Source: Thermodesulfobacteriota bacterium | GTDB taxonomy: Bacteria; Desulfobacterota; Desulfomonilia; Desulfomonilales; Desulfomonilaceae | Reading direction: 5' to 3' | DNA: 64,000 bases | Assembly (NCBI GenBank): GCA_040753915.1 | Contig: JBFMDN010000012.1 | Location: forward strand, 1-64,000 | In this document: positions 1 through 64,000 of the stretch, in pieces | How positions within the stretch are numbered: the stretch's first letter is position 1 | How the letters are laid out: each line of letters begins with the position of its first letter | Notes under the pieces: model-generated | Databases searched by the model: none | Seen by the model: only the letters and a program-made list of their open reading frames with translations | Told to the model about the DNA's origin: nothing | Program-made: the position numbers and the translations under genes

Positions 1-2
1 AC

Positions 3-593
3 TCATAGGATGCGTCGCTCGATCGCTTCCACCTTCCTCCTTAAGCTCCTGTCCTTTCCGATTCTTTGCTCCATGCGACATACCACGCTGCTCACGCTGC
101 TGTAATTCTCCAGTCCAAAGGCAACCCATATGGCTGCCAGCGTCTGACCGGACAGCCGCCTGGCAAGATAGATGGCCACATTTCGCGCGTCATTGCTCAT
201 TCCTCTCCCACTCGAAAGGAGCCCCTTGCGATCCACGCCAAAGCTCGCGCATACGGCAGATTGCATGTCCTCCAATCCCGGAGCAAGGGAGCGCGAAGCT
301 GGAATCTCTCGATGCGATCGCAGGCTTTGAAAGCCGGCCTTCACCCGCCCCACAAACTCCTTTGATCCCAGGAAAGACGGGACATTTCTTTCGGATAGAG
401 CTGCCGTGAGCTCGTCCGATTCGTCCTGTGCCACGAACGTTCGGTAAGCCTTGGCCGAATCCTCTCCGGTCGGGCAGAGCATGGACAGGGCCAGCTCACT
501 GGAAAGCCAAGCCCATCTGGCTGCACGGGACAAATAAGCCCTGTGGCTGCTCCAGGGGTAGTGGTCCAGTCGAGTCACCAGCCCGCCTCGCAA
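3..593 (-). pseudogene. Remnant of IS200/RayT-like (Y1) transposase C-terminal region fused to a DnaA-C-like HTH; runs off the window start
   Basis: Motif 'LDHYPWSSHRAYL' (Y1/COG1943-type C-terminal signature). The downstream 'NDARNVAIYLARRLSGQTLAAIWVAFG' resembles the DnaA C-terminal HTH. There is no room upstream for the N-terminal HUH domain, and there is no stop before the window edge. Confidence 0.4.
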
Positions 594-891
594 CGGATTT
601 AGAACTGAACTCTAGGACTCTTCCATTGGTGGAACCCGCCGATCACTGTGGCACCTTGCTCTCGCAGGGATGGTGCTCAGTCATATGCCGCAAGAATTGC
701 GTCTCCCGGACAGCGGACAGAGCAAAAGAGCGCCACTTTCCCGAAATCCGGGATGTCGGGAATACCGACAGCAAAAAGCTCGGGCGGGTTTGGCGTCTCA
801 GGCGCTTCGGCAACAAGGCTACGCAACCTTGCTGATGGGAGCCAAGAGCAAGTACGTGCGCCTTCAGGATATTCTCCAGAAGCAGACTTGG

Positions 892-1125
892 TTATACGGC
901 AGGCATCGTTCGAGCGTGGGTGATGTCCTGCCGCGAAACTGGGCGCACCTGATCGGCTTCCAGGGTTACAACAGCCGCAGTGTGTCCGTCCAGCGAGGTA
1001 AACTCCACTTCGTACGCCTCACCGTCGGCGTACACATGCACAACAGCGCCTACATCGCCGGGTTGAAGTCCTTCGCTCGGGACCGGAGTCTTCAACACTA
1101 CTCGTTCATGTTCCCGAATCTCCAT
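892..1125 (-). CDS. Small DUF4926-like protein (77 aa)
   Basis: ORF with RBS 'GAAGGA' 8 nt upstream. The sequence 'VVLKTPVPSEGLQPGDVGAVVHVYADGEAYEVEF' matches my recollection of the DUF4926 family. It is translationally coupled to the upstream ORF. Confidence 0.5.
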   Translation of the reverse strand: MEIREHERVVLKTPVPSEGLQPGDVGAVVHVYADGEAYEVEFTSLDGHTAAVVTLEADQVRPVSRQDITHARTMPAV

Positions 1126-1129
1126 GAGT

Positions 1130-1468
1130 TCATCCTTCTTTGGGATATGCGGTGACTAGCCGTGGCCTGTCTCGCCCCGGCTCCCTTATCCATACGGTCC
1201 TCACCAGTACGGTCTTGTTCTTGGGCGTACGCAATGTCCCATCAACAATGTACTTACTTCCATGAGAAGATTCAACCACCTGAGTAACTATGCCTTCCGC
1301 GGCAACGCGGAGCAGCGCGTGGGCCAACGCCTGCCACTCTTCCAGTCGGAAGCCCAATGAAAAGAAGAAAACGGCTTTGCCCGCGCCTTCAGGATGCCGG
1401 GGATTCATCAGGTAATTGACAACCTTGTCTCTCTCTACCAGCCCTCTTTCCGCATCGGGCAATCTCAT
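1130..1468 (-). CDS. Small protein (about 112 aa), possibly DUF6883-like; candidate partner of the DUF4926-like gene (TA-like pair)
   Basis: ATG at 1468 with a GGGGGAAGA RBS. The motif 'KVVNYLMNPRHPEGAGKAVFFFSLGF' is present. Its stop lies 4 nt before the downstream gene start. Confidence 0.4.
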   Translation of the reverse strand: MRLPDAERGLVERDKVVNYLMNPRHPEGAGKAVFFFSLGFRLEEWQALAHALLRVAAEGIVTQVVESSHGSKYIVDGTLRTPKNKTVLVRTVWIREPGRDRPRLVTAYPKEG

Positions 1469-1572
1469 GCTTCGTCTTCCCCCGTATCGTTGCCCATACG
1501 GTATTTGATATCGTAGTCTATGATGAAGTCCAACTCCTCGTCCGTGGAAATCTGGTGGATATCTGGGGATAT

Positions 1573-2004
1573 CTAGGGCCATACACCTTGTTTCTTGTAA
1601 GGTTGCCGCGTGCGGGGTCTTCCGGGTTTTCCTTTGCTGAGGTCTCGACGGGCGATGGTCTCCACCCTTGCCACAAACGCTGCATCTCCGGCCGGGCGCC
1701 CCGTCCGAATCCGTTTTCGGAGCGAGCTCAACAGGCCTTCGTCAGAGGAGAGCAGCGATCGCTCCCAATCCTGGACAAGTCCCAATAGGGTTCGATCCGT
1801 GACGAGCGGGTCGTGCTCGGTAATCCCATGTGAACTCGCGCACTTGACCAGGGATAGTCCCATGGTACGTTTGCCATACCGGCCCGTATCGGATTCTGTT
1901 CCACATAACGTGCTGCCGCCAAGAGGTGACCCTCGTCCAGAGCACTCGAGCTGAACCGCCCCTGGAACACGTAACCGTGCCCCCCCTGCAGCGAAGTCCT
2001 TCAT
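1573..2004 (-). pseudogene. Frameshifted IS200/RayT-like transposase (second copy)
   Basis: Frame A (1728..1970) carries 'AARYVEQNPIRAGMANVPWDYPWSSARVHMG'. Frame B (1573..2004) carries the typical tail 'RPAGDAAFVARVETIARRDLSKGKPGRPRTRQ'. The two halves are in different frames. Confidence 0.45.
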
Positions 2005-2310
2005 CCGTGTGTATCGCCAGTGAGCCCGGCCAAGGCACTTTCCCGGGGAGTCCTCTCAGTGCGGCACCGCTACAAAGTGGACATGGGTGGTCATGGGACA
2101 CCAAACAAGTGCCGAAACCCCGTGCCGGGCGATTTCTTCTCCCAGCAGTCCAAGATACTCACGACGGTCCGATTCTTCCAGAAACACGTTCATGGCCGAA
2201 CACCACGCTTCGTGACGCGACGCGGATGTCCGGGGACCACTATGAGCGACACACGAGGCATCATCTCATGTGGCGAGGCGATCTCATGAATGCGAACAGG
2301 AACATGATGT

Positions 2311-2361
2311 ATGTCACCGGAAATCTTATGTCACCGGAAATCTTATGTCACCAGAAATCTG
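2311..2361. repeat. Tandem 17-bp direct repeat x3 (ATGTCACCGGAAATCTT, third copy with 2 mismatches)
   Basis: Read directly: 2311-2327, 2328-2344 and 2345-2361 are contiguous. The array lies 18 bp downstream of the thrS stop. Confidence 0.85.
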
Positions 2362-2378
2362 AAATCATCTACCGAGCC

Positions 2379-4250
2379 TCAGCCTCGGAACACGGGGCGT
2401 ACAGACAGCATTTGAGGCAGGTTGGCCGGCCGGTACACCTTGTCGCGCATTTGCTCGTCAAAATAATCGCGAAGCTCCTCCACGGACATTTTCTCTTCGC
2501 TGCCCCGGTCCCGGAACCGCACGGGAAGCATATCGCTCTCGAGCTCCCTGTCACCGACCACGATAATCAGGGGAACCCATTCCATCTCAGCATCGCGGAT
2601 ACGCTTGCCGAGGGTCTCGTTCCGGTCGTCGATGTCTACCCTTCCTTTGAGCCGGCCAGCGATCTCTTTGCATGGCTCGATGTGCCTCTCTTTGACCGGA
2701 ATCAGGCGGGTCTGGGTGGGGGCTAACCAGAACGGGTACCCTCCTTTCTTCCCCTCCTTCATCCTCATAGCCTGCTTCTCAAGAAGGGCGTACACTGTCC
2801 TGTCTATGGAGCCGGACACGGATGCGTGGAGCATCAGTGGCACGGCTGAGCTTCCATCAGGCGTCACATAGGTTATCCCGAAAGTCTCTGGGTTCTCGAC
2901 ATCGATTTGCACCGTTGACAGGGCACTCGACTTGTCCTGGGTATCGTTGAAGTTCACCTCGAACTTGGTCACAAAGTAGAAGTAGCGCTTGTCCCAGATC
3001 TCCAGGAGCACAGGCTGCCCTGCCATCCGGGCGATTTGGTCGATATAGTCCTGGTTCGCTTCGTAGAAGTCGCGCACCACGCGGATGGCGATACCGTAGT
3101 CGCTGCTGTCGAACCCGAGGTTGTTCAGCCATTGGAAGCACAAATCCACTTGCTTGAGCATCTCTTCCTTGGCATGGGGAACATCCGAGCACATGGTGTG
3201 CATGTCGGGCATAGTAAACGTACGGAGACGCCGCAAGCCTGCAATTTCCCCGGACTGCTCGCGCCTGAAGCTGTGATGGGTGAGCTCATACATGCGTAAG
3301 GGCAGATTCTTGTAGCTTATGTTCATGTCATGCTCGATCAGGAATTGCCCGAAACAAGCCGCAAATCTCAGGAAGAACTCATCACGCTCCGATCGAACCA
3401 CGTACTGCTTTGCGGGAAATTTGTCCAGATACTTTGCAAGAGCAGGATGCTGAAAACTGTACATCACGGGAGTCTCTACCTGCATGGCGCCGTATCGGTT
3501 CATCGTCAGGTTTGCCTGCTCCTCCAGGATGCTCTTCAGCAGGTACCCCTTGGGATACCAGCGAAAATTCCCCTGATCCGATCCCGGCTCATAGTCGACC
3601 AGCTCCTGCTCCCGCATAATCTTGATGTGGGGCGGAGCTTCTTCCGAGACCCGCGAACCGCTGAATTCATAGTTTCGGAATTTCTCGAGAGACGGGTACG
3701 CCGTGAAGTCGAAGCTTTCCGCGGGATGTCGGACACCATCAGGAGTCACCACCAACCATTCCGACTTGATTTCGGCTTCCGCCTTGAGCGCAGCGCTCTC
3801 GGCCACACCTCCAGCGGCTCCGGCCGTGATGGTACGGGCCATCTCAGAAAGCGGATGCCCCTTTACCTTGATCTCGAATTCCTTGTAGACCCCGAAAGGT
3901 GCCCGATGGACCTCAAATCCAGCCATAGAGTCGATTTGGCTCGCAAGGGCCTTGACGACTTTGTCGGCTGCCCGAGGGGCCTCCAGAGAGGACGAGAGAT
4001 GAGCGTACGGATAGATGAAGACCCGTTTGGTGTTGATCTTTTCACAATGTGTCACTATCTCGTTGACAGCGTTTTCCACAAGCGCTGCAGCGGCGCTGTC
4101 GCCCTTTTCCACGGCAATCATACACACGAGAACTTCGCTTGCATGGCCGCGGTTCATCTCTTCCGGTATTGGGTCGAGCAGTTTGGTTATCGAAGTCTCA
4201 CCGGTAACTCTATAGGAAAAATGGTCTGCATGAAGCAGCAAAACTCTCAT
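2379..4250 (-). CDS. thrS: Threonyl-tRNA synthetase, archaeal type (N-terminal DTD-like editing domain)
   Basis: Class II motifs are present ('FRREQSGEIAGLRRLRTFTMPD'), and the C-terminal anticodon-binding region. The N-terminus 'MRVLLLHADHFSY...FIYPYAHLSSSL...APFGVYKEFEIKVKGHPLSE' matches the archaeal ThrRS editing domain. The ORF extends to 4538, but homology and a GAGGA RBS favour the start at 4250. Confidence 0.8.
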   Translation of the reverse strand: MRVLLLHADHFSYRVTGETSITKLLDPIPEEMNRGHASEVLVCMIAVEKGDSAAAALVENAVNEIVTHCEKINTKRVFIYPYAHLSSSLEAPRAADKVVKALASQIDSMAGFEVHRAPFGVYKEFEIKVKGHPLSEMARTITAGAAGGVAESAALKAEAEIKSEWLVVTPDGVRHPAESFDFTAYPSLEKFRNYEFSGSRVSEEAPPHIKIMREQELVDYEPGSDQGNFRWYPKGYLLKSILEEQANLTMNRYGAMQVETPVMYSFQHPALAKYLDKFPAKQYVVRSERDEFFLRFAACFGQFLIEHDMNISYKNLPLRMYELTHHSFRREQSGEIAGLRRLRTFTMPDMHTMCSDVPHAKEEMLKQVDLCFQWLNNLGFDSSDYGIAIRVVRDFYEANQDYIDQIARMAGQPVLLEIWDKRYFYFVTKFEVNFNDTQDKSSALSTVQIDVENPETFGITYVTPDGSSAVPLMLHASVSGSIDRTVYALLEKQAMRMKEGKKGGYPFWLAPTQTRLIPVKERHIEPCKEIAGRLKGRVDIDDRNETLGKRIRDAEMEWVPLIIVVGDRELESDMLPVRFRDRGSEEKMSVEELRDYFDEQMRDKVYRPANLPQMLSVRPVFRG

Positions 4251-4423
4251 TACATCCTCGTTTCGTCCTTGAAATCCCCTGTGAGCCTGTGGCGCCTCAA
4301 ACCTTGGACTGTAGAATATTCCTGCCAAATATTCAAGCATATTTGCTGGAATATCGCGGGGACTCGGGGTCTTCGTGTCTTGCGCAGCGTTCGAGCTGCG
4401 GCGCTTTATGGTGAACAATGTTC

Positions 4424-4451
4424 TTGACACAAAACATAGTTCCGATACAAT
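4424..4451 (+). promoter_or_regulatory. Sigma70-type promoter (TTGACA-16-TACAAT) upstream of the acyl-CoA dehydrogenase gene
   Basis: TTGACA at 4424-4429, a 16-nt spacer, and TACAAT at 4446-4451. It is about 45 nt upstream of the ATG at 4496, which has a GGAGG RBS. Confidence 0.5.
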
Positions 4452-4495
4452 GATCCTAGACCTCTCTCCTATCTCCCTCATCGGAGGTTCAAACC

Positions 4496-6124
4496 ATGAC
4501 TCTGCCTGATCGTAACAACCCCTATTCCTTCGATCCATTCCTGGAGAAGGCGCGATCCTTCGACTTCTACCGAGATGACCCCTTTTTCCAGAGACTTGTC
4601 AAACACTTCACCGGGGAACAGTGGCCCGAGCTCCATCAACGACTCCTTGCCTTTTCTTCAAAAGCCTCCACCAGATGGCGGGATCTTGCCGACCAGATAG
4701 CCCGGTTGGAGGTCCGGCCTCTCCTCGTACAGTACGATGGTCACAACCACAGGGTCGATCGAATCGTTCGGCCCATGGAAGCGCTCGAGCTGGAAAAGGA
4801 GGTCCTGCAGGAGAAACTCTTCTCTGCTGCCATGCCTCCCTGGGAAAATCTTGCCAAGAGATACCTGCTGCATCAAATCGGCGAAGCGTGCGTCGGGTGC
4901 CCCCTGGCATGCACCGAGGGTCTCATTGCGCTCGCAGAGGAATTCGTTGGGACAAACCCGCCGGAGGTGAACCGAATCGTCGAGCACTGTAAGGAGGGCC
5001 TGGACGGTGACTTCGGAATCGGTGCTCAATTCATGACCGAAATACAAGGAGGGTCGGACATCCCGTCCAACGTGCTCGAGGCAGAACCACAGGGGGACCA
5101 CTACAGGATCTATGGCACCAAGTTCTTCTGTTCCGCCATGCATGCCGACTACAGCGTGATCACGGCCAAGGTTACGGGGAGCGAGGAAGTGGGCACGTTC
5201 ATCGTTCCATCGTGGCTGCCGGGAAACAAAGCTCTGGAAAAGCGGAACGGCTATCGGATCAATCGCCTCAAATGGAAGCTCGGGACCGCTGAGCTCCCCA
5301 CAGCGGAAGTGGAATATGACGGCGCACTCGCGTATGCCGTCGGTCCAACGGATAGGGGAGTAGCAAATGCGGTGGGGATAGTGCTCACCCTTTCTCGAGT
5401 CTCCGTAGCCATATCAAGTGCATCTGCGATGACGAGAGCAGCGAGGGAAGCCCTCCTGTACAGTCAGTTCAGGGACGTGTTTGGCCGGAAAATTTACCAG
5501 TGGTCGCTCGCTGCCAAGCAATTGGAGGACCTGGTCGAAGCCGCTCAGCGGACCGCTGCAGGCCTGTTCAAGGTGTACGATCTCCACATCCGTCTCGGTC
5601 GCAGGCTGCAAGCGGGGCTCGATTCGTCGGAACCCATGGAGGTTCGTCGCCGTCGCTTCGACTTGCGAGAGCTCATTATCCTGCAGAAGATGTGCACCGC
5701 GTTGGAAACCGTGGATGTGCTCCGCAAAGCGATCTCAATCTTCGGCGGACACGGAGTGATCGAGGACTTCTCTTCACTGCCTCGGCTGTTTCGCGACGCC
5801 ATGGTGAACGAGCTGTGGGAAGGGCCAAGAAATGTCTTGCTTATGCAGGTATTTCGCGACCTTCAGCGGGTTTCGTCCTGGTATTCTCCGGAGGAGTTCA
5901 CCAGGAGCATCTTGAGCGGAGCCCCGGACGACACTGTATCCGCGCTGGGGGCTGAGTTGAAAGAGTTTCTCTCAAAACCGCCGTTCCAGGATCCCGACCC
6001 GGCTTCCATGAGGAGAGCAGAGGCGTGGGACATGTTTTGCGACACATTGTTCAAGACCTACCAGACGGTCGCTCTCAACGAGGTGGGCAAGGCCCCCATT
6101 ATCCCCGAGACCAAGACGGAGTAA
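4496..6124 (+). CDS. Acyl-CoA dehydrogenase family protein (large, AidB-like size)
   Basis: The ACAD-type motif 'TEIQGGSDIPS' is present, with 'YRIYGTKFFCSA' and a C-terminal helical domain. RBS GGAGG. Confidence 0.7.
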   Translation: MTLPDRNNPYSFDPFLEKARSFDFYRDDPFFQRLVKHFTGEQWPELHQRLLAFSSKASTRWRDLADQIARLEVRPLLVQYDGHNHRVDRIVRPMEALELEKEVLQEKLFSAAMPPWENLAKRYLLHQIGEACVGCPLACTEGLIALAEEFVGTNPPEVNRIVEHCKEGLDGDFGIGAQFMTEIQGGSDIPSNVLEAEPQGDHYRIYGTKFFCSAMHADYSVITAKVTGSEEVGTFIVPSWLPGNKALEKRNGYRINRLKWKLGTAELPTAEVEYDGALAYAVGPTDRGVANAVGIVLTLSRVSVAISSASAMTRAAREALLYSQFRDVFGRKIYQWSLAAKQLEDLVEAAQRTAAGLFKVYDLHIRLGRRLQAGLDSSEPMEVRRRRFDLRELIILQKMCTALETVDVLRKAISIFGGHGVIEDFSSLPRLFRDAMVNELWEGPRNVLLMQVFRDLQRVSSWYSPEEFTRSILSGAPDDTVSALGAELKEFLSKPPFQDPDPASMRRAEAWDMFCDTLFKTYQTVALNEVGKAPIIPETKTE

Positions 6125-6178
6125 CCATCTGATTCAGGGGATCGAGAGACGCCATTTCGACGCATGGAGGAGAAGGAA

Positions 6179-7687
6179 ATGGGATTCACTATTGGCGACA
6201 TGGTTCGACATCGCGCGCGGTTTTCACCTTCACGGGAAGGCTTCGTGGGTCAGAATTACCGCTACACCTTCCAGGAGGTGAACAACCGTGCTAATCAATG
6301 GGCGGCCTACCTCACGGCTCAAAACGTGAAAGCCGGTGACCGTGTGGCCGTCTTGTGCAAGAACGAGGAGCACATAGGGACAGTTCTTTTGGGATCCGGC
6401 AAGATCGGAGTCATCACGGTCCTTCTGAACTGGAGGCTTCAGGGAGCTGAGCTGAGCTACATTCTCTCGGACTGCGGGGCCACCATGCTGGTTTACGATG
6501 CAGAATTCGCTCAGACAGTGGAGGAGCTGAAACCGCACATCCCGACACGTTCCTACGTGTGCGTAGGTGGGAGCGAGGCCAGCGTGGATTTTCATGAAGC
6601 TCTAGCCGGAAGCTCGGCCGACGAGCCGGCGTATCAAGGAACCGGTGACGATGCAGCGGTAATCATGTACACCTCCGGGACCACCGGGCGGCCAAAAGGC
6701 GCAGTCTTGAGCCACAACAATCTCCTTGCATCTTCAATGGCTATCTCGCACTCCATCGTATGGAACCGGGACCATCGCTTCCTGCTCATGGCGCCATTGT
6801 TTCATATTGGGGGCCTCGCTCCGCTTATCACCAACGTCCACACGGGCGCCATGACCTATTTCCTGCCGAACTTTGACCCTGGGGTGGTTTGGAAAATCAT
6901 TGCACAAGAGAAGATAACCACCATGATGTCCGTTCCGCTCATGCTTCAGGCGATGCTCATGGTGGCCAAAGCAATGCCTGTTGACCCATCCAGCCTCGTC
7001 ACGATTACCTGCGGTGCTTCCGCAGTTCCTGAAACGCTTATCCGGACTTACCTCGAAATGGGGGTAAAGGTCCAGCAGGTCTACGGCATTACGGAATACT
7101 CGGGCGCTGTAACGTTTTGGACGCACGATATGCCTCTGGAAACCTGCAACTCCCAAGGAAAATCCGTGTTCCACGGAGAGCTCAAGGTGGTTGACCCTGC
7201 CACTGGCATAGAATTACCGACAGGGAACGTGGGCGAGATCGTATGCACTGGGCCCATGACCTTCACGGGCTACTGGAACAATCCGGAGGCAACTGAAGCC
7301 GCTCTCGTTGACGGATGGTACCGTACGGGAGATCTTGGGAAGAAGGATGAGGAAGGATTTGTGTACGTGGTGGATCGGCTCAAAGATATGATCATCAGCG
7401 GAGGAGAGAATATCTACCCAGCCGAGTTGGAGACTGTTATCCTTTCACACGAGGCCGTTGCGGAAGTAGCGGTCGTGGGGCGACCGGACCCGAAATGGGG
7501 CGAAATACCCCGGGCCTACGTGGTCAAGAAGCCCGACAAGGAAGTCGTGGCGGAAGAGATCGTTCAGCTTTGCCGTGAGCGGCTTGCCTCATACAAGTGT
7601 GTCAAGGAAGTTCGTTTCGTTGACGCTTTGCCAAAGAATCCGGTTGGGAAGGTGCTCAAGACGGTTTTGAGAGCTCAGGAAGGGTGA
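6179..7687 (+). CDS. AMP-dependent synthetase/ligase (acyl-CoA ligase)
   Basis: The AMP-binding signature 'YTSGTTGRPKG' and 'GYWNNPEAT...YRTGDLG' are present. RBS GGAGGAGAAGGA. Confidence 0.8.
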   Translation: MGFTIGDMVRHRARFSPSREGFVGQNYRYTFQEVNNRANQWAAYLTAQNVKAGDRVAVLCKNEEHIGTVLLGSGKIGVITVLLNWRLQGAELSYILSDCGATMLVYDAEFAQTVEELKPHIPTRSYVCVGGSEASVDFHEALAGSSADEPAYQGTGDDAAVIMYTSGTTGRPKGAVLSHNNLLASSMAISHSIVWNRDHRFLLMAPLFHIGGLAPLITNVHTGAMTYFLPNFDPGVVWKIIAQEKITTMMSVPLMLQAMLMVAKAMPVDPSSLVTITCGASAVPETLIRTYLEMGVKVQQVYGITEYSGAVTFWTHDMPLETCNSQGKSVFHGELKVVDPATGIELPTGNVGEIVCTGPMTFTGYWNNPEATEAALVDGWYRTGDLGKKDEEGFVYVVDRLKDMIISGGENIYPAELETVILSHEAVAEVAVVGRPDPKWGEIPRAYVVKKPDKEVVAEEIVQLCRERLASYKCVKEVRFVDALPKNPVGKVLKTVLRAQEG

Positions 7688-7866
7688 CAGGCATTTGCCA
7701 GAACTAATAGGCCTCCGCCACCACGGGGACCGCTGTGGGAGCTCTCCGTAGCGCCAGCGCCGCGATTCTCTTCTTGAACTGGCCTTGAGGTGCGGGCGGG
7801 TTTGAAGACCGCCCTGCCGAGCAGGAAAGCGGCAACGACCGCCGGCGGCACGCCTCTGTCAGAGCT

Positions 7867-8481
7867 TCAGACTGCCCCCTTTTCAAAGATGGTTGCGACC
7901 AGTGATGCTAACCGATGAACGTGGCGCCTAGTCTCTTCCGTCGTACGGCCTGGATAATTCCTGAAGGTAATCAGAATCCCGTTGAGCGCTGCAAAGAACG
8001 CGTGGGAAACCAATCTCACATTGCCTTTTACACCTGCCTGCACAAAGATCTGGTCGAACACGTCCAGGAGCCGTCTTTCCATTTCGTTGAATCTGGCAAC
8101 CGCCGACTCCTTGATAGTCCCATGGATCATGAAATGGGTCATCATCTCAAAAAATGAGCCGTGTTCAAGCAGGTACTGGACGAAGTCCCTCGCGGTCTCC
8201 TCTGCAGTGCGATCCGAGGCCTTCCTCAGAATGCTTTGCAACCGTCCTTCCATTTCCTGGCACTGGCGAGCGAATGCCTCCACAAAAAGGTCGTCACGGT
8301 CCGCGAAGTACCGGTAGATCGATGCAGGTGAAATCCCTGCCTGTCGAGCGATGTCACGCATTCCGACCTCTTTGAACGACTTGTGTCCAAAGAGGCTGAT
8401 GGCAGCATCCATAATGAGGTTCTTTCTCACCTCACGTTCATGTTCTCGGAGATTCTTTAGGGTGGAGCTCGACTTCCTCAT
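7867..8481 (-). CDS. TetR-family transcriptional regulator
   Basis: The HTH 'FGHKSFKEVGMRDIARQAGISPASIYRYF' lies near the N-terminus. The start is uncertain; the ORF is open to 8784 and an alternative ATG exists at 8646. Confidence 0.65.
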   Translation of the reverse strand: MRKSSSTLKNLREHEREVRKNLIMDAAISLFGHKSFKEVGMRDIARQAGISPASIYRYFADRDDLFVEAFARQCQEMEGRLQSILRKASDRTAEETARDFVQYLLEHGSFFEMMTHFMIHGTIKESAVARFNEMERRLLDVFDQIFVQAGVKGNVRLVSHAFFAALNGILITFRNYPGRTTEETRRHVHRLASLVATIFEKGAV

Positions 8482-9532
8482 TCGGCACCGCACACGTCGA
8501 ATCTGACCTGTCGGTCGTGGTCCCACCTTTAGGAGGGCCAGCTCCACGCTATCATGCGACACGAATGATTTCAATTCGCCCAGGGGGTCAGGCTTGTTTC
8601 TTGAGGAATCGAAGATGACGATAGTCTGTGAATAGGCCACTGGCATGCTCCAGACCGAGCAGGCGAGGTTAAGAGGCGACAGAAAGATCAAGAGAATAGG
8701 CCTGACCCCACCCTTCTCCTTTTCCTTGAGAAGAGCCACGTGACAACAAGCACAGCGCACCACACCGCCAAAGCAAGAGCGCATCCGTTCACAGCCTCTT
8801 TGAGCCCCATGAGCACCAAGTCCATCTGGAAACAGCTCCTTTCTTGCGAGCGTCCGTCGCTCCCGTGCAGAAGATTCCGTCTCCTACACGGGGGTCCGCT
8901 CGCGCGACGGACGCCTTCCCTCCATCTTGATGACCCGGGCAGGAAGGAGGGAATTTTTCTGTGATGGCCTGCGAGAGGGGGAGCATAAAGCGTGCCAGGA
9001 CAGCGCGTAAGGATGTTTCCTAATACAATTTGTTATTCCAATACGATAGATTTTGGAGACGCTTCGAGATCACGGCTGCCGGCAACGACGAAGGAACGAT
9101 ACGTGTCAAAATCCCGTTGTATGAAACTTGCATCAGTTAAATCAGAGGGTTATTTTTAGCTTTCTGCGTGAAAATCACTCGTGGTCCTCCACTACCGTGT
9201 CATCTTGACTCGCCCGCATTCTCCGGAGCGATGACTGCCACACATATTCAATGCGTGGCACTCATCGCAGTTGAAAACCAATGAGCCTTCGGTTGACATG
9301 GATTCATAACAGAGGTCGAGATTTCCCATCAGTGCCTGTGGAGCTCCTAGCTCATGGCAAACACGATAGTGGAACGCGGCCGTTGCTTACACGCTGTCGC
9401 TTCCGACTCGGTTTGCGAATCAGGTTCCGACCTGTTCTTGATGCGCTTCATCATAGATTCACAGGCAGCCCCCAGCACGCTGAGATCCTCCGCTGCGGGT
9501 ATGGCATTCGGGCGGAACGTCACCGCCCGCCC

Positions 9533-9781
9533 CTACTCATCTTCTTTATCTTGCTTATCTTCTTTTGGCCCGGATTCTTCTTCCGCGGCAGCATGGGACT
9601 TGATCTGTTCGGCGTATTGAACCACCTCCTTCAGAAGGGGCTCTATGACGAGGGTCCACTCGGGATGCTCCCTCAAGTTGAGCGAGCCTGTCTCCAGCAC
9701 CTTGGCTATGACAAACAATTTCGTTCGAACATCGTACAATTCTTTATGCACTTTCTCCGCGGTCCATTTCTTTTCCGACAT
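9533..9781 (-). CDS. Small acidic hypothetical protein (82 aa)
   Basis: GGAGG RBS 7 nt upstream of the ATG. The sequence is protein-like, with a KEDKQDKEDE tail. Confidence 0.4.
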   Translation of the reverse strand: MSEKKWTAEKVHKELYDVRTKLFVIAKVLETGSLNLREHPEWTLVIEPLLKEVVQYAEQIKSHAAAEEESGPKEDKQDKEDE

Positions 9782-10177
9782 TTCAGCCTCCATCCGGGAA
9801 ACTCTCCGACAAGAACCTTTCCCATGAACCCGACGCCTTGTCCGCCGTTGCTCATGGTCAATACATTCAGTATCACCGAACGACAGGTCAGGGCAACTCT
9901 CTTCCTTCGTCAGACGATTCGTGGTGACATGCTTGTAAATCAGGGCTGCAAATGGTACCTTTGGTTCAGCGGGACGCCCATGGGAAAACCCGAGCAGGGG
10001 GGGCGAATCGTTTGTATACGGTGCACGTGTGGCGCCAGCGACGTCGAAGGCGGTCGCCTGCAGTTCTTCAAGCAGGTCTTGTCGTCATGTCGGCGCGTGC
10101 TTGTGCAGGGGTTTAGGCGGCGTCGCGAAAGCGGGAAGCAAGAATCCAGGCTTTTCAAGGCGAGAGGGGTTGTGCCG

Positions 10178-11254
10178 ATGGGGATCTTGGACTTTGTCAG
10201 AAGCGAGCTGATCGATGTCATCGAGTGGATCGACGACAGTGGCGACACGCTGGTGTGGCGCTTTCCGGACCAGGACCACGCGATAAAGAACGGGGCGAAG
10301 CTGACGGTGCGAGAGAGTCAAGCGGCGGTTTTCGTCAATGAAGGAACTGTCGGAGACGTTTTCATGCCCGGTCTGTATACCCTCACCACTCAGAACCTTC
10401 CCATTCTGACCACTCTAAGGTCCTGGAAATACGGGTTCGACTCACCCTTCAAGGCAGAAGTCTACTTTGTAAGCACGAGAAACTTCCTTAACCTCAAGTG
10501 GGGGACCCAAAACCCGATCATGATGCGAGATTCCGATCTTGGGGTCGTTCGGTTGAGGGCGTTCGGCACGTACGGTATCAGGGTTGTGAATCCTCGCATA
10601 TTCATGAAGGAAGTAGTGGGAACCGAGGGGTCGTTCACGACAGACGAGATCGAAGGCCAATTGCGCAGCATGTTGGTCTCCGCATTCACGCACCGGTTGG
10701 CATCGGCCGGGATAGCCGCCCTGGACTTGGCCGCAAATTACCGCGTCATGGGTGACAGGGCCAGAGCAGGGATGGATGAAGAATTTCAGCGCTATGGTCT
10801 GTCGCTCACCATGTTCATCATCGAGAACATCTCTGTCCCGCCTGAGGTCGAAAAGATGCTCGATGTCAGGACCCAGATGGGGATAGCAGGAGACTTGGGC
10901 AGGTACACCCAATTCCAGACAGCTCAGGCCATTCCCGAGGCAGCACGAGCCGGCGGAGCAGGGGAATTCATGGGCATGGGAGCGGGAATTGCCATGGGCC
11001 ACCAAATGGCCAATGCCATGGCGGGGAGCTTCCGACAGCAGCAGACCACGGGCGCAGAAGCGGGGCAATCGGCTCGCACATTCCAGGCCGGGGCGGCGGA
11101 AAAGTTCTGCTCCCAGTGCGGCAAGCAAATATCGTCGGGAGCCAAGTTTTGCCAGGAGTGCGGCGCTCCTCAGCAGCAGGTGTGTCCTCAATGCGGAGCA
11201 GCCGCGGATACGCGGGCAAAGTTTTGTCAGGAGTGCGGAACAAAACTGGGATAA
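10178..11254 (+). CDS. SPFH/band-7 domain protein with C-terminal triple zinc-ribbon (COG4260-like)
   Basis: Residues about 1-250 form an SPFH-like region. The C-terminus has 'FCSQCGKQI...FCQECGAPQQQVCPQCGAAADTRAKFCQECG'. The upstream part of the long ORF (9281-10177) does not look coding. Confidence 0.65.
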   Translation: MGILDFVRSELIDVIEWIDDSGDTLVWRFPDQDHAIKNGAKLTVRESQAAVFVNEGTVGDVFMPGLYTLTTQNLPILTTLRSWKYGFDSPFKAEVYFVSTRNFLNLKWGTQNPIMMRDSDLGVVRLRAFGTYGIRVVNPRIFMKEVVGTEGSFTTDEIEGQLRSMLVSAFTHRLASAGIAALDLAANYRVMGDRARAGMDEEFQRYGLSLTMFIIENISVPPEVEKMLDVRTQMGIAGDLGRYTQFQTAQAIPEAARAGGAGEFMGMGAGIAMGHQMANAMAGSFRQQQTTGAEAGQSARTFQAGAAEKFCSQCGKQISSGAKFCQECGAPQQQVCPQCGAAADTRAKFCQECGTKLG

Positions 11255-11566
11255 GACGTATCCTCCCTCTTGAGGCCTGCAATGAACCGGAGAGCTCGGA
11301 TCAAGCGGCTCTGAAGCCCGACCTTCCCTCAAGGCCAGCTCAAAACAAGAATGCCGGCGAGACGCCGGCGCTGCGCATATTCGTGCCGAGATCCCCGTAG
11401 TAGGGTGCCAGCCCTGCCCTTACTTGAAGATGGTCGCCTTTGCTATCATTCTCAGCGTGGGGCACTGCAATGAGGTAGACAGCGTTGCCTTCATTACGAA
11501 ACGACGGTCTCGGGACAGAAGTCTGAGAGCGGACCGAGCTCACGGGAGTTGCTCGGAGGTCTCTCC

Positions 11567-11917
11567 TCATACTCCCCGAGGAATCGGCTCGATGTCGCAT
11601 TGATCTCCGAAATGCTCCAACACATCCCGCTGGAGGTTTACCAGTGCCGCCTGGTCCTCAATTTCCACGACAAGCTCGCCGTTATCGAATGTTTTCAGCC
11701 TCCCATGCTTCTCGATTACCTGAATCGCCTTCGTCGGGTCGATGGTAATCCACCCCTTCATTCTCCGGAGAAGCTCGGCACCTGAGAAGCCTCGTTCTAT
11801 CACAAGATCCACATCACGGAACTTGGCCTGCCAGCCAATGACCGCGGGCTTGACGAGCACTGGTAGCACCGGATCGTGCATGGCAGCGCACCTGAACCAG
11901 ACTTTTGCTCTGATCAT
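11567..11917 (-). CDS. Hypothetical protein
   Basis: Open frame with a protein-like segment 'VIGWQAKFRDVDLVIERGFSGAELLRRMKGWITIDP'. The start is uncertain and no family was recognised. Confidence 0.25.
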   Translation of the reverse strand: MIRAKVWFRCAAMHDPVLPVLVKPAVIGWQAKFRDVDLVIERGFSGAELLRRMKGWITIDPTKAIQVIEKHGRLKTFDNGELVVEIEDQAALVNLQRDVLEHFGDQCDIEPIPRGV

Positions 11918-12084
11918 TCTGTATCTCCTTCTGCGTGAAAACGATTGCATCAAACTCTTTCGGTTGTGACATGACATCCACTCTCTTTTCCCTATGGATA
12001 TCAAAACACAGGAAAAATACCTTTTCAAATCGATCGAACTGTGTTATAGAGTAGCCCATTAAGTAATGAATTTGACAAGAGAAA

Positions 12085-13146
12085 ATGAAGGGCGTTTTCC
12101 TACTCATGAAATACCATCCTGGTCGGCTCTGTGTCAAAGGTTTGTGCGGAATTCCTGTAATCCTCTTTTTCAGTCTTACCTGCCTCGCTCTCCTCTCCTG
12201 GTCTGGTGCAGAGACGTTCGCGGCAGGAGGGGGGACGGCGAAGAAGCAGAAGACTGCTGAAAAGAAGAAGGCCCCCGTCAAACCACGAGCCGTCAAGGCA
12301 CAGAAGCCTGCAAATACCGTTCAGGCCAAGGCGGCGTACTGTGTCGACTTGCATGAGAAAAAGCCCATAGTCTCCCGCAACGCGGACAAGCGGCTACCCG
12401 TAGCGAGCCTCACGAAACTGGTCACCGCTCTCGTCGTCCTGGACCGTATGCCCGCACAAAGAATTGTGACCGTGCCCGAGCATATCAAGAAGATACCAAA
12501 GTCTGTGGTCGGATTGAAGCCAGGGGACCGCGTCGCTGTACGGGACTTGCTCCACGGATTGCTGATCAGTTCCGGCAACGACTGTGCTGAAACTCTGGCC
12601 TATGCGTACCCGGGCGGAAAGAAGGCGTTCATCTCGGCAATGAACCGTAAGGCGAGAAGCTTGGGAGCCAAGCACACGGTGTTCTACAACCCCAGTGGGC
12701 TTGACATAAGGGTGCCTGGTTCAGGGAAAGACGAAAAATCGGAGCTCGTTCGCTCGAACGTTTCTACAGCTCGCGAAATGGCCGTCATCGCTCGTACGGC
12801 CTTTTCCAACCCGACCATCAAGCGCATCTGCGCGAAAAAGTCCTACGTCATGCACAGTTCGCTCAATGGGCGAGGGTACCGTATCCGTACCACGAACCGG
12901 CTGCTCAAGGACAATCTCCCAGTGGTAGGAGGCAAGACGGGATATACCGCACGCGCCGGCCATTGCTTGGCTTCTGCATTCACACCTGGAGGGCGTGTAT
13001 TTCTCATTGTGGTCCTCGGGAGCCCCGATCATTTCCACGACACGCGGCTCATTTACCGCAAGGCACTGCGCGATACAGGGAAGTCTCGAGCTGCAGCCCG
13101 TCAAAGAACCAAACAACCTCGCGTTGCTTTGAATCCGGGCCATTGA
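12085..13146 (+). CDS. D-alanyl-D-alanine carboxypeptidase (PBP5/6, S11 family)
   Basis: A signal peptide is followed by 'ASLTKLVTA' (SxxK), 'SGND' (SxN) and 'KTGYT' (KTG). Confidence 0.8.
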   Translation: MKGVFLLMKYHPGRLCVKGLCGIPVILFFSLTCLALLSWSGAETFAAGGGTAKKQKTAEKKKAPVKPRAVKAQKPANTVQAKAAYCVDLHEKKPIVSRNADKRLPVASLTKLVTALVVLDRMPAQRIVTVPEHIKKIPKSVVGLKPGDRVAVRDLLHGLLISSGNDCAETLAYAYPGGKKAFISAMNRKARSLGAKHTVFYNPSGLDIRVPGSGKDEKSELVRSNVSTAREMAVIARTAFSNPTIKRICAKKSYVMHSSLNGRGYRIRTTNRLLKDNLPVVGGKTGYTARAGHCLASAFTPGGRVFLIVVLGSPDHFHDTRLIYRKALRDTGKSRAAARQRTKQPRVALNPGH

Positions 13147-13164
13147 TCGATACATCCAGCAAAT

Positions 13165-13216
13165 GAGGGCCGGGGACTTTTCTCTGAGGCCCTCCCGTTA
13201 CCCCGTTTTTTCATCT
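13165..13216 (+). terminator. Putative intrinsic terminator after the DD-carboxypeptidase gene
   Basis: GC hairpin GAGGGCC...GGCCCTC followed by TTTTTT at 13206-13211. The T-run sits somewhat far from the stem. Confidence 0.35.
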
Positions 13217-13793
13217 ATATCCCACCACGAGCCCCCCTTACCACCGCCTTTCTCGGCCGAGTAACGGCACCTGTGATGAGTGCCGAAGCATGAGGTCCTC
13301 CCTTGCGGATATTCGAGGGTATTCTCCGGAGGCCGCTCGAGAGCGGTCACGTGATTTTACATTCTGTAAAGAATTCTGACGGTAGGGGAGAGCCTTCTCT
13401 TATCACTGAACTAAGAAAGAACTTGCGAGCTTCAGCCCCAGTAGTAGCCCGTCTTTAACTTGGCACGAGCGTTGCATTTCCGATCCCGACCTCTCTGTAC
13501 GGACCATGTCCGTCGGAAAGATCCGTGCAGAGGCAGCGATCCGCGACAAATCTCCTGAGTCTTGGCGGATCCGCCCGATAAGCCTATGCAACAAAGAGTG
13601 GCAATTGAAGATAACATTCTTGAGTCTCGAGGTCTGCAATAGCGATGAGAAGACAGCGTCGTACCGGAACGGGTAGCCGCATTTCCAGTCAGCTACATCA
13701 ACCGATATCATTGGCAAAGGATCGGGGAATCGAGACAAGAGTGCACGAAATTTATAAGGAAATTGAAATACCGGAGAAAGGAGACAAGGACGC

Positions 13794-14483
13794 ATGGAAC
13801 ACAAAGTGAGTTATGCGTTGTACGTGCTTCAGGAGCCTGTCCAATATGCAGCGCTGCTGTTCATGGCGACAATGTACACGATAAAGATCAGCCAGTTGCT
13901 CAAGAGACCGTTCCCTCCGGAAAGGGCGGAGCTCAAGGGCGATCGCGTTACGGGGTCCATCCAGTCTCTATTCAACGTGCTCCGCCCCTGGGACATGGAG
14001 AGCACAAGCAAGAACCCGTATTTCTATGCAGAGTTCATGATCTTCCACGTGGCTGTTGCCTTAACCATTGGTGCGACATTCTTCATCCCGCTCGTGCCCC
14101 AGATTATGACTCCCACATTCACGGTCATCATCATGGTGTTCATGTGTTTGGCCTTCCTCATTGGGCTGCGTCGCATCTACAGGCGGATGACAGTTCCGGA
14201 GATAAGGATAATTTCAACTCTTGACGATTATTTTGCCGTCATCTTGATGACCGCGTTTTTCGGTGTCGGTGCGGTCACCATGTGGACATGGCTCGAAGGT
14301 AAAATGGAGACATCTTGGATGTGGGCCTTTTTCCTTATGACCACATTCTTCTTGATATACGTACCGTTCAGCAAGATCTCGCACTATGTCCTCTATCCCT
14401 TCGGCAGGGTCAACTACGGAATGATTTTCGGTGGCAGAGGCATCCTCAATAAAGGGAACCAAAATATAACGTGGAAGCCCTGA
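13794..14483 (+). CDS. NarI/HdrE/DsrM-family membrane b-type cytochrome subunit
   Basis: Five hydrophobic segments and 'FSKISHYVLYP' (NarI-family xKxxHxxxxP). RBS AAGGAGA. Confidence 0.55.
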   Translation: MEHKVSYALYVLQEPVQYAALLFMATMYTIKISQLLKRPFPPERAELKGDRVTGSIQSLFNVLRPWDMESTSKNPYFYAEFMIFHVAVALTIGATFFIPLVPQIMTPTFTVIIMVFMCLAFLIGLRRIYRRMTVPEIRIISTLDDYFAVILMTAFFGVGAVTMWTWLEGKMETSWMWAFFLMTTFFLIYVPFSKISHYVLYPFGRVNYGMIFGGRGILNKGNQNITWKP

Positions 14484-14523
14484 CACAGGCTCTGGTTGAG
14501 AATTCGTGTTACGGAGGAGATCA

Positions 14524-15912
14524 ATGTCTGATTCACAAGACAAGGCCCTGGCGACGACCGTAGCTTCCACAGGCTCTGAAAAGCTGGGTGCCGCTGAGGA
14601 GCGCAAGTGGCCCCTCAAGTCGGAATTCACTCCGGAGATGCTGGCGGAAATGGAAAAGCTTCTCCCCACCAAGCTCAATCGGGTGGTCGCCACATCGCTC
14701 GCGGGGTGCATTCACTGCGGAATGTGCAGCGACGCGTGCCATTACAGTGTTTCCATTCCTGACGACAAGACCCTTGTCCCGGCATACAAGGCTGACCGCT
14801 TCAGAAAATGGTACAAATGGCGATACGACTGGATGGCTAAGATTTTTCCATCTTTTGTGGGGGCTCAACCTCTGACCAAGGAGTTGGCGGAGGAGATGTT
14901 CGACAAGCTCTTCGGCGGGTGCACCATGTGCCGCCGGTGTACGTATAACTGCCCGATGGGAGTTGACTACGGAATGATGGTTCGCTCGGCCAGAAGCATC
15001 ATGCAACAGGTCGGGAGGTGTCCGCAGAATCTGCAAGATACGGTGGACACTCATTACAATCATGGCAACAACATGGCTGTTCCTCAGGACGAGTTTATCG
15101 AGACGATCGAGTGGATCGAGGAAGAGCTTCAATCAGAAGATGGATGCGAAGACTTCACCATCCCCATTGACAAGAAAGGGGCCAAATTTTTTCTGACCCT
15201 GAATCCAAGGGAGCCGAAATACTATCCGCTCACCATCCAGGCCACAGCAAAGGTCTTGAACGCGGCGGGTGTGGACTTCACGATCTCATCTCGCTACTGG
15301 GATCTGACGAATTACGCTCTCTTTAACGGCAATGACGAGGATGCTCGCCTGTTTTCTCTGTGGCAGGCAGAAGATGTGAAACGTCTGGGCTGCGAGTACC
15401 TTTTATCCGGCGAGTGCGGTCACGGATACCGAGCTTTGCGCTGGGAGCTTCCCAACTGGCTCGGAGGGGTTCCCTTCAAGATAACGAGCGTTATGGAGTT
15501 GATGGCAAAGCTTATCGAGGATGGGGCAATTAAGCTGGACAAGTCCGTGCACGCAGGCAAGCGCTTCACGTACCACGATTCCTGCAATATCGCTCGATCG
15601 GGAGGAATACTCGAGGAGCCCAGGATTGTTATTCGAGCATGCGTCGATGACTTCGTGGAAATGGAGCATAACAGGGAAAAGAGCTACTGCTGCGGTGGAG
15701 GCGGAGGCGCCCTGGCCATGAGCGAGTTTTCCAAGCGTCGCATCGCAGCGGGCAAGATAAAGGGTGACGAGATCCGCGCTACAGGCGCCAATGTGGTCCT
15801 CCAGTCTTGCCATAACTGCACGGACCAGTTGAAGGAGATTTGCGAGCACTACGGCATCCACGCAAAAGTGATGAACCTTGCCGAGCTTGTCGCACCGGCA
15901 CTGGTGTTGTGA
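14524..15912 (+). CDS. HdrD/DsrK-like Fe-S oxidoreductase (2x[4Fe-4S] plus CCG domains)
   Basis: Two 4Fe-4S motifs are present: 'CIHCGMCSDAC' and 'CTMCRRCTYNCP'. The CCG motif is 'YCCGGGGGA'. It lies 40 bp after the NarI-like gene. RBS GGAGGAG. Confidence 0.7.
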   Translation: MSDSQDKALATTVASTGSEKLGAAEERKWPLKSEFTPEMLAEMEKLLPTKLNRVVATSLAGCIHCGMCSDACHYSVSIPDDKTLVPAYKADRFRKWYKWRYDWMAKIFPSFVGAQPLTKELAEEMFDKLFGGCTMCRRCTYNCPMGVDYGMMVRSARSIMQQVGRCPQNLQDTVDTHYNHGNNMAVPQDEFIETIEWIEEELQSEDGCEDFTIPIDKKGAKFFLTLNPREPKYYPLTIQATAKVLNAAGVDFTISSRYWDLTNYALFNGNDEDARLFSLWQAEDVKRLGCEYLLSGECGHGYRALRWELPNWLGGVPFKITSVMELMAKLIEDGAIKLDKSVHAGKRFTYHDSCNIARSGGILEEPRIVIRACVDDFVEMEHNREKSYCCGGGGGALAMSEFSKRRIAAGKIKGDEIRATGANVVLQSCHNCTDQLKEICEHYGIHAKVMNLAELVAPALVL

Positions 15913-15980
15913 GGAGCAGCGCCGAGCCTTTGACGGCACTGGCACGAAGGCCCCAAAACAAACTGCAAGGAGGATTTCCC

Positions 15981-16370
15981 ATGGCCAAGAAGATACTTGT
16001 GATCGATGACGAGCCGGATATGTTGGCGTTCCTTACAGCGCTGCTGGAGGACAACGGGTATGAGACCGTCACCGCGGAGGACGGAGAACATGGCCTCGAA
16101 AGAGCAAAAGCCGAAAAACCGGACCTGATCTCTCTTGACCTCCTCATGCCCAACAAAACGGGCATCAAGATGTATCGGGAGTTGAGAAAGGACGATGAGA
16201 TCAAGGACATTCCCGTCGTGATGGTGACGGGTTTCACAAAGGACGACGTTCCGAGCATGGACTTCAAGGAGTGGATCCAGAAGAGGGCCATTAGACCGCC
16301 GGAAGCTTATATCGAAAAGCCCGTGAACAAGGATGTGCTCCTGGATGTGATACGGAAAACCATCGGCTAA
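15981..16370 (+). CDS. Single-domain CheY-like response regulator
   Basis: 'KILVIDDEPDM...DLISLDLLMPNKTG...KDIPVVMVTG' is a canonical REC domain. RBS AAGGAGGA. Confidence 0.85.
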   Translation: MAKKILVIDDEPDMLAFLTALLEDNGYETVTAEDGEHGLERAKAEKPDLISLDLLMPNKTGIKMYRELRKDDEIKDIPVVMVTGFTKDDVPSMDFKEWIQKRAIRPPEAYIEKPVNKDVLLDVIRKTIG

Positions 16371-16962
16371 CATCGCCCGTGGGTTTCAAGATAACGCCCG
16401 TGTCGGAAGTTTCTTCCGATAGGGGCTGATATTCCCGAATCGCCCTTGAGGAGCTCTGGGATTGCAGCCGACGGATCGGGGGGCTCGGACCGAGTTTGAG
16501 CTCAATGATTTGTCGCTCAGTTTGCGAGCCGGTCCCGGCCCTGTTTTCGGTGCGCTCCCCTATGGGTCACAGGAGCTTCCGGCAGGACAGGAGGGCTTTC
16601 TGTCCGGAAGGAGCCCTCCGCGCGAGGAACGGCTCCATTTCGGAGGGCCGCGCCGAGCTCGGAAGCCGCCAGGAGCGTTTTTCGCCCCCCGTTCAACGTA
16701 TAGCGAGTATGAGCATCACAGGAGAAAGCACAGGCCCGACAATCGATGATTGATTGACAGACCGTAGCGGATGCTGTGTACAATAGTCAAGAAGGTCGTC
16801 CAGGCACTGGGGTTCGCATCGCTAAGTGCGGTGAGGCCGCTGGACACCTGAGATCATAAATCGCTATCGGAGAGCAAGAGCCACAGGGGGTGTGTCGTGT
16901 CCCAATCGAATTCGACCGTCATCAGAATGTCTGATTACCACAGGAAAAAATCAGGAGGACTC

Positions 16963-17490
16963 ATGAACGGCATCGGTTTATGTGCCATCTTCTCACGGCA
17001 AGGGGACTGGGCCTTTGACTACGCCCTCTCGTTGGCAAGGCACCACAAGACCAAGCTCAATATCTTTCATTTCTTGGAATCACCATACCAGCTCAGGCGG
17101 GATCTCGTCTTTGTCGATGCTGAGAAGAAAGAGGTGGCCGCTGTCACGCCAGAGCTCATCGCCAAAAAAGATAAGGAGCTCAGAGAGTCTTTTGACGACC
17201 GTCTGGGAGAGTATACGGATGTGGGGTTTCGCCTGTGCGAGGGAAACGACGAATGGGAGCTGCGAAAGTGCTTCCGCAGGGGGGAGTACGAAATACTGGT
17301 AGTCGGGTATCACGGAAAGGGAGTCCCTTTTGGGGGAACCACCACGATCAACGAATTCGCTGCCAAGTTCAAGGGACCCGTCGTTCTCGTCGGACCGGAT
17401 TCTCCCGACTCCTTCTACATCAACGAGCCGGCGAGGAAGCGATTGGAAGACTTGATGATCCCTGACGGTAAGTGGAAACTTATCGATTGA
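16963..17490 (+). CDS. Universal stress protein (UspA) family
   Basis: 'YEILVVGYHGKGVPFGGTTTINEFAAKFKGPVVLVGPD' resembles the Usp C-terminal ATP-binding motif. RBS AGGAGGA. Confidence 0.55.
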   Translation: MNGIGLCAIFSRQGDWAFDYALSLARHHKTKLNIFHFLESPYQLRRDLVFVDAEKKEVAAVTPELIAKKDKELRESFDDRLGEYTDVGFRLCEGNDEWELRKCFRRGEYEILVVGYHGKGVPFGGTTTINEFAAKFKGPVVLVGPDSPDSFYINEPARKRLEDLMIPDGKWKLID

Positions 17491-17758
17491 GAAGATTGCT
17501 TTGAAGCTCGTGTGCACCGTGCGGCACGATTGAGACCGGATTCGGGATATGCAGGCCCATACGGGATTTCTCCAAGACGAACGTGAACAATGGCTTGAAC
17601 GCGGCCTTACCACGATCATGGCTTCCGTCGAGCTCACGCATGCCTTGTCCAAGAGGCCAGAGGGGACGGCACGACTTCCCGGATTCGGCGCATTCAGCCA
17701 TGGTGTTCAGGAATCCGGCCGTCGTTTGGAGGCACGCCGATTTCAGGAAAGGATCCTA

Positions 17759-18053
17759 CGTGAAATTCTCAACCAACGAGGAATTCGAGCTGCACGTCCA
17801 CAAGTGCTTCGGCAAAATTTTTGAGCTGCTTCAAAAGGTGGACGGTGTAGTGAAGGAAGGCGCGGACAAGGAAGAAGCCGCGGGCACAAGCGGAGTCATG
17901 TCCGATCTGCGGGATTGGGTGGAAGAAGCGATCCTTCATTGTCACTTGGCCTGGCAATATCACCGTCTCTCAAGGGTCTCAGGTAGAAACACCTGGGATA
18001 GCGTGGAAAGCAATCCTGCCTCCCCAGCCTCTCCTCCGTCCGACAACACCTGA
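17759..18053 (+). CDS. Hypothetical small protein
   Basis: Candidate GTG start with a GGAAAGGA RBS. The segment 'KFSTNEEFELHVHKCFGKIFELLQKV' has lower GC and looks protein-like. Alternative frames exist. Confidence 0.25.
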
Positions 18054-18139
18054 ACATCCGATGGGCTGCGCGCCGTCCCGGAGCCACGGGACCCATTCCC
18101 TCAACGCGGTCGACCACGAGGCAAACAACGTCAACTGGT

Positions 18140-20392
18140 TCAGGCGCGCGTCCCTGAGGCCTTGATCGACGGCGGGTTTTTCAGCGGGATTCTCGCAGTG
18201 AACACGGACCCCGATCCCAATTCGGACGCGACACGGATGCTACCGCCGTGCTCCTCGACGATCTTTCTCGTGACCACCAACCCAAGACCCGTCCCTTTCG
18301 ATCCCTTTGTCGAATAGAATTTCGTAAACAGGTTCTCCGCCACATCGTCACTCATTCCTGCGCCGGTGTCGGATACTTCGAAGACGACGCTGTCCGATTG
18401 GACGTATCCCGTAAGAGAAATTCGATGGCCTTCCTTGGACTCTGCCGCCAGGCATGCAGCGATGGCGTTCGAGACGAAATTCGATAAGCACGTGTGGATG
18501 CCGGCAGGATCGAGGACTGCTACGCCAAGTGAGTCAGGGAAGTTTCGGACCAGCTCGATGCTTTCCTTGGACACCTTTTCCCGGTACAGGGTATAGACGT
18601 CATGCAAGATCTCGGCAGGATCGCACTCCCGGTATTCCGGCTCTCTTTCCTTGGACGCGTAGAGAATGTCCTTCACTAGGTCTGAGACCTTGTTCACGTT
18701 CTTTTTCACCATCTCCCACCCTAGGCGAACGCGGTCCTCCTTTCCCTTGTTCAGACCGGAATCGACCATGTATACTCCGCCTTCCAGTCCTGCGAGGATG
18801 TTCTTGATGGAATGGGACATTCCGGCAATCGTTTCTCCCAGGGCGGCGAGCTCGCTTTGGAGGAGCTTCAGCTCACTGATATTCGTGCACATCTCCATCA
18901 CTGCGACCGTTGTCCCCTTCTCATCGGTGATAGGAGAAGTCTGAATCAACACGTGGATTTCTTTGCCATTGTGCCGCCAAACATCCTCGGAGCCGTGGGA
19001 TTGTCCGTCTGCAAAGGTTTTCTCAACCGGACAGTTGTCGCACTTGGTTTCCCTTCCCTTGTAAATCTTGTAACAATACTTTCCCCAACTGTCTCCAAAT
19101 TCTTCGGCAAACTGGTTGTTGTAAAATGCAATTCTGAAGTTCTTATCGACAACGGTCAGGAAACACGGGACGTTTTGAAAGAGATGGCGGAACTGTTCTT
19201 CTTTGCGCTTCAACTCCGCTTGCAGCCGCTCAACTCTTGTTACATCGACCGCCATTTCAAGGACTTCCGCTACATGGCCCTTTTCATCTCGAATGGGCGA
19301 AGTGTGAACAATGACAAATGCCTTTCGGTCACCGAGCGACCACACCTCTTCCGAGCGGTGCGAAAATCCATCGGCAAAGGTTTTCTCAACCTGACAATGG
19401 TCACACTTGGCATTTTTCCCCTTGAACCCCTGGTAACAAGGTCTGCCCACCTGCTCCCCGAACTCCGATTTGAACGACGCGTTGGCCGCAGTAATTCGGT
19501 AGTTTCGATCCACGACGGTCAAATAGCAGGGAACCTGTTCGAACAATTCCTGGAATTGGCGCCGGCTCTGCTCGAGCTGCCTGGTCCTGTCATTGATCTG
19601 CCGGCTCATGTCATCAAATATACGCGACAATTCAGCGATCTCGTTTGAGCCCCGCGCTGTCGACCCTTCAGGAGTGTACTGTCCTCGCGCCATCTTCCGT
19701 GCATTTTCCTGAAGCCTCTTGATGGGCGGTATGACACCCAGGACAACTGCCAGTCCGCTCGCACTGGAAATCAGAATAAAGAGGAGGAAAGCGAAAAGCA
19801 TGGTCTGAAATCTAAGGTCGTCTATCTTGGCCCTCAGATCGTGCAGAGGGACGGTGAGCTCCAACGCGCCGAGTGACTTTTCGGTGTACGGGCTGGCGTG
19901 ACAGCTCCCTGTCGAGCAGCTCACCGTATTCCTCAAAGGACTTACAACGTTGAGGCTGTTGCCGTTTTCCACAAACCGGTATTGTGCCCGAGTATTTTCA
20001 GCCACATCGCGGAGCAGCGGATTCCCCGAAGCAACCGATGCGCTGCCGAGGCTGAGGGCTCTGTCCATGTTGCTCGTGTAGTGTAGAACCCCCTTGTTAT
20101 CGTATATGTTGATTTCTTCGAAGTTTTCTTTCTCTCCGATGGCCCGCACGATCTGTTGGATCACTTCCCGATTCTTTGTCATCATGCCGTTCCAGATCGC
20201 GGCCTCAATCACCTCGGAGTCTTTCAACGCGCCATTGATCTTTTCGTGAATCAATGTCTGTTCCTGGCGAGATATCGCCTGATAGGCAAACGCCACCACT
20301 GCAACGAACGTGATCAGTCCTGCGAAAAAGCTTAGCTTGAAAGACAGGCTTGCAACAAACTTCCTGATGAATTCTGCCGATTGCTTGACCAT
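18140..20392 (-). CDS. Membrane sensor histidine kinase (periplasmic domain, HAMP, 2x Cys-containing PAS, HisKA, HATPase)
   Basis: Two TM segments flank an approximately 150-aa periplasmic region with 'CSTGSCH'. Two PAS repeats each carry 'C-x11-C-D-x-C'. The H-box is 'MSHSIKN', and G-boxes are 'DTGAGM..GTGLGL'. Confidence 0.85.
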   Translation of the reverse strand: MVKQSAEFIRKFVASLSFKLSFFAGLITFVAVVAFAYQAISRQEQTLIHEKINGALKDSEVIEAAIWNGMMTKNREVIQQIVRAIGEKENFEEINIYDNKGVLHYTSNMDRALSLGSASVASGNPLLRDVAENTRAQYRFVENGNSLNVVSPLRNTVSCSTGSCHASPYTEKSLGALELTVPLHDLRAKIDDLRFQTMLFAFLLFILISSASGLAVVLGVIPPIKRLQENARKMARGQYTPEGSTARGSNEIAELSRIFDDMSRQINDRTRQLEQSRRQFQELFEQVPCYLTVVDRNYRITAANASFKSEFGEQVGRPCYQGFKGKNAKCDHCQVEKTFADGFSHRSEEVWSLGDRKAFVIVHTSPIRDEKGHVAEVLEMAVDVTRVERLQAELKRKEEQFRHLFQNVPCFLTVVDKNFRIAFYNNQFAEEFGDSWGKYCYKIYKGRETKCDNCPVEKTFADGQSHGSEDVWRHNGKEIHVLIQTSPITDEKGTTVAVMEMCTNISELKLLQSELAALGETIAGMSHSIKNILAGLEGGVYMVDSGLNKGKEDRVRLGWEMVKKNVNKVSDLVKDILYASKEREPEYRECDPAEILHDVYTLYREKVSKESIELVRNFPDSLGVAVLDPAGIHTCLSNFVSNAIAACLAAESKEGHRISLTGYVQSDSVVFEVSDTGAGMSDDVAENLFTKFYSTKGSKGTGLGLVVTRKIVEEHGGSIRVASELGSGSVFTARIPLKNPPSIKASGTRA

Positions 20393-20913
20393 CTTGGAGA
20401 GCCTTCACGATTGAGGTACCGCAATTCATCCGCGATGAATATCCGGCCGGGGACATCAATTGGATCGATTGGCGAGAAATTTTCCCGCAGGTACACGCTA
20501 CTCCCCAATGGACGCATGCGAGCATGATTTGTGCCAAAGTCTCTTACCCGACGGCATACAACCGTCCTCGAGCACAAGCCCACATGTCGGAACCCTCCAG
20601 GCAGGACAGTGCATGGCAATCTCCTGAATTTAGCTCACAATTTCTTGTGGAAGAATCCGGACAGTTCTTATGTGAGGTGACCCCCTGCCCCGTCAACCCG
20701 ATTTTCAGCCGCGGAAGATCCGGGCTTCCTGCAGTCATCGCTGGAGGCTAAACTCCGAATAGTGGCTCAATTTCAGTCACATGGCGGACTCTACGGGCAG
20801 GTGGACGGTCCGCCCTATCTGGCTCATTTGACTTCGTGTAAAGAATGCTGACACCCCGTCAGAGAGAGCCACGTTGGACCCGTGCTCTTTGGAAACGGCA
20901 CAGGTACTGTGAA

Positions 20914-23538
20914 TCACCCGTAAAAGTATATGCCAATGGCTTTGATCAGGATCACTGACAATGTCACGACAACTGCAGCGTGCGAGACAAAGCCGATCAT
21001 TACTTTCCGCGGCGAATCACTGCTGTTGCGGCTGAGACGGTAAATGACCATCAAGCTGAGAACCAGACCTGCAAGGATCACTATCACTTGCGCAGCGTGG
21101 GTGATCGATGGCGAGATCTCTATGGCAACGGCTCGAAAGATCTCGAAGCCGAAGGTTTGCCAGGCCAGCTTCGGCAACTGGGTACCGAGGTGCACCAGAT
21201 AGTACGAATGGAACGCAAGGTACGCAGCTAGGGTGAGAGGAAGGAGCGCCAGACCGAAGCGCGCAAAATTGTCTCGAAAGCCGTCCCCGAAAACGCGGCG
21301 CGAGACCAACGATGCCGCGGCTGTTCCCCCATTGACGCCGAGCACGAGCAGTAGGAAGGTAACGGTAATTCGAGCCGTTTCTCCTAGCGGAAGGTGCGAG
21401 CTCACGTCCGCGTACCACGCCATTCTGACCATCATTTCGCTGAGGAGGCCACCGATCAGCCCGAGGACCAGAAAAGCCGTGCCCGCTCTGGGATTGCGAA
21501 TCTCCCAGATTTCACGGCCGGGCATCCTCAGATTAAGCGTGATGGCATCGTGCGGACAGTTCTTGATGCATTGTGCACATAGGTTGCACCAGCGGTTGCT
21601 ATGGAGTCTGGGACCGGCGTTCCCGAAGGGGCAGCCGTCGTCGGAGTCGGTTCCTACGTAGCACTCGTTCGTCGAACACTGAGAGATACACACATTGCGA
21701 TTTGCCCGCAATTCAATGAGCGAGGTCTTGGCAAGAATGCCGATCATCCCGCCAAGTCCGCAAAGATGCTGGCACCACGACTTGCGCTCGTACACTATTG
21801 CCACGAGTATTGCGGAGGCGAGCATGGCCAAAAGGAGCAGCCCCAGAATAACCGGCGAGCTTCGTATGTCCGTCACGGTCTCGAACCAGATAATAAAGAG
21901 AACCGCTCCTGCCACCACAAAATCACTGTGGAGCTTAAAGAAATCGGGAAACGGTTTACCGAGGTTCACCACGCGTTTTGCCAAATTGCTCATCGTCCCT
22001 ATGGGACAAATCGCGCACCAGGACCGTGCGCCGAGAAATGCTCCGAACATCAGCAAAGGCCACCCCAGGGCCCAACTTATCAGGGAGGCCGGGTTCTTCA
22101 AGGGGTCCGACGGGCCGAAGAACAGTACGGCCAACATAATGACGAAGAAGGGAGCAACAGCACTTTGGAGAATGGCGGGGAACAAAGGGCTTCGAACAGC
22201 CTGCTGCACGGGCTTGAATTGGAGCAGATTGAGCTTACCTTTTCCTTCAAACTTCTTGAGGTCAAATGAGATGTCTTCCGGCCGTAGCACGCCTCCGTGG
22301 GATACGAGGATGGCACGCTTCAGGGTAGTGGCCAGCTCCATGTCATTTCCCGGCCAACGGTAGTTCACAAGGATTTTCAAGGTTTCTTTGGGTAGCTCGG
22401 CCACCGGACGTCGCAGCTCCTGGCAATATTTGGACAGGTAATGGGTGACAAGGCCGGGGATTTCCCTGCGTCTTGTTCTCAGGGGGGGAATGGTGATTGC
22501 CCAATCCAGAAAGGAGTACAGCAAGGGGTGGTCCTCAACCGTAATCTCGGAGGCTTCCAATCGAGTCGTAGCGATGACGCGAACTTTCCCCTTCCTTGAG
22601 CGTACTCCTCCTGACCGACGAAACGTCCCTGTGACAAGAGCTTCGAGAAGCTTCAATTGCATTACGCGAGTAAGCTTGTCCACACCGCGAATCAGCAGGG
22701 TACCGCCTTCCGTCAGATCGAAGTATCCGGGTGACTCCTTCACCCCTCCATCGGGAGCCTGCTCTTCGGCTCCGAAAAAGAGCTCAACCTGCTTTCGAGT
22801 ACGACTCTCCTCGTCCACAGGGATTCCCTCCGGGGATACTCCATCGTTACCACCTATATCCACTCTGAGAAGATCGACCTGGAGGAACACCTCCTTGCCG
22901 TGATGGCTCATTCCGTAGAGGGAATGTGCGATCCCTTCTTTTCCCACACCGGGCTCCCCGATAATCAACACCGGGCAGTCCGAGGTAGCCAATTCCTCGA
23001 CGCGAGCGGTGACCCGCTTTCGGATGTAATCCCCCATGAAGAAGTCCGGGAACACGTGCTCTTGTCGACTTATCATGTCCTGGAGGGCTCGGCGCTTCAT
23101 CTTCGTCTCGAAGATGGTCTGATGCAAACGGATTATCTTGCGCCCGAGACTCGTTACCAACGGAATCGTGAATTCCGGCCCCTGCCTAAGAAGATTCTCG
23201 AAATCCGCGGGGGCTATCTCGATGACCGTGCAAGGTTCCTCTGCCACTACCAGCGAGCTCGAAGGCCATGGACCGCCTATGAAGAAGCTCACCTCAGCGA
23301 AAATGTCCCCCGACCTCAATTCATCGACGATCATTTTCTCGTCGCCTTCGCATAAAACTAGGCTAGCCCTCCCCGAGACGATATAGGTAACGTGATCTCC
23401 CCTGTTACCCGGCCCAACGATGTAATCACCGGTGTGGTACTCTCGAGGAACGACTTTGTCCCTCAGGATCTCTCGGATTGGCTCAGGGAATCGGTCGAGA
23501 GATCTGCCAATGGTCCCGGTGGGGGACAGCTTCCACAT
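20914..23538 (-). CDS. cNMP-binding plus sigma54-activator-like AAA (degenerate) fused to NapH/NosR-type polyferredoxin membrane domain
   Basis: One continuous ORF. Walker A is 'GEPGVGKE'. The NtrC-type 'ELFGHEKGAFTGA' is replaced by 'ELFFGAEEQAPDG', and 'GGTLFLDEI' by 'GGTLLIRGV'. 'NYRWPGNDMEL' is retained. About 450 aa of TM helices follow, with 'SWCAICPIGT' and 'CISQCSTNEC...CNLCAQCIKNCPHD'. Confidence 0.7.
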   Translation of the reverse strand: MWKLSPTGTIGRSLDRFPEPIREILRDKVVPREYHTGDYIVGPGNRGDHVTYIVSGRASLVLCEGDEKMIVDELRSGDIFAEVSFFIGGPWPSSSLVVAEEPCTVIEIAPADFENLLRQGPEFTIPLVTSLGRKIIRLHQTIFETKMKRRALQDMISRQEHVFPDFFMGDYIRKRVTARVEELATSDCPVLIIGEPGVGKEGIAHSLYGMSHHGKEVFLQVDLLRVDIGGNDGVSPEGIPVDEESRTRKQVELFFGAEEQAPDGGVKESPGYFDLTEGGTLLIRGVDKLTRVMQLKLLEALVTGTFRRSGGVRSRKGKVRVIATTRLEASEITVEDHPLLYSFLDWAITIPPLRTRRREIPGLVTHYLSKYCQELRRPVAELPKETLKILVNYRWPGNDMELATTLKRAILVSHGGVLRPEDISFDLKKFEGKGKLNLLQFKPVQQAVRSPLFPAILQSAVAPFFVIMLAVLFFGPSDPLKNPASLISWALGWPLLMFGAFLGARSWCAICPIGTMSNLAKRVVNLGKPFPDFFKLHSDFVVAGAVLFIIWFETVTDIRSSPVILGLLLLAMLASAILVAIVYERKSWCQHLCGLGGMIGILAKTSLIELRANRNVCISQCSTNECYVGTDSDDGCPFGNAGPRLHSNRWCNLCAQCIKNCPHDAITLNLRMPGREIWEIRNPRAGTAFLVLGLIGGLLSEMMVRMAWYADVSSHLPLGETARITVTFLLLVLGVNGGTAAASLVSRRVFGDGFRDNFARFGLALLPLTLAAYLAFHSYYLVHLGTQLPKLAWQTFGFEIFRAVAIEISPSITHAAQVIVILAGLVLSLMVIYRLSRNSSDSPRKVMIGFVSHAAVVVTLSVILIKAIGIYFYG

Positions 23539-23977
23539 GACCGACATCCTCCCTTCTTTTCCCGCACGGGAGCGTAACGCTCTCTCAAGACTTTTACAGG
23601 AATAATTGGTGGTCGGCAATATGATGGGCCTGCCATTTCTCCAGTTCAGCGCGGCGCTCTCAGTCTATGGCTGCGCAACTTGCAGGTGCAAGCCGGAGAC
23701 AATTCTTTGAAGCTCTTTCACGATTGTGCGTCTCCCCCCTCGATGAACCCTGATCTGACCGTCCCGCAAGGCCAATCCGCGAGCAGCCACCGTAGTATAG
23801 GGAGGAAGAATGGTCGACTGTTTCAACCGTGCAGCGAGACTTTGAGCGGAACGTCTACCCGGAGGACGAATGGTTACGCGTGGTTTCGCATTTCCGTTGA
23901 CCCGTGCGACCGCCCACTGTAGAATTGGTTAGTCTACGCTCTCTTTTGATTCTAATTGACGCATTACGTGGGGGGCC

Positions 23978-25231
23978 TTGCTCATGATGGGGCAGGACGA
24001 ATATGGATGCGATCCTCGCGAGGAAACCTCGCAATTGAAGAGAATCGTGTCCGAGCTTGCCGCTGTCAGAGTGCAGCGCGATCGCGCCATGGAGGCGCTG
24101 CGAGGGAGCGAAGGAAGGGCACAGGCACTCCTGGACGCCGCATCTGACGCAGCAACCCTCGTACGAGCTGATGGAACCATACTGGCAGCCAATGAGGTCT
24201 CTGCGCGGGCATTCGGGCTCCCTCTCGATGCCATCATCGGTCGCAATATGTTCGACCTGTATCCTGTCGAGCTCGCCCAAGCACGAAGGACACGGATCGC
24301 TGAAGTGGTTAAATCAGGAGGTCCTGTGCGGTTTGTCGAAGGATGCAGTGAAACCTATGAAGAAATCTTGCTGCATCCCATTCGCGAGGGCGTGGGGCGC
24401 GTCGAGAAGATTGCAGTGTTCTGCAGGGACATAACCAGCCAGGTCCTCACCGAAATCGAGCTCCGTAAAGCAAAAGAAGCCGCCGAGACTGCGGACGTCG
24501 CCAAAAGCCGCTTCCTGGCAAATATGAGTCACGAGCTCCGAACCCCCCTTAATGCCATCATAGGGTTTTCCGAGATTCTTCAAGATGAGCTCTACGGTCC
24601 TCTTACCGACCAGCAAGTCAAGTACGTGGCATATGTGCGGGAGAGCGGGTACCATTTGCTTAGCGTTATCAATGAGATCCTCGATCTGGCAAAGATTGAG
24701 TCAGGTACAATGGATCTCGATTTTTCCGAGGTGTACCTGGCCGATGTCCTGGAAGCCGCCCTCGCCACAGTCAGCGACAAGGCCAAGAGAAATGACATTG
24801 GGCTCGAGGTCGGAATAGATGAATCCTTGAGCAGCATTCCCATTCTGGCGGACGTAACAAAGCTCAAACAGATCCTCTTCAACCTCCTCTCGAATGCCGT
24901 CAAGTTTGCCGCGCCGGGAGGAAACGTGACGCTTACGGCCCAAAGGAATGGAGAGCAATTGAAAATGAGCGTCTCGGACACGGGAATAGGATTGAGGCCT
25001 CAAGACTTGGAGCGCATCTTCGCTCCGTTCGAGCAGTTGGATGGCTCCTACAATAGACGAAGGGGAGGAACCGGACTGGGCCTGGCCCTGACAAAGAATC
25101 TGGTTGAGCTGCACGGGGGTCGGGTCTGGGCGGATAGCGAAGGACTCGGCAAAGGAAGCACCTTCACCGTTGTCATTCCTCTCCCGAAGGAATCGGTTTC
25201 TTTGTTCACTCCCGCAATTGATAGTCCCTAA
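23978..25231 (+). CDS. Cytoplasmic PAS sensor histidine kinase
   Basis: A PAS region, the H-box '[12 protein letters not shown]', and HATPase motifs 'DTGIGL...GGTGLGLAL'. Confidence 0.85.
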
Positions 25232-25238
25232 GCAATAG

Positions 25239-25604
25239 GATTTCATAAGTACGGTTACGTATTCTGCCACGACTCAGTCGGGGATTTGCGCTCTGAAGGA
25301 GCGCACCTTGAGTAGCCACAGGTTTCAACCTGTGGTTCGGCACGGCACAACCACCAACCGACCCTGAAAGGGTCGACCAAGAGGATTCTCATCGCCAGGT
25401 ATAGGAACCGATCATGAATGAGCCTTGGTTCTCCTGCACTTACATGGTGGACCCCGTCAGGGTCCCCCCTTGTCGGTTTTTTCCTTCCGTGGGTTGAACC
25501 CCACGGCTACTCATGGTATGCCCCTTCGGGGCATGAAGCAATCAATGATCACCATCATTCCTCTTCTTAATAACCCTGAGATACGTAACCGTACTTATGA
25601 AATC
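25239..25604. repeat. MITE-like 366-bp palindromic element with perfect 24-bp terminal inverted repeats
   Basis: 25239-25262 GATTTCATAAGTACGGTTACGTAT is the exact reverse complement of 25581-25604. Mirrored internal hairpins are present (CCACAGGtttcaaCCTGTGG and CCGTGGGttgaaCCCACGG). It fills the intergenic gap between the HK stop (25231) and the truB stop (25650). Confidence 0.6.
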
Positions 25605-25649
25605 GTGTACTAAGCGACCAACGCGTCAGTCAGATCCGTTACCGACGTA

Positions 25650-26594
25650 TCACCCGTTCCCCAGCGTATTAAATACACGGACAGGCTGAACGAGGACATC
25701 CGCGCCCCGCGGCTCACATCGCACGAGGATCACGAGCTTTCCCCTTTCAGAAACAATTTTGAATAGTTGCGACTGTCGAGCAGCCGCCTCGCCGAATCTG
25801 TGCAATACTGACTTCGGAAGGGAGACAGACGCTCCCCGAAGAATTCTCCGTAGCTCCGGGCCAGGAATCTGAAAGTCCTGAATATGGGACAAAGCATTCA
25901 CCACGCTGATCAGGTTTCTCGCTATCGCATCGCGACCGTCCGCGGAGATGTCCTCCACCGTGATAGCGTCGTCCACCAAGAAAGTGCCCGAAGCCAGTCT
26001 TCTGAGCCGATCTAGTCGCCCCCCCACCCCGAGATCGGCCCCGATGTCTCTGGCCAGGGACCTGGCATAGGTCCCTTTGGAACAGATCATTTCCAAATCG
26101 ACGTACGGTGGATCCCAACCCGTAACCTCAAGAGAGAAGATCTCCACCTTGCGCGGCTCCAACTCCGGGAATACTCCCCGACGTGCCAGCTTGTACAGGG
26201 GCACCCCATCTCTCTTGATCGCGGAAAAGTGTGGAGGCACCTGGTCGATCACCCCTCGGTAGGCTCCAAGCACCTGCTCCACGTGCCTTCTGGTTATTCC
26301 GGAAGGATCGCCCGTCCGTATCACGACGCCTTCGCTATCATCGGTATCGGTCTGCTCGCCCAGTTTTACCGTAAGCCTGTAGGTCTTCTTCGCTTCGTCC
26401 AGGTAATCGAGCGATCTCGTTGCCGAGCCAATCAATATCACGATCAAGCCCGTAGCAGCGGGGTCGAGAGTTCCCGTGTGTCCCACTTTGTCCGGTTTCA
26501 CCAGACGCTTGACGAGCCGGACCACATCGTTCGATGTCATGTGCTCTGGTTTGTCGACTAAGAGTATTCCGTGCATGTTCTCTTTCTTTGGCAC
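25650..26594 (-). CDS. truB: tRNA pseudouridine(55) synthase
   Basis: 'HGILLVDKPEHMTSNDVV...GHTGTLDPAATGL' is the canonical TruB catalytic region, and a PUA-like C-terminus is present. Confidence 0.9.
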   Translation of the reverse strand: MPKKENMHGILLVDKPEHMTSNDVVRLVKRLVKPDKVGHTGTLDPAATGLIVILIGSATRSLDYLDEAKKTYRLTVKLGEQTDTDDSEGVVIRTGDPSGITRRHVEQVLGAYRGVIDQVPPHFSAIKRDGVPLYKLARRGVFPELEPRKVEIFSLEVTGWDPPYVDLEMICSKGTYARSLARDIGADLGVGGRLDRLRRLASGTFLVDDAITVEDISADGRDAIARNLISVVNALSHIQDFQIPGPELRRILRGASVSLPKSVLHRFGEAAARQSQLFKIVSERGKLVILVRCEPRGADVLVQPVRVFNTLGNG

Positions 26595-26795
26595 CGGGCT
26601 CTCACGATTCCGTGCACAGCCCAGTTCATGGCAATTGCTGCAACAAAAGTTTCGATCTGGTCCGAAACAACGTGGCTAAGGATCGCTTTTGAGCAAACCG
26701 CTCGCCGCTGGTCCGGAGGATGGCAATCCTCCCCTCCCGATCCGGCGGGGGGCTCATGAGCCTTTGCACGTGCACCGCCATGATCAAACAAGGCA

Positions 26796-27860
26796 TTAGA
26801 ATTGAGGCAAGTTTGGCCAGTATCGCCGGTGAGCCCCGACCACGTCCCGAAGTCGGTTAGCAAAAGAAGGGACCAAGTCCTCGAACGAAGCTTCCATGGG
26901 CACGGACTCGTTGTTCGGATCATACTGGGACAAGCAAGAAATGACTCGGTTCGCTGAATTGCGAAGGGCATCGAGGTTATACCCGCCTTCGAGCGTCATG
27001 ATCAATCGCTCCGAGCAATGGTTTGCTGCCATATGCTGAAGCATCTGGGTCATAAGCTCATACCCGTCCTCGGTCAGCCTCATCCCGCCGAGGGGATCCG
27101 AGTAATGAGCATCGAAGCCTGCAGAGACTAGGATGAGATCAGGCTTGAACGCTTCCATAATGGGGGCAACCACCATATGAAAAACGGTCAAGTATTCTGC
27201 ATCCCCGGCTCCTCCGGCCAGGGGGATGTTGACCGTATAGCCTTCTCCCTCGGCTTTGCCCACTTCCGCGATCCTGCCGGTTCCCGGGTAATGCGGGAAT
27301 TGATGCGCGGAGAAAAATAGAACCTGATTTGTCTCGTAAAACGCGTTTTGGGTCCCGTTCCCGTGATGCAAGTCCCAGTCGACAACCGCCACGCGGCGCA
27401 TGCCGTGGACTCGCAAGGCGTACCGCGCTGCCAATGCGATATTGTTGAACAAACAGAATCCCATAGCACGTCTGTACTCGGCATGATGGCCGGGAGGCCG
27501 AACCATTGCAAAACCGTTCCGCACTGTTCCGCCGACCACAGCGTCTACCAGGTTGAAGAGGCCTCCCACCGCCTTAGAGGCAGCTTCCCACGAATACGCG
27601 CATGTGGAGGTATCCGGATCCAGGTACGTGTGGGGCCGGTTGGCAGTTGCCGCAATCTGTTCCACATAGCGACGGTCATGATTCATTGAGATCTCTTCAA
27701 TCGTGGCCATGCGTGCAGGGATGTCCACCAAATTGAGCCGAGTTCGCTCCTGTTCCAGCATCTCGTAAATAACATTGAGCCGTTCGGGGCTTTCCGGGTG
27801 AAAACTCCCCATTTCGTGCTGGAGATAAATCGAGTCTGTGATAATACCGGTAGGTTTCAT
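26796..27860 (-). CDS. Histone deacetylase-family protein (AcuC/acetylpolyamine amidohydrolase-like)
   Basis: 'HHGNG', 'GFC..N' and 'DWDLHHGNGTQ' arginase/deacetylase-fold motifs are present. The start was chosen at an ATG with a GAAGG RBS. Confidence 0.8.
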   Translation of the reverse strand: MKPTGIITDSIYLQHEMGSFHPESPERLNVIYEMLEQERTRLNLVDIPARMATIEEISMNHDRRYVEQIAATANRPHTYLDPDTSTCAYSWEAASKAVGGLFNLVDAVVGGTVRNGFAMVRPPGHHAEYRRAMGFCLFNNIALAARYALRVHGMRRVAVVDWDLHHGNGTQNAFYETNQVLFFSAHQFPHYPGTGRIAEVGKAEGEGYTVNIPLAGGAGDAEYLTVFHMVVAPIMEAFKPDLILVSAGFDAHYSDPLGGMRLTEDGYELMTQMLQHMAANHCSERLIMTLEGGYNLDALRNSANRVISCLSQYDPNNESVPMEASFEDLVPSFANRLRDVVGAHRRYWPNLPQF

Positions 27861-28113
27861 ACATTGACCTTCTTGGGTATCTGCGAGCCCGACTCCGCCA
27901 TTGGCGCGTCTCTCCAAATTGTGCATTATACCGAATATTTAACCCTATCACTTGGAGTCCCATCCGTCAATTCTTTTCACAAAGCGTCAGCGTGCCACGT
28001 GTCCATTGCCGTATGTCCATCGAACCTCCGAAAATTCTCCTTTCCTTGGACACGCTTTGCACGTATGCTCGGACTATACCCAGTCTCGCTGACACGTGGG
28101 GAGACAAACGGAA

Positions 28114-28893
28114 ATGCTGCTGGCAATAGACGTGGGAAACACCCACACGGTTATCGGAGTTTATGACGGTCCGAACAGGCTCGGAAGTTGGCGCATTCAG
28201 ACCGTTGAAGGCGGTACCGCAGAAGAATACTGGATCAAGCTCACCAACTTAACGATGATGGGCAATATTGACGCATCCAAGATCGATGGAGTCATCATCT
28301 CTTGCGTGGTCCCTCCCCTCATCAGCGCGCTGGGAGAGCTTTGCAGCGATTTTCTCAAAGTCCGTCCCCTTTTCGTCGGACCCGGCATGAAAACGGGCAT
28401 GCCGATCAGGTACGACAATCCACGGGAAGTGGGAGCCGATAGGATTGTGAACGCTGTCGCAGCTTATGAGAAGTACAAGTGCGAATTGATAGCCGTAGAT
28501 TTCGGGACCGCCACAACGTTCGATTACATAAACGCTGCCGGAGAATACGAAGGAGGAGTCATAGCTCCAGGGGTCAAAATCGCTGCGGAAGCCCTATTTC
28601 ACAAGGCGTCAAAATTGTTCAGAGTCGAAATGGTCGCTCCAGAACGCGTCATTGCAAAAGACACCGCGTCAGCTATTCAATCCGGCATCGTTTACGGGTA
28701 CGCGTCCCTTGTTGACGGCATACTATCAAAGATGTTTCAGGAGCTCGGCGCCAGACCCAAGGTGATAGCCACAGGTGGGCTTGCGCCAGTCATCGTGGAA
28801 CACACCGAGAACGTGGACGTGATCGAAAAGGACCTGACCATGGACGGCCTCAGGATCCTCTATGCGCGCAACGTCCCTGCCAAGAAAGGCTGA
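28114..28893 (+). CDS. coaX: Type III pantothenate kinase
   Basis: 'MLLAIDVGNTHTVIGV...GADRIVNAVAA...VIATGGLA' matches the CoaX family. Confidence 0.9.
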   Translation: MLLAIDVGNTHTVIGVYDGPNRLGSWRIQTVEGGTAEEYWIKLTNLTMMGNIDASKIDGVIISCVVPPLISALGELCSDFLKVRPLFVGPGMKTGMPIRYDNPREVGADRIVNAVAAYEKYKCELIAVDFGTATTFDYINAAGEYEGGVIAPGVKIAAEALFHKASKLFRVEMVAPERVIAKDTASAIQSGIVYGYASLVDGILSKMFQELGARPKVIATGGLAPVIVEHTENVDVIEKDLTMDGLRILYARNVPAKKG

Positions 28894-29230
28894 TCGCTGA
28901 CGGTTGCAGCAGTGGCAGAATTCGGTACGCTGCTGCTGAAAGCTGCATAGGTTGGCAGGCACGTCAGTATGACAATCGCTTAAGACATTACCAAAAGTAC
29001 TATGAGCTCCCCGCGTGTCGAGGACATTTATGGGAGGATTACAGACCGGTGGGACGGGCATCTCGCCGTCATTGTCGAACCGGAGAAACGGACATAATTA
29101 TTGGCAACCACTATGACACACGAACACCGGCGAGATGCCGGCGCTACGGGAGAATCGTGACGACCTCCCTGCGGTCAGGACCGGTCACTAACCTGCCCTT
29201 CCCTGAACAGGGATGAAGTAAGTCCGCGAC

Positions 29231-29420
29231 CTTATTCATGAAACGGTGTACTAAGTGGTCGACGGCACAAATACGGTACCGTATCTGCACCGCGGTGTAC
29301 ATGGTGAACGCATCGTTGGCACTGTAGGGGCGGGCCTCGTGCCCGCCCTGGGCACCCATATGAGGTGCCCCTACGTCGTGGCAGATTACGTGACCGTATT
29401 TAGGAAATGGAGCACTAAGT
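29231..29420. repeat. Second, shorter palindromic element related to the 25.2-kb MITE-like repeat
   Basis: The boxes 'CTTATTCATGAAACGGTGTACTAAG' and 'GGAAATGGAGCACTAAG' flank an element with the palindrome ATACGGTACCGTAT (29271-29284) and GC hairpins. The arms 'TACGGTACCGTATCTGCACC' and 'GTCGTGGCAGATTACGTGACCGTAT' resemble the 24-bp TIR of the first element. Confidence 0.5.
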
Positions 29421-30310
29421 TACGCTCGAACACCGAAGAGATCGTTCGCATTGCTGCCGAGTATCCGCTCGAGCACCGCATCAGACAGCCCTAGCTTGCT
29501 CAGGTTTTTCAACTCTCGATCCCAGGCATAGGGAATATTAGGGAAGTCCGTTCCATACATTACACGATCCGGCCGAATCTCCCAGAGCGATGGTATGTCA
29601 GTCACCGGCAAGTAGTCAGCGAGAATCATTGCCGTGTCCACCCACAGATTGTCGTACCGTTCCAGCATATGTTTGTACGAGCCGAACTCGTCTGCCCCCA
29701 GATGAGGCACGCACACTCGCAGCCGAGGATAATCTCTCAGCACAGGTTCCAGCTTGTCGGCCCTGCACGTGGTGTAAGGATCCTCAACATACTCAACGTA
29801 CGGGTTGCGCGGTTCACGCCCCACGTGCATGACCAGGGGCTTGTCGAACGCCTGGCACGTGGCGTAGATCTCGTGCATCGCCGCGGTATCCATGAAAAAC
29901 CCCTGCACGTGCGCGTGCAATTTCACGCCCGCCAGACCGGACTTGAATGCTTCCTCCAGAATGGCTGAAGCTCCTTCTTCTCCAGGAAAGACCGTTGCCG
30001 TACCGATCACTCGGGGATTATCCCGGCACACCGCGGCCATATATGCGTTCAGATGTCTGGCGAGGCCCGGTCTGTGGGCATAGTGTAGAGCCACGATGCG
30101 CTCCACACCTCTGGACAAGAGAAACTCAACGATAGAGGAAGAGGGAATCCTGTACCTGATTGACCAGGCAAAGCGGTCAAACCAGCTCCAGATTGCTTGA
30201 AACAGATTGTCGGGGAAAAGATGAACGTGCGCGTCCACCACAGGTGGCAGTCCCTCCGGAATGCGATCGGATTCCGGATCGTCCATGGAATGCAGTGGAA
30301 AAGTGAGCAT
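29420..30310 (-). CDS. Amidohydrolase-2 (TIM-barrel metal-dependent hydrolase) family protein
   Basis: 'VVDAHVHLFP', 'HLGADEFGS' and 'GTDFPN' motifs are present. Confidence 0.6.
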   Translation of the reverse strand: MLTFPLHSMDDPESDRIPEGLPPVVDAHVHLFPDNLFQAIWSWFDRFAWSIRYRIPSSSIVEFLLSRGVERIVALHYAHRPGLARHLNAYMAAVCRDNPRVIGTATVFPGEEGASAILEEAFKSGLAGVKLHAHVQGFFMDTAAMHEIYATCQAFDKPLVMHVGREPRNPYVEYVEDPYTTCRADKLEPVLRDYPRLRVCVPHLGADEFGSYKHMLERYDNLWVDTAMILADYLPVTDIPSLWEIRPDRVMYGTDFPNIPYAWDRELKNLSKLGLSDAVLERILGSNANDLFGVRA

Positions 30311-30507
30311 CTTGAATTCGCCCCTGGAAATGCAAAACCTCCGGGACCCCATCGCTTATCCCGGAGGTTTCTGAGCTCTGATCGCACCGGGGGGAGGAGC
30401 GACAGCGCTCATTTACATCTTATACATTCTTAGTAACAAGGCAACCCCATTTCGCGGCTTTTCCCAATTACCCCGCCCTCCACTCGGTAACAAGGATTCG
30501 GCTCAGA

Positions 30508-30538
30508 GCCCCGCCACGGATGCATATCCGCGGCGGGG
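30508..30538 (-). terminator. GC-rich hairpin downstream of fhs (possible terminator, no U-tract)
   Basis: GCCCCGCCACGG-atgcatat-CCGCGGCGGGG lies immediately 3' of the fhs stop on the minus strand. Confidence 0.25.
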
Positions 30539-30566
30539 TAGGGTTCGGTGCGTCCAAGAGTAACCG

Positions 30567-32330
30567 CTAGAACACGCCCTTGACCTTGCCTGTTTCCACA
30601 TCAACGTCGACCCTGCGGAACGCGGGATTGGAACTAGTTCCGGGCATGAGAGAAATCGCTCCTGCCACTGGCACGACGAATCCTGCTCCACGATAGGTGA
30701 GGATGTCTCTGACGGGCAGTGTCCATCCCTTGGGTACTCCCTTGAGGTTCGGGTCGTGGGAGAGACTCAAATGGGTCTTGACCATGCAGGTTCCGAGCTT
30801 GGAGAGCTCCGGATCCGCTTCCATCTTCTTCGCCTTTGCTTCTGCCTCCGCGGTGTAGCTCACACCGTCTGCGCCGTAGACCTCTTTGGCAATAAGCTCG
30901 ATCCTCTGACGCAGAGGAACATCGAGCTCGTATAGGAGCTTGAATTCATTGGGCTCATTGCAAGCATCGATGACTGCGTCGGCAAACTCTAACGCGCCTT
31001 CGCCACCCTTGAGCCAGTGCTCCGATACCGCCACGCGAGCGCCCTCGGCCTCTGCCAGCCTCTTCACGGCCGCAATCTCATCCTTGGTGTCGGTATAGAA
31101 TGAGTTAATGCAAACCACGGGATTGATACCGGCCTTCTTCACCGTCCTGATGTGATGCAAAAGGTTACTGCATCCTTGCTCGACCCAGCCTACATTCTCG
31201 CCCTCGTATTCCTTCGGCATCGGCAAGCCCGGTCTAGGTACCGGGGCGCCGCCGTGGCACTTCAGGGCCCGGATTGTCGCTACGACAACTGCGCAATTGG
31301 GCTTCAGTCCTGAGAAGCGGCACTTAAGGTTCCAAAACTTCTCGAAGCCGATATCCGCTCCGAATCCGGATTCGGTTACATGATAATCTGACAGCTTCAA
31401 CCCTATTCGATCTGCGATGATGGAAGACTGGCCGATTGCAATGTTCGCGAAGGGGCCGGCATGCACGAACACGGGCTGTCCTTCGATAGACTGGAGAAGG
31501 TTCGGATTGAGCGCCTCCACCATCCAGGCAGTCATGGCACCGTCAACTTCGAGGTCCGCAGTAGTGACCGGGGCACCACTCTTGTTATACGCGACCACGA
31601 TCTTAGACATACGCTCGCGCATGTCCTTGAGGTCCGTGGAAACTGCCAGGATAGCCATGATTTCGGACGAGACTGCGATGCCAAAGGACGACCGCATCAT
31701 AAAGCCGTCCATCTTGCCGCCGATCCCGATAATAATGTTGCGCAGCGCCTGAGCACAGAAGTCGATGATCCAGCCGAATTCCACATTACGGGGATCAATG
31801 TTCAGCCGGGGCATCCCTCTCTTTGCCCATTCTTCGTCATCATAATTGAATTCATGCTGCATGCGAGCCGTGAGAGCCACCATCGCCAGGTTGTGCGCAT
31901 TCATGATAGCGTTGATGTCCCCCGTAAGCCCGAGAGAGAACGGCGTCAGCGGGATGCATTGTGCCAGTCCGCCTCCAGCCGCGGAACCTTTGATATTCAT
32001 GGTGGGACCGCCCGAAGGCTGCCGGATAGCCGCGACCACGTTCTTGCCCCGCTTGCCCAGCCCTTGCACAAGACCCATGGAACTGGTGGATTTTCCTTCT
32101 CCCAGTGGCGTGGGAGTGATTGCGGTGACGTCGATGTACTTTCCATCAGGTCTATCCTTGAGTCGATTAAGGACCTTCTTGAAATCGACTTTTGCCACAT
32201 AATGCCCGTGCGGCAGGAGCTCTTCGTCAAGGAGCCCCATTTCGTCTCTGAGCTGATACACCGTCTTCATAGTTTTTTCGGCTTCTTCGGCTATCTGCCA
32301 GTCAGCCATCTTGGTCGGATCCAGAGCCAT
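30567..32330 (-). CDS. fhs: Formate--tetrahydrofolate ligase
   Basis: Homology is strong along the full length, including '[15 protein letters not shown]' and '[11 protein letters not shown]'. Confidence 0.9.
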
Positions 32331-32512
32331 AGATACCTCCTCTAATACAGTTCGCAGCGCTTCACAACGCCGCTATTCATTGTTTGGTTCACGAGAGAGT
32401 GATCTTCATACGTGGGCGAGAAAACTTAGGTATTTTAATCTCTCCCGGCAAACATAGCAAGGGAAAAAGCCCCGTGCCGCCACGCGCAAGCCTCAGCACG
32501 GTGGGAGTAGGT

Positions 32513-33322
32513 TCAGCATTCCCGAAGGAATGTTGCTGCATTTCTGAAGACCGCCAAGCCTTCCCCCTCCTCAGGAAGGTCCAGTCTCGTCCACGAGGGA
32601 TGGTTGACCCGATGCACAAAGGCCTCAGGATGGGGCATCAACCCGAAAACTCTGCCGGTAGGGTCGCACAAACCTGCAATTGCATGATTGGAGCCGTTCG
32701 GATTATATGGATACTCCATGGTGGCCTCACCGTCGGAAGACGCCACGTACCGCACTACCGCCTGGTGAGTGTCCAGGAGGCGATCCACCAACGACGCCCC
32801 CCCTGCTACGATTTTCCCTTCTCCATGACGGACCGGAAGATAGAGCCGCTTCAATCCTCTGGTGAATACGCACGGCGAGTTCCTGTCCACAGCGAGATGC
32901 ACCCATCGATCTTCAAATCGTCCGCTGTCATTCGCCGTGATGGAAATCTCCCGTCGCGTGTAATCACCGGTGGAGGCAGGGAGCATCCCAAGCTTGGTCA
33001 GGAGCTGAAAGCCGTTGCAGATTCCCAGCACGAGCCCGCCCTTGTGCACGAACTGCACCAAACGATCTATCAGACGCTCCTCCCCTATCCTCGAGTGGCG
33101 AATCCGGTTGGCGCACGCCTGTGCAGCCCCGAGATCGTCTCCGTCCAGGAAGCCGCCCGGGAACACTGCCATCTGATACGACCTGGGATCCACATCCCCT
33201 GACACGAGGAAATTGAGATGGACCAAGTCCACCTGATCGAATCCAGCCATCTCCAGGGCATGTTGCGTCTCGATTTCGCAGTTAATCCCGTGACCGGTAG
33301 TCACCAGTGCCTGTATCTTCAT
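32513..33322 (-). CDS. purQ: Phosphoribosylformylglycinamidine synthase glutaminase subunit (PurQ-like class I GATase)
   Basis: 'GICNGFQLL' is the catalytic Cys motif and 'FGLMPHPEAF' the His/Glu motif. Confidence 0.7.
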   Translation of the reverse strand: MKIQALVTTGHGINCEIETQHALEMAGFDQVDLVHLNFLVSGDVDPRSYQMAVFPGGFLDGDDLGAAQACANRIRHSRIGEERLIDRLVQFVHKGGLVLGICNGFQLLTKLGMLPASTGDYTRREISITANDSGRFEDRWVHLAVDRNSPCVFTRGLKRLYLPVRHGEGKIVAGGASLVDRLLDTHQAVVRYVASSDGEATMEYPYNPNGSNHAIAGLCDPTGRVFGLMPHPEAFVHRVNHPSWTRLDLPEEGEGLAVFRNAATFLREC

Positions 33323-33880
33323 GTGATCACTCACGCTCACTCATTTTCATCGCAGCCTTCTGTCCAAGGGGTCACAGCGGTTGTCCCAGGTGTCACGCCT
33401 TTCCCAAAGGTTCTACCTATCGCAGCCCGCGCGTGAATCCAGCACCCGTATCTCTGGGGCAAACAAGCGATATCTCTACCTCGGATGAGGCAGTCTCGCG
33501 CCTGGAAACAATACCCCAATCTTTCTCGCTTTTGAAGCGTTCGAGCATGGAAGGCGCGCGTGAGCAGCGAGGACAGGAGCCACGTCAGGAAGGTTCCGCA
33601 CGGCACGTTGTGTGTATGTCAAGCAACCATGGGGATCAATGCCCTCTCGTCGGTGACTGTGCTCGGAACTCCCGTGAGAGGAGCGTGGCGGTTCCCGTTT
33701 CCGAGCTCAACCCTGGGTAGGCATCTCCCCCGCTTTGTCATTTCCCGTGATCCACGCCCGGCAGTCTCTCCGCCGAGCTTTCCGATGCCCTTGAACAGCC
33801 ACCGGCACCGCACCACATGCTCCTTCGGCCGTCAGCACGTGCCTTCAGGCAGGGCGCCCGCGTGTCGCCAAGACACAGGA

Positions 33881-35326
33881 CTAGAAGAGCGGCTTCACGG
33901 ACTTGAGTGCAAGGTCCAAATACGTCGTCGGAAAAATCCCAATATACAGGACCGCTACCACGGCAATACCCAGCGCCACCAGCATTCCCGGATCGAACTC
34001 CAACCGGGCAGGGGTCCTGTCCGGAACTTCCATATACATCTTCATAATAACCCGGAAATAGTAGAATACTGAGGCAGCGCTCGTAAGGACACCCACTACG
34101 ACGAGCCATATATATCCCTGGCTCACGGCAGCGCCGAAGATAGCGAACTTGCCCACAAAACCGGCTGTCGGCGGCATCCCTGCCAGTGAGAACATGAACA
34201 CAGACATTACCAGGGCAAGCAATGGATTCTGGTTAGCAAGCCCGCGGTAATCATCGATAAGCACATTGGCCTCTCCCTTGCGTCCTACCAGAGCCACGAC
34301 TCCGAATGCCCCAATGTTGGTGAACGTGTACGCAAGCAGGTAATAGAGCACACCCGCTGTTCCCTGTTCGTTTCCCGCGACCATGCCGACGAGAATATAC
34401 CCCGCGTGTGCGATGCTCGAATACGCCAGCATCCTCTTGATGTTGTCCTGCACCAATGCAGCCAGGTTTCCCAGGATCATTGTCAGGAACGCGACCATCC
34501 ACAGGATCTGCGTCCAATCTGCCTGGAATGCGGGAAGAGCGTCAAAGAAGACACGCACAAACGCGGCAAATGCGGCAGCTTTGACTCCCACAGACATGAA
34601 CCCTGTTATGGGAGTGGGTGCACCTTCATACACGTCGGGCGTCCACATGTGAAAGGGGACAGCACCGACCTTGAACCCGAAGCCGATGAGCAGCAGTCCA
34701 GTGCCCACAAATGCCAGAGACGACGCATTGCCCGACTGCATGTATTTCATGATCGCTGGCAGCCCCAGGGAACCGGCGGATCCGTAAAGCAGCGCTGCCC
34801 CATAGAGGAAGATAGCGCTGGAAAAGCCCCCAAGCACAAGATACTTCAAAGCACCCTCGCTGGACTTCTGGTTACCCGGAAGGACGCCCGTGAGGATGTA
34901 TACGCTCATGGAAAGGGTCTCCAAACCTACGAATATGGTGAGCAAATGGTTTCCGGACACCATGAACATCATGCCCACCGCTGCAAAGAGAAGCAGCACG
35001 AAATATTCGGGGAGCCGCAATTCATCGTCAGCCATGTATCTTACCGAGATTAAAACAGTAAGACCAGTGGCTAAAAGAATCAGGAGGTTGAAAAACCAGG
35101 TGTATGTATCCACTACCACCAGACCTGAGAAAGACTCCTGATTGGCCGTTCGCAGAGGACCGTTGGCCATTCCTGCTATCAGGACTCCGACCACACTTAT
35201 GATGGCGGGAACCGTTATCGCACCCTTCCGGATGAATAAGCCCGCGATGAGGACCACAACGCCAGCAATACCAAGAATGACCGCCGGCAGAATGCCTCCT
35301 AGATTGATCTCGGGAACTGGGATCAT
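33881..35326 (-). CDS. nuoN: NADH-quinone oxidoreductase subunit N
   Basis: Polytopic antiporter-like subunit at the end of the nuo operon. Confidence 0.85.
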   Translation of the reverse strand: MIPVPEINLGGILPAVILGIAGVVVLIAGLFIRKGAITVPAIISVVGVLIAGMANGPLRTANQESFSGLVVVDTYTWFFNLLILLATGLTVLISVRYMADDELRLPEYFVLLLFAAVGMMFMVSGNHLLTIFVGLETLSMSVYILTGVLPGNQKSSEGALKYLVLGGFSSAIFLYGAALLYGSAGSLGLPAIMKYMQSGNASSLAFVGTGLLLIGFGFKVGAVPFHMWTPDVYEGAPTPITGFMSVGVKAAAFAAFVRVFFDALPAFQADWTQILWMVAFLTMILGNLAALVQDNIKRMLAYSSIAHAGYILVGMVAGNEQGTAGVLYYLLAYTFTNIGAFGVVALVGRKGEANVLIDDYRGLANQNPLLALVMSVFMFSLAGMPPTAGFVGKFAIFGAAVSQGYIWLVVVGVLTSAASVFYYFRVIMKMYMEVPDRTPARLEFDPGMLVALGIAVVAVLYIGIFPTTYLDLALKSVKPLF

Positions 35327-35360
35327 ACACTTCGCTCCTAATCCGCGTAATCTCTCGCTA

Positions 35361-36953
35361 TCAGCGGCCGATCGTCTCGAGTGATGATGTCACGGCAATT
35401 GTCGTCCCATTACCGGCTGACTTCTGTTTCGCCTTTTCCAGGTCTAAAACGGCCGCTCTCTTCTTTTCAACCACCTGGATGAAATTCTTCACCGAGGGCT
35501 CCATGGGCTTGAGAAACGTGTTCGGGTACACGCCGATCCAAACACAAAACACCACGATCGGAGCCAGAATTACGAACTCCCTTCCGCTGAGATCTTTGAG
35601 CGACAGGTTTTTCGGGTTGGTCACTTCTCCGAACATCACGCGCTGGAACATCCAGAGCATGTACACTGCGGCAAAGATTACACCTGTTGCCCCAAACACC
35701 GCGTACCACGGATAGACTTTGAAGGTGCCAACGAGAATGAGGAATTCTCCCACAAATCCGTTTAGCCCAGGCAGCCCAACGGAGGAGAGCGTGAAAATCA
35801 TAAAGAATACAGCGTACATCGGCATGACTTTCGAGATCCCGCCGTACTCGGCTATCAAGCGGGTGTGTCGTCGTTCATAGATCATGCCGACGATAAGAAA
35901 CAGAGCGCCTGTGCTCAAGCCATGATTCACCATCTGGATGATGCTCCCCTCCACCCCTTGAGCGGTAAAGGCAAACATCCCCAGCATGACGAACCCCAGG
36001 TGGCTGACACTGGAAAAGGCGACGAGCCGCTTCACATCCGCCTGCACCATGGCCACCCAGGCGCCGTATATTATTCCGATCACCGCGAGGAGGCAAATCC
36101 ACCAGGCTGCGTCCAGTGCAGCATTGGGAAAAAGCGGAATAGCGTACCGGATGAACCCGTACGTCCCCATCTTCAGGAGGACCGCCGCCAGCATCACGCT
36201 TCCTACGGTGGGAGCCTCGGTGTGCGCGTCAGGGAGCCATGTGTGGAAGGGGAACATGGGTACCTTGATGGCGAATGCCAAGAAGAAAGCCAGGAACATC
36301 CAGTACTGAGCGTGGGTGGGAACAGGGAATTCGTAGAGCTTGAGTAGATCAAACGTGTACCCTTCCCCACCTGCTCCGGCCATGAAATACAGGGCCAGAA
36401 TTGCGACAAGCATCAGGAGGCTTCCCACAACGGTGTAGAGCACGAACTTTATGGCTGCATACAGCCTTCTGGCAGGATTGCCCCACACTCCTATGAGGAG
36501 ATACATGGGAATGAGCATAATCTCCCAGAAAACGTAAAAGAGGAAGAGATCGAGGGCCACGAACACACCGATCATTCCCGTCTGCAAAACGAGCAGGGAG
36601 ATGAGAAACTCCTTGACCCTGTGTTGGATGTCGTTCCATGCGGCCAAGACGCAGATTGGGCCCAGAAACGTCGTAAGTAGGACGAGAAAGAGGCTTATTC
36701 CGTCAATACCAAGCTTGTACGAGATCCCCCAATCCCTGACCCACGGATGGCTCTCAACCAGTTGCATGGTTGCGGTTGAAGAATCGAACATGAAATACGC
36801 GGCGAGGCTCACCGCAAAGTCCGCCAACATGAACACCAGAGCTATCCAGCGCAGGGTTTCTCGACTCTCCCTATTAATGAAGAGGAGAATTGCCGCGCCA
36901 ACCAAGGGAAGGAACGTGGTGTAACTGAGTACGGGGAAGGAAGCGTTCTCCAT
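35361..36953 (-). CDS. nuoM: NADH-quinone oxidoreductase subunit M
   Basis: Antiporter-like subunit, about 530 aa, in nuo operon order. Confidence 0.85.
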
Positions 36954-36973
36954 GAGAGGAATTCCTCCATGTC

Positions 36974-38914
36974 CTATCGCAGGACGAGATAACCGATGAC
37001 AAAAACGACCCCTACCAGGATCGAGAGTGCATAATCCTTGACAACACCCGACTGAAGCCTCCGCAGGACGGCGCCCCAGCCTCTGGCTATGCGTGCTGTT
37101 CCGTTGACGATGCCGTCGATCACCGCGTCGTCAAACATTTTCCAGAGAAACTGGGAGAATCGCACAATCGAGTTAACGAACAAGATGTCGTAAATCTCAT
37201 CAACCCAGTACTTGTTGTACACGAGCTTGTGCAGTCCCGGAAATCTCTCCACCATTCTCTGAGCTGCCCCGGGCTCTGTCAGGTACATCCATCGCGCGTA
37301 GAAGAACCCCGCAATGGCTATGGCAAGGGACACGCCCATGAGGGTCAATTCCAGCGCCACACTGTGATGCGCAGCCGCGTGCTCCCCCTTGAGGACAGCT
37401 TCTGCAGGGGCAAAGACCGGAGCCAGAAAATCGCCGAACACGTGCCAACCCTTCAATATGGGGATTCCGACGAATCCCCCCACCAGCGACAGCACAGCGA
37501 GTATCATCAGCGGTACGGTCATGATCGGGGGAGACTCGTGCAAGTGATGGGCAGCTTCAGGCTCCACGCGGGATTCTCCGTAAAAGGTCATGAAGACCGA
37601 TCTGAACATGTAAAAGGAGGTCATGAGCGCAGCAACTGCGCCAACGATCCAGAACCCCGCTCCGCGCTCGAAGGCAAAAAAGAGGATCTCATCTTTGCTG
37701 AAAAAGCCTGCGAACGGTAGGATCCCCGCTATGGCCAACGTTCCGAACAGATAGGTCCAATGAGTATGCGGCAGGTGGCTCTTCAGAGCCCCCATTTTTC
37801 GCATGTCCAGCTCGCCGCTCATCGCGTGCATCACGCTGCCGGCAGCCAGGAAGAGCAGGGCCTTGAAAAAGGCGTGGGTCATGAGATGAAATATACCCGT
37901 GGCAAAGGCGCCGACGCCGCATGCCAGGAACATGTATCCCAACTGGCTGATGGTGGAATATGCCAGGACCCGCTTGATGTCGAATTGCGTGATGCCAATG
38001 GTCGCCGCATAGAATGCAGTGGCAGCGCCAATAACGGCAACGACCGAAAGCGAGATAGGCGCCAACGCGAAGAGGATGCTGCAGCGGGCAACCATGTACA
38101 CACCCGCGGTAACCATCGTGGCAGCATGGATCAGGGCGCTGACCGGTGTCGGGCCCTCCATCGCGTCGGGGAGCCATGTGTACAGCGGGATCTGAGCGGA
38201 TTTTCCCGTGGCACCGACGAAAAGGAGAAGAGTGATCAGGGTAACCAGCAGTCCTCCCTGTGCCAGCTTAGCGTGGGCTTCCGAGAAAACCTGAGTGAAA
38301 TCAAATGTTCCGAAGGTGACGAAGATGAGGAACATCCCGATAAGGAACCCGAAATCACCCACCCGGTTTACGACAAAGGCCTTCTTGCCGGCATCGGCAG
38401 CAGACTTCTTCTCATAATAGTAGCCGATGAGCAGGTACGAGCACAGCCCGACTCCCTCCCAGCCCACGAAAAGCAGAAGGAAGTTGTTGCTCGACACCAG
38501 GATGAGCATGTTGAACACGAAGAGGTTCAGGTATGCAAAGAAGCGTCTGAATCCTAACTCTCCGTGCATGTACCCAATGGAGTACACGTGAATGACGAAG
38601 CCAACGCCACTGACGACGAGCATCATGACCGTGCTGAGAGGATCAACGAGAAATCCGATAGGCACGTTCAGATCTCCAGAGATGATCCACGTGTACACCA
38701 CTTTCTGGACGGAGCGAGAGCCCGGATCCATTCCGAGAAGCTCCAGGAAAATCGACACAGCTATGACAAAAGAAGCTCCTACGGATAAGGATCCTATCCA
38801 TCCGATGGCCTTTTCCGAGAATGCTTTGCCGATTAGCCCGTTGATCGCAAATCCGATCAAGGGGAAAACAGGTATCAGCCAGACCAGATCAATCATTCCA
38901 GGCTCCCAATGCAA
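36974..38914 (-). CDS. nuoL: NADH-quinone oxidoreductase subunit L
   Basis: Antiporter-like subunit, 646 aa, with a long C-terminal helix region. Confidence 0.85.
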
Positions 38915-38966
38915 TAGTGCGGGACATCATGCTCGATTTGGCGCCGGTCCATGCCCGCGGTTTTGC

Positions 38967-39269
38967 TTACCACTTCATGAGACTCATTTCGTTCACGTTC
39001 GCAGTGCCCTTCTCCCGGAAGATGGCTACCGCTATTGCCAGTCCCACAGCAACCTCAGCGGCGGCCACCACCATGGTGAAGAGAACAAACACCTGTCCTT
39101 CCATGGAATTCAGAGTGTGGGAAAACGCCACGAAGCTCAGGTTAACCGCGTTGAGCATCAGCTCGAGGGACATGAGGATGACGATCACATTTCTGCGGAT
39201 CATCACTCCGATCATCCCTATAGTAAACAGCAGAGCAGACAAGAATAGGTAGTGTTCCAACGTGATCAT
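38967..39269 (-). CDS. nuoK: NADH-quinone oxidoreductase subunit K
   Basis: 100-aa three-TM protein with '[10 protein letters not shown]...[10 protein letters not shown]'. Confidence 0.85.
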
Positions 39270-39307
39270 TTGTGTTCATCCCATGTCAAATTGGAGAGAG
39301 AGGGACG

Positions 39308-39844
39308 CTATCCCTTCGTCGCTCCTGTGGACCTCTTCCGCGCAAGGATCACCGCGCCCACTATCGCCGCCAGCAAGAGTATGGAGACGATTTCAAAGGG
39401 GAGCAGGTATGTCGTGAACAGCTCCCTGGCCAATATCTCCGTATTGCTCATCTCGGGCACCGCCGCGGGAGCGCCTATCTGAGGCGCCCTCGGAATCACC
39501 GCTGTCAGGACAGGCCCGATCATCGTCAGCACACCCAGTGCCAGGACTGCCCCTATCCACCAGCGTGCCGACTTCGCGTCCGCCTGGAAGATCGTGGGAC
39601 CAAGATTCAGAAGCATGATCACGAACAGGAAGAGGACCATGACGGCTCCAGCGTACACCACGAGCTGTACCATGGCCACAAATTCGGCCCTCAGCATGAG
39701 AAACAGGCCCGCGAGGCTGACCATTGCAAGAATCATGAAGACGACGTTATGAACGGGTCTGCGGAGAAAAACCACACAAAGTGCCGAGACCGTTACGATT
39801 ACGGCCAGTACATAAAACAGCACCGCTTCCATCAGGGTATACAT
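39308..39844 (-). CDS. nuoJ: NADH-quinone oxidoreductase subunit J
   Basis: Size and TM pattern fit NuoJ. The gene order also fits. Confidence 0.8.
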   Translation of the reverse strand: MYTLMEAVLFYVLAVIVTVSALCVVFLRRPVHNVVFMILAMVSLAGLFLMLRAEFVAMVQLVVYAGAVMVLFLFVIMLLNLGPTIFQADAKSARWWIGAVLALGVLTMIGPVLTAVIPRAPQIGAPAAVPEMSNTEILARELFTTYLLPFEIVSILLLAAIVGAVILARKRSTGATKG

Positions 39845-40189
39845 ACCTCCATCGACGGACTGACCTGTCCCGCTGCCACCGCTGTCCCTCAGGGCCGCTC
39901 GACGGCCCAGTCCGCATCGACTCCACTATGGGCGACGCTCGACTCGGATCAACCAGAGAGGAGTGGAAGATCTCCTGCACCCGTCCGTCAGAGTCATTCC
40001 CAAATGTGTTTACCTACTCACCTACTTACGTGTTTACCTATTCATCCGTGTGCGTAGCGGTCCCTAAACTCCACAGCACCGCGGGCTACGGCATCATCCT
40101 TGGCCGTCAGTTCGGCCTGCCATGATCCTTTGTCACTCGACCACGCACCTGGAGATCCCTCGTCACGTTGCGACGCGTGTGCCTTTCTT

Positions 40190-40627
40190 TCAGCTTGCCA
40201 CCTTCTTCTTGGCCTCGTACCTCGGCTGCGGAGGCTCCAGAAGCTGCTCTTTGTCGAGAATCAACCCCTCCCGGCTGTAGGCCGAGATCTCATATTCCGT
40301 CGTCATCTCGATGGCTTCTTTCGGGCACACCTCCACGCAATAGCCGCAAAAGATGCATCGTCCCAGGTCGATCACGTATTTCTCCGGATACTTCCTGTTG
40401 TCCGGCTCAGCCGCGCCCTCGATGTAGATGCACTGCGCCGGGCACACGGTGGCACAGAGCATGCAAGCGACACACTTGATCTTTCCCGACGCATGCTTCG
40501 TCAGAACATGCCGGCCCCTCCATCGGGGTGCAACGTCCCACTTCTCCTCAGGATATCGGAGAGTAACTTTGGGGCTGAAGAAGTAATCCAGTGTCAGCTT
40601 GAGTCCCTGAAGAAGGGGTTTGATCAT
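40190..40627 (-). CDS. nuoI: NADH-quinone oxidoreductase subunit I (2x[4Fe-4S])
   Basis: 'CVACMLCATVCPAQCI' and 'CIFCGYCVEVCP' are present. Confidence 0.85.
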   Translation of the reverse strand: MIKPLLQGLKLTLDYFFSPKVTLRYPEEKWDVAPRWRGRHVLTKHASGKIKCVACMLCATVCPAQCIYIEGAAEPDNRKYPEKYVIDLGRCIFCGYCVEVCPKEAIEMTTEYEISAYSREGLILDKEQLLEPPQPRYEAKKKVAS

Positions 40628-40694
40628 TTTTCTCCGTCCTCACGTATGGTTGGGCACACTGTCCGTGCACAAGTAGGATCCATTGCCGATGTCC

Positions 40695-41735
40695 TCATCC
40701 TACGTGGCGCTGAAGCCACAGGGTGTAGAGGAAGGCAGTGAGCATAACGTTGAACAGTCCGGCCGGTACCAGCACCTTCCAGCCCAAGCTCATGACCCTG
40801 TCATACCGCAATCTCGGGTACGTCCCACGAATCCATACGAACACGAACACCCAGAAAAACGTCTTGAGCAGGAACCAGACCACCGGGGGAAGCACGGGTC
40901 CCTGCCATCCCCCAAAGTAAAGGGTCGTAATAAGGGAGCTCATGAACAGCAGATGCGCGTACTCTCCCAGGTAAAACAGCCCGAATTTCATTGAGCTATA
41001 TTCTGTCTGGTAGCCAGCCACCAGCTCGTTTTCGCACTCCAACAAATCGAAAGGCGTGCGCCCTATGTCCGCCGATCCCGCTATAAGCAGCAGGAGGAAC
41101 CCAAGAGGTTGTCGGAAAATATACCATTTCCAAATTGAATCCTGGGACTGCACGATCTCGACAAGGCTCAGAGTCCCTGCCAGCATAAGCACCCCTATGA
41201 CGGCGAGGGCCAGCCCGAGCTCATAGCTTATCATCTGTGCCCCGGCTCGTATCGCTCCCAGAAGCGAATACTTGTTGTTGGAGGACCAACCGCCAAGTAT
41301 GACACCGTATGCACCCAGGGACGTTACGGCAAAGATGAACAGGATGCCCACGTTCATGTCTGAGATCACGCCCTGGTTCAGGCCGTACCGGTCTGCGGCC
41401 GGTCCCAGGATCCTATCCAGACCCAATCCCTGTGCGAACGGTATCACTGCAAACGGTGTCAAAGCGCATGTCACGACAATGAGGGGAGCGAGCACGTAAA
41501 TGAACTTATTCGCTCCAGAGACCGTTATCTCCTCCTTCAGCAAGAGCTTTGCCCCGTCTGCAAGCGGCTGAAGCAGCCCCCACGGCCCGACGCGGTTCGG
41601 TCCCAGCCTCACCTGGATCCACCCAAGGACTTTGCGCTCCAGCAGGGTGAGGTATGCGACAAAGGTCAATACTGCCCCGATGAAGATCAGGATCTTAATA
41701 ATCAGGAATATCACTGCCGGAATCGTGCCTTCCAT
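40695..41735 (-). CDS. nuoH: NADH-quinone oxidoreductase subunit H
   Basis: NuoH/ND1-like. The start was trimmed to the ATG at 41735 to avoid overlap with nuoG. Confidence 0.8.
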   Translation of the reverse strand: MEGTIPAVIFLIIKILIFIGAVLTFVAYLTLLERKVLGWIQVRLGPNRVGPWGLLQPLADGAKLLLKEEITVSGANKFIYVLAPLIVVTCALTPFAVIPFAQGLGLDRILGPAADRYGLNQGVISDMNVGILFIFAVTSLGAYGVILGGWSSNNKYSLLGAIRAGAQMISYELGLALAVIGVLMLAGTLSLVEIVQSQDSIWKWYIFRQPLGFLLLLIAGSADIGRTPFDLLECENELVAGYQTEYSSMKFGLFYLGEYAHLLFMSSLITTLYFGGWQGPVLPPVVWFLLKTFFWVFVFVWIRGTYPRLRYDRVMSLGWKVLVPAGLFNVMLTAFLYTLWLQRHVG

Positions 41736-41755
41736 ACGTAAAACCTCGCCGGTAT

Positions 41756-44398
41756 CTAAACCTTTTCCACCTTCACATTCACAGCGGACTCTCCCCACCG
41801 GAGGAAAGCGTTGAGTTTCAGCTCACCGAAATGATAGGGAACAATGACCGTTCCCGGTAAGGCGCGGCGGGAAGCCTTCACTGTGAGCTCAGTCGACGCG
41901 CCATTGGCGTTGCTGATCCGTATGGCCTGTCCATCCTTCAGACCGAGCAATTTTAGATCCTTGGGGCTCATCTCCGCGGTAGCCTCTGAGACCACCTCCA
42001 TCAGGGAAGCGCTACGACGAGACATCGACCCCGAATGAAACTTCAATATCCCGGGGATCAGGAACAGAGGAAGTGCTTCCGGGGCGGGGCTCATGATGGC
42101 TGGAGCCGGAACGAGCCGGGCTTTGCCGGACGGAAAGCCCCCTTCGTAGAGCATCTCCTTGCCGGAATCCTCGGAATCGACGCAGGGCCACGTGATGCCC
42201 TGGCTTCCTAGCCTCTGGTACGACACACCTCCATACACGTCCACTAGACTCGCAATCTCTTCCATTACTCTCTCGGGACCGGAATAGGTGAGAGAGAGAT
42301 TCCCCATCAGAGTAGCAAGCGCAATAAAGATCTCCAGGTCGCTTTTTGCACGACGTTCGTCTGTGGTCGGAGCCAGCCGCTGGATCCGCCGGTCCGCAGT
42401 CGTATATGTACCGGATTTCCCGGCGAATGAGCTGACAGGGAGCACGGCATGGGCCAATTGCGCTGTGGGAGTGAGGAACATGTCCTGAACGACGAGAAAT
42501 TCAAGCTTGCACAGCGCTCGCTCTACCTGGCCCCGGTCAGGATACGTTTCCACGGGGTTCTCGCCCACCACGTACAGGCCTTTTATCTCCCCCTGTTCCG
42601 CTTTTTCGAGAATTTCCCTCGCACCCAGTCCTGGATTTTCGGGGATCGCCGCGTCCCATGCCTGAGAGAATTTGGCCCTGGCCGCTTCGTCTGCTATGGG
42701 GTAAAGGCCCGGGAGGAACTCCGGGGTCAGTCCCATATCTACTGCCCCCTGAGAATTTGCTTTCTCGCCGAACACGTGGAGGCCACAAGCTTCCTTCCCT
42801 ATCCTCCCCGTGAAAAGCGCCAAATTCGCTGCAGCCTGGGCTAGCTCTACGTTGTGAGCCACACGATTCATCCCTGTCGTGAGAATCAACGTGGCGTGCT
42901 CAGCATCGGCATATGCCTGCGCGGCAGCTCTGATTACCTCCGGATCATTGTTCGTAAGACTTGCCACCCGCTCCACGGTGTAATCGCTCAGCGAAGCCAC
43001 TAGATCGTCAAAACCCTCGACCTTCAAATCTAGGGCTTTCTTGTCGAACCGCCCCTCATCAACGATCCATTTGAGCATGGCATATGCAATCAGATGCTCG
43101 TACCCCGGAGGAACCTGCAGGAACGTGCTGCCCATGCGTTCCGCGAGCTTGGTCCGTACAGAGTCCACGACTATGATTTTGGCCCGTTTGCGACCATGAG
43201 CGAGGATGACCTCATTCTTCGCCACCGGGTGGGTTTCGTTGAGGTCCGCTCCGAAGAGAACAATGACGTCGGCTTTCCTGATCTCCCTGATGGAATTCGC
43301 GCCTGCTGCGTATCCGAGCATAGGACGCAGAGCATCGGTCAAGCTTCGATAGGAATAGCCGCCCGCGTGATCCAGGTTCGGGGATTCGAGCACGGTTCGC
43401 ACGAAGCGATTGAGCACGTAGGCTTCCTCATTGGTAAGCCGCGCCGAGCCCAGGGCAGCGAGCTTGGAGCCCCCGTGCTCCGTCCTCAGCGCCTTGAGGC
43501 GCCCGGCTACGAATTGGAGCGCCTCCGCCCAATCCGTCTCGACCAGCGAGCCGTCCTTTCGGATCAACGGCTTTGTCAGGCGAGTATCCGAGTATATGTA
43601 CGGCCATCCGTATCGCCCTTTTACGCACAGGTTCCCCTCATTAGGGCTATCCGCCGGCGATCCCACGTACACAATTTTGCTGTTTTTCTCACCCACTGTG
43701 AGCCTGCACCCCAGGCTGCAAAAGGAACAGGTGGTATCAGTCCTTCTCAATTCGAACAAGCGGCCGGTTCCCACGAGCCATTTCGAGCATATGGCCCCCA
43801 CGGGACAGATCGACGCGCATTGACCGCACAGCTCGCATGCGAGGGGGCGCTGGAAATCGGTCGAGACCTCCGTGAACATTCCTCTGTTCACGAAGCTCAG
43901 CTCCCGCTCTCCCTGCACCTCGTCGCAAATGCGCACGCACATGCCACACTTTATGCAGAGGTTCATGTTGAAGCGGATAAAGTGCGAATCGTTGTCCACA
44001 TTAAAATATCGACTCTCCTTGGAAAACGGCAGATCCCCGATCTTGTATTCGTACACGAGGTTTTGGAGCTGGCAATTCCCTGCAGCGTCACAACTCGGGC
44101 ACAGGAGAGGATGCGACCTGAGCAGCAGCATGAGCTGCACTCTTCGGATCTCGACGAGCTTGGGAGTATTGGTGGCCACTTCCATGCCGTCCCGTGCTGG
44201 ATTGAAGCAGGCCGGCATAGTGCGAGTACGACCTTTGGCCGTGACTTCCACGATGCACAGGCGGCATGAGCCATACGGAATGAGACGCTTATCGTGGCAC
44301 AAAGTGGGAATCCGTATCCCGGCTTTTTGAGCAGCCTCCAGGATAGTGGCTCCACGTTCGACAGAGACTTCAACACCGTCGATGGTCAAAGTAACCAT
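41756..44398 (-). CDS. nuoG: NADH-quinone oxidoreductase subunit G (2Fe-2S, 4Fe-4S and molybdopterin-like domain)
   Basis: The N-terminus has 'CHDKRLIPYGSCRLC' and the 4Fe-4S motifs 'CIKCGMCVRICDE' and 'CELCGQCASICPVG'. A large MopB-like C-terminal part follows. Confidence 0.85.
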   Translation of the reverse strand: MVTLTIDGVEVSVERGATILEAAQKAGIRIPTLCHDKRLIPYGSCRLCIVEVTAKGRTRTMPACFNPARDGMEVATNTPKLVEIRRVQLMLLLRSHPLLCPSCDAAGNCQLQNLVYEYKIGDLPFSKESRYFNVDNDSHFIRFNMNLCIKCGMCVRICDEVQGERELSFVNRGMFTEVSTDFQRPLACELCGQCASICPVGAICSKWLVGTGRLFELRRTDTTCSFCSLGCRLTVGEKNSKIVYVGSPADSPNEGNLCVKGRYGWPYIYSDTRLTKPLIRKDGSLVETDWAEALQFVAGRLKALRTEHGGSKLAALGSARLTNEEAYVLNRFVRTVLESPNLDHAGGYSYRSLTDALRPMLGYAAGANSIREIRKADVIVLFGADLNETHPVAKNEVILAHGRKRAKIIVVDSVRTKLAERMGSTFLQVPPGYEHLIAYAMLKWIVDEGRFDKKALDLKVEGFDDLVASLSDYTVERVASLTNNDPEVIRAAAQAYADAEHATLILTTGMNRVAHNVELAQAAANLALFTGRIGKEACGLHVFGEKANSQGAVDMGLTPEFLPGLYPIADEAARAKFSQAWDAAIPENPGLGAREILEKAEQGEIKGLYVVGENPVETYPDRGQVERALCKLEFLVVQDMFLTPTAQLAHAVLPVSSFAGKSGTYTTADRRIQRLAPTTDERRAKSDLEIFIALATLMGNLSLTYSGPERVMEEIASLVDVYGGVSYQRLGSQGITWPCVDSEDSGKEMLYEGGFPSGKARLVPAPAIMSPAPEALPLFLIPGILKFHSGSMSRRSASLMEVVSEATAEMSPKDLKLLGLKDGQAIRISNANGASTELTVKASRRALPGTVIVPYHFGELKLNAFLRWGESAVNVKVEKV

Positions 44399-44485
44399 AG
44401 AAATTCACTCGCATTCGAAGATTAGGTATCTGCTTTCAGTGCCGTTCGTCAACCGCCGGCAAACGGACGGCAGTGCAAGCCGAGA

Positions 44486-46282
44486 TTATCTGATCGCTCC
44501 GAACCTACAGTTCATGATGCACGTGCGGCACCGGGTACACTTGTTGAGGTCGATTCTGGCCACCTGCTTCTTTTCCCACGTGATAGCGCCCGAGGGACAG
44601 TTGCGGTAGCACATACCACACATCTTACACTTTTCCTCTATAACCACGAAGTCTATGAGATCAGGACACACGAGCGCAGGGCAATGCTTGTCACGTATAT
44701 GAGCGTCGTACTCATGCCTGAAATGGCGAATCGTCGAGAGAACAGGGTTGGCTGCGCTCTTTCCCAGTCCACAATGGGAGGTGTTGTTAATATGGTGTCC
44801 CAGCCAGATAAGAAACTCTACGTCACCTTCCTGGCCTCGCCCTTCGCAAATGTCCGTAAGCTTGTCGTGCATGACCTTGAGGCCTTCCCGGCACGGGGTG
44901 CATTTGCCACAGGATTCGTCGACGCAAAAGCCTGTAAAGAATCGTGCTGTGTCGACCATGCACGTGGAATCGTCCATTACCACGACACCGCCGGATCCCA
45001 TCATGGCGCCGGCATCGTAGAGGGACTCATAATCGATCTCTACGTCCTCACTTCCGGCGGGAATACACCCTCCTGAGGGGCCCCCGATCTGAGCTGCCTT
45101 GAATTTCCTCTTCTTAGGGATCCCACCGCCGATGTCGAAAATCAGCGTCTTGAGCGTCGTGCCCATGGGGACTTCCACGAGCCCCACGTTGGTCACGGCA
45201 CCGGTAAGGGCGAACACCTTGGTCCCTTTGCTCCCCTCGGTTCCTATGGAAGCGAACCATTCCCCTCCGTTGAGTATGATAGGATTGATGTTGGCAAAGG
45301 TCTCCACGTTGTTAAGATTCGTGGGCTGGTTCCACAGACCGGCCTCAGCGCTCCGCGGAGGCTTGATTCGCGGCATGCCGCGCTTGCCTTCTATAGAGTA
45401 CATCAGAGCAGTGGATTCCCCGCAGACGAACGCTCCCGCTCCTGGAGCGATGCCGATATCGAAATCAAACCCGCTTCCCAGAATGTTCTTGCCCAACAGG
45501 CCGTATTCCCGGGCATCGTTGATCGCCTTTTCGAGCCTCTGGATGGCGAGGGGATACTCAGCGCGCACATAGATGTACCCTTGGTTGGCGCCAATGGCGT
45601 AACCGGATATGGCCATTCCCTCCAACACCGAGTGCGGATCCCCTTCCATGACCGATCTATCCATGAACGCGCCTGGGTCGCCTTCGTCACCATTGCATAT
45701 GGTGTACTTGGGAAAGCTGTTGTACCGTCGACATTCCTCCCACTTGAGCCCCGTGGGAAAACCGCCGCCGCCACGGCCTCTCAGGCCGGATTTCTTCACT
45801 TCCTCGATGACCTGCTCGGGAGTCATCTCCAGAAGCGCCTTGGCCAACGCGGCGTACGCGTCCCGGGCAATGGCCTCGTCTATGCTCTCGGCATCAATGA
45901 GCCCGCGGTTACGCAGCACGATGAGTCTCTGGAGCCCGAAGAATCCGATGTCCTTCATCAGAGGCACTTCAGCCTTGGCTCCTGCCTCTTTGAACAAGAG
46001 CTGCTCTACTATTCTGCCCTTGAGTACGTGCTCCTCCACGATCAACGGGGCATGTTCGGGCTTGACCTGATTGTAGAAGACGCCGTCGGGATACACGACG
46101 ACCAGAGGCCCCATGGCGCAGAAACCATTGCACCCGGTCATCACGATCTCGACCTCATCCGAGAGATGCCTCTTGGCCAGCTCGCGCTCCAGCGCCTCCT
46201 TGACGGCGAGAGATCCGCTCGCTATGCATCCTGTGCCGGCGCACATCATGAATTGCATTCTATAGCCGGGACTAACGCTCAT
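44486..46282 (-). CDS. nuoF: NuoF/HndC-like NADH dehydrogenase flavoprotein (N-terminal 2Fe-2S thioredoxin-like, C-terminal 2x[4Fe-4S])
   Basis: 'GLRGRGGGGFPTGLKWE' is the FMN/NADH site. The N-terminus has 'CAGTGCIASG...CNGFCAMGP'. The C-terminus has 'CKMCGMCYRNCP...CTRCRTCIMNC'. It is 598 aa, against about 440 aa for a plain NuoF. Confidence 0.85.
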   Translation of the reverse strand: MSVSPGYRMQFMMCAGTGCIASGSLAVKEALERELAKRHLSDEVEIVMTGCNGFCAMGPLVVVYPDGVFYNQVKPEHAPLIVEEHVLKGRIVEQLLFKEAGAKAEVPLMKDIGFFGLQRLIVLRNRGLIDAESIDEAIARDAYAALAKALLEMTPEQVIEEVKKSGLRGRGGGGFPTGLKWEECRRYNSFPKYTICNGDEGDPGAFMDRSVMEGDPHSVLEGMAISGYAIGANQGYIYVRAEYPLAIQRLEKAINDAREYGLLGKNILGSGFDFDIGIAPGAGAFVCGESTALMYSIEGKRGMPRIKPPRSAEAGLWNQPTNLNNVETFANINPIILNGGEWFASIGTEGSKGTKVFALTGAVTNVGLVEVPMGTTLKTLIFDIGGGIPKKRKFKAAQIGGPSGGCIPAGSEDVEIDYESLYDAGAMMGSGGVVVMDDSTCMVDTARFFTGFCVDESCGKCTPCREGLKVMHDKLTDICEGRGQEGDVEFLIWLGHHINNTSHCGLGKSAANPVLSTIRHFRHEYDAHIRDKHCPALVCPDLIDFVVIEEKCKMCGMCYRNCPSGAITWEKKQVARIDLNKCTRCRTCIMNCRFGAIR

Positions 46283-46355
46283 CCTTATCTCTCCTCCCGG
46301 TCCACGAACGTTTTGTGGTCCCGGGCTCTAGCTCTTGCTCCCGCGGACTTCCCGC

Positions 46356-46742
46356 TCAGGTTGCCACGGTCTCGCTTCCCATTGCGAGAGCATATTCCTG
46401 CACGGGCTTACCGTCCATCACATGCTCCGCAAAAATCCGTAAGGCCTTTTCCTTGGTAAGCAACACGTATTTCACGGGGGCCTGATCCGCCACTTCGACG
46501 GTCATCATGGGCTCCTTTGCGCACAAACCGGCGCATCCGGAATTCGTCAACATGACATCGGACGCATCGCGCCGTGCAATCTCCTCGCGCATCACGCTCA
46601 TAATGTCTCGCGCTCCGGCTGCGATGCCACACGTGCCCATATGTACCGTGATCTTGGCTCGGAACTCGCCTTCGCGAAGGATCATTCTCTTTCGCTCACG
46701 CTCTTTGATCTTCTTCAAATCGTGTACCGTGATCTTTGGCAC
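46356..46742 (-). CDS. Thioredoxin-like [2Fe-2S] ferredoxin (HndB-like)
   Basis: 'ITVHMGTCGIAAGA...SGCAGLCAKEP' is present. GTG start with an AGGAGG RBS. Confidence 0.65.
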   Translation of the reverse strand: MPKITVHDLKKIKERERKRMILREGEFRAKITVHMGTCGIAAGARDIMSVMREEIARRDASDVMLTNSGCAGLCAKEPMMTVEVADQAPVKYVLLTKEKALRIFAEHVMDGKPVQEYALAMGSETVAT

Positions 46743-46815
46743 GATTCTTCCTCCTGGAACATACGTTTGCTCTACTCTGGGGGTGTCTCCCCGGTAGGAT
46801 CCTCCGTGCCCAAGA

Positions 46816-47331
46816 TTACTGATAACCGTCGAGGATCTTAATCGTGTCCTTTGGCTGCACGTTTCCGTGGGTGTCTTCTCCCACGAGAAAGACCGGCGCC
46901 AGACCACACGCTCCCAGACATCTCACGGCTTCCAGAGTGAACCTTCCATCTGCGCTGGTTTCGCCGACCTCGATACCGACTTCCCTGCGGATCACATCAA
47001 GTATCTCCTTGGACCCCTTCACGTAGCACGCCGTCCCCAGGCAGAGTCGGATCACGTGCCGTCCTCGCGGCTCAATAGTGAAGAAGGAATAGAAGGTGAC
47101 TACCCCGTAAATGTGCGATGCCGGGATTGCAAGGCCGGAAGCAAGGTATCGCTGGACCTCCATGGGAACGTACCCGAACAGATCCTGCGCCTCCTTGAGG
47201 GCGGGAATGAGATAGCCTGGATTACCAGCATACTTGTCAATTATGGGATCCAATTTCTCGAGCTCTTCCCATTCCAGAGCTGGTACTGCCGACTTGGCCT
47301 TCTTCTTGAGTATTGCGTCTCTTTCTTCCAC
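46816..47331 (-). CDS. nuoE: NADH-quinone oxidoreductase subunit E (HndA-like 2Fe-2S)
   Basis: 'CLGTACYVKG...CLGACGLAPV' is present. Confidence 0.85.
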   Translation of the reverse strand: MEERDAILKKKAKSAVPALEWEELEKLDPIIDKYAGNPGYLIPALKEAQDLFGYVPMEVQRYLASGLAIPASHIYGVVTFYSFFTIEPRGRHVIRLCLGTACYVKGSKEILDVIRREVGIEVGETSADGRFTLEAVRCLGACGLAPVFLVGEDTHGNVQPKDTIKILDGYQ

Positions 47332-47349
47332 TTTGCAGTTTCTCCCTTA

Positions 47350-47901
47350 TCAGGTGAGGCCTTTTGCCACCTCGTCGATACCTTCTTTCACATTGTCCCG
47401 AATTAGCTGGAGAATGCCGGGATTATTCAGCGGAAGCTCTTCCAGATCGGCTCTGAGCTCCCTCGTGTCCAGCACATACTCCCGGTTGTTTCTCCTGTGC
47501 GTGTACACGAAATCGATCTCCGGGTTACCTTCGATCAGCGTCACCATGGTCTCGGCCATGTCACCCATGGGCTTCCGGTCTATGTGCGAGTGGCGCATAG
47601 ACGCAGTAACCGTCGTCCCCACTCCGAGGGCAGACTCAACCGAAAGATCGCCGTCCGCCTCTTGCGCCGACTGCTGGAACAGGGACAATCCGAGCCCCAC
47701 TTTCCGAGTCGTCCGTGTCGTGGTGAACGGATCCAGTACTCGGCTGACAAAGTCCGGATCCATTCCGCGTCCGTTATCACGAACGGTTATCACAAGCTTA
47801 TCCTCCGCTACATCTTCTTCCACTGTTATCTCCACGAGGCTTGCTCCCGCAGTGATGCAGTTCTCAGCTACATCCAGAATGTGCAGCGAAAGATCCTGCA
47901 T
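47350..47901 (-). CDS. Stand-alone GHKL histidine-kinase-like ATPase
   Basis: HATPase_c motifs 'VRDNGRGMD' and 'GLGLSL' are present. It is 183 aa with no HisKA domain. Confidence 0.7.
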   Translation of the reverse strand: MQDLSLHILDVAENCITAGASLVEITVEEDVAEDKLVITVRDNGRGMDPDFVSRVLDPFTTTRTTRKVGLGLSLFQQSAQEADGDLSVESALGVGTTVTASMRHSHIDRKPMGDMAETMVTLIEGNPEIDFVYTHRRNNREYVLDTRELRADLEELPLNNPGILQLIRDNVKEGIDEVAKGLT

Positions 47902-47931
47902 ACGGCGTCCTATGCGTGTCCCCGAACGTGG

Positions 47932-48711
47932 TCACGACACGCATCCCCCCTCGATAAACCTCCCATCTCTGCCCGCCAGCGCCTTGGTCAATTCCTCGAA
48001 CGTAGGTGCAGTCATACGTGCTGTCGTTGAAACGATCCCTATATCCTCCGGATAGTGTGCGTCCGAGGACGTGATCAGCACATGATTGCGCGCCTGCGGA
48101 TAGGCAGCCCTCACTGCTTCGTAGGTCGAGCGTTTGGATACTTCCAGAGCGTCCAGCTTCAGGCCTTCGGGAATGAACCCGAGCTGCCCGAATATGCCGA
48201 AGCCGGAGCGATCCACATGGGCCGCGACCGCGACCCCGCCACATCCGTGAATCAGCGCAACCACTTTCTCTGTGCTCAACGTGGTAGCACCTATCAAGAG
48301 CCTCTGGTCAAGGTCTACCACTTCGTCGAATTCGTTTGCCACCACCTGATAACCGAACACTTCTTCGTCATTTTGCCCGATCAGGCGGGCATATACTTCT
48401 TCCTGAGCAGCAGCCGCAGCCTCATCTGACGGGAACAACCCCACGAGGTGAACTTCCTCCGAGGACGTGATTTCCATGCCAGGCACCACCAGCAGCCTCG
48501 TGCCTGTAGCTGCTCGCCTGGTGGCGGCGGTATTCCTCGCAGAATTGTGGTCGCAAATGGCAATCACGTCCAGTCCCCGTTTCACCGCGATTTCGACAAT
48601 GGCCCTGGGGGTCATATCTGCGATCTCGGTGCACGGAGACAATACCGTGTGTATGTGAAGATCGAGTCTGTACGTTCGAAGATCGTCCAGTTCGCCTCTC
48701 GTGCCGTTTCA
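47932..48711 (-). CDS. PHP-domain phosphoesterase (start codon anomalous)
   Basis: The PHP motifs 'DLHIHT' and 'IAICDHNS' are present. The first lies upstream of the only in-frame ATG/GTG/TTG, which is a TTG at 48642. An in-frame stop at about 48720 leaves only a CTG (with a GAGAGG RBS) as a possible start that includes the motif. Confidence 0.55.
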
Positions 48712-48796
48712 GCGACGCTCCCGGCGCTCCCGGGTAGATTTCGGCGAGGTTCCGTGTTTCGACCCCAAACCGGAGGCTGAGATGCGCCGCGGGGTA

Positions 48797-49141
48797 TTAC
48801 CCCCGTCTCCGAATCCCCATCTCGTAGAGCTTCCCGGCGACTTCGTAGGTTTTCAGAGGGGTCACCATGATGGGAACGCTCTGATCTTCGGCCTTTTCCA
48901 GGGTATCCGGATCGGGCTCCCTGCCGCCAACAATGAGGATTCCTGCGAGATTGTTGAGAAATGCCACTGCAACGATATTCTGGTGCAACTGGAGGGTGAT
49001 CCAGAGATCTCCCTCCGTTGCTCCGGCAATAACGTCGCTGAGCAGGTCGCTCGCGTAGCCTCCCGTCACTTCACGATCCAGCTCCGAATTTCCGGCCCGC
49101 ACCTCAAGATTCAAGGCCTTCACCACTTCAGCGAGTGTCAT
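48797..49141 (-). CDS. DRTGG-domain protein
   Basis: 'DREVTGGYASDLLSDV...ILIVGGREPD' is present. The ATG at 49141 has a GAGGAG RBS 20 bp after the nuoD stop. Confidence 0.65.
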   Translation of the reverse strand: MTLAEVVKALNLEVRAGNSELDREVTGGYASDLLSDVIAGATEGDLWITLQLHQNIVAVAFLNNLAGILIVGGREPDPDTLEKAEDQSVPIMVTPLKTYEVAGKLYEMGIRRRG

Positions 49142-49161
49142 CAACGCTCCTCGACACTGAC

Positions 49162-50361
49162 CTAACGGTCGACTTCCGCCAAGACGATATCCACACTGGA
49201 CAGTATGGCTATCAAGTCGGCGAATAGGTGTCCCTTCGACATCAGGGCAAGGGTTTCGAGGTTCACGAAGGCGGGGGCTCTCCATTTGAGCCGCAAGGGC
49301 TTGGGTCCGCCGTCGCTGATAATATAGCAGCCCAGCTCGCCTCGAGGGGACTCGATACATCCGTAGTATTCGCACACCGGTGGTTTGAGGCCTTCGACGA
49401 CCAGCATGAAATGATGGATGAGCGCTTCCATTCGCTCGTAGATCTCTTCCTGCGGAGGGAATATGAGTCCTGGCATGCGTGCCCTGATCGGTCCTCCGGG
49501 GAGCTTAGCAAGGGCCTGCTTGAGAATGCGGTTGCTCTCCCTCATCTCCTGGACTCGGATCAGGTATCTGGAGTAGACGTCGCAGCCCCATTGCACGGGT
49601 ATCGAGAAATCATACTGCTCGTATCCGCTATAGGGCTGGCTCTTTCGCACATCCCATGCCAATCCCGAGGCTCGAATCATGGGTCCGCTGGCGCCGAGCG
49701 CTATGGCGTCTTCCAACGGAAGGATGCCGACACCTTTCGTCCTGTCTACATATATGGCATTCTTGGTTAGGAGAGTTTCGTACTCATCTACCCGTCGCTC
49801 GAAATGGTTGGTGAACGCTGTCAGACGTTCGATAAATCCCTCTTCCAGGTCGCGATTGAGGCCTCCGATCCTCAAGTAATTGGGCATCAGTCGTCCACCT
49901 GCGGTGAGCTCGAACAAATTCATAATTTCTTCTCGCTCACGGAGGCCGTAAAAGAGAGGAGTCATGGCCCCCACGTCATGGGCGTGGGTGCCCAACCAGA
50001 AGAGGTGACTGAAAATCCGGCTCAATTCCGCCATCATCACGCGAATGACTTGAGCTCGTTCCGGAACCTCGGCGTCGATAATCTTCTCAACGGTCAAGCA
50101 GAAGACGAGCGAATTGCTGGAAGCCCCCATGTAGTCACACCGCTCGGCTAGCGGAATGATCTGGTGATAGTGCTTGTTCTCACACGCCTTTTCATATCCT
50201 CGGTGGAGATACCCGAGGTACGGCACAACGTTCAATACGGTCTCGCCTTCCAGTTCCACAACCGCGCGGAAGACCCCGTGGGTGCTCGGGTGATGAGGTC
50301 CCAGGTTCAATTCGAACGTCTCGGATATCCGGTCCAGCGTTCGGGGTTGTGCTTCTCTCAT
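49162..50361 (-). CDS. nuoD: NADH-quinone oxidoreductase subunit D
   Basis: 49-kDa subunit homology along the full length. Confidence 0.9.
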   Translation of the reverse strand: MREAQPRTLDRISETFELNLGPHHPSTHGVFRAVVELEGETVLNVVPYLGYLHRGYEKACENKHYHQIIPLAERCDYMGASSNSLVFCLTVEKIIDAEVPERAQVIRVMMAELSRIFSHLFWLGTHAHDVGAMTPLFYGLREREEIMNLFELTAGGRLMPNYLRIGGLNRDLEEGFIERLTAFTNHFERRVDEYETLLTKNAIYVDRTKGVGILPLEDAIALGASGPMIRASGLAWDVRKSQPYSGYEQYDFSIPVQWGCDVYSRYLIRVQEMRESNRILKQALAKLPGGPIRARMPGLIFPPQEEIYERMEALIHHFMLVVEGLKPPVCEYYGCIESPRGELGCYIISDGGPKPLRLKWRAPAFVNLETLALMSKGHLFADLIAILSSVDIVLAEVDR

Positions 50362-50882
50362 GAGCTCAATACCTCGGTCTTACCCCCTTTGGGAAGTTCC
50401 GGCGTGTCTTCGTCAGTTCCTTCAATCGGAAAGTCCTTGCGCAACGGATGACAATCCCAGTGATCCGGCAGAAGCAGCTTCCTGGGATCCGGATGCCCGG
50501 AGAAAACCATCCCGTACATTTCAGCGGTCTCCCGTTCGTGCCAGTTCGCTGTGGGCCAGATATCTGTGACCGAATCCACAGTGGGCATACCCTTTTCGGG
50601 CTCTTCCAGCATGGTTTTCACCCGAAACCGATGATTATGTTTCAGGGAATAGAGCTGGTACACGACTTCGAATCTCGGCTTGTCCGGATATCGGTCCACT
50701 CCTCCAACGAACGAGAGAAAACTGAAGTCCAGGTCCGGATCGTCTCTCAGGAAGAGACAGATTTCGCGGATCTTTTCCTTGACAACCGTGACGGTGATCT
50801 GATCACGAAACGGCACAGTACCTACGATGGATTCCTGTCCAAACCGTGAGATGAGCTTATCTCTAATCGCTTCCTGATTCAT
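50358..50882 (-). CDS. nuoC: NADH-quinone oxidoreductase subunit C (not fused to D)
   Basis: 30-kDa subunit motifs are present. It overlaps nuoD by 4 nt. Confidence 0.85.
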
Positions 50883-51388
50883 ACGCGGGTTCCCCTAATC
50901 CGATGCACGCGAGGATTACGGATAGACTGCTCTTTCATCACTTTGGCGTGGAGTTGAAGAATTCCGTCCAGCAGAGCCTCCGGTCTGGGGGGACAGCCGG
51001 GAATGTACACGTCAACGGGGAGGTAGCGATCAATTCCCTGAACCACAGCGTAATTTTTGTAAATACCTCCGGTGCAGGCACACGCGCCCATGGCAATCAC
51101 CCACTTGGGCTCCGTCATCTGCTCGTAGATCCTGAGAACTGCCGGCAGCATTTTCTTGGAGCACGTTCCGGACACGATCATAAGGTCTGCCTGCCGGGGG
51201 GACGGCCGTGCCACTTCCATACCGAATCGGGACAAATCATATCTGCTGACAAAGGTTGCTATCATCTCAAGAGCGCAGCACGCCAGTCCGAAGCCGAGAG
51301 GCCACATGGAGGATTTCCGCGCCCAGTTCACGAACCACTCCAGGTTCGTAACGTGAACGGTGTCATTCAAGTGACGTTCTATTCCCAT
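50879..51388 (-). CDS. nuoB: NADH-quinone oxidoreductase subunit B
   Basis: 'GLACCALEM...CPPRPEALL' is present. Confidence 0.85.
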
Positions 51389-51735
51389 TCGAGGGCACCT
51401 TTTTTCCAAACGTAGACGAGACCCGCCAGGAGAACGAGCACGAATATGAGCATTTCTATAAACCCAAACACCATAAGCCTGTCATAAATCTTCGCCCAGG
51501 GAAACATGAAGATGATTTCTATGTCGAAGATGACAAAAAGCATACCTATGATGAAAAATCTGACGGGAAAACGCCTTCGTGCGTTACCTATTGGATCCAT
51601 GCCGCACTCGTACGGCATGAGCTTCACCGGGGTAGGATCTTTTGTTGAAAGAAGTGAGGAGAGAACTATGATGGCCACGCCTATAAACGCTGAGACCAGA
51701 AGTATCACAAGGGCTGGTAGGTAGCTATCGATCAT
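51379..51735 (-). CDS. nuoA: NADH-quinone oxidoreductase subunit A
   Basis: 118-aa three-TM protein with '[10 protein letters not shown]'. Confidence 0.85.
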
Positions 51736-51908
51736 CCTGCTTCTCCGGCTCGATCAGTGGGCGACAGAATGGCGCCTTGCCTGACTGGCCTGAACTGCCT
51801 CAATGATGCGGAGGGATTTCAAACTGGTGCTTGGTTCGCAAACCGTTTAATTTTGAGTCATCCTGGGTCCCTTGTCAAGAGTTTTTTGCCTCGCAGCGAG
51901 GGGTGTTT

Positions 51909-52790
51909 TTAGCCCACTGGCACAGAGGCTCTATCCCGGAATAGAAATTCGATATCAAGGCGTGTTCCCGCTCCAGGGCCCGACAACAGCTTCATCATAT
52001 CCGAGCAGCGCTTAATGTTCGCAAGGCCCATCCCTGCCCCGAACCCCATCTCACGTATCCACGGCGGAGCAGTAGAGTACCCTGGCTGGAGCACCTTAGT
52101 GAGATCCTCGATACCGGGACCATGATCCACTGCGGACACTTTCAGCCGATCCTTCCGCACGTCCACGGTAATAATTCCCCCTACATCCGTATGAATCACC
52201 AGGTTCATTTCCGCTTCGTACACCGCCACCGACACCCGCCGAACGATCGGCGGGGCCACACCGAGGCGCTGGAGAGATTTCTTGATCTGGCTCGAGGCCT
52301 TGCCCGCGTTGTCGAAGTCCCTTTCGCTCACAGTGAACCGCAGGATCACGCTCGTGTCGTCCGACTCGATATCCTCGAAAATGTGTCGGGCTCGGTAAGA
52401 CTGGAGCTTTTCCGCTTCCTTCTTCTGAAAGCTGACATCCATTTCTTTGAGCAATGCCCGAATGATCGTGCCAGTCGTCACGATCCCGACAAGCTTGCCA
52501 CCCTGATCGACCACCGGAAGTCTGCCGAAGCCCTCGCGGTCGAGATTGCTCACCGCCTCGATCACGGACGCATCCTTGAGGACGGATTTTACCTGAGTCG
52601 TCATGTGTTGACTCAAGGGCTCGTGCAACTGTCCCCGTACCGTGACGTCGATCACGTCGGTCATGCTTATGATCCCCACCATCCTGTCGCCTTCCATGAC
52701 AGGGACACCGGAGATTCTTTTGGCCCGCATGAGCTCTTTGACCTCATTCACGGTCATGGAAGGAGTCACGGTGATTACCTTGCGGGCCAT
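51909..52790 (-). CDS. CBS-pair plus GHKL ATPase protein
   Basis: A tandem CBS region ('VITVTPSMTVNEV...ISGVPVM', 'LPVVDQGGKLVGIV') is followed by HATPase_c ('DHGPGIED', 'GAGMGL'). The start is uncertain, at about 52790. Confidence 0.65.
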   Translation of the reverse strand: MARKVITVTPSMTVNEVKELMRAKRISGVPVMEGDRMVGIISMTDVIDVTVRGQLHEPLSQHMTTQVKSVLKDASVIEAVSNLDREGFGRLPVVDQGGKLVGIVTTGTIIRALLKEMDVSFQKKEAEKLQSYRARHIFEDIESDDTSVILRFTVSERDFDNAGKASSQIKKSLQRLGVAPPIVRRVSVAVYEAEMNLVIHTDVGGIITVDVRKDRLKVSAVDHGPGIEDLTKVLQPGYSTAPPWIREMGFGAGMGLANIKRCSDMMKLLSGPGAGTRLDIEFLFRDRASVPVG

Positions 52791-52855
52791 GACATTTTCC
52801 ACTCTCGTGGTATAGATCAGCTCCTGGACTTTCGTTATGTTTTGAGTTTCGATGA

Positions 52856-53227
52856 TCACCAGGAACCTCTCTCGATTTTCACGGGGCCTCTCCCGGGAAG
52901 GCCTGCCTGGTACAACCGTCCGCACGCTTCGTACATTGTGTAACCCACTCGAATGAGCGTAATGCCGGATTCTCGTGCCAATTCGATTGTTTCCGGAGGC
53001 GGCGTCTTATCGCGGACAAACACGACGACCTCGATTCCGGCCATTTCCGCTGTACGCACTACCTGAGGATTGGTCAGGCCTGTCATGAGTACCATGCCCT
53101 CTGCGCCGAAGGCGAGAACGTCGCTCATGAGATCCGCGGCTCCCCCAATGGGAAAATCGGTTTCATGATCGTGGCTATCCACAATGATATGCCCGTCCAG
53201 GACCGTGACTAACTCCCGGATTTTCAT
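52856..53227 (-). CDS. DRTGG-domain protein (second copy)
   Basis: 'HDHETDFPIGGAADLMSDV...GMVLMTGLTNPQ' is present. Confidence 0.6.
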   Translation of the reverse strand: MKIRELVTVLDGHIIVDSHDHETDFPIGGAADLMSDVLAFGAEGMVLMTGLTNPQVVRTAEMAGIEVVVFVRDKTPPPETIELARESGITLIRVGYTMYEACGRLYQAGLPGRGPVKIERGSW

Positions 53228-53534
53228 CTGCGCTCCAGGTCGAACTCACAATGTCGAAAATCACACTTGATCATTGCGTCGTTTGCTTGTCAAGCACAAC
53301 TGGCCCTGCAGCACTGTTTCATAGTTCTAATTCTCACATACTGTGAAACTTCCTGCTTTGCAAGGGGCCTTGGTGATGTGCTATCTGGATCGTGGCTCAC
53401 GCGGAAGAGCCGGAAGCGTCATCGATCATCACGGGGGTATCGAACGTCAGCCGTTGCCCCGTACGTCAGTGAGGTGAGCGTGTATACGGGAGATAGGCCG
53501 AACCCTGGATTGGCACAGTTTCTTGCCGATCACA

Positions 53535-55348
53535 TGGCAGAAAGGCACGACGAGAGTGATGATGACTATGCTGTCTCTGCCTTTTGCCGGCCGATCGAGA
53601 CCACAAAGAACTCCCACATCTTTCGGATGCACGGCTATCATCTTGGCAAGAAACCTTACGATGCGGTACAGGCGTACATCAAACACTACACGCGGGAAGG
53701 GGATGTGGTGCTCGATCCTTTTTGCGGCTCGGGCAGCACAGCTCTCGGGGCCCTGGTGCTCGGTCGAAAGGCCGTGGCCATTGACGTCTCTCCAGCCGCC
53801 ACGTTCATCACCCGGTTTTATGTTTCCGCTTGCGATCCTTGCGATTTCAAGGCGCGCTTCGACACGATGTGTGCTCGGGTGGAAAGGGAAATGTCGCACC
53901 TCTATGGGACTGTATGCCACCGGTGCGGAACAGGCGCGACCATCCACTACGTGGTCTATTCCAACTACTACGTCTGTCCCGGCTGCGGCCGGTCGGTAAG
54001 TCTCTTTGAGGCATCCCAAGATCGACGACGGTGTTGCCCCCAATGCCTGAAATGGGACGGGAGAATCGTGCGGATCGGCCCGCCCGCCGAAGCGGTTGCA
54101 AACGGACCGGTAGCCGTGAATTTCACTTGTCACGGAACCTGTTCGCCCAAAAGAATGACCCGGTCGATCACCGGCCCGTACGAGGAGCAAGAAGCGTTTC
54201 GATCCATTGATCTCCAGACTCTTGCCCGTCTCGAATCCGAACCGATCCCGTACCCTCATCCCGACCGCTTCATGATGAACGTCTCGGATCCGGAAGCTCC
54301 GTGGGGAGACGAATGGCGCCCGAGTCGCAACTTCCGTACGGTGCGGGACCTTTTTACCTATCGCAATTTTCGAGCCCTCGCAGCGCTCATGGACGCTGCG
54401 GGCAGCGACGAGGATTTACGTGCGGTCATCACGTCCGGAATGCTTGCAGCCAGTAGGAAGGCGCAACACCTTTCGGGCGGTGGAGGCTACATCCCGGGGA
54501 ACTGGGCTCTGCCACCCGTTTCTAAGCAGCGCAATGTCTTGGAATCCCTGAGAACCATTTTCGCCCGTACCCTGCAGGCCAAGCGAGCCCTGGCGAGCCT
54601 ACTCAAGAGCCAGGACGTGTGCATATCGACCCAGTCCGCTGCAGCACTGCACGGCATTCCAGACTGCTCGGTCGACTATATCTTCACGGATCCGCCCTAC
54701 GGCGGATCGATCCAGTACGGGGAGCTCAACTTCATTTGGGAAGCATGGCTCGGTTTCAACACCAGGTGGCACGAGGAAGAAATCGTTGTGAACCGGTCTC
54801 GGGGTCGCACCATTGAGGACTGGGCGGCCATGATGCGAGCCGCTTTGTCGGAATGCTTCCGCGTTCTCCGGCCTGGCAGGTGGCTTTCTCTGTGCTGGCA
54901 CGACGGCTCCATGGGCACATGGCCGGTTATTCACCAGATCCTTTCGGAAGTAGGCTTTGTGACGGACTCGTCTGGAACCGCGCAGACCATTGACACGGGA
55001 GCAAACACGTACAACCAGCGAGTGTGGGACAAGGCCGTGAAACGGGATCTGGTGATCAACGTTCGGAAGCGGCGGAGCCACGAATCAGCGACAACGTCCC
55101 CGGCAGATGCCACTCCGCAAAACAGCTTTCGCGACTTGGCCCGCGTGGTCATCTCCTCCTTTCTCTCCGCCAATCCCGGTGCGACCAAGGATCGGGTGTA
55201 CGATCATCTTGTGGGATTCATGTTCCAAAAGGGGAGATTGGAGCAGCATAACTTTGACAAGTTGCTGGAGAGTGTGGCGGAACGGGTTCGGGACGGGAGT
55301 CGCGGCTGGGTATTGAAATCCGGAGTCCGAGAGAATCCGGAGTCCTAA
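53535..55348 (+). CDS. Orphan DNA methyltransferase (N6A/N4C type; motif I then Zn-ribbon insert then DPPY)
   Basis: 'VVLDPFCGSGSTALGA' is the FxGxG/AdoMet motif. 'CHRCG...CPGCG...CCPQC' is a zinc-ribbon-like insert. 'IFTDPPYGGSIQY' is catalytic motif IV. The ORF is open from 53267, but the first approximately 270 nt look like a promoter, so I chose the ATG at 53535. Confidence 0.75.
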
Positions 55349-55351
55349 CAT

Positions 55352-55367
55352 CCTACACAAATGTAGG
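55352..55367 (+). terminator. Short hairpin just after the methyltransferase stop
   Basis: CCTACAcaaaTGTAGG with no U-tract. Confidence 0.2.
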
Positions 55368-55996
55368 TATTCTTCGAGAAGCTGACCACCACGTATGACA
55401 TCCACTCCCCTGGGAGATGCTCATCACCAGGCCCCTCACCTGCCTGCCCTTCCGAAACCAACCGTCCCAAGGCCTCACATCCTCTGTCACTTCAGCGAGA
55501 TCCCCGACATTTGCCGTTCTTTGGCTTAGTTCTTGCTCCTCCCCGGGGTGATCGTCATTCGTTGCACCAACACTTCTGGGGCTGAGAGGTGTTTTCCTTG
55601 ATTGGGAAGGCCGAGAGCAGATTGGTCGGCCGGGCCGACGGGAAAGGAGGATATCGAGGTCATGGCCGATTCCATTGCCCGACCTTCGGCTCTTTCTCTG
55701 ACTTGCTGGGTAAAGCCTCAGCCTCCCCCGGCCAGGCATGGAAGCGCGTCCATTTGTCGCTACCCGCCCCCTCACTTCCATGCCTCGAGAGGTCGGGGAA
55801 TTCCGTGAGCAAGGGGGTATTCTCATGGGGAGAGGATTTCCTACGGCCCAGTGGCGGTGCCGGAGAATTGGGAGAGCTCCCGCTCCACCTGCCTTGACCG
55901 TCGATTCGTCGGCCTGCGGACAGAATCCCGTCATCACGCCATGGTGGCACGAAACCGACGCGCGCGGATCCCATGTAACGCACCAAAGGAGGATCG

Positions 55997-57541
55997 ATGG
56001 AGATCGGCGCTGATCGGGTCCTGCGAGACCTGACGGACCACCTTCTCAGTCCGCTCTGCAATCTCGATCGAGCCCTGGAGCCGATCCTGGACCTATTGGA
56101 CCTGTTGGCGTCCGCGGAGCGCGCGGTGGTTTCGTTAAAGAACACCCATACGGAGCGACACATAGTCTGGACTTCGCGGAAGCGAGCTGATGAGGGCATT
56201 CCAAGCTCGAAAGCGTCGGAATACGATCTTCCCCCGGAGATGCTCCGGTCCGCCGAGCTCGTTTCGGCCACCGACGCGACTGAAGAGCAATTGCCGCAGA
56301 GTGAGAACCGGGAGATGTCGACCCCTGAGGCAACAAAGTCGTTTGTGGAGGTTCCCATTGTGCTGCGGGGAACGCCCGTGGGCGCTATGCGAGTCTATTT
56401 TCCCCACGAGAAACGAGAGGTGGTCATGGATCGCGTGAGCCTCATCGAGAAGATAGCCCAACTCGTGGCCCAGACGCTCGATCTCAGGCAGCGGATCACC
56501 CTGTGGCACGAGGCTCATATCGCGGCAAATACCGCTCTCAAGGCTGAGATGCTAGAGCGAGTAGCCCATTTTCTTTCCCATCGCGAGACGAGTCCCATGG
56601 GCCCCATCCTTAGACTAGTTCGAGACGCTGCCGAGTCTGTAGCACCGATCTTGATCCAAGGGGAAGCGGGGGTTGGGAAGACTCTCGCCGCTCACGCGAT
56701 TCACGAGTTGAGCGACAGAAGAGCGCTTCCATTAGTAAGGATAAACTGCCTCGTGCACCGACACGATCCGTTGCGTATCCTCGATGGATTGCGAAGCGGG
56801 ACATGGGCCTCAGAACGGATCGGGAGCCCCGGCGAGCGGACCTGCCGGTGGACGCTCTTGCTCAGCTCCGTGGAAGCGGTGTCACTCTCGGCCCAGGCGG
56901 AGATCCTCTCGTTCCTCAGACGATCCATGGAAATGCACGACTATCCCAGGGGGGCTGCCTGCAGAATCGTTGCAACATCTCGGAAGGACCTAGCAGGAGA
57001 GGTAAGGAAAGGCGCTTTCAGTCCTGAGCTGTATAAACGCATTTCCACCATTCTGATCGAGATTCCGCCTCTTCGGGACCGTCGAGAAGACGTCTTGCGA
57101 CTCACCCAGTTCTTTTCTACACGGGTGAGCAAGGAATCGGGTCACAACCTCACGTTCACGCCACGATCGCTGGAGCTCCTGAACCGTCATATCTGGCCCG
57201 GCAACGTCACGGAGCTGGAAAATCTTGTTGAGCGCATGGGATTCTCCGGCGAGGATCGCGAGATCGACGTGGACGATCTGTCTCCCTTCCTTTCTCCGGC
57301 CTTGGCTCCTTTAGACGCCGTGGACAACGGCTCTCTGGATTCGCTGCAACGTCTCGAGAAACGGAGTGTTTTGAGCGCGTTGGAAAGAAACAAGTGGATC
57401 CAAGCTCGGGCTGCACAAGATCTGGGCATAACAATGCGACAGATGGGGTATCGGATCAAGAAGTACGACCTCGAAGGTCTCGTCAAGAAAAATCGAGGTC
57501 ATCGAAGAAGAGAAAGGCAGGCCGGTAGCCCCCTCGCATGA
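55997..57541 (+). CDS. GAF plus sigma54-activator-like AAA (degenerate GAFTGA/Walker B) plus Fis-type HTH regulator
   Basis: Strong RBS AAAGGAGG. Walker A is 'GEAGVGKT'. The GAFTGA position reads 'RSGTWAS' and the Walker B position reads 'WTLLLSSVE' (DE replaced by SS). 'IWPGNVTELEN' and the C-terminal HTH 'IQARAAQDLGITMRQM' are present. Confidence 0.75.
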   Translation: MEIGADRVLRDLTDHLLSPLCNLDRALEPILDLLDLLASAERAVVSLKNTHTERHIVWTSRKRADEGIPSSKASEYDLPPEMLRSAELVSATDATEEQLPQSENREMSTPEATKSFVEVPIVLRGTPVGAMRVYFPHEKREVVMDRVSLIEKIAQLVAQTLDLRQRITLWHEAHIAANTALKAEMLERVAHFLSHRETSPMGPILRLVRDAAESVAPILIQGEAGVGKTLAAHAIHELSDRRALPLVRINCLVHRHDPLRILDGLRSGTWASERIGSPGERTCRWTLLLSSVEAVSLSAQAEILSFLRRSMEMHDYPRGAACRIVATSRKDLAGEVRKGAFSPELYKRISTILIEIPPLRDRREDVLRLTQFFSTRVSKESGHNLTFTPRSLELLNRHIWPGNVTELENLVERMGFSGEDREIDVDDLSPFLSPALAPLDAVDNGSLDSLQRLEKRSVLSALERNKWIQARAAQDLGITMRQMGYRIKKYDLEGLVKKNRGHRRRERQAGSPLA

Positions 57542-57553
57542 GGCACGCCATGA

Positions 57554-57748
57554 GAAACTGTCTCAAAACTCGGGACACACCAAAAACCGTAGCACGATTG
57601 GGCGTCGATGCGTGGAAAGGCACCCTCACCCCAACCCTCTCCCAGCGGGAAAGGGAGCAGGAAGAATCCCCTCTCCCCCGCTTCGGGGGAGAGGGTCAGG
57701 GTGAGGGGGTGTGCCACGACTATCGCGGACTGCCGGCTTTTGAGACAC
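57554..57748. repeat. About 195-bp structured repeat element, copy 1 (short TIRs GTCTCAAAA/TTTTGAGAC, nested hairpins)
   Basis: It is about 90% identical to 63028-63222. The inner perfect hairpin is CCCTCTCCCCC-gcttc-GGGGGAGAGGG. The outer arms are CACCCTCACCCCAACCCTCTCCC and GGGAGAGGGTCAGGGTGAGGG. Confidence 0.8.
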
Positions 57749-58024
57749 CTTCAGACGCCCGTCCCTCCGGTCTGAGAGCCTCCTATACATGTTCTCGGCA
57801 TATGGGAAGCGGAAAGAACTTTTTAGCAACCGCTATAATCATCGCCAAACAGCCCTTTGCGTGATTGGCGGCCGTCTCCAGGGTCCAGACCACTGGGGCT
57901 TCCCCTGATTTGCTGGATTGAAGAAACACGTTGCTGTATATTCGCGCGTGGCCCGCGATGGTGGGCGGTCTCTCTGCCATGTTGGCCGCAGTAGGGAGTG
58001 AGGAATGTTCGTCGGGAGAGGACA

Positions 58025-58849
58025 ATGGAGGTTCCATCAACAGACGAGCTCTTTCGATGTCTCGGACTGACGGACGAGCCGTTCGGGATGTATTACGCCG
58101 ACGAGGAGCCTGCGGTTTCAATTGCTCCAAAACCCAGTGTGCTGCCCTCCGTGGAGGACGAAGCTGCGGGCACGGTGGACTGGCAATCCATTCACCTGTC
58201 ATTTGCGTGCGTCCTGGGTGTGATGTGGCGTGCGCGTAAGAAAAACTGTGCGGCTGTGTTCGACAGACAACGATTCGGGTGTTTGGGTGGAGCCTTTTAC
58301 CTGGGTTTTCTGAAGCCTCAACTGGACATGGTTGCTCGATACGTGTCCACAGGCATCCCTAATCAGATGGAGGGAGAGCGATACCTTCGGTCTGCGGAAG
58401 TTGCCAGGCACTTCTTTGAAACGATCGATCCCAGGCCGGCTCCGGCCAGATACTGCATTTTCAAGCCGATAGGTCAATTCTCCCAAGGCGATCGGCCGGA
58501 GCTGATCGTATTTTTCGGCCGGCCGGAATGCATTGCAGGCCTCCATCAGCTCGCTACCTTCGTTACGGACGATTTCGAGGTTGTGAGCTCGCCCTTCGGA
58601 TCCGGATGCTCGACAATCGTAACGTGGCCCCTGTACTACCTGGCCCAGGGCAAACCGCGGGCGGTTATTGGGTGCTGGGATCCTTCTGATAGGAAGTTCT
58701 TGCGACCGGACGAGATAACGTTCACCGTTCCTGCCGTTCTGTTCGATCTGATGCTCAACCGCTGGAGAGATTCTTTTTTGACGACGAGCACTTGGCGGGT
58801 GGTGCGGCAACGGGTTGATCGGAGCAAGCGTGTATGGGGAGAAGAGTGA
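58025..58849 (+). CDS. Hypothetical protein (possibly DUF169/COG2043-like)
   Basis: Long ORF with a GGAGAGG RBS. The family assignment is from memory only. Confidence 0.4.
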   Translation: MEVPSTDELFRCLGLTDEPFGMYYADEEPAVSIAPKPSVLPSVEDEAAGTVDWQSIHLSFACVLGVMWRARKKNCAAVFDRQRFGCLGGAFYLGFLKPQLDMVARYVSTGIPNQMEGERYLRSAEVARHFFETIDPRPAPARYCIFKPIGQFSQGDRPELIVFFGRPECIAGLHQLATFVTDDFEVVSSPFGSGCSTIVTWPLYYLAQGKPRAVIGCWDPSDRKFLRPDEITFTVPAVLFDLMLNRWRDSFLTTSTWRVVRQRVDRSKRVWGEE

Positions 58850-59079
58850 TCGTTCCGTGACCGCGGTTTGCGCGATTCTCAGCGGGTTCTTTGGTGGCTG
58901 TGCGTTTTCAAACGATCAATTGGCCTCGGCCCAAGGTTGACACACGCGTCCCTCGGCTTTTCGAGAGAAAAGGGGACCGCCCCTCCTAAAGTATTTGTTA
59001 CTTCAGTACATTATCGTTTCGAGCATCAATATCTTCGTCTCTGGCTATTCGAGATCACACACTGACGTTGCTACTCCCT

Positions 59080-59439
59080 TCATTTGTCCAGTCCTTCCAT
59101 ATGCGCATCCCAGGCGTCCCAGTACTTGCTATTGCATTCCTGGATGCATATGGCATATCCGGTATGGTACCTTTTTCCGGAGGAGCGTTTACCGGAGAAG
59201 TATGGATCCACTCCAAAAACGGATCGGCAGTGTTGTTGGCACCCCTGAAGATCCAGTGGGTCTCCGTCATATCCGCTGTATCCGTAATCCTGGTGGGTAG
59301 CCTGTGCAGGACCCGGGGTTACCCGATCGTGGGGCAAGGCTTCCGAGGGTCCGCGCGCGTGGGCAGATAACGCAGCAACCAGTGCCACGGCCACCACTAC
59401 TGCGGTCAGAGCTATCAGTGATAAGCGTGCAGGGTTCAT
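59080..59439 (-). CDS. Small secreted protein with twin Cx3C motifs
   Basis: The signal peptide is 'LIALTAVVVAVALVAALSAHA'. The cysteines are 'CQQHC' and 'CIQEC'. Confidence 0.45.
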   Translation of the reverse strand: MNPARLSLIALTAVVVAVALVAALSAHARGPSEALPHDRVTPGPAQATHQDYGYSGYDGDPLDLQGCQQHCRSVFGVDPYFSGKRSSGKRYHTGYAICIQECNSKYWDAWDAHMEGLDK

Positions 59440-59741
59440 GGCATCTCCTCCTCTCGCTTGGGGACTCGGTCTTATTCCCTTAGATGCACATTCGGTTCCG
59501 GGGATTCAGAAACAGTACCCTTCCTCACGGAGCGTTTGTGAGTGCGACAGACATTTCTCTCGGCAACGGCTGTACTGTTGCGTTGTACCGAGAATCTACC
59601 GGTCTCGGCGCCGACATGTCAGGTTCTCAGGACACGAATGTCATGGTATCATGCCAATAATGTGCACGAAAGCTCACGAGCTGCCCCGGAGCACGGGGAC
59701 GACCGGCTCCCGAGACCTGGAACTGCAAAGGAGGTTTCGGT

Positions 59742-61694
59742 ATGGGAAATCCCCCCAAATGGTATGACTCCCACCTGCCTGAATTCCGCGAAACAGCGCA
59801 CATTCGAGGGCCTGAGGAGTACAAGGAGCTCTACACGAGGTCCCTTGAGGATGCTGACGCCTTTTGGTCCCAGAACGCTCGGGAGTACCTCACGTGGGCA
59901 AGAGAGTGGGACTTCGTCATGCAACACGACGTCCGGCAAGGACGCGTAGAATGGTTTGGGGGAGGCAAGCTCAACGCGTGCTTCAACTGCCTCGACCGCC
60001 ATGTTGCCCGGCATCCGCACAGGATTGCGTATTATCGAGAAGGGAACGGTCCTTCGAACAGCCGTATCGTGACCTACTCCAAGTTGCTGCAATGGGTAAA
60101 CAAGCTGTCGGCGTTCTTGAAATCGAGAGATATCTCGCGGGGACAGCGGGTTGTCATCTATATGCCTAACATGCCGGAGCTTCCTGCAGCGATGCTGGCA
60201 TGCGCCAGGATCGGAGCAGTTCACGTGGTGATTCATCCTGGGTACAGCGCGCATTGGCTGGCAGAACGCATTCAGGAATGTGAAGCACGAATCTTGATCA
60301 CCGCGAATACTCTTGATGAGGGTGAACGCATTACCTCTCTCAGGGAAAAAGCGCTTCAGGCAGTGCAGAGGTGTCCGGAAGTAGAAACCGTCGTCGTGTG
60401 CGACCGGGACGCACGTCAGAGAACGGACAAGGAAGTGGGATGGCACGACATTATGAGCGACCCGCACCTGCCTGCGGCCGTCCCTTCGGAGCCGATGTCG
60501 TCTGAAGATCCTTTGTTCATAATGTTTACCGGGGGCAACACGGGGAAGCCCAAAGGTTTGGTCCATACGCACGGTGGGTATCTCCTCTGGGCAGCCATGA
60601 CCACCCGGCTGATTTTCGACCTGAGGGAAGACGATCTCTTCTGGTGCACCAGCGACCTAGCCTGGATAACAGGTCACACGTTGAGCGTGTACGGAGCTCT
60701 CATCAACGGCGTCAGCTCGGTCATCTGCGATCGTGGCCCGGATTCTTCCGTTCCGGATCGGTACTGGAAAATCATAGAGCGACTCCGGGTGACAAAGCTC
60801 TGCACCGAGCCGACAACAATCCGGACGCTTTCCTCGTTCGGGACTGAGCCTTTGAAGAAGCACGACCTTTCGTCCCTTCGAATCCTGGGGACCTCGGGGG
60901 AACCTTTGGCCCCTGAACTGTGGCACTGGCTTTATGACCACGTGGGAGGGGGTCGTTGTCCGATCATCGATGCATGGTGGCAGGCGGAGAGCGGAGGGCC
61001 CATGATGGCCCCCTTACCAGGCGTGCACCCTCTGAAGCCTGGGTCGGTGGTTGCGCCCTTTCTCGGGGTCGTTCCGATTATTCTGGACCTGAACACGGGC
61101 GATGAAACAAAGTTCCCAAATCAGGAGGGAGCGTTTTTCATAGGACGGCCGTGGCCGGGAATAGCCCGGACTGTGCTGGGAGACCATGCTGGCTATATGG
61201 AGACGTATTTTGCTCCATTTGAAAACCTATTCATCACCGGTGACGGGGCAAAGGTAGACGAAGATGGCTACTACTGGATGACCGGTCGGATCGATGACGT
61301 GATCAACGCAGGCGGCCACCGTATTGGGGCCTGGGAAATCGAAAACGCTCTGGCTGCCCATCCGGATGTGGCTGAGGCAGTGGTGGTAGGATTCCCCCAC
61401 CCGCGCAAAGGACAGGGACTCTACGCGTTCGTGACACTGTCCTCAGGGCCGGAGATGCGGGAACGAGCTCAAGAGTCCCTCTCGGAATGGCTCGATCTGA
61501 GGATTGGCCCCCTCGCGGTTCCCGACGTATTTCAATGGGCAGAAGAACTTCCCAAGACTCGCAGCGGAAAGATTCTCAGACGTCTTCTCCAGCGCATCGC
61601 AGCGGGTCAGATCGGAGATCTGGGTGACACGACGACTGTTGCCAATCCCGCTTCGCTCGACAAGCTGATTGCAGACGCGAGATCTACCCGTTGA
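59742..61694 (+). CDS. acs: Acetyl-CoA synthetase (AMP-forming)
   Basis: 'FTGGNTGKPKG' and 'WWQAESGG' are present, with Acs architecture along the full length. RBS AAGGAGG. Confidence 0.9.
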   Translation: MGNPPKWYDSHLPEFRETAHIRGPEEYKELYTRSLEDADAFWSQNAREYLTWAREWDFVMQHDVRQGRVEWFGGGKLNACFNCLDRHVARHPHRIAYYREGNGPSNSRIVTYSKLLQWVNKLSAFLKSRDISRGQRVVIYMPNMPELPAAMLACARIGAVHVVIHPGYSAHWLAERIQECEARILITANTLDEGERITSLREKALQAVQRCPEVETVVVCDRDARQRTDKEVGWHDIMSDPHLPAAVPSEPMSSEDPLFIMFTGGNTGKPKGLVHTHGGYLLWAAMTTRLIFDLREDDLFWCTSDLAWITGHTLSVYGALINGVSSVICDRGPDSSVPDRYWKIIERLRVTKLCTEPTTIRTLSSFGTEPLKKHDLSSLRILGTSGEPLAPELWHWLYDHVGGGRCPIIDAWWQAESGGPMMAPLPGVHPLKPGSVVAPFLGVVPIILDLNTGDETKFPNQEGAFFIGRPWPGIARTVLGDHAGYMETYFAPFENLFITGDGAKVDEDGYYWMTGRIDDVINAGGHRIGAWEIENALAAHPDVAEAVVVGFPHPRKGQGLYAFVTLSSGPEMRERAQESLSEWLDLRIGPLAVPDVFQWAEELPKTRSGKILRRLLQRIAAGQIGDLGDTTTVANPASLDKLIADARSTR

Positions 61695-61761
61695 AAGATA
61701 CGCGAGTCGTCTGAAGGGGCGTCCTCTTGCGGAGGACATTGTGCTGGCCCGGGGATTGAAC

Positions 61762-62712
61762 CTATCGTCTGGGCCCGCCGCCGGAAGTGCTTACCTCTGG
61801 AGCAACCGGTGCGCGGTCCACCGCAACGGACCAACCTGCCCGAGGATCCTGACCCTTCGGAATCTGCGTCGGCTTGGGCATTGCTATCGAAGATGTCGAC
61901 GGCTTGCGCGTCTCAGCAGGTTTGGATCCGTCTCGCTGCGCTGCTTGAGATCGTACACGCTGCGCCGGACGCCGCGCCGCTGCTGGTTGGGCCTGTGCCG
62001 CTTCCCCGGCTGGAGGATAATATTGAACCGTCGTACCTTCCGGAGTGATCGTTGTAACTCTTACCGCCCCGGGAGGCAAGCTGTCATCAAATACTCCCTC
62101 ACCCGAACCAGGCTGATCCGGAGAAGGTGACGAAGGATGTGTGGCCGTGGCAGGCCGAGCTTGGCGCGTTACGGCGGGGGCTGGCTGCTGGGGAGCCTGA
62201 GGCTGGGGTGCGGAATACTGGACTGGAGGCTGAACCGCTGCGGGTTGCTGTTGCCATTCGGACTGGAGCCCCTGCTGAGATCCACCTTGCCACGAGTAAC
62301 CTTGACCATACCCGTAAGACTGGGGCGGATATCCCTGCGGAGGATACTGATAATAACCCTGCTGCGGATATTGATGGCCTTGCTGGGGATACTGATAACC
62401 CTGCTGAGCTGGGGGATAGCCGTAACCCTGCTGAGGATAATCGTACCCTTGGGCTTGCGGGTATCCCTGCTGGGGATAGCCATAACCTTGAACGGCTTCC
62501 TGCTGGGGATAAGTGCCGTACGGGCCTTGCGGAGCTTGCCCCTGCCCGGCCATCCCACCATAGTACTGCGGGCTGTCAAACTGGTTCCCCGACTGGCTCC
62601 CCCAAAGACCGAGCCCTCCGGGCCCGAGTACCGAGTCGAGAAGCCCCTGTCCCAGGGCAGTCCCGGGAATTACGACCAGCACTGCCAATATCGCCACTGC
62701 TATCCGGGTCAT
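61762..62712 (-). CDS. Secreted Q/Y/G/P-rich tandem-repeat protein
   Basis: RBS AAGGAG. The signal peptide is 'MTRIAVAILAVLVVIPGTALG'. About 150 aa of 'YPQQGYG/YQYPQQG' repeats are followed by a P/A/Q/S-rich tail. Confidence 0.6.
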   Translation of the reverse strand: MTRIAVAILAVLVVIPGTALGQGLLDSVLGPGGLGLWGSQSGNQFDSPQYYGGMAGQGQAPQGPYGTYPQQEAVQGYGYPQQGYPQAQGYDYPQQGYGYPPAQQGYQYPQQGHQYPQQGYYQYPPQGYPPQSYGYGQGYSWQGGSQQGLQSEWQQQPAAVQPPVQYSAPQPQAPQQPAPAVTRQARPATATHPSSPSPDQPGSGEGVFDDSLPPGAVRVTTITPEGTTVQYYPPAGEAAQAQPAAARRPAQRVRSQAAQRDGSKPAETRKPSTSSIAMPKPTQIPKGQDPRAGWSVAVDRAPVAPEVSTSGGGPRR

Positions 62713-63027
62713 AGCAAAACTCCTTGCGGCTTTACGAGAAGATCAGCCGTGCATTTCGGCTGTTTCTTCTGACACATATCGTAAGTCATTCTACAGGACT
62801 TGTCCATCGACGTCAAGCTCATCTTTTAATTGCCCGCCCAACCGACTACACCACTTGCTATTAAACTGTCTCTTCGGCCTGGAGACCGCCACCGTAGGAT
62901 GGGTCGCGCGTAGCTCTCTCGATTTCCGTATGTCCGTTTTCGTACGGGTCACTCATTGAGCTACCGTCTCGACGCGGGATGGACTTCTCTCCATCATTCA
63001 TCTGGATCAAAGGGCGAGACGCCGTTC

Positions 63028-63222
63028 GAAACTGTCTCAAAACTCGGGACACACCAAACATCGTAGCACGATTGGGCGTCGATTCTGGGAAAGGCACCCT
63101 CACCCCAACCCTCTCCCAGAGGGAGAGGGAGCCGAAAGAATCACCTCTTCCCCGCTTCTGGGGAGAGGGTCAGGGTGAGGGGATGTGCCACGATTATCAC
63201 GGGCTGCCGGCTTTTGAGACAC
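63028..63222. repeat. About 195-bp structured repeat element, copy 2 (direct orientation relative to copy 1)
   Basis: It aligns base-for-base with 57554-57748 at about 90% identity, with the same TIRs and hairpin arms. Confidence 0.8.
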
Positions 63223-63636
63223 TTTCGTTCTACCCCTCAAATCAACGGGCGAGACGCCCGCTCTGTAGTGTTGCGCCTCCTACCGGGCTGCAGTCCGGCC
63301 GTGCTAGTCCCTCGCACATGGGAACCGGACAGAAGTCTCGGCAGAGCTCTCCCGCCCTCCAACATACGCTGTGCCAGCTTCCCGTGCCCGGAAGGCACAA
63401 GGGAATTTGGCTTTAATGGTATAAGACACTTGAAACGAGGGGTAGTTTGTCATGAAAATCTTCGCGCCGCATCTTCGCTTTACTCACCGTGCGGCAGACG
63501 TGAGGCAAGATAGGAGAAACCGTGTTGGAATTCTGCTCGGATTAGGAGGGGCCTGTACGGGTGCTTCGAGAAGCGTCCTGATTTCAGGCTGTAACTGGAT
63601 TTTGAGACGATTCGGGGAACTGCGATTGTCTGCTGC

Positions 63637-64000
63637 TTACCAGTTCAGTAGTTCTCTGGTTTCCTCGTACACACGCTCCGGAACGATTTCCTCCATGCAG
63701 CGGCGGGCATCGCAGGATCGTTTCCTGCAGGCCAGACACGTGAGGCCCTCCGATCTGACTACTCGGTGACCGTTCCCGTACGGTCCCACTTTGGCAGGGT
63801 CTGTGGGCCCAAACAAGGCAACCACGGGGATTCGGGAGAATGCTGCAATATGCATGGGGCCTGAGTCCACTCCCACGTACGCCGCGCAGATTTCCATGAG
63901 TGCTACAGCATCAGCCAGGTCGATCTTACCGGCTGCTACGACCGGCCTGGCCTTCATGCGATGGGTGATCGAACGAATGTAAGGCACATCTGCTGAGCTA
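63637..64000 (-). CDS. GT9 glycosyltransferase (LPS heptosyltransferase-like), C-terminal part; the gene continues past the window end
   Basis: 'VGVDSGPMHIAAF...PVVALFGPTDP' is the GT9 C-terminal motif. Confidence 0.65.
   Translation of the reverse strand, partial: SSADVPYIRSITHRMKARPVVAAGKIDLADAVALMEICAAYVGVDSGPMHIAAFSRIPVVALFGPTDPAKVGPYGNGHRVVRSEGLTCLACRKRSCDARRCMEEIVPERVYEETRELLNW

Follow-up and report, generated by a model that had tools for sequence, protein, structure and literature searches.

A 379-bp palindromic element (E1), situated between a histidine kinase gene and truB in the window (the whole 64,000-nucleotide stretch of DNA analysed here), is very probably a non-autonomous mobile element, or MITE, which would carry only the terminal inverted repeats (TIRs) of an IS630-family insertion sequence. 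E1 is small and non-coding, is bounded by TIRs and a target-site duplication, is found in multiple genomic contexts and has ends in common with an autonomous element. The occupancy of its site differs between close relatives, and the exact empty site was not recovered in the metagenome collection. Positions of the element, its parts, its neighbours and two further MITEs of the window are given in Table 1; loci fetched for comparison carry L numbers.

Table 1. Coordinates of E1, its parts, the adjoining genes and the other MITEs of the window.
Feature	Position	Strand	Size	Remarks
Full MITE (E1 type)	25232-25610		379 bp	Non-coding
Left TIR core	25239-25262	+	24 nt	Perfect; matches the ends of transposase-bearing elements
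Right TIR core	25581-25604	-	24 nt	Perfect
Left-half hairpins	H1 25288-25304; H2 25316-25335; H3 25359-25375			
Right-half hairpins	H3' 25449-25465; H2' 25487-25506; H1' 25518-25534			Inverted counterparts of H3, H2 and H1
Left target-site duplication (TAA)	25229-25231			Kinase stop codon; inside CTAAG 25228-25232
Right target-site duplication (TAA)	25611-25613			Inside CTAAG 25610-25614
Histidine kinase (PAS/HisKA/HATPase_c)	23978-25231	+		5' neighbour of E1
truB	25650-26594	-		Convergent with the kinase
Second MITE (E2 type)	29255-29415		161 bp	TAA at 29252-29254 and 29416-29418
Decayed third MITE type (E3)	29114-29251			Right end 29223-29251; left limit approximate

Limits and internal structure of the element

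The TIR cores of E1 are exact reverse complements with the sequence GATTTCATAAGTACGGTTACGTAT. When up to three mismatches were allowed, the core was found at these two sites only in the 64-kb window, with 0 occurrences expected from 100 shuffles, so that the perfect 24-bp inverted repeat reported in a first-pass annotation is confirmed. It is presumed to be the transposase binding site and forms part of a TIR of ~31 bp in all. The same annotation described a 366-bp element; the palindrome stands, but its extent had to be revised to the full 379 bp. These limits were set by a profile of the flanks, in which conservation is gone beyond C(-11), and find further support in the six-copy alignment and in the homology to two relatives (L107/L108), which breaks at 25610/25611. 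The imperfect inverted repeat that had been seen to continue outward from the core is indeed present, and corresponds to the true terminus of 7–8 nt plus the TAA/TAA target duplication.

The interior is two-fold symmetric, with arms of 41 nt (25290–25330 and 25492–25532) that are 76% complementary and inner arms of 20 nt (25360–25379 and 25445–25464) that are 85% complementary. The left half is 60% identical to the right half once the latter is reverse-complemented. The mirrored internal hairpins of the first description are borne out by these arms and by three hairpin pairs (H1/H1', H2/H2' and H3/H3'), in which the loops and linkers are alike, e.g. ACCTTGAGTAGCC and ACCATGAGTAGCC, and the stems are unlike in sequence, yet base-paired. 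All six hairpins are GC-rich, and inverted halves with hairpins of this kind are cargo typical of bacterial MITEs. The only open reading frames overlapping E1 are mechanical ones of 45–62 aa, and the original statement that it has no coding capacity holds because indels between copies break them.

E1 was also said to fill the intergenic space between kinase and truB exactly. It does not, since the left TAA doubles as the kinase stop codon and 36 nt (25614–25649) remain between the right TAA and the truB stop codon. The kinase reading frame is unaltered by the duplication, and E1 now lies within the 3' region common to the two convergent genes. Also near E1 is a regulator gene (20914–23619) with cNMP-binding, sigma-54 AAA+ activator and 4Fe-4S (Fer4_5) domains; its listed TTG start is probably upstream of the true start, and the homology of relatives begins at a ribosome-binding site and ATG at ~23565. 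A search of the 64-kb window for tRNA and tmRNA genes returned none.

Target site and duplication

Oriented in the same direction, ends of this kind share C-T-W-A-G-T-R-C-N-N-N-ATTTCATAAATACGGTNACGTA-T, and beyond the outer C the sequence is random. At one common offset, 87 of the 124 detected ends have CTAAG (48) or CTTAG (39). Over all loci there were 40 two-ended elements in which a duplication could be looked for, 15 of them off register or degenerate and 25 scorable. TWA was concordant on both sides in 21 of the latter and discordant in four, an outcome for which our binomial estimate of the chance probability is ~5e-4.

A duplication of TA accompanied by one extra terminal base was considered and rejected, as it predicts one fixed W for each element orientation. 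Copies of the 379-bp type in a single orientation have TAA/TAA in the window and in two other loci (L019, L033) and TTA/TTA in a third (L005), and both triplets also occur among copies of the 161-bp type. Since TAA and TTA are found within one type and one orientation, the duplication includes the W. It would thus be TWA (3 bp) or, formally, CTWAG (5 bp), both of which fit the sequences alike.

Whichever strand is read, the target pentamer includes a stop codon, TAA for CTAAG and TAG for CTTAG. Reading frames of at least 100 codons stop inside CTWAG at 12 of 81 ends, as compared to 13 of 162 control frames. This is only suggestive of an association between such ends and the stop codons of genes, of which the kinase of the window is one case.

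Transposase-bearing partners and spread of the ends

The ends are far from restricted to the window. A scan with the motif TACGTNACCGTANTTANGAAAT over one genome per prokaryotic species found them on at least 94 contigs in many phyla, with ~4 chance matches expected by our own estimate (19 fixed bases, 1.2e12 positions). Among the matches listed are Acidobacteriota, Chloroflexota, Planctomycetota, WOR-3, Hydrogenedentota, Armatimonadota, Bacillota, Rhodothermales, Alpha- and Deltaproteobacteria, Thermodesulfobacteriota and others, and within these same matches the motif is frequently multi-copy per genome and frequently located at contig termini.

Eight elements with these ends, 1256–1278 bp long between the duplications (L007, L011, L050, L055, L061, L064, L080 and L086), carry a transposase encoded by two successive ORFs, HTH first and DDE second, with the Pfam domains HTH_29 (PF13551) and DDE_3 (PF13358). 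Their transposases score 118–120 bits against the NCBIfam model NF033545 ('IS630 family transposase'), above its cutoff of 100, and together with the two Pfam domains this gives them the HTH and DDE transposase characteristic of IS630. Members of the IS630 family are 1.0–1.4 kb long and have terminal inverted repeats (ISfinder), a description that the partners fit in both length and TIRs. Insertion at TA with duplication of TA, another IS630 trait, is not what their flanks show; these fit TWA in CTWAG. The cultured bacterium Polaromonas sp. JS666 has a ninth partner on its plasmid 2, annotated as IS630 family and with a TAA/TAA flank.

The junction of the HTH and DDE ORFs contains a conserved TTTT(T)CCCCCC run in all eight full-length partners (L055:3895–3915 and equivalents). 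With the DDE ORF in the +1 frame, F-P/S-P is read in both frames at this T4-5C6 run, which looks like a candidate site of programmed recoding or transcriptional slippage.

No transposase of the partner clade was found in the 64-kb window by tblastn, and none was seen on the fetched contigs of CAYZET, a MAG labelled 'Syntrophaceae' that holds several copies of the element.

Copies of E1 and other miniature elements in the window

Six full copies of the E1 type are known including that of the window, the other five being 82–94% identical to it and all in unrelated flanks. BLAST with the interior, without the ends, recovered copies at 94% (L019), 84% (L005) and 82% identity (L033) and a shortened one (L004), all from CAYZET, and a search with an interior 23-mer added two copies from JGI metagenomes (L100, L101) and a fragment (L102). 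Mean column identity in the six-copy alignment is 88%, with indels in the hairpins. In CAYZET, the closest genome, the ends themselves are present on at least 13 contigs. When the fetched loci were compared to the window, the MITEs were the sole shared sequence, with no orthologous flanks.

The BLAST comparison of the E1 region with the window also revealed the same end sequence at ~29229–29420, where a second MITE, E2, was subsequently delimited. Its terminal repeats are good on one side (29387–29408) and degenerate on the other (29262–29283), and it adjoins the stop codon of an amidohydrolase gene (29420–30352, minus strand). E2 is 95% identical to two other loci (L008 and L066) over 166–168 nt. 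In one relative (L107:81–102, ~92% identical) a MITE end likewise stands beside the amidohydrolase stop codon, with an interior unlike that of 29255–29415 in a comparison that took in L104:188–334, making this a second locus whose occupant varies between relatives.

The CTAAG into which E2 went forms the end of E3, which is older and decayed, and one TAA (29252–29254) is common to both. Similar end-to-end arrangements are found in three other loci (L045, L071 and L079), and they indicate that a resident copy recreates target sites at its own termini. A hairpin module rich in GC, (C)GCCGGCGAGA(C/T)GCCGGCG, is found in E3 (29114–29207) and in a 215-bp MITE of the CAYZET relative described below; it is also weakly recognisable at 11345–11489 of the window (68% over 156 nt), without recognisable terminal repeats. 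The E3 interior as such is 74% similar to that 215-bp element.

The same site in related genomes

One relative (L104, 99.5% identical) has E1 at the same site. In the CAYZET MAG, where the flanking genes are 94–95% identical to those of the window (L110), the site contains a different MITE of 215 bp with decayed ends (L110:4985–5199), placed exactly where E1 is in the window, and the same is true of a second locus (L111:3297–3511). The junctions of the 215-bp MITE are as in the window (...GGTCGC-TTA-G...TTA-GGGACTATC); the TTA duplication is the same as at E1, and so is the unusual outermost CAATAGG. Because decay at nine of 22 end positions cannot be accommodated within 5% genome divergence, we infer that the interior of one of the two was replaced in place after a shared insertion.

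Two more distant relatives (L107/L108, ~92–94% identical) are without E1 and also without the entire kinase gene. Their homology to the window stops at GGTCGC-T(G/T)A-G, which is the outer edge of E1, and picks up again where the sigma-54 activator has its ribosome-binding site. In place of positions 23566–25610 of the window they have a 147-bp palindromic element (L107:3968–4114 and L108:2551–2697) with inverted ends of ~30 bp, GCGAGGGGTCAGGTCTTGTTT, which is unrelated to E1 and absent from the window. In a still more divergent genome (L099, TruB 69% identical) kinase and truB are convergent with a spacer of 155 bp that has none of these ends. No clean empty site was found among the relatives compared, those lacking E1 (L107/L108) lacking the neighbouring kinase too, and an exact search of the metagenome collection for the predicted empty junction TTGATAGTCCCTAAGCGACCAACG (...GATAGTCCC-TAA-GCGACCAACG...) gave no match. 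One short-read contig with an identical truB breaks off inside the terminal repeat of E1.

The suggestion of a mobile MITE made in the first-pass annotation is upheld by the IS630-type ends, the target duplication, the copies in unrelated flanks and a locus that differs between relatives. Of the copies and empty sites that it proposed to look for, diverged copies were found in metagenomes as well as in a sister genome, and the exact empty junction was not found in the metagenome collection. E1 is not the single-copy, positionally fixed element that had been named as speaking against mobility, as it has multiple copies and a polymorphic locus.

Alternative explanations

The most ambitious reading of these data, for which we see an outside chance, would have the ends define a trans-phylum IS630 clade that strictly inserts at CTWAG with a 3-nt duplication, its MITEs being overwritten in place by other types through recombination at their shared ends, as E1 and the 215-bp MITE suggest for one insertion site, and their hairpins possibly being selected, for example as two-way terminators.

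A related and, in our view, still less likely proposal is that E1 arose as a MITE and was later recruited to serve the convergent kinase and truB genes as a bidirectional terminator or insulator. Without E1 the two stop codons would be only ~36 nt apart, and the six GC-rich hairpins would suit such a role. A terminator-like site is present on the plus strand (25458–25472, followed by TCGGTTTTTT), but one such match is at the chance level (shuffle mean 0.7 in the promoter and terminator scan), its T-run is not kept among the copies, and the minus strand has no terminator-like site for truB. The presence of two different MITEs in the same spacer of close relatives could reflect tolerance of spacer DNA as much as a need for it. 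MITEs and BIMEs are known to be able to attenuate or stabilise transcripts (PMC3049150), and E1, if transcribed by read-through, would according to the folding predictions fold tightly.

Decay in place can be considered very improbable. Under this explanation a full-length insertion sequence would have been reduced by internal deletion to an immobile relic that never moved as a miniature. The absence of the partner transposase from the window and an insertion at the kinase/truB site older than the split from CAYZET would both agree with it. However, the interior of E1 has no similarity to the full-length elements, its BLAST matches being other miniature copies only, and at no fewer than six loci, unrelated to one another, the 379-bp type has a separate TWA duplication; the miniature form itself has therefore moved or been copied. 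The copies share no flanking DNA either, hence they are not segmental duplications.

Least probable of all is the large structured non-coding RNA, or 3'-UTR attenuator or stabiliser, raised in the first-pass annotation, in which selection would act on the fold and the terminal helix would close a multi-hairpin domain. Both strands are predicted to fold into very stable structures (-165.9 and -170.8 kcal/mol, z = -9.0 and -8.0), but equal stability of the two strands says little for an RNA because any DNA palindrome gives that. The hairpins of both halves have been retained despite their different stem sequences, and compensatory changes occur among the copies at 4 pairs. Against this, searches of Rfam gave no relevant match, either at a relaxed E-value in the region 24000–27000 or at the gathering score over the whole 64-kb window, and RNAalifold applied to the six copies gave a covariation term of +3.15, which is unfavourable. 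For an explicit structure consisting of the terminal helix and six hairpins, 94% of the cells pair in the six copies, but the covariation measures were reached by 46–54 of 500 shuffles; E1 has therefore neither the Rfam match nor the significant covariation by which a structured RNA is recognised. In four of the six copies the 24-bp terminal helix is mismatched at two positions without compensation, a pattern that fits two protein-binding sites drifting independently and not an RNA helix. The unrelated gene contexts of the copies and the different sequence at the orthologous site of a ~95% identical relative also argue against it, and the RNA interpretation is left without support.

Comparison with known systems

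IS630 and ISY100, from the bacterial branch of IS630/Tc1/mariner, resemble the partners of E1 in their HTH and DDE_3 transposase and in their TIRs, the partners being ~1.27 kb. The insertion of IS630 at CTAG, beside C...G around a short palindromic TA core, is also as at the ends of E1. There are two differences. The canonical duplication of IS630 and ISY100 is the dinucleotide TA (PMC2170065), unlike the flanks of the E1 type, which indicate TWA in CTWAG, and the partner transposase differs from that of IS630/ISY100 in being split into two frames at T4-5C6. For the first there is a precedent, as ISDrpg7/8, IS630-family elements of Deinococcus radiopugnans, are reported to have 3-nt direct repeats (TGA/TAA/TCA) (PMC10017437), and the 3-nt duplication of the E1 clade is therefore a known variant. 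The likeness lies in the reported repeats; the terminal repeat of ISDrpg7/8 is TACGGACTCCGATTAA, unlike the ends of E1, and their duplications are T-N-A, as opposed to the A or T that alone occupies the central base at E1-type ends.

The closest named analogue of E1 is RUP (repeat unit of pneumococcus), a 107-bp MITE of Streptococcus pneumoniae proposed to be moved by IS630-Spn1 (PMC3049150). Like E1, RUP is small, non-coding, highly folded and intergenic, with TIRs resembling those of an IS630-family element that would act in trans (PMC3049150). It differs in its length (107 bp vs 379 bp) and in its unrelated sequence, and the interior of E1 is two-fold symmetric and hairpin-rich.

Two other bacterial MITEs have TIRs like E1, lie between direct repeats and are predicted to fold stably: Nezha from cyanobacteria, for which empty and filled sites are both described (PMC3184786), and Chunjie from Geobacter uraniireducens, with many size variants (PMC10969869). 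Both were rejected as relatives of E1 because their direct repeats of 10 bp (Nezha) and 9 bp (Chunjie) assign them to other transposase families (PMC6042816). In the literature searched, the terminal repeat sequence of E1 was not found, and nothing pertinent turned up on IS630 elements with CTAAG or TWA.

A model for insertion and turnover at the site

By analogy to ISY100/Tc1-mariner chemistry, which is the source of the binding, excision and insertion steps proposed here (PMC2170065), the HTH–DDE transposase of a ~1.27-kb partner, supplied in trans, would bind the ~30-bp ends through its HTH domains. Double-strand cuts would then excise E1 in a cut-and-paste fashion, and the element would insert at a C-TWA-G pentamer, where a staggered cut of the target, once repaired, would account for the duplication of the central TWA that the flanks show. 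The target used here was the CTAAG that holds the TAA stop codon of the kinase. Insertion at the kinase/truB site probably took place before this lineage and its nearest sequenced relative diverged, and the interior would afterwards have been exchanged, TIR to TIR, for another type of the same MITE superfamily, with recombination or conversion between copies as the likely route.

Biological significance

E1 is an ordinary mobile repeat and not a regulatory RNA; its sequence type is new and its kind is known, and the current understanding of transposition or regulation is unchanged by it. Recognising E1, E2 and E3 as MITEs explains the conspicuous palindrome together with two more repeats of the window, and repeats of this sort also account for the points at which short-read assemblies of this organism are interrupted. 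The stop codon inside the target pentamer fits a harmless placement at the ends of genes, as seen at the kinase. For other genomes, the signature C-TWA-G·TRC NNN ATTTCATAAATACGGTNACGTA recognises both the IS630 clade and many unrelated-looking MITEs in MAGs of multiple phyla. The presence of two MITEs at one site in close relatives provides a natural experiment on the turnover of such repeats.

Follow-up and report, generated by a model that had tools for sequence, protein, structure and literature searches.

A complex I operon in Desulfomonilaceae with a bifurcating-type electron-input module and a conserved set of embedded accessory genes

The nuo operon found in the window (the whole 64,000-nucleotide stretch of DNA analyzed here) raises the question of which electron-input module it encodes and of why genes for nucleotide-binding and phosphoesterase proteins lie among those of complex I. 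The ORF listing and Pfam matches delimited a block of 20 genes on the minus strand (33881-53227; Table 1), and public gene calls, made independently on contigs that are identical or related, gave the same gene list. These sources confirmed the order described in the earlier note, nuoA-B-C-D, DRTGG, PHP, GHKL ATPase, nuoE, HndB/HydD-like, nuoF, nuoG, nuoH-N. All 14 core subunits are encoded in this one cluster, each with a Pfam match, in the order A-D, E, F, G, H-N interrupted by insertions, and the operon has no second nuoEFG set. The genes nuoA-D overlap their neighbors by 4-10 nt, and the nuoH-N products matched NADHdh, Fer4, Oxidored_q3, Oxidored_q2, and three times Proton_antipo_M. NuoD exceeded the cutoff of the NCBIfam equivalog TIGR01962 (532 bits versus 459). 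NuoA-D and NuoH-N, which follow the usual order of Escherichia coli and Thermus thermophilus, are ordinary complex I subunits (NuoA of the membrane arm; NuoB, C, and D of the quinone module). The six non-core genes encode the HydD/HndB-like protein and five accessory proteins (two DRTGG, CBS-CBS-HATPase, PHP, and GHKL). The accessory set had been taken for a trio, which missed the second DRTGG gene and the CBS-CBS-HATPase gene 5' of nuoA. The promoter-like match lies in the 173-bp gap ahead of nuoA, suggesting that these two upstream genes may have their own transcript.

Table 1. Features of the 20-gene block, in window coordinates.
Feature	Position	Strand	Evidence
DRTGG single-domain protein, upstream copy, 123 aa, first gene of the block	52856-53227	-	Pfam DRTGG 1.4e-5
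CBS-CBS-HATPase_c_2 protein, 316 aa	51909-52859	-	Pfam CBS 2e-27, HATPase_c_2 1.3e-7
Sigma-70-like promoter match, TTGACA-17-CAAAAT	51850-51878	-	Consensus match only, 10/12 positions
nuoA	51379-51735	-	Pfam Oxidored_q4
nuoB	50879-51388	-	Pfam Oxidored_q6
nuoC	50358-50882	-	Pfam Complex1_30kDa
nuoD	49162-50361	-	Pfam Complex1_49kDa; NCBIfam TIGR01962
DRTGG single-domain protein, second copy, 114 aa, 20 bp past nuoD	48797-49141	-	
PHP-family metal-dependent phosphoesterase, ~252 aa if the start is CTG 48690	47932-48690	-	Pfam PHP, PHP_C; motifs
GHKL ATPase, small, stand-alone, 183 aa; "hisK"/HydE of Bfu operons	47350-47901	-	HATPase_c, HATPase_c_3
nuoE, BfuC/HydC type, 171 aa	46816-47331	-	Pfam 2Fe-2S_thioredx 5.6e-50
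HndB/HydD-like thioredoxin-like ferredoxin, 128 aa	46356-46742	-	PDB matches
nuoF, BfuB/HydB type, 598 aa	44486-46282	-	PDB bit scores, Cys conservation
nuoG/BfuA, FdhA-like, non-catalytic, 880 aa	41756-44398	-	PDB bit scores; motifs for five Fe-S clusters
nuoH to nuoN, ordinary membrane arm with NuoI	33881-41735	-	Pfam

The electron-input subunits differ from those of canonical complex I. Among PDB sequences, NuoF scored 806 bits with the HydB of the A. mobile NiFe-Hyd (over 591 residues, ungapped) and 783 bits with A. woodii HydB, versus 392 with Thermus Nqo1. Its identity was 60% to A. mobile HydB versus 47% to a canonical NuoF, and 59-60% over the full length to HydB of the bifurcating hydrogenases HydABC, NiFe-HydABCSL, and HndABCD (PDB 7t2r, 7q4v, 8a6t, 7p5h). 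Every one of the 24 cysteines that align with the solved HydB proteins, those of A. mobile and A. woodii, is kept. The protein is made of an N-terminal 2Fe-2S domain, Complex1_51K, SLBB (24.8 bits, slightly below the 27-bit Pfam cutoff), NADH_4Fe-4S, and two Fer4 domains forming a C-terminal 2x[4Fe-4S] region. It has two domains more than the canonical NuoF and falls below the NCBIfam NuoF cutoff TIGR01959 (487.6 versus 558.65). In the Bfu family, BfuB is defined by a Nuo51 FMN domain (IPR011538), an SLBB domain (IPR019554), a NuoF 4Fe-4S domain (IPR019575), and a ferredoxin-type 4Fe-4S domain (IPR017896) (Schut et al. 2022, PMC9304861). NuoF carries the Pfam equivalents of all four, and the cysteine ligands of the five BfuB clusters and of the BfuC cluster are present. 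NuoE best matched the HydC of T. kivui and A. mobile (158 bits), versus approximately 98 bits for the NuoE of complex I. In neighbor-joining (NJ) trees, the clade of Desulfomonilaceae and Desulfarculaceae had a support of 100/100 and the non-hydrogenase clade 96/100, and there was no clustering with ordinary N-modules. By these alignments and trees, NuoE and NuoF are of the BfuC/BfuB (HydC/HydB) type, unlike an ordinary complex I N-module, and the assignment to the Hnd/Hyd type made in the earlier note stands. The PDB matches of the HydD/HndB-like protein were limited to the N-terminal 2Fe-2S domains of BfuB proteins. This protein is 32% identical to residues 7-94 of NuoF and is a paralogue of the NuoF N-terminal domain. 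Three cysteines and one histidine are invariant among its 67 homologues, with the histidine aligned to the first Cys ligand.

The rest of the operon had been regarded as canonical, which does not hold for NuoG. Its best full-length PDB match was with the FdsABG formate dehydrogenases (R. capsulatus, 6tg9; M. extorquens, 7vw6), with which it shares domain order and Fe-S motifs (478 bits with R. capsulatus FdsA versus 214 with M. smegmatis NuoG). It comprises Fer2_4, NADH-G_4Fe-4S_3, Fer4_Nqo3 with two CxxCxxCxxxC motifs, and Molybdop_Fe4S4, so that, compared with canonical complex I, it has a two-cluster ferredoxin domain and a C-terminal region like that of formate dehydrogenase. The catalytic Cys-His pair is replaced by Ser-Tyr and the active-site Arg by Gly, and the protein is below the NCBIfam cutoffs for both Fdh-alpha (TIGR01591; 508 versus 666) and NuoG (TIGR01973; 362.8 versus 470). 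The active site was also lost in all 16 NuoG homologues compared from related loci, and among relatives the residue at the cysteine position varies between S, A, T, and G. A working metal-dependent formate dehydrogenase is ruled out, since the catalytic Cys/Sec-His and Arg are gone. We thus place NuoG, by homology, nearest to the alpha subunits of NAD-dependent formate dehydrogenases rather than to NuoG, with its catalytic residues lost. The Bfu family requires of BfuA at least one 2Fe-2S and one 4Fe-4S ferredoxin-type domain, and NuoG has both.

A complex I of this kind, with 14 subunits and BfuABC replacing NuoEFG, was predicted in 2022 under the name Nuo-Bfu, with Geobacter sulfurreducens as the example (Schut et al., PMC9304861), so the mosaic described in the earlier note was already in print. 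As in Nuo-Bfu, the BfuC, BfuB, and BfuA genes lie in the middle of the nuoA-N cluster, the four domains that define BfuB are present, and the host is a member of what was formerly the "Proteobacteria" (delta) group. The locus differs from the 14-subunit A-N cluster of PMC9304861 in its 20 genes, HydD and the five accessory genes being added. The text of that paper does not mention a kinase or PHP gene with Nuo-Bfu, and we found no description of the embedded set in the literature searched. As in the loci of A. woodii type and of A. mobile, HydD/HndB and "hisK" genes are part of the operon. Unlike these bifurcating hydrogenases, the block encodes no hydrogenase domain or subunit, its BfuA is an FdhA-like protein that has lost its activity, and the part of the partner falls to the quinone module of complex I.

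We propose that the block encodes a Nuo-Bfu complex I together with a nucleotide-responsive control module whose proteins are not subunits, and that the cassette was inserted as a unit (a probability of roughly 0.6). NuoE would be BfuC, and the long NuoF, with the FMN and the Fe-S ligand cysteines of the solved bifurcating HydB, would be BfuB. The FdhA-derived NuoG would be BfuA, serving purely as an Fe-S wire. From the proposal of Schut et al. (2022, PMC9304861), we infer that NADH and reduced ferredoxin jointly reduce menaquinone while protons are pumped, and the enzyme could operate in reverse too. Electron transfer from NADH to menaquinone is exergonic without ferredoxin, and confurcation is therefore not thermodynamically required. 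Our literature search returned no experiments on any Nuo-Bfu or accessory protein.

The arrangement is an old, family-wide trait. The 20-gene layout is kept in approximately 55 species-level genomes of the Desulfomonilaceae type with short intergenic gaps, a recurrence that excludes chance juxtaposition, and variants of it occur in Desulfarculaceae and other Thermodesulfobacteriota. In related genomes, the median gaps are 21 nt between nuoD and DRTGG and 25 nt between GHKL and nuoE. The accessory proteins match the core subunits in conservation (median identities of 74% for DRTGG, 66% for PHP, and 65% for GHKL versus 62% for NuoC and 58% for NuoJ). The GHKL gene adjoins BfuC, HydD, or BfuB in 71 of 80 loci, a proportion skewed to close relatives because the loci were those matching the query best. 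The same accessory set is found beside Bfu cores without nuo, at a [NiFe] locus (L083), at an [FeFe] locus (L061), and in stand-alone cassettes of E-HydD-F-G plus accessory genes in Nitrospirota, distant from nuo membrane genes (L058, L059, L070, L076). This bears out the association of the accessory genes with NuoEF-type modules expected in the earlier note and indicates that the set belongs to the Bfu core, not to Nuo. What is new here is that five nucleotide-binding or phosphoesterase genes and a small ferredoxin gene accompany the Bfu module across the family.

Co-capture with the N-module, as previously suggested, is the simplest reading of this association; a recent capture is contradicted by the family-wide distribution and by the lack of any compositional anomaly at the block. 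As for a source in a hydrogenase or formate dehydrogenase locus, the set does occur at an [FeFe] locus, but the nearest non-nuo relatives have a non-catalytic FdhA-like subunit and no [FeFe] hydrogenase. In three lineages, which fall into two clades with good support, the cassette lies between nuoD and nuoH in exactly the place of nuoE-F-G, and in one lineage (L065, L072, L078, and L081) all five accessory genes lie between nuoD and nuoE. The accessory genes and E-HydD-F-G would have entered the nuoD/nuoH slot as one unit in an ancestor of these Thermodesulfobacteriota lineages, with the first two accessory genes ending up 5' of nuoA in the Desulfomonilaceae type. The upstream DRTGG gene is kept 5' of nuoA in 44 related loci.

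The two DRTGG proteins are 27% identical over their full length (E 2e-15), and both have an invariant [SA]DL[LM]SDV motif that includes a serine. Their fold matches the regulatory domain of CBS-pyrophosphatase and the N-domain of HPr kinase/phosphatase. In the CBS-DRTGG-CBS insert of the pyrophosphatase (PDB 3l31) the domains are joined, whereas here DRTGG and CBS occur in different proteins, the latter as a pair joined to HATPase_c_2. The stop of the upstream DRTGG gene overlaps the start of the CBS-CBS-HATPase gene (GTGA, from the ORF and gene-call coordinates). The latter protein matched NCBIfam spIIAB (3e-11, under the cutoff), and its N, G1, and G2 boxes are conserved among 47 homologues. 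It is predicted to be a nucleotide-sensing CBS pair fused to an ATP-binding domain like that of SpoIIAB/RsbW.

The metal-binding motifs of the PHP superfamily (HxH, DH, E, H, and DxH) are all present in the PHP protein, the first of them only with the CTG start, and the motifs DLHIHT, CDHNS, E..EEVH, H.DR, and SSDAH are conserved among 69 homologues. The automatic call is truncated because DLHIHT lies 5' of the first ATG, GTG, or TTG, and the matches to Pfam PHP and PHP_C are weak on the shortened ORF. A canonical start codon is absent in approximately half of the PHP genes of the family; the genes may be decaying or expressed at a very low level, although their coding sequence is conserved. 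Among solved structures, those closest to the protein are 3e0f, RNase AM (7ug9), and a phosphatase of pAp (2yb1), and NCBIfam matches, all under the cutoff, were with the N-terminal PHP domain of TrlF/Ppl and a nucleoside bisphosphate phosphatase. The protein resembles nucleotide phosphoesterases. The GHKL ATPase has the N box, G1, G2, and G3 motifs of the Bergerat fold. Pfam found only HATPase_c and HATPase_c_3 in its 183 residues, with no HisKA/DHp domain, and its predicted model resembles MutL/GyrB more closely than it does SpoIIAB or the CA domains of kinases; a two-component histidine kinase was rejected on both grounds. Proteins that fuse PHP with GHKL fall into four distinct clusters at 50% identity. 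Such fusions in some lineages are neutral as to whether the two are antagonistic enzymes.

In the control module that we propose, the six passengers (HydD/HndB, two DRTGG, CBS-CBS-HATPase, PHP, and GHKL) would not be stable subunits and would act on the BfuBC core in response to adenine nucleotides and possibly redox. Nucleotides would be sensed by the CBS pair and the DRTGG domains, as in CBS-pyrophosphatase, and the PHP-GHKL pair would be an ATP-driven effector cleaving phosphoesters. It is a tentative and rather unlikely extension that the five accessory proteins, perhaps with the 3Cys-1His site of HydD, form a dedicated control of BfuBC that reads adenine nucleotides and/or redox, gates the ferredoxin branch, and switches complex I by energy charge. 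If so, complex I could be switched by energy charge between NADH-only, NADH-plus-ferredoxin, and reverse modes.

A protein-phosphorylation switch, close to the earlier note's reading of GHKL as kinase and PHP as phosphatase, is an unlikely alternative. The GHKL and/or CBS-HATPase proteins would be kinases, PHP the opposing phosphatase, and the DRTGG proteins phospho-acceptors or antagonists, turning the Bfu core on and off in a manner like partner switching. The intact ATP-binding motifs, the HATPase_c_2 domain of SpoIIAB/RsbW type, and the serine in the invariant DRTGG motif are consistent with it. In spoIIAA-spoIIAB and rsbV-rsbW the gene of the small protein precedes an overlapping kinase-like gene, and by coordinates the upstream pair has the same order. 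The resemblance to SpoIIAA/SpoIIAB/SpoIIE and RsbV/RsbW/RsbU (a small single-domain protein before a HATPase_c_2 protein, with a phosphoesterase gene nearby) is one of gene layout only, since STAS domain, PP2C, and sigma factor are all missing from the block. A partner-switching module of SpoIIAA/AB or RsbV/W type was rejected, as both the STAS antagonist and the PP2C phosphatase are lacking. The switch is further disfavored by the DRTGG fold, which is not STAS-like and resembles regulatory domains of HPr kinase and CBS-pyrophosphatase, by the GHKL protein described above, and by the nearest characterized relatives of PHP, which act on nucleotides or RNA, not on phosphoproteins.

Alternatively, the accessory proteins may be assembly or maturation factors of the Bfu module (e.g., for cofactor insertion or partner docking) rather than regulators, which we regard as quite unlikely. 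The modeled GHKL fold, like that of the clamp- or chaperone-type ATPases MutL, GyrB, and Hsp90, would also suit a chaperone or assembly role. The A. mobile holoenzyme, once purified, contains neither the hisK nor the hydD product (PMC9304861), which agrees with such a role. So does the persistence of the set with Bfu cores regardless of catalytic partner. Against it, ligand sensing for regulation is typical of CBS pairs and DRTGG domains, and two-component signaling genes adjoin some of the sets. Moreover, active HydABC has been obtained heterologously in the absence of accessory genes, and most of these genes are presumably lacking from several HydABC operons and from the nuo operon of Geobacter.

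It is very unlikely that the block encodes two enzymes, an 11-subunit Nuo (A-D, H-N) dependent on ferredoxin or another donor and a nested soluble BfuABC-like oxidoreductase with its own regulators, as the stand-alone Nitrospirota cassettes and a cassette beside an opposite-strand canonical nuoA-F set (L067) might suggest, given the exact nuoE-F-G slot in three lineages, the short gaps, the lack of another nuoEFG in the operon, and a G subunit with no catalytic site of its own, which would leave a soluble complex lacking a third substrate. The Nitrospirota E-HydD-F-G genes are encoded apart from nuo, so that in the Nuo-Bfu reading the attachment of the module to the membrane arm is indicated here by gene position only.

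Bfu-type enzymes are central in anaerobic energy metabolism, and Nuo-Bfu has so far been a prediction. The six-gene passenger set stays with the BfuBC core irrespective of whether this core is paired with complex I, a hydrogenase of the [FeFe] or [NiFe] type, or an inactive FDH-like subunit, which makes these genes concrete candidates for the regulation or assembly of bifurcating enzymes. For annotation, NuoF and NuoG score below the cutoffs of the curated models, and gene calling is systematically wrong for PHP. Cultured strains of Desulfomonile exist, and the genus is a possible test system for the joint input of ferredoxin and NADH to complex I and for the switching of this input; metagenome-assembled genomes labeled Desulfomonile have the arrangement.

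The N-module of the nuo block is classed by its sequence as belonging to the Bfu (HydABC) type of the electron-bifurcating family and not to the complex I type. NuoF, the equivalent of BfuB (HydB), scored 783 bits with A. woodii HydB and 741 bits with T. kivui HydB among PDB entries, compared with 392 bits for Thermus Nqo1 and about 350 bits for Aquifex and E. coli NuoF. Its alignment with A. mobile HydB was gap-free over 591 residues, and it was 60% identical to this protein and 59% to A. woodii HydB, compared with 47% for a canonical NuoF (from the Nitrospirota locus L067). All 24 cysteines aligned with A. mobile and A. woodii HydB were kept; the N-terminal [2Fe-2S] domain and the N3-type cluster contribute four each and the C-terminal 2x[4Fe-4S] domain eight, and the CPxxxC pair is also among them. 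NuoE (BfuC) matched HydC at 158 bits and complex I NuoE at about 98. NuoF fell below its curated NCBIfam cutoff and NuoD above its own. In a neighbor-joining tree, the window NuoF was placed deep among Bfu-type sequences, with canonical NuoF as a long outgroup branch. The matches of the small HydD-like ferredoxin were confined to the N-terminal domains of BfuB proteins, and it was 32% identical to residues 7-94 of NuoF. Three cysteines and one histidine are invariant in HydD, the histidine aligning with the first cysteine ligand of the paralogous NuoF N-terminal domain, and in our reading the protein may carry a 3Cys-1His [2Fe-2S] site. Such sites are common among sensor clusters and labile ones.

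NuoG (BfuA) resembles formate dehydrogenases. Its best full-length PDB matches were R. capsulatus FdsA (478 bits) and the M. extorquens enzyme (457 bits), against 214 bits for the best true NuoG, and it fell below the curated NCBIfam cutoffs of both Fdh-alpha and NuoG. Aligned with FdsA, NuoG has Ser-Tyr in place of the catalytic Cys-His and Gly in place of the active-site Arg. Among 16 NuoG homologs of related loci, the Cys position was occupied by S, A, T, or G, the His position by Tyr in 14, and the Arg was found in none. An active formate dehydrogenase replacing NuoG was rejected because these catalytic residues are missing. The protein retains the motifs of five clusters: one 2Fe-2S, one His-ligated 4Fe-4S, two 4Fe-4S of the ferredoxin type, and one at the entrance of the molybdopterin domain. 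At the motif level, this set corresponds to the five-cluster pattern of the BfuA "wire." We annotate it as a dead formate dehydrogenase-like BfuA.

We conclude with high confidence that the locus encodes a Nuo-Bfu complex I, with an input module made of BfuC, BfuB, and a dead FdhA. Schut et al. 2022 (PMC9304861) took a conserved BfuBC core as the defining trait of the Bfu family, predicted a 14-subunit "Nuo-Bfu" (51 sequences, BfuB clades 38 and 39, exemplified by Geobacter sulfurreducens), and proposed that it co-oxidizes NADH and reduced ferredoxin for menaquinone reduction and proton pumping. Their Figure 1 legend places hisK (GHKL type) and hydD (small ferredoxin) of the A. mobile Bfu operon outside the holoenzyme, and their text mentions neither PHP nor kinases. 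Within the searchable literature, the term Nuo-Bfu was found in no other paper, and nothing relevant linked DRTGG or PHP to hydrogenase, complex I, or HydABC. The mosaic is already known as a prediction, of which the earlier note was unaware, while the embedded passenger set appears to be undescribed.

The nuo block is an unbroken run of same-strand genes in the ORF listing. The gene order given in the earlier note, with regulator-like genes between nuoD and nuoE, was recovered from the ORFs, from Pfam and NCBIfam, and from gene calls made independently in public records of identical contigs and of one 68%-identical relative. Two accessory genes upstream of nuoA, coding for a DRTGG and a CBS-HATPase protein, had been overlooked.

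Gene content of the nuo block, in order of transcription
Feature	Position	Strand	Identification
DRTGG protein (first copy)	52856-53227	-	Pfam/NCBIfam
CBS-CBS-HATPase_c_2 protein	51909-52859	-	Pfam/NCBIfam
nuoA, B, C, D	49162-51735	-	Pfam/NCBIfam
DRTGG protein (second copy)	48797-49141	-	Pfam/NCBIfam
PHP phosphoesterase	47932-48690	-	Pfam/NCBIfam
Small GHKL ATPase	47350-47901	-	Pfam/NCBIfam
nuoE	46816-47331	-	Pfam/NCBIfam
HndB/HydD-like thioredoxin-type ferredoxin	46356-46742	-	Pfam/NCBIfam
nuoF, 598 aa	44486-46282	-	Pfam/NCBIfam
nuoG, 880 aa	41756-44398	-	Pfam/NCBIfam
nuoH to nuoN	33881-41735	-	Pfam/NCBIfam

The intergenic gaps from nuoD to nuoH contained no credible coding-strand terminator, the only matches being weak and intragenic, and the 173-bp gap preceding nuoA held a sigma-70-like consensus match (TTGACA-17-CAAAAT). 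With this layout, nuoA to nuoN could be transcribed as one unit that includes DRTGG-PHP-GHKL, and the two genes upstream of nuoA may be a separate transcription unit. No family reached its gathering score in an Rfam scan of the window.

To survey the conservation of this layout, one genome per species was scanned with a GHKL protein alignment, and the 20 proteins of the window were mapped by tblastn on the 80 loci recovered. Because these are the loci that matched the GHKL query best, proportions are skewed to close relatives: about 55 of the 80 had the same 20-gene order (labeled Desulfomonilaceae, Desulfomonile, or "Syntrophaceae" MAGs, with L004 98% identical to the window), and the GHKL gene adjoined a BfuC, HydD, or BfuB gene in 71 (six of the nine others were cut by contig ends). 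Across related loci nuoA, B, C, and D overlap, and median gaps were 21 nt for nuoD-DRTGG, 25 nt for GHKL-nuoE, and 18 nt for nuoG-nuoH. The accessory proteins are no less conserved than the core subunits, with median identities of 74% (DRTGG), 66% (PHP), and 65% (GHKL) against 62% for NuoC and 58% for NuoJ. A second lineage (L065, L072, L078, and L081) carried all five accessory genes between nuoD and nuoE, and Desulfarculaceae (L071 and L082) carried four of them there.

The accessory genes also occur with Bfu cores outside nuo operons, bearing out the proposal that they travel with NuoEF-type modules. Four Nitrospirota loci (L058, L059, L070, and L076) showed E-HydD-F-G followed by the five genes among unrelated neighbors; an Anaerolineaceae locus (L083) had all five and a [NiFe] large subunit; and a clostridial one (L061) had the order hydC-GHKL-hydD-hydB-hydA, with H-cluster motifs. 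In L067 (470-15763), a canonical nuoA-F lies on one strand, divergent from the five accessory genes and a Bfu-type E-HydD-F-G, so that both kinds of N-module stand side by side in one genome. In L069 (2232-5882) and L064 (1-4233), the set was present with no adjacent Bfu genes within the available sequence, flanked by two-component genes (a HAMP-HisKA kinase and receiver, or a Cache kinase and NtrC-type regulator). Bootstrapped neighbor joining recovered the nuo-embedded clade of Desulfomonilaceae and Desulfarculaceae in 100/100 replicates, the L065 group in 100/100, and all non-catalytic-G sequences as a clade, apart from hydrogenase HydB, in 96/100; all nuo-embedded BfuB were monophyletic in 7/100. 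From synteny and the trees, we assign the accessory genes to the Bfu core; the cassette probably entered the nuoD/nuoH slot together with these genes, once or twice. The observation is real and non-random, and the earlier note rightly recognized the mosaic origin of the operon and the co-travelling genes. Recent horizontal acquisition was rejected on the family-wide layout and the lack of GC or skew anomaly in the window. Two separate enzymes encoded at one locus would be an unlikely alternative to a Nuo-Bfu complex I.

The GHKL protein has invariant ATP-binding boxes and an AF2 model with a pLDDT of 86. It carries no HisKA domain in Pfam, which rules out a classical histidine kinase. At E<=1e-30 its family comprised 336 representative clusters, and in nearly all of them the protein stands alone and has about 180 aa. 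PHP-GHKL fusions of 427-433 aa made up four clusters (P0151, P0154, P0180, and P0255), with PHP N-terminal and GHKL C-terminal, the order of the adjacent window genes. The existence of these natural fusions suggests a physical partnership of PHP and GHKL, perhaps as one enzyme. The PHP protein conserves all metal-ligand motifs, and its nearest solved or curated relatives, all weak, were 3e0f, RNase AM, a pAp phosphatase, and the N-terminal PHP domains of TrlF/Ppl ATPases. The two DRTGG copies are paralogous (27% identical, E 2e-15); the DRTGG model (pLDDT 96.5) does not have the fold of a STAS-like antagonist, and that role was rejected. The CBS-HATPase joins a standard CBS pair to a HATPase_c_2 domain of the SpoIIAB/RsbW kind, whose motifs are intact. 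The kinase/phosphatase scheme first proposed survives as a possibility chiefly for this last protein; for the small GHKL, PHP, and DRTGG proteins the scheme failed every membership test applied, and its mechanism was over-specific.

The PHP gene shows an unusual start. Its invariant DLHIHT metal-binding motif lies upstream of the first ATG/GTG/TTG (48646-48711, minus strand), and the stretch that separates the motif from the in-frame stop (48709-48711) offers only a CTG at 48690, preceded by AGAGG; this CTG is the predicted start. In outgroup lineages, an ATG lies 7 codons before the motif. A canonical start is missing at this place in about 25 loci of the Desulfomonilaceae-type family (L004-L060), and in L008, L013, and L018 not even CTG/ATT/ATC/ATA is present; the Shine-Dalgarno-like AGAGG and the PHP peptide are nonetheless conserved in the family. 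Public gene calls truncate the protein. A programmed frameshift was rejected, since no consistent upstream ORF was present in either alternative frame across 25 loci.

The Nuo-Bfu would accept NADH and reduced ferredoxin jointly, or operate in reverse, and either mode would suit Wood-Ljungdahl organisms. GATase_5 (PurQ-like) and formate-tetrahydrofolate ligase genes follow nuoN on the same strand (30567-33340, minus), a neighborhood that fits C1/Wood-Ljungdahl metabolism, in which NADH and reduced ferredoxin are both produced. The six passengers, HydD included, would not be stable subunits. They could form a module that controls the BfuBC core in response to nucleotides, and perhaps to redox state. 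In this model, CBS and DRTGG would act as the sensors, and PHP-GHKL would be the effector, dependent on ATP. A role as assembly factors would be an alternative for the accessory proteins. The interest of the locus would rise if the passenger set proved to be a regulator of electron bifurcation.

Other features of the window were recorded. A 693-aa N6/N4 DNA methyltransferase (53267-55348, plus) lies directly upstream of the nuo block and is not conserved in locus L084; near the cassette in L059 there are restriction-modification-like genes, a DNA methylase among them. Neither nuoA nor the first DRTGG gene had a sigma-54 promoter match upstream; the matches in the window lie elsewhere, among them a perfect consensus (TGGCAC-N5-TTGCA; 13461-13476, plus) upstream of a gene pair with an HdrD-like CCG/Fer4 protein (14506-15912). 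Two sigma-54 activators are encoded (20914-23619, minus, and 55997-57541, plus), one with cNMP-binding and Fer4_5 domains and the other with a GAF domain, and neither was a conserved neighbor of the block in the comparison with a related locus. Finally, a threonyl-tRNA synthetase (2379-4538, minus) carries tRNA-Thr_ED (E 5.5e-40), labeled "archaea-specific" in Pfam, in a window that is otherwise bacterial.

Follow-up and report, generated by a model that had tools for sequence, protein, structure and literature searches.

Two copies of a hairpin-rich repeat stand in the same orientation on either side of four genes in the 64,000-nucleotide stretch of DNA analyzed here (the window). Is this arrangement the mark of a mobile segment, of structured RNAs at the ends of genes, of ordinary REP palindromes, or of something else? 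The first-pass annotation, made from the letters alone, raised the first three possibilities. We find, with a rough probability of 0.85, that the window repeats are independent insertions of a palindrome-targeting 199-bp MITE with ∼100 copies, and that their flanking of the four genes is coincidental.

The two copies in the window

A repeat search of the window returned one direct repeat pair of 208 nt at 90% identity (57545-57752 and 63019-63226) and, together with alignment, bore out the two direct copies of ∼90% identity that had been reported. Comparing copies at other loci sets the bounds of the element proper at 199 nt each, 57554-57752 and 63028-63226, with an offset of 5474 bp in direct orientation; the starts given in the first-pass annotation were exact, and its ends fell 4 nt short. 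Within the window, a core 21-mer and a left-arm 24-mer each occur only in the two copies (0 chance matches expected). Copy 1 starts 12 nt past the stop codon of a sigma-54 activator gene, and copy 2 is flanked by the start of the Q/Y-rich protein gene on one side and by the 3′ end of a GT9 glycosyltransferase gene on the other. The four genes between the copies are as originally described. The features of this region are as follows.

55997-57541, + strand: sigma-54-dependent transcriptional activator gene, the left neighbor, outside the element
57554-57752, + strand: MITE copy 1 (199 nt), oriented left to right on the + strand
57554-57568, + strand: left terminal inverted repeat (TIR) of copy 1, GAAACTGTCTCAAAA, with its partner TTTTGAGACACCTTC at 57738-57752 (alignment of copies)
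57623-57707: central nested-hairpin module of copy 1, outer stem CCCTCACCCC / GGGGTGAGGG; the copy 2 equivalent is 63097-63181
58025-62712: bracketed genes, overall, with no mobility gene
58025-58849, + strand: DUF169 gene, bracketed
59080-59439, − strand: gene for a 119-aa protein, bracketed
59742-61694, + strand: acetyl-CoA synthetase gene, bracketed
61762-62712, − strand: gene for a Q/Y-rich 316-aa protein, bracketed
63028-63226, + strand: MITE copy 2, 199 nt, orientation as copy 1
63028-63042, + strand: left TIR of copy 2, with its partner at 63212-63226 (alignment of copies)

The inverted termini first noticed, GTCTCAAAA/TTTTGAGAC, are real and extend to a 15-nt TIR at both ends, GAAANTGTCTCAAAA / TTTTGAGACACYTTC, the pairs of which are kept in 32-35 of 35 aligned copies. 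The nested hairpin also holds up, with minimum free energies of −99 kcal/mol (+ strand, z = −5.3) and −112 kcal/mol (− strand, z = −7.1); the outer stem of its central module encloses two CCCTCTCCC-loop-GGGAGAGGG hairpins. When the element was compared by BLAST to plasmids and E. coli genomes, only this central hairpin module was matched, in unrelated bacteria, and the arms never were.

The element is G+C-rich and noncoding. Open reading frames exist within it on both strands, but they are spurious, as the first-pass annotation had recognized, and of low complexity; gene calling in an ENA bin and an NCBI MAG has turned them into hypothetical proteins. A database search with the translated element finds only 8 relatives, each the translation of another copy.

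A dispersed family with target-site duplications

Counted as distinct 16-nt left flanks, there are ∼108 insertion sites across one JGI metagenome, a related Syntrophaceae MAG, and the window. A left-arm 19-mer matches 103 stretches, nearly all from the JGI metagenome, and a 22-mer of the element matches 4 contigs of the Syntrophaceae MAG. Positions 52463-63163 of the window are 99.5-99.7% identical to a contig of the JGI metagenome with the ∼100 copies, which holds the same population as the window's organism. The host is an uncultured syntrophic bacterium, and the related MAGs are labeled Syntrophaceae and Thermodesulfobacteriota, in agreement with the deltaproteobacterial host type read from the sequence at first pass. 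Sharing among loci is limited to the element and does not extend to the flanks. Pairwise identity within the family averages 89.6% (range, 80-97%), and the window pair stands at 90%.

Perfect 4-bp direct repeats flank 25 of the 48 unique complete copies, compared with 0.19 expected by chance, and a further 11 of the 48 match at 3 of the 4 flanking bases. The duplicated tetramers are of 16 different kinds. Approximately a quarter of the copies have mismatched flanks, some of which are clear flank chimeras. The two window copies illustrate both states: copy 1 lacks an intact target-site duplication (TSD), with ATGA on its left and AGAC on its right, and copy 2 carries the duplication below.

63024-63027: TSD of copy 2, GTTC, with the second GTTC at 63227-63230 (flank comparison)

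With its TIRs and 4-bp TSD, the element is therefore a MITE: it is small and noncoding, and its many dispersed copies are polymorphic. Our literature search found no reports of MITEs or REPs in Syntrophia, and a full-text search with the TIR core found nothing relevant. The element constitutes a G+C-rich MITE family not described before, in a syntrophic lineage that has been poorly sampled.

Palindromic targets and nested insertions

The insertions lie at the dyad center of GC-rich palindromes, many of which have a REP-type GTAG/GTGG head. The mean folding energy of reconstructed empty sites is −15.7 kcal/mol, compared with −9.6 ± 4.0 kcal/mol for random 46-mers, and the duplicated bases fall in the loop. 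The center of the TSD falls ≤0.5 nt from the dyad axis in 14 of the 22 sites with an intact duplication. A GT[AG]GG head, on the proper strand and ≤25 nt away, is found at 23 of 45 copies compared with 6.9% of controls, and REP arrays adjoin some copies. The palindromes that are hit belong to at least three mutually unrelated families with different loop sequences, and the element sits in them in either orientation.

Empty sites can be seen directly. At one orthologous site, the REP is intact in locus L029 and occupied in locus L002, where the flank is 93.5% identical over 2.6 kb. A paralogous empty site lies within the window itself, a REP doublet at 29324-29378, which we compared with occupied loci L050, L080, L060, L056, and L089; in these five paralogues the element is in the second hairpin loop. 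Orthologous empty sites were also sought by comparing L003 with L015, where the intergenic regions are unrelated, and L001 with L069, a comparison that failed to yield one. Palindromes also lie next to the window copies; they are listed here with the paralogous empty site and a loop within copy 2.

29324-29378, + strand: unoccupied REP doublet with outward GTAG heads, GTAGGGGCGGGCCTCGTGCCCGCCC-T-GGGCACCCATATGAGGTGCCCCTAC (sequence comparison)
57753-57777: AGACGCCCGTCCCTCCGGTCTGAGA, directly adjoining copy 1, the right half of a palindromic repeat of family A, with the left half missing or degenerate
63150-63165: internal hairpin 2 of copy 2, loop, an empty allele with respect to a nested 172-bp MITE
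63244-63262: AACGGGCGAGACGCCCGCT, a family-A-like palindrome without an insertion, 18 nt past copy 2

Copy 2 has its intact TSD but is outside any obvious hairpin loop. Some target REP families are themselves embedded in larger repeat units, with the element nested in a ∼170-nt repeat unit, so some occupied sites could have spread as composites and not as separate insertions.

The same genome contains a second, unrelated MITE of 172 bp, which nests specifically in the internal hairpin loops of the 199-bp element and so uses the first as a landing pad. The site in copy 2 is polymorphic: the 172-bp MITE is present there in two assemblies that are 99.5-99.7% identical and absent in the window.

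With at least three unrelated palindrome families hit, 16 different tetramers duplicated, and the 172-bp MITE landing with equal precision in hairpin loops, it is tempting to attribute target choice to structure and not to sequence, an idea that we hold only tentatively and consider rather doubtful. If it were correct, the lineage would encode one or more transposases that recognize extruded hairpins or cruciforms, or long palindromic dyads, and the genome would display a three-level nesting of parasites, from repeat unit to MITE to MITE.

Competing explanations and known systems

How, then, should the bracketed genes be viewed? Two direct copies 5474 bp apart could be the ends of a composite translocatable unit or a recent cassette, in which the copies and the four genes were moved together, whether by recombination or by a transposase working at the outer ends. 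In principle, a MITE pair can mobilize the DNA between its members, as in composite transposons, and a short-read assembly gives the inter-repeat segment essentially as its own contig. However, that Logan contig, which begins 42 nt past copy 1 and ends 27 nt into copy 2, is isolated by an assembly break at the repeat, and both of the other assemblies that span the segment (ENA and JGI) have it at the same position. The segment contains no mobility gene, and its G+C content (0.55-0.60) is that of its flanks. The outer flanks, ATGA and GTTC, are unmatched, copy 2 has a private GTTC/GTTC, and the 90% identity of the copies is that of the family mean (89.6%). Close pairs are also frequent in this genome: at least two copies are found in 12 of 103 loci, spaced 0.2-12.7 kb apart (8 in the same orientation and 6 in opposite orientation), and locus L007 has a direct pair 5249 bp apart. 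The unmatched outer flanks, private TSD, family-level identity, common pairs, and ordinary G+C content together argue for independent insertions and not a composite transposon, which we find barely credible. The first-pass annotation had proposed a genome-wide copy count as a test of the bracketing; the ∼100 sites show no association with segment boundaries, and the suggestion of a translocatable segment is unsupported. Its description of the region as recombination prone stands only in a generic sense, given the quarter of copies with mismatched flanks and some chimeras. Synteny offers little here, in that relatives of Acs from beyond its own cluster reach no more than 67% identity, and its 60-62% relatives, too distant for synteny, share at most a small upstream gene. 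For the segment, the copies have one consequence only, a direct homology of 199 bp at 90% identity, which could support a rare 5.47-kb deletion.

The remaining explanations concern the element itself. Its palindromic form, extragenic sites, high copy number, and usual place near gene 3′ ends, in a genome where GTAG-headed REP-like palindromes are abundant, would all suit an ordinary REP/REPIN palindrome spread by a RAYT (Y1 HUH transposase) via single-stranded intermediates. The REP-like label of the first-pass annotation nevertheless proved wrong, and we judge this origin highly improbable. The GTAG-headed palindromes are the targets: they are split by the element, are not part of it, and also exist unoccupied. 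The element has 15-nt TIRs, variable 4-bp TSDs, and no GTAG at its foot, and RAYT/IS200-type elements, which move by Y1 transposition, would not be expected to leave duplications of that kind. The 199 nt of the element are also several times the REP length of 21-65 nt (PMC1525189). No Y1 transposase was noticed in the window. It seems unlikely, too, that the copies are or became functional structured RNAs at gene 3′ ends, as mRNA stabilizers, terminators, or sRNA precursors, with selection explaining their conservation. The fold is indeed very stable on both strands, and MITE-derived sRNAs and terminator-like MITEs have been documented elsewhere (PMC10969869). As judged by a crude ORF finder, 38 of 49 copies follow an ORF end at a distance of ≤400 nt, and 0 of 25 classifiable sites are between divergent genes. 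However, the location at gene 3′ ends follows from the targeting of REP-like palindromes, and orientation relative to the upstream gene is without bias (31 sense and 24 antisense). Over 35 copies, the covariation term of the consensus fold is +0.36, with a compensatory change in only 3 of 43 pairs, and variation among these copies is mostly one-sided or pair-breaking. Rfam searches gave 0 matches at the gathering score over the whole window and, at a permissive E-value over 57300-58000, only generic miRNA-hairpin matches of ≤32 bits against thresholds of 37-137. The element also has no T-tract terminator, bar one weak consensus match on the − strand. With no Rfam family, covariation, or orientation bias, the structured-RNA idea put forward at first pass is unsupported.

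We thus return to independent insertions of a palindrome-targeting MITE. Here, a transposase supplied in trans would bind both element ends; it would most likely be a DDE enzyme, cutting the target with a 4-bp stagger like IS5-type and IS3-type enzymes. Insertion at the dyad center of a GC-rich REP-like palindrome, often headed by GTAG or GTGG, would duplicate four loop-centered bases, and the palindrome arms would end up flanking the element, such that the whole unit would stay one long hairpin. We infer the transposase family from the duplication length and the TIRs because no autonomous partner was found: the window, 839 kb of metagenome loci, and viral contigs yielded no autonomous IS with the same ends. 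The search for a parent IS covered inverted end pairs 600-4000 bp apart in the window and 108 loci, and the pairs recovered were only separate MITE copies or chance cores; the gene inside one such pair is CPBP-protease-like and does not encode a transposase. Repeated segments of ≥500 bp common to at least three loci were not found, and scanning viral contigs for the 15-nt TIR gave 120 chance single matches, with no inverted pair that was credible. The TIRs, the variable 4-bp duplications, and the lack of an adjacent reverse transcriptase or transposase gene led us to reject IS200/IS605-type PATEs, retron msr/msd, and IS110 bridge-RNA targeting, which we had also considered.

For annotation, this removes a false lead, in that the locus holds neither a cassette nor an RNA gene, and “hypothetical proteins” predicted on the element can be dismissed as spurious. 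The breaks at element copies in short-read assemblies of this organism are explained as well. Palindrome-center targeting has so far been documented mainly for full-length IS elements, and the responsible transposases, if identified, would be candidates for structure-directed insertion.

Several known systems resemble the element in part. In its palindrome-specific insertion, it is like IS1397 and ISKpn1 (IS3 family), ISPsy8 and ISRm22 (IS4), ISNm1106 (IS5), and ISPpu9, ISPpu10, and ISPa11 (IS110). IS1397 makes a short, 3-4-bp duplication. The REP-targeting ISs are, however, autonomous, transposase-encoding elements of 1-2.5 kb, whereas the element here is 199 bp and noncoding, and unlike them it inserts into several palindrome families that differ in loop sequence. 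IS110-type elements are without TIRs or variable duplications, and the element here has both. REPs are transposition hot spots for insertion sequences of five IS families (PMC1525189, PMC3184786). The best-known deltaproteobacterial MITE is Chunjie of Geobacter uraniireducens, which is similar in its 178-235-bp length, TIRs, flanking direct repeats, and very stable predicted hairpin (PMC3184786). We saw no sequence relationship between the two, and Chunjie is rich in A+T, ends in 21-bp TIRs, and is flanked by 9-bp direct repeats, whereas the element here is G+C-rich with 15-nt TIRs, 4-bp TSDs, and palindrome-center targets. Those target palindromes fit the REP/BIME/REPIN description, being short, imperfect, and extragenic, with a 5′ GTAG/GTGG head and an arrangement in arrays and inverted doublets (PMC3333891); the element itself differs from them in that it is longer, has TIRs, and makes TSDs. 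Finally, the insertion of small repeats into one another recalls the pneumococcal BOX, RUP, and SPRITE clusters (PMC10969869), but in contrast to their loose clustering, the nesting here is position-specific, in hairpin loops and in both orientations.

The repeat pair and its transposon features

A repeat search of the window found one long direct pair, at 57545-57752 and 63019-63226 (208 nt, 90% identity). Alignment with copies from other loci, mostly contigs of the JGI metagenome Ga0067045, sets the true boundaries of the primary element at 199 nt in each case:

57554-57752, + strand: copy 1
63028-63226, + strand: copy 2

Both copies end in a 15-nt inverted repeat, GAAANTGTCTCAAAA / TTTTGAGACACYTTC, which contains the 9-mers reported in the first-pass annotation, and in pairwise alignment they have identical runs of 31-32 nt in common. 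The interior is a nested palindrome, with an outer stem (CCCTCACCCC / GGGGTGAGGG) around two CCCTCTCCC-loop-GGGAGAGGG hairpins, and its predicted folds on the two strands are much more stable than those of shuffled sequence (z = -5.3 and -7.1). Spurious ORFs cross the element in the window, and such ORFs are called as hypothetical proteins in one ENA bin and one NCBI MAG. Repeat search, alignment, folding, and ORF calls all bear out the first-pass description of a pair with inverted termini, a nested hairpin, and spurious ORFs.

The same annotation called the repeat REP-like (repetitive extragenic palindrome), a label ruled out by the terminal inverted repeats (TIRs) and the variable 4-bp target duplications. 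Among 48 unique complete copies, 25 have a perfect 4-bp direct flanking repeat (chance expectation, 0.19), and 11 more match at three of four positions; 16 different tetramers are duplicated. Because 4-bp duplications, TIRs, size, and no coding capacity are the defining features of MITEs, the element is a transposon of the MITE kind, not a REP. Copy 2 is flanked by GTTC/GTTC and copy 1 by ATGA/AGAC. In about one in four family members the two flanks do not match, and L056 and L089 show clear chimeras of neighboring hairpins. Copy 1 may be a recombination-type flank chimera, since it has a family-A right half-palindrome without the matching left half.

A left-arm 22-mer matches four contigs of a Syntrophaceae MAG, and a 19-mer matches 103 metagenome DNA stretches, nearly all from Ga0067045. 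These loci have only the primary element in common; their flanks differ, with about 108 distinct 16-nt left flanks counted over the loci. Long contigs carry 2 or 3 copies, about 1 per 20-40 kb, a density that agrees with two copies in the 64-kb window, and mean identity among full-size copies is 89.6% (range, 80-97%; n = 35). The primary element is a dispersed family. The loop of internal hairpin 2 (window 57681-57685 in copy 1; alignment A6 columns 130-136) is flipped to read GAAGC rather than GCTTC in 5 of the 35 full copies, on an unaltered stem; such a flip-flop of the loop is seen in palindromes undergoing hairpin-mediated inversion.

Two assemblies closely match the window, ENA ERZ1433278 bin2_scaffold-0004 (232,978 bp; 99.7% identical) and JGI contig Ga0067045_1028097 (99.5-99.7%). 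The NCBI MAG with the primary element is labeled Thermodesulfobacteriota, and a GTDB representative MAG labeled uncultured Syntrophaceae is ~90-96% identical to other Ga0067045 contigs. The lineage is poorly sampled, since outside its own cluster the acetyl-CoA synthetase (Acs) has relatives of at most 67% identity.

Target palindromes and empty sites

The flanks of the primary element are palindrome halves. Removing the element and one duplication copy yields GC-rich hairpins whose loop contains the duplicated bases; these reconstructed empty sites average -15.7 kcal/mol, versus -9.6 ± 4.0 for random 46-mers, and the duplication center lies ≤0.5 nt from the dyad axis in 14 of the 22 sites with an intact duplication. 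Several palindrome families serve as targets, and both the loci and the window also contain empty members of these families.

Target palindrome families
GACGGGCG-NNN-CGCCCGTC (first family; element found in either orientation)
GGGCAGGTTTGAAACCTGCCC
GGGCACCC-ACAAG-GGGTGCCC
GGGGCGGGC-CTYG-TGCCCGCCC
GTAGGGTAGCCTTTYAGGCTGCC

A GT[AG]GG head stands on the proper strand within 25 nt of 23 of 45 copies, compared with 6.9% of controls, and GTAG-headed palindrome arrays in both orientations adjoin copies. Heads of this type, in arrays and in both orientations, are what defines a REP or BIME (PMC3333891). By a crude ORF finder, an ORF ends no more than 400 nt from 38 of 49 copies, and none of 25 classifiable sites falls between divergent genes; a gene-end location would follow if the landing sites are REP-like palindromes.

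Empty sites are both orthologous and paralogous. MAG contig L002 has the element within GTAGGATAGCCTTTCC, and JGI contig L029, 93.5% identical in the flank over 2.6 kb, has an intact GTAGGGTAGCCTTTCAGGCTGCC. In the window, 29324-29378 is an unoccupied REP doublet, and its paralogues in L050, L080, L060, L056, and L089 hold the element in the second hairpin loop. This doublet, with outward GTAG heads, lies in a ~170-nt repeat unit (29250-29420; TIR-like ends AAATACGGTACCGTATC / GATTACGTGACCGTATTT) with more than 20 related copies in the loci, and in at least 5 of them the second hairpin loop holds the element; the copy in the window is empty.

The ends of the element, the duplication length, the dyad-centered target, and, via the empty sites, its mobility are direct observations. 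A transposase supplied in trans would bind the TIRs and make 4-bp staggered cuts at the palindrome center. A 4-bp duplication with TIRs would best fit IS5-type or IS3-type enzymes. No autonomous partner was found in the window, 839 kb of loci, or viral contigs.

The bracketed genes and the proposed RNA role of the hairpin

The two copies could be read as the borders of a translocatable unit holding the four genes between them (DUF169, a 119-aa protein, Acs, and a Q/Y-rich protein), as the first-pass annotation proposed. No evidence supports this, and by their flanks the copies are independent: the pair was not inserted as a unit, because the copy 2 duplication is private and the outer flanks (ATGA and GTTC) do not match. 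The 90% identity of copy 1 and copy 2 is the family average; they are not a recent duplicate pair. Two or more copies lie 0.2-12.7 kb apart in 12 of 103 loci (same orientation, 8; opposite, 6), and one such case is a direct pair in L007 at a spacing of 5249 bp. The element occupies many intergenic sites unrelated to segment boundaries, the very pattern that the annotation had set against its own proposal. The bracketed segment has no mobility gene, its G+C of 0.55-0.60 equals that of its surroundings, and the ENA and JGI assemblies spanning the locus have the segment in the same position. It is ordinary, though direct homology could support rare deletion between the copies. Acs also retrieves a 5261-bp Logan contig (window 57794-63054) that starts 42 nt past copy 1 and ends within the first 27 nt of copy 2, a short-read assembly break at repeats.

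A second suggestion, that the copies act as structured RNAs, fares no better. The element matches no Rfam family, and the consensus fold of 35 copies gives a covariation term of +0.36, with a single compensatory change in 3 of 43 pairs, which does not amount to covariation. Orientation relative to the upstream gene is mixed (31 sense, 24 antisense), and copy variation looks like neutral decay. Individual copies may have been exapted as functional RNAs. Across window 1-64000, Rfam at gathering score gives no family, including no tRNA, riboswitch, or known sRNA.

Associated repeats and known systems

A second, unrelated MITE (172 bp; TIR GCATAGGCGTTAA; duplication ~9 bp) is nested almost only in the loops of the primary element's two internal hairpins, in both orientations. 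It is present in roughly a third of primary-element copies, with ~50 of its ends seen in the loci; this nesting explains many "partial" matches of the primary element. Its duplication is perfect in L055 and L229, and in L010 and L040 it is off at 1-2 positions. Copy 2 carries this second MITE in the ENA and JGI assemblies (99.5-99.7% identical) and lacks it in the window, a recent polymorphism.

Sites of the second MITE and of repeats related to the primary element
Window 63150-63165: second MITE, empty allele
L229 15615-15786; L074 1-106; L010, L055, L040; ~30 further loci: second MITE
L069 1087-1187; L072 5272-5372; L040 3262-3361; L060 13925-14024: sister family
L004 4158-4193; L032; L076: entered with sister family and related repeats
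L233 401-483: central-module look-alike, Enterobacter asburiae plasmid, glpE-glpD intergenic
L235 1501-1537: central-module look-alike, E. coli plasmid, ilvC-ppiC intergenic
L234: central-module look-alike, Azospirillum brasilense

The diverged sister family is ~71-77% identical to the primary element over the left 100 nt, with the same TIR core and different arms; a CPBP-protease-like gene in L069 stands between two ends of the left type that are inverted relative to each other. With related repeats, the only common part is the CCCTCACCC-CCCTCTCCC module. Unrelated Proteobacteria have intergenic look-alikes of the central module alone (75-92% identity), built in the same way from a CCCTCACCCC outer stem around two CCCTCTCCC/GGGAGAGGG hairpins. 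There are matches in 121 plasmid records, at as many as 15 places on one Azospirillum replicon, and few in E. coli, where 14 of 5426 genomes have the module; the look-alikes may reflect common origin or convergence.

Two other repeats lie in the window. A MITE-like repeat of ~370 nt (25232-25615), between a histidine kinase gene and truB, has a perfect 22-nt TIR (TTTCATAAGTACGGTTACGTAT), several small internal hairpins, and copies at 76-91% identity in at least 8 metagenome loci. A ~225-nt intergenic repeat (9234-9460), inside a ~1.2-kb gene-poor stretch (8990-10200), has 12 copies at 71-86% identity in metagenome loci and matches no Rfam family; upstream of about 10205, the 657-aa ORF that covers it is probably spurious.

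Prokaryotic MITEs are described as typically A+T-rich and inserting in A+T-rich intergenic DNA in a 2024 review (PMC10969869), where a term search finds no mention of REP targeting. The primary element differs from the Geobacter MITE Chunjie, an A+T-rich element whose TIRs measure 21 bp and repeats 9 bp (PMC3184786). REP-targeting IS elements are on record in the IS3, IS110, IS4, IS256, and IS5 families (PMC1525189); the primary element is like them in its working and is a non-coding derivative. Among ISs such a choice of target is known; for a MITE it is unusual.
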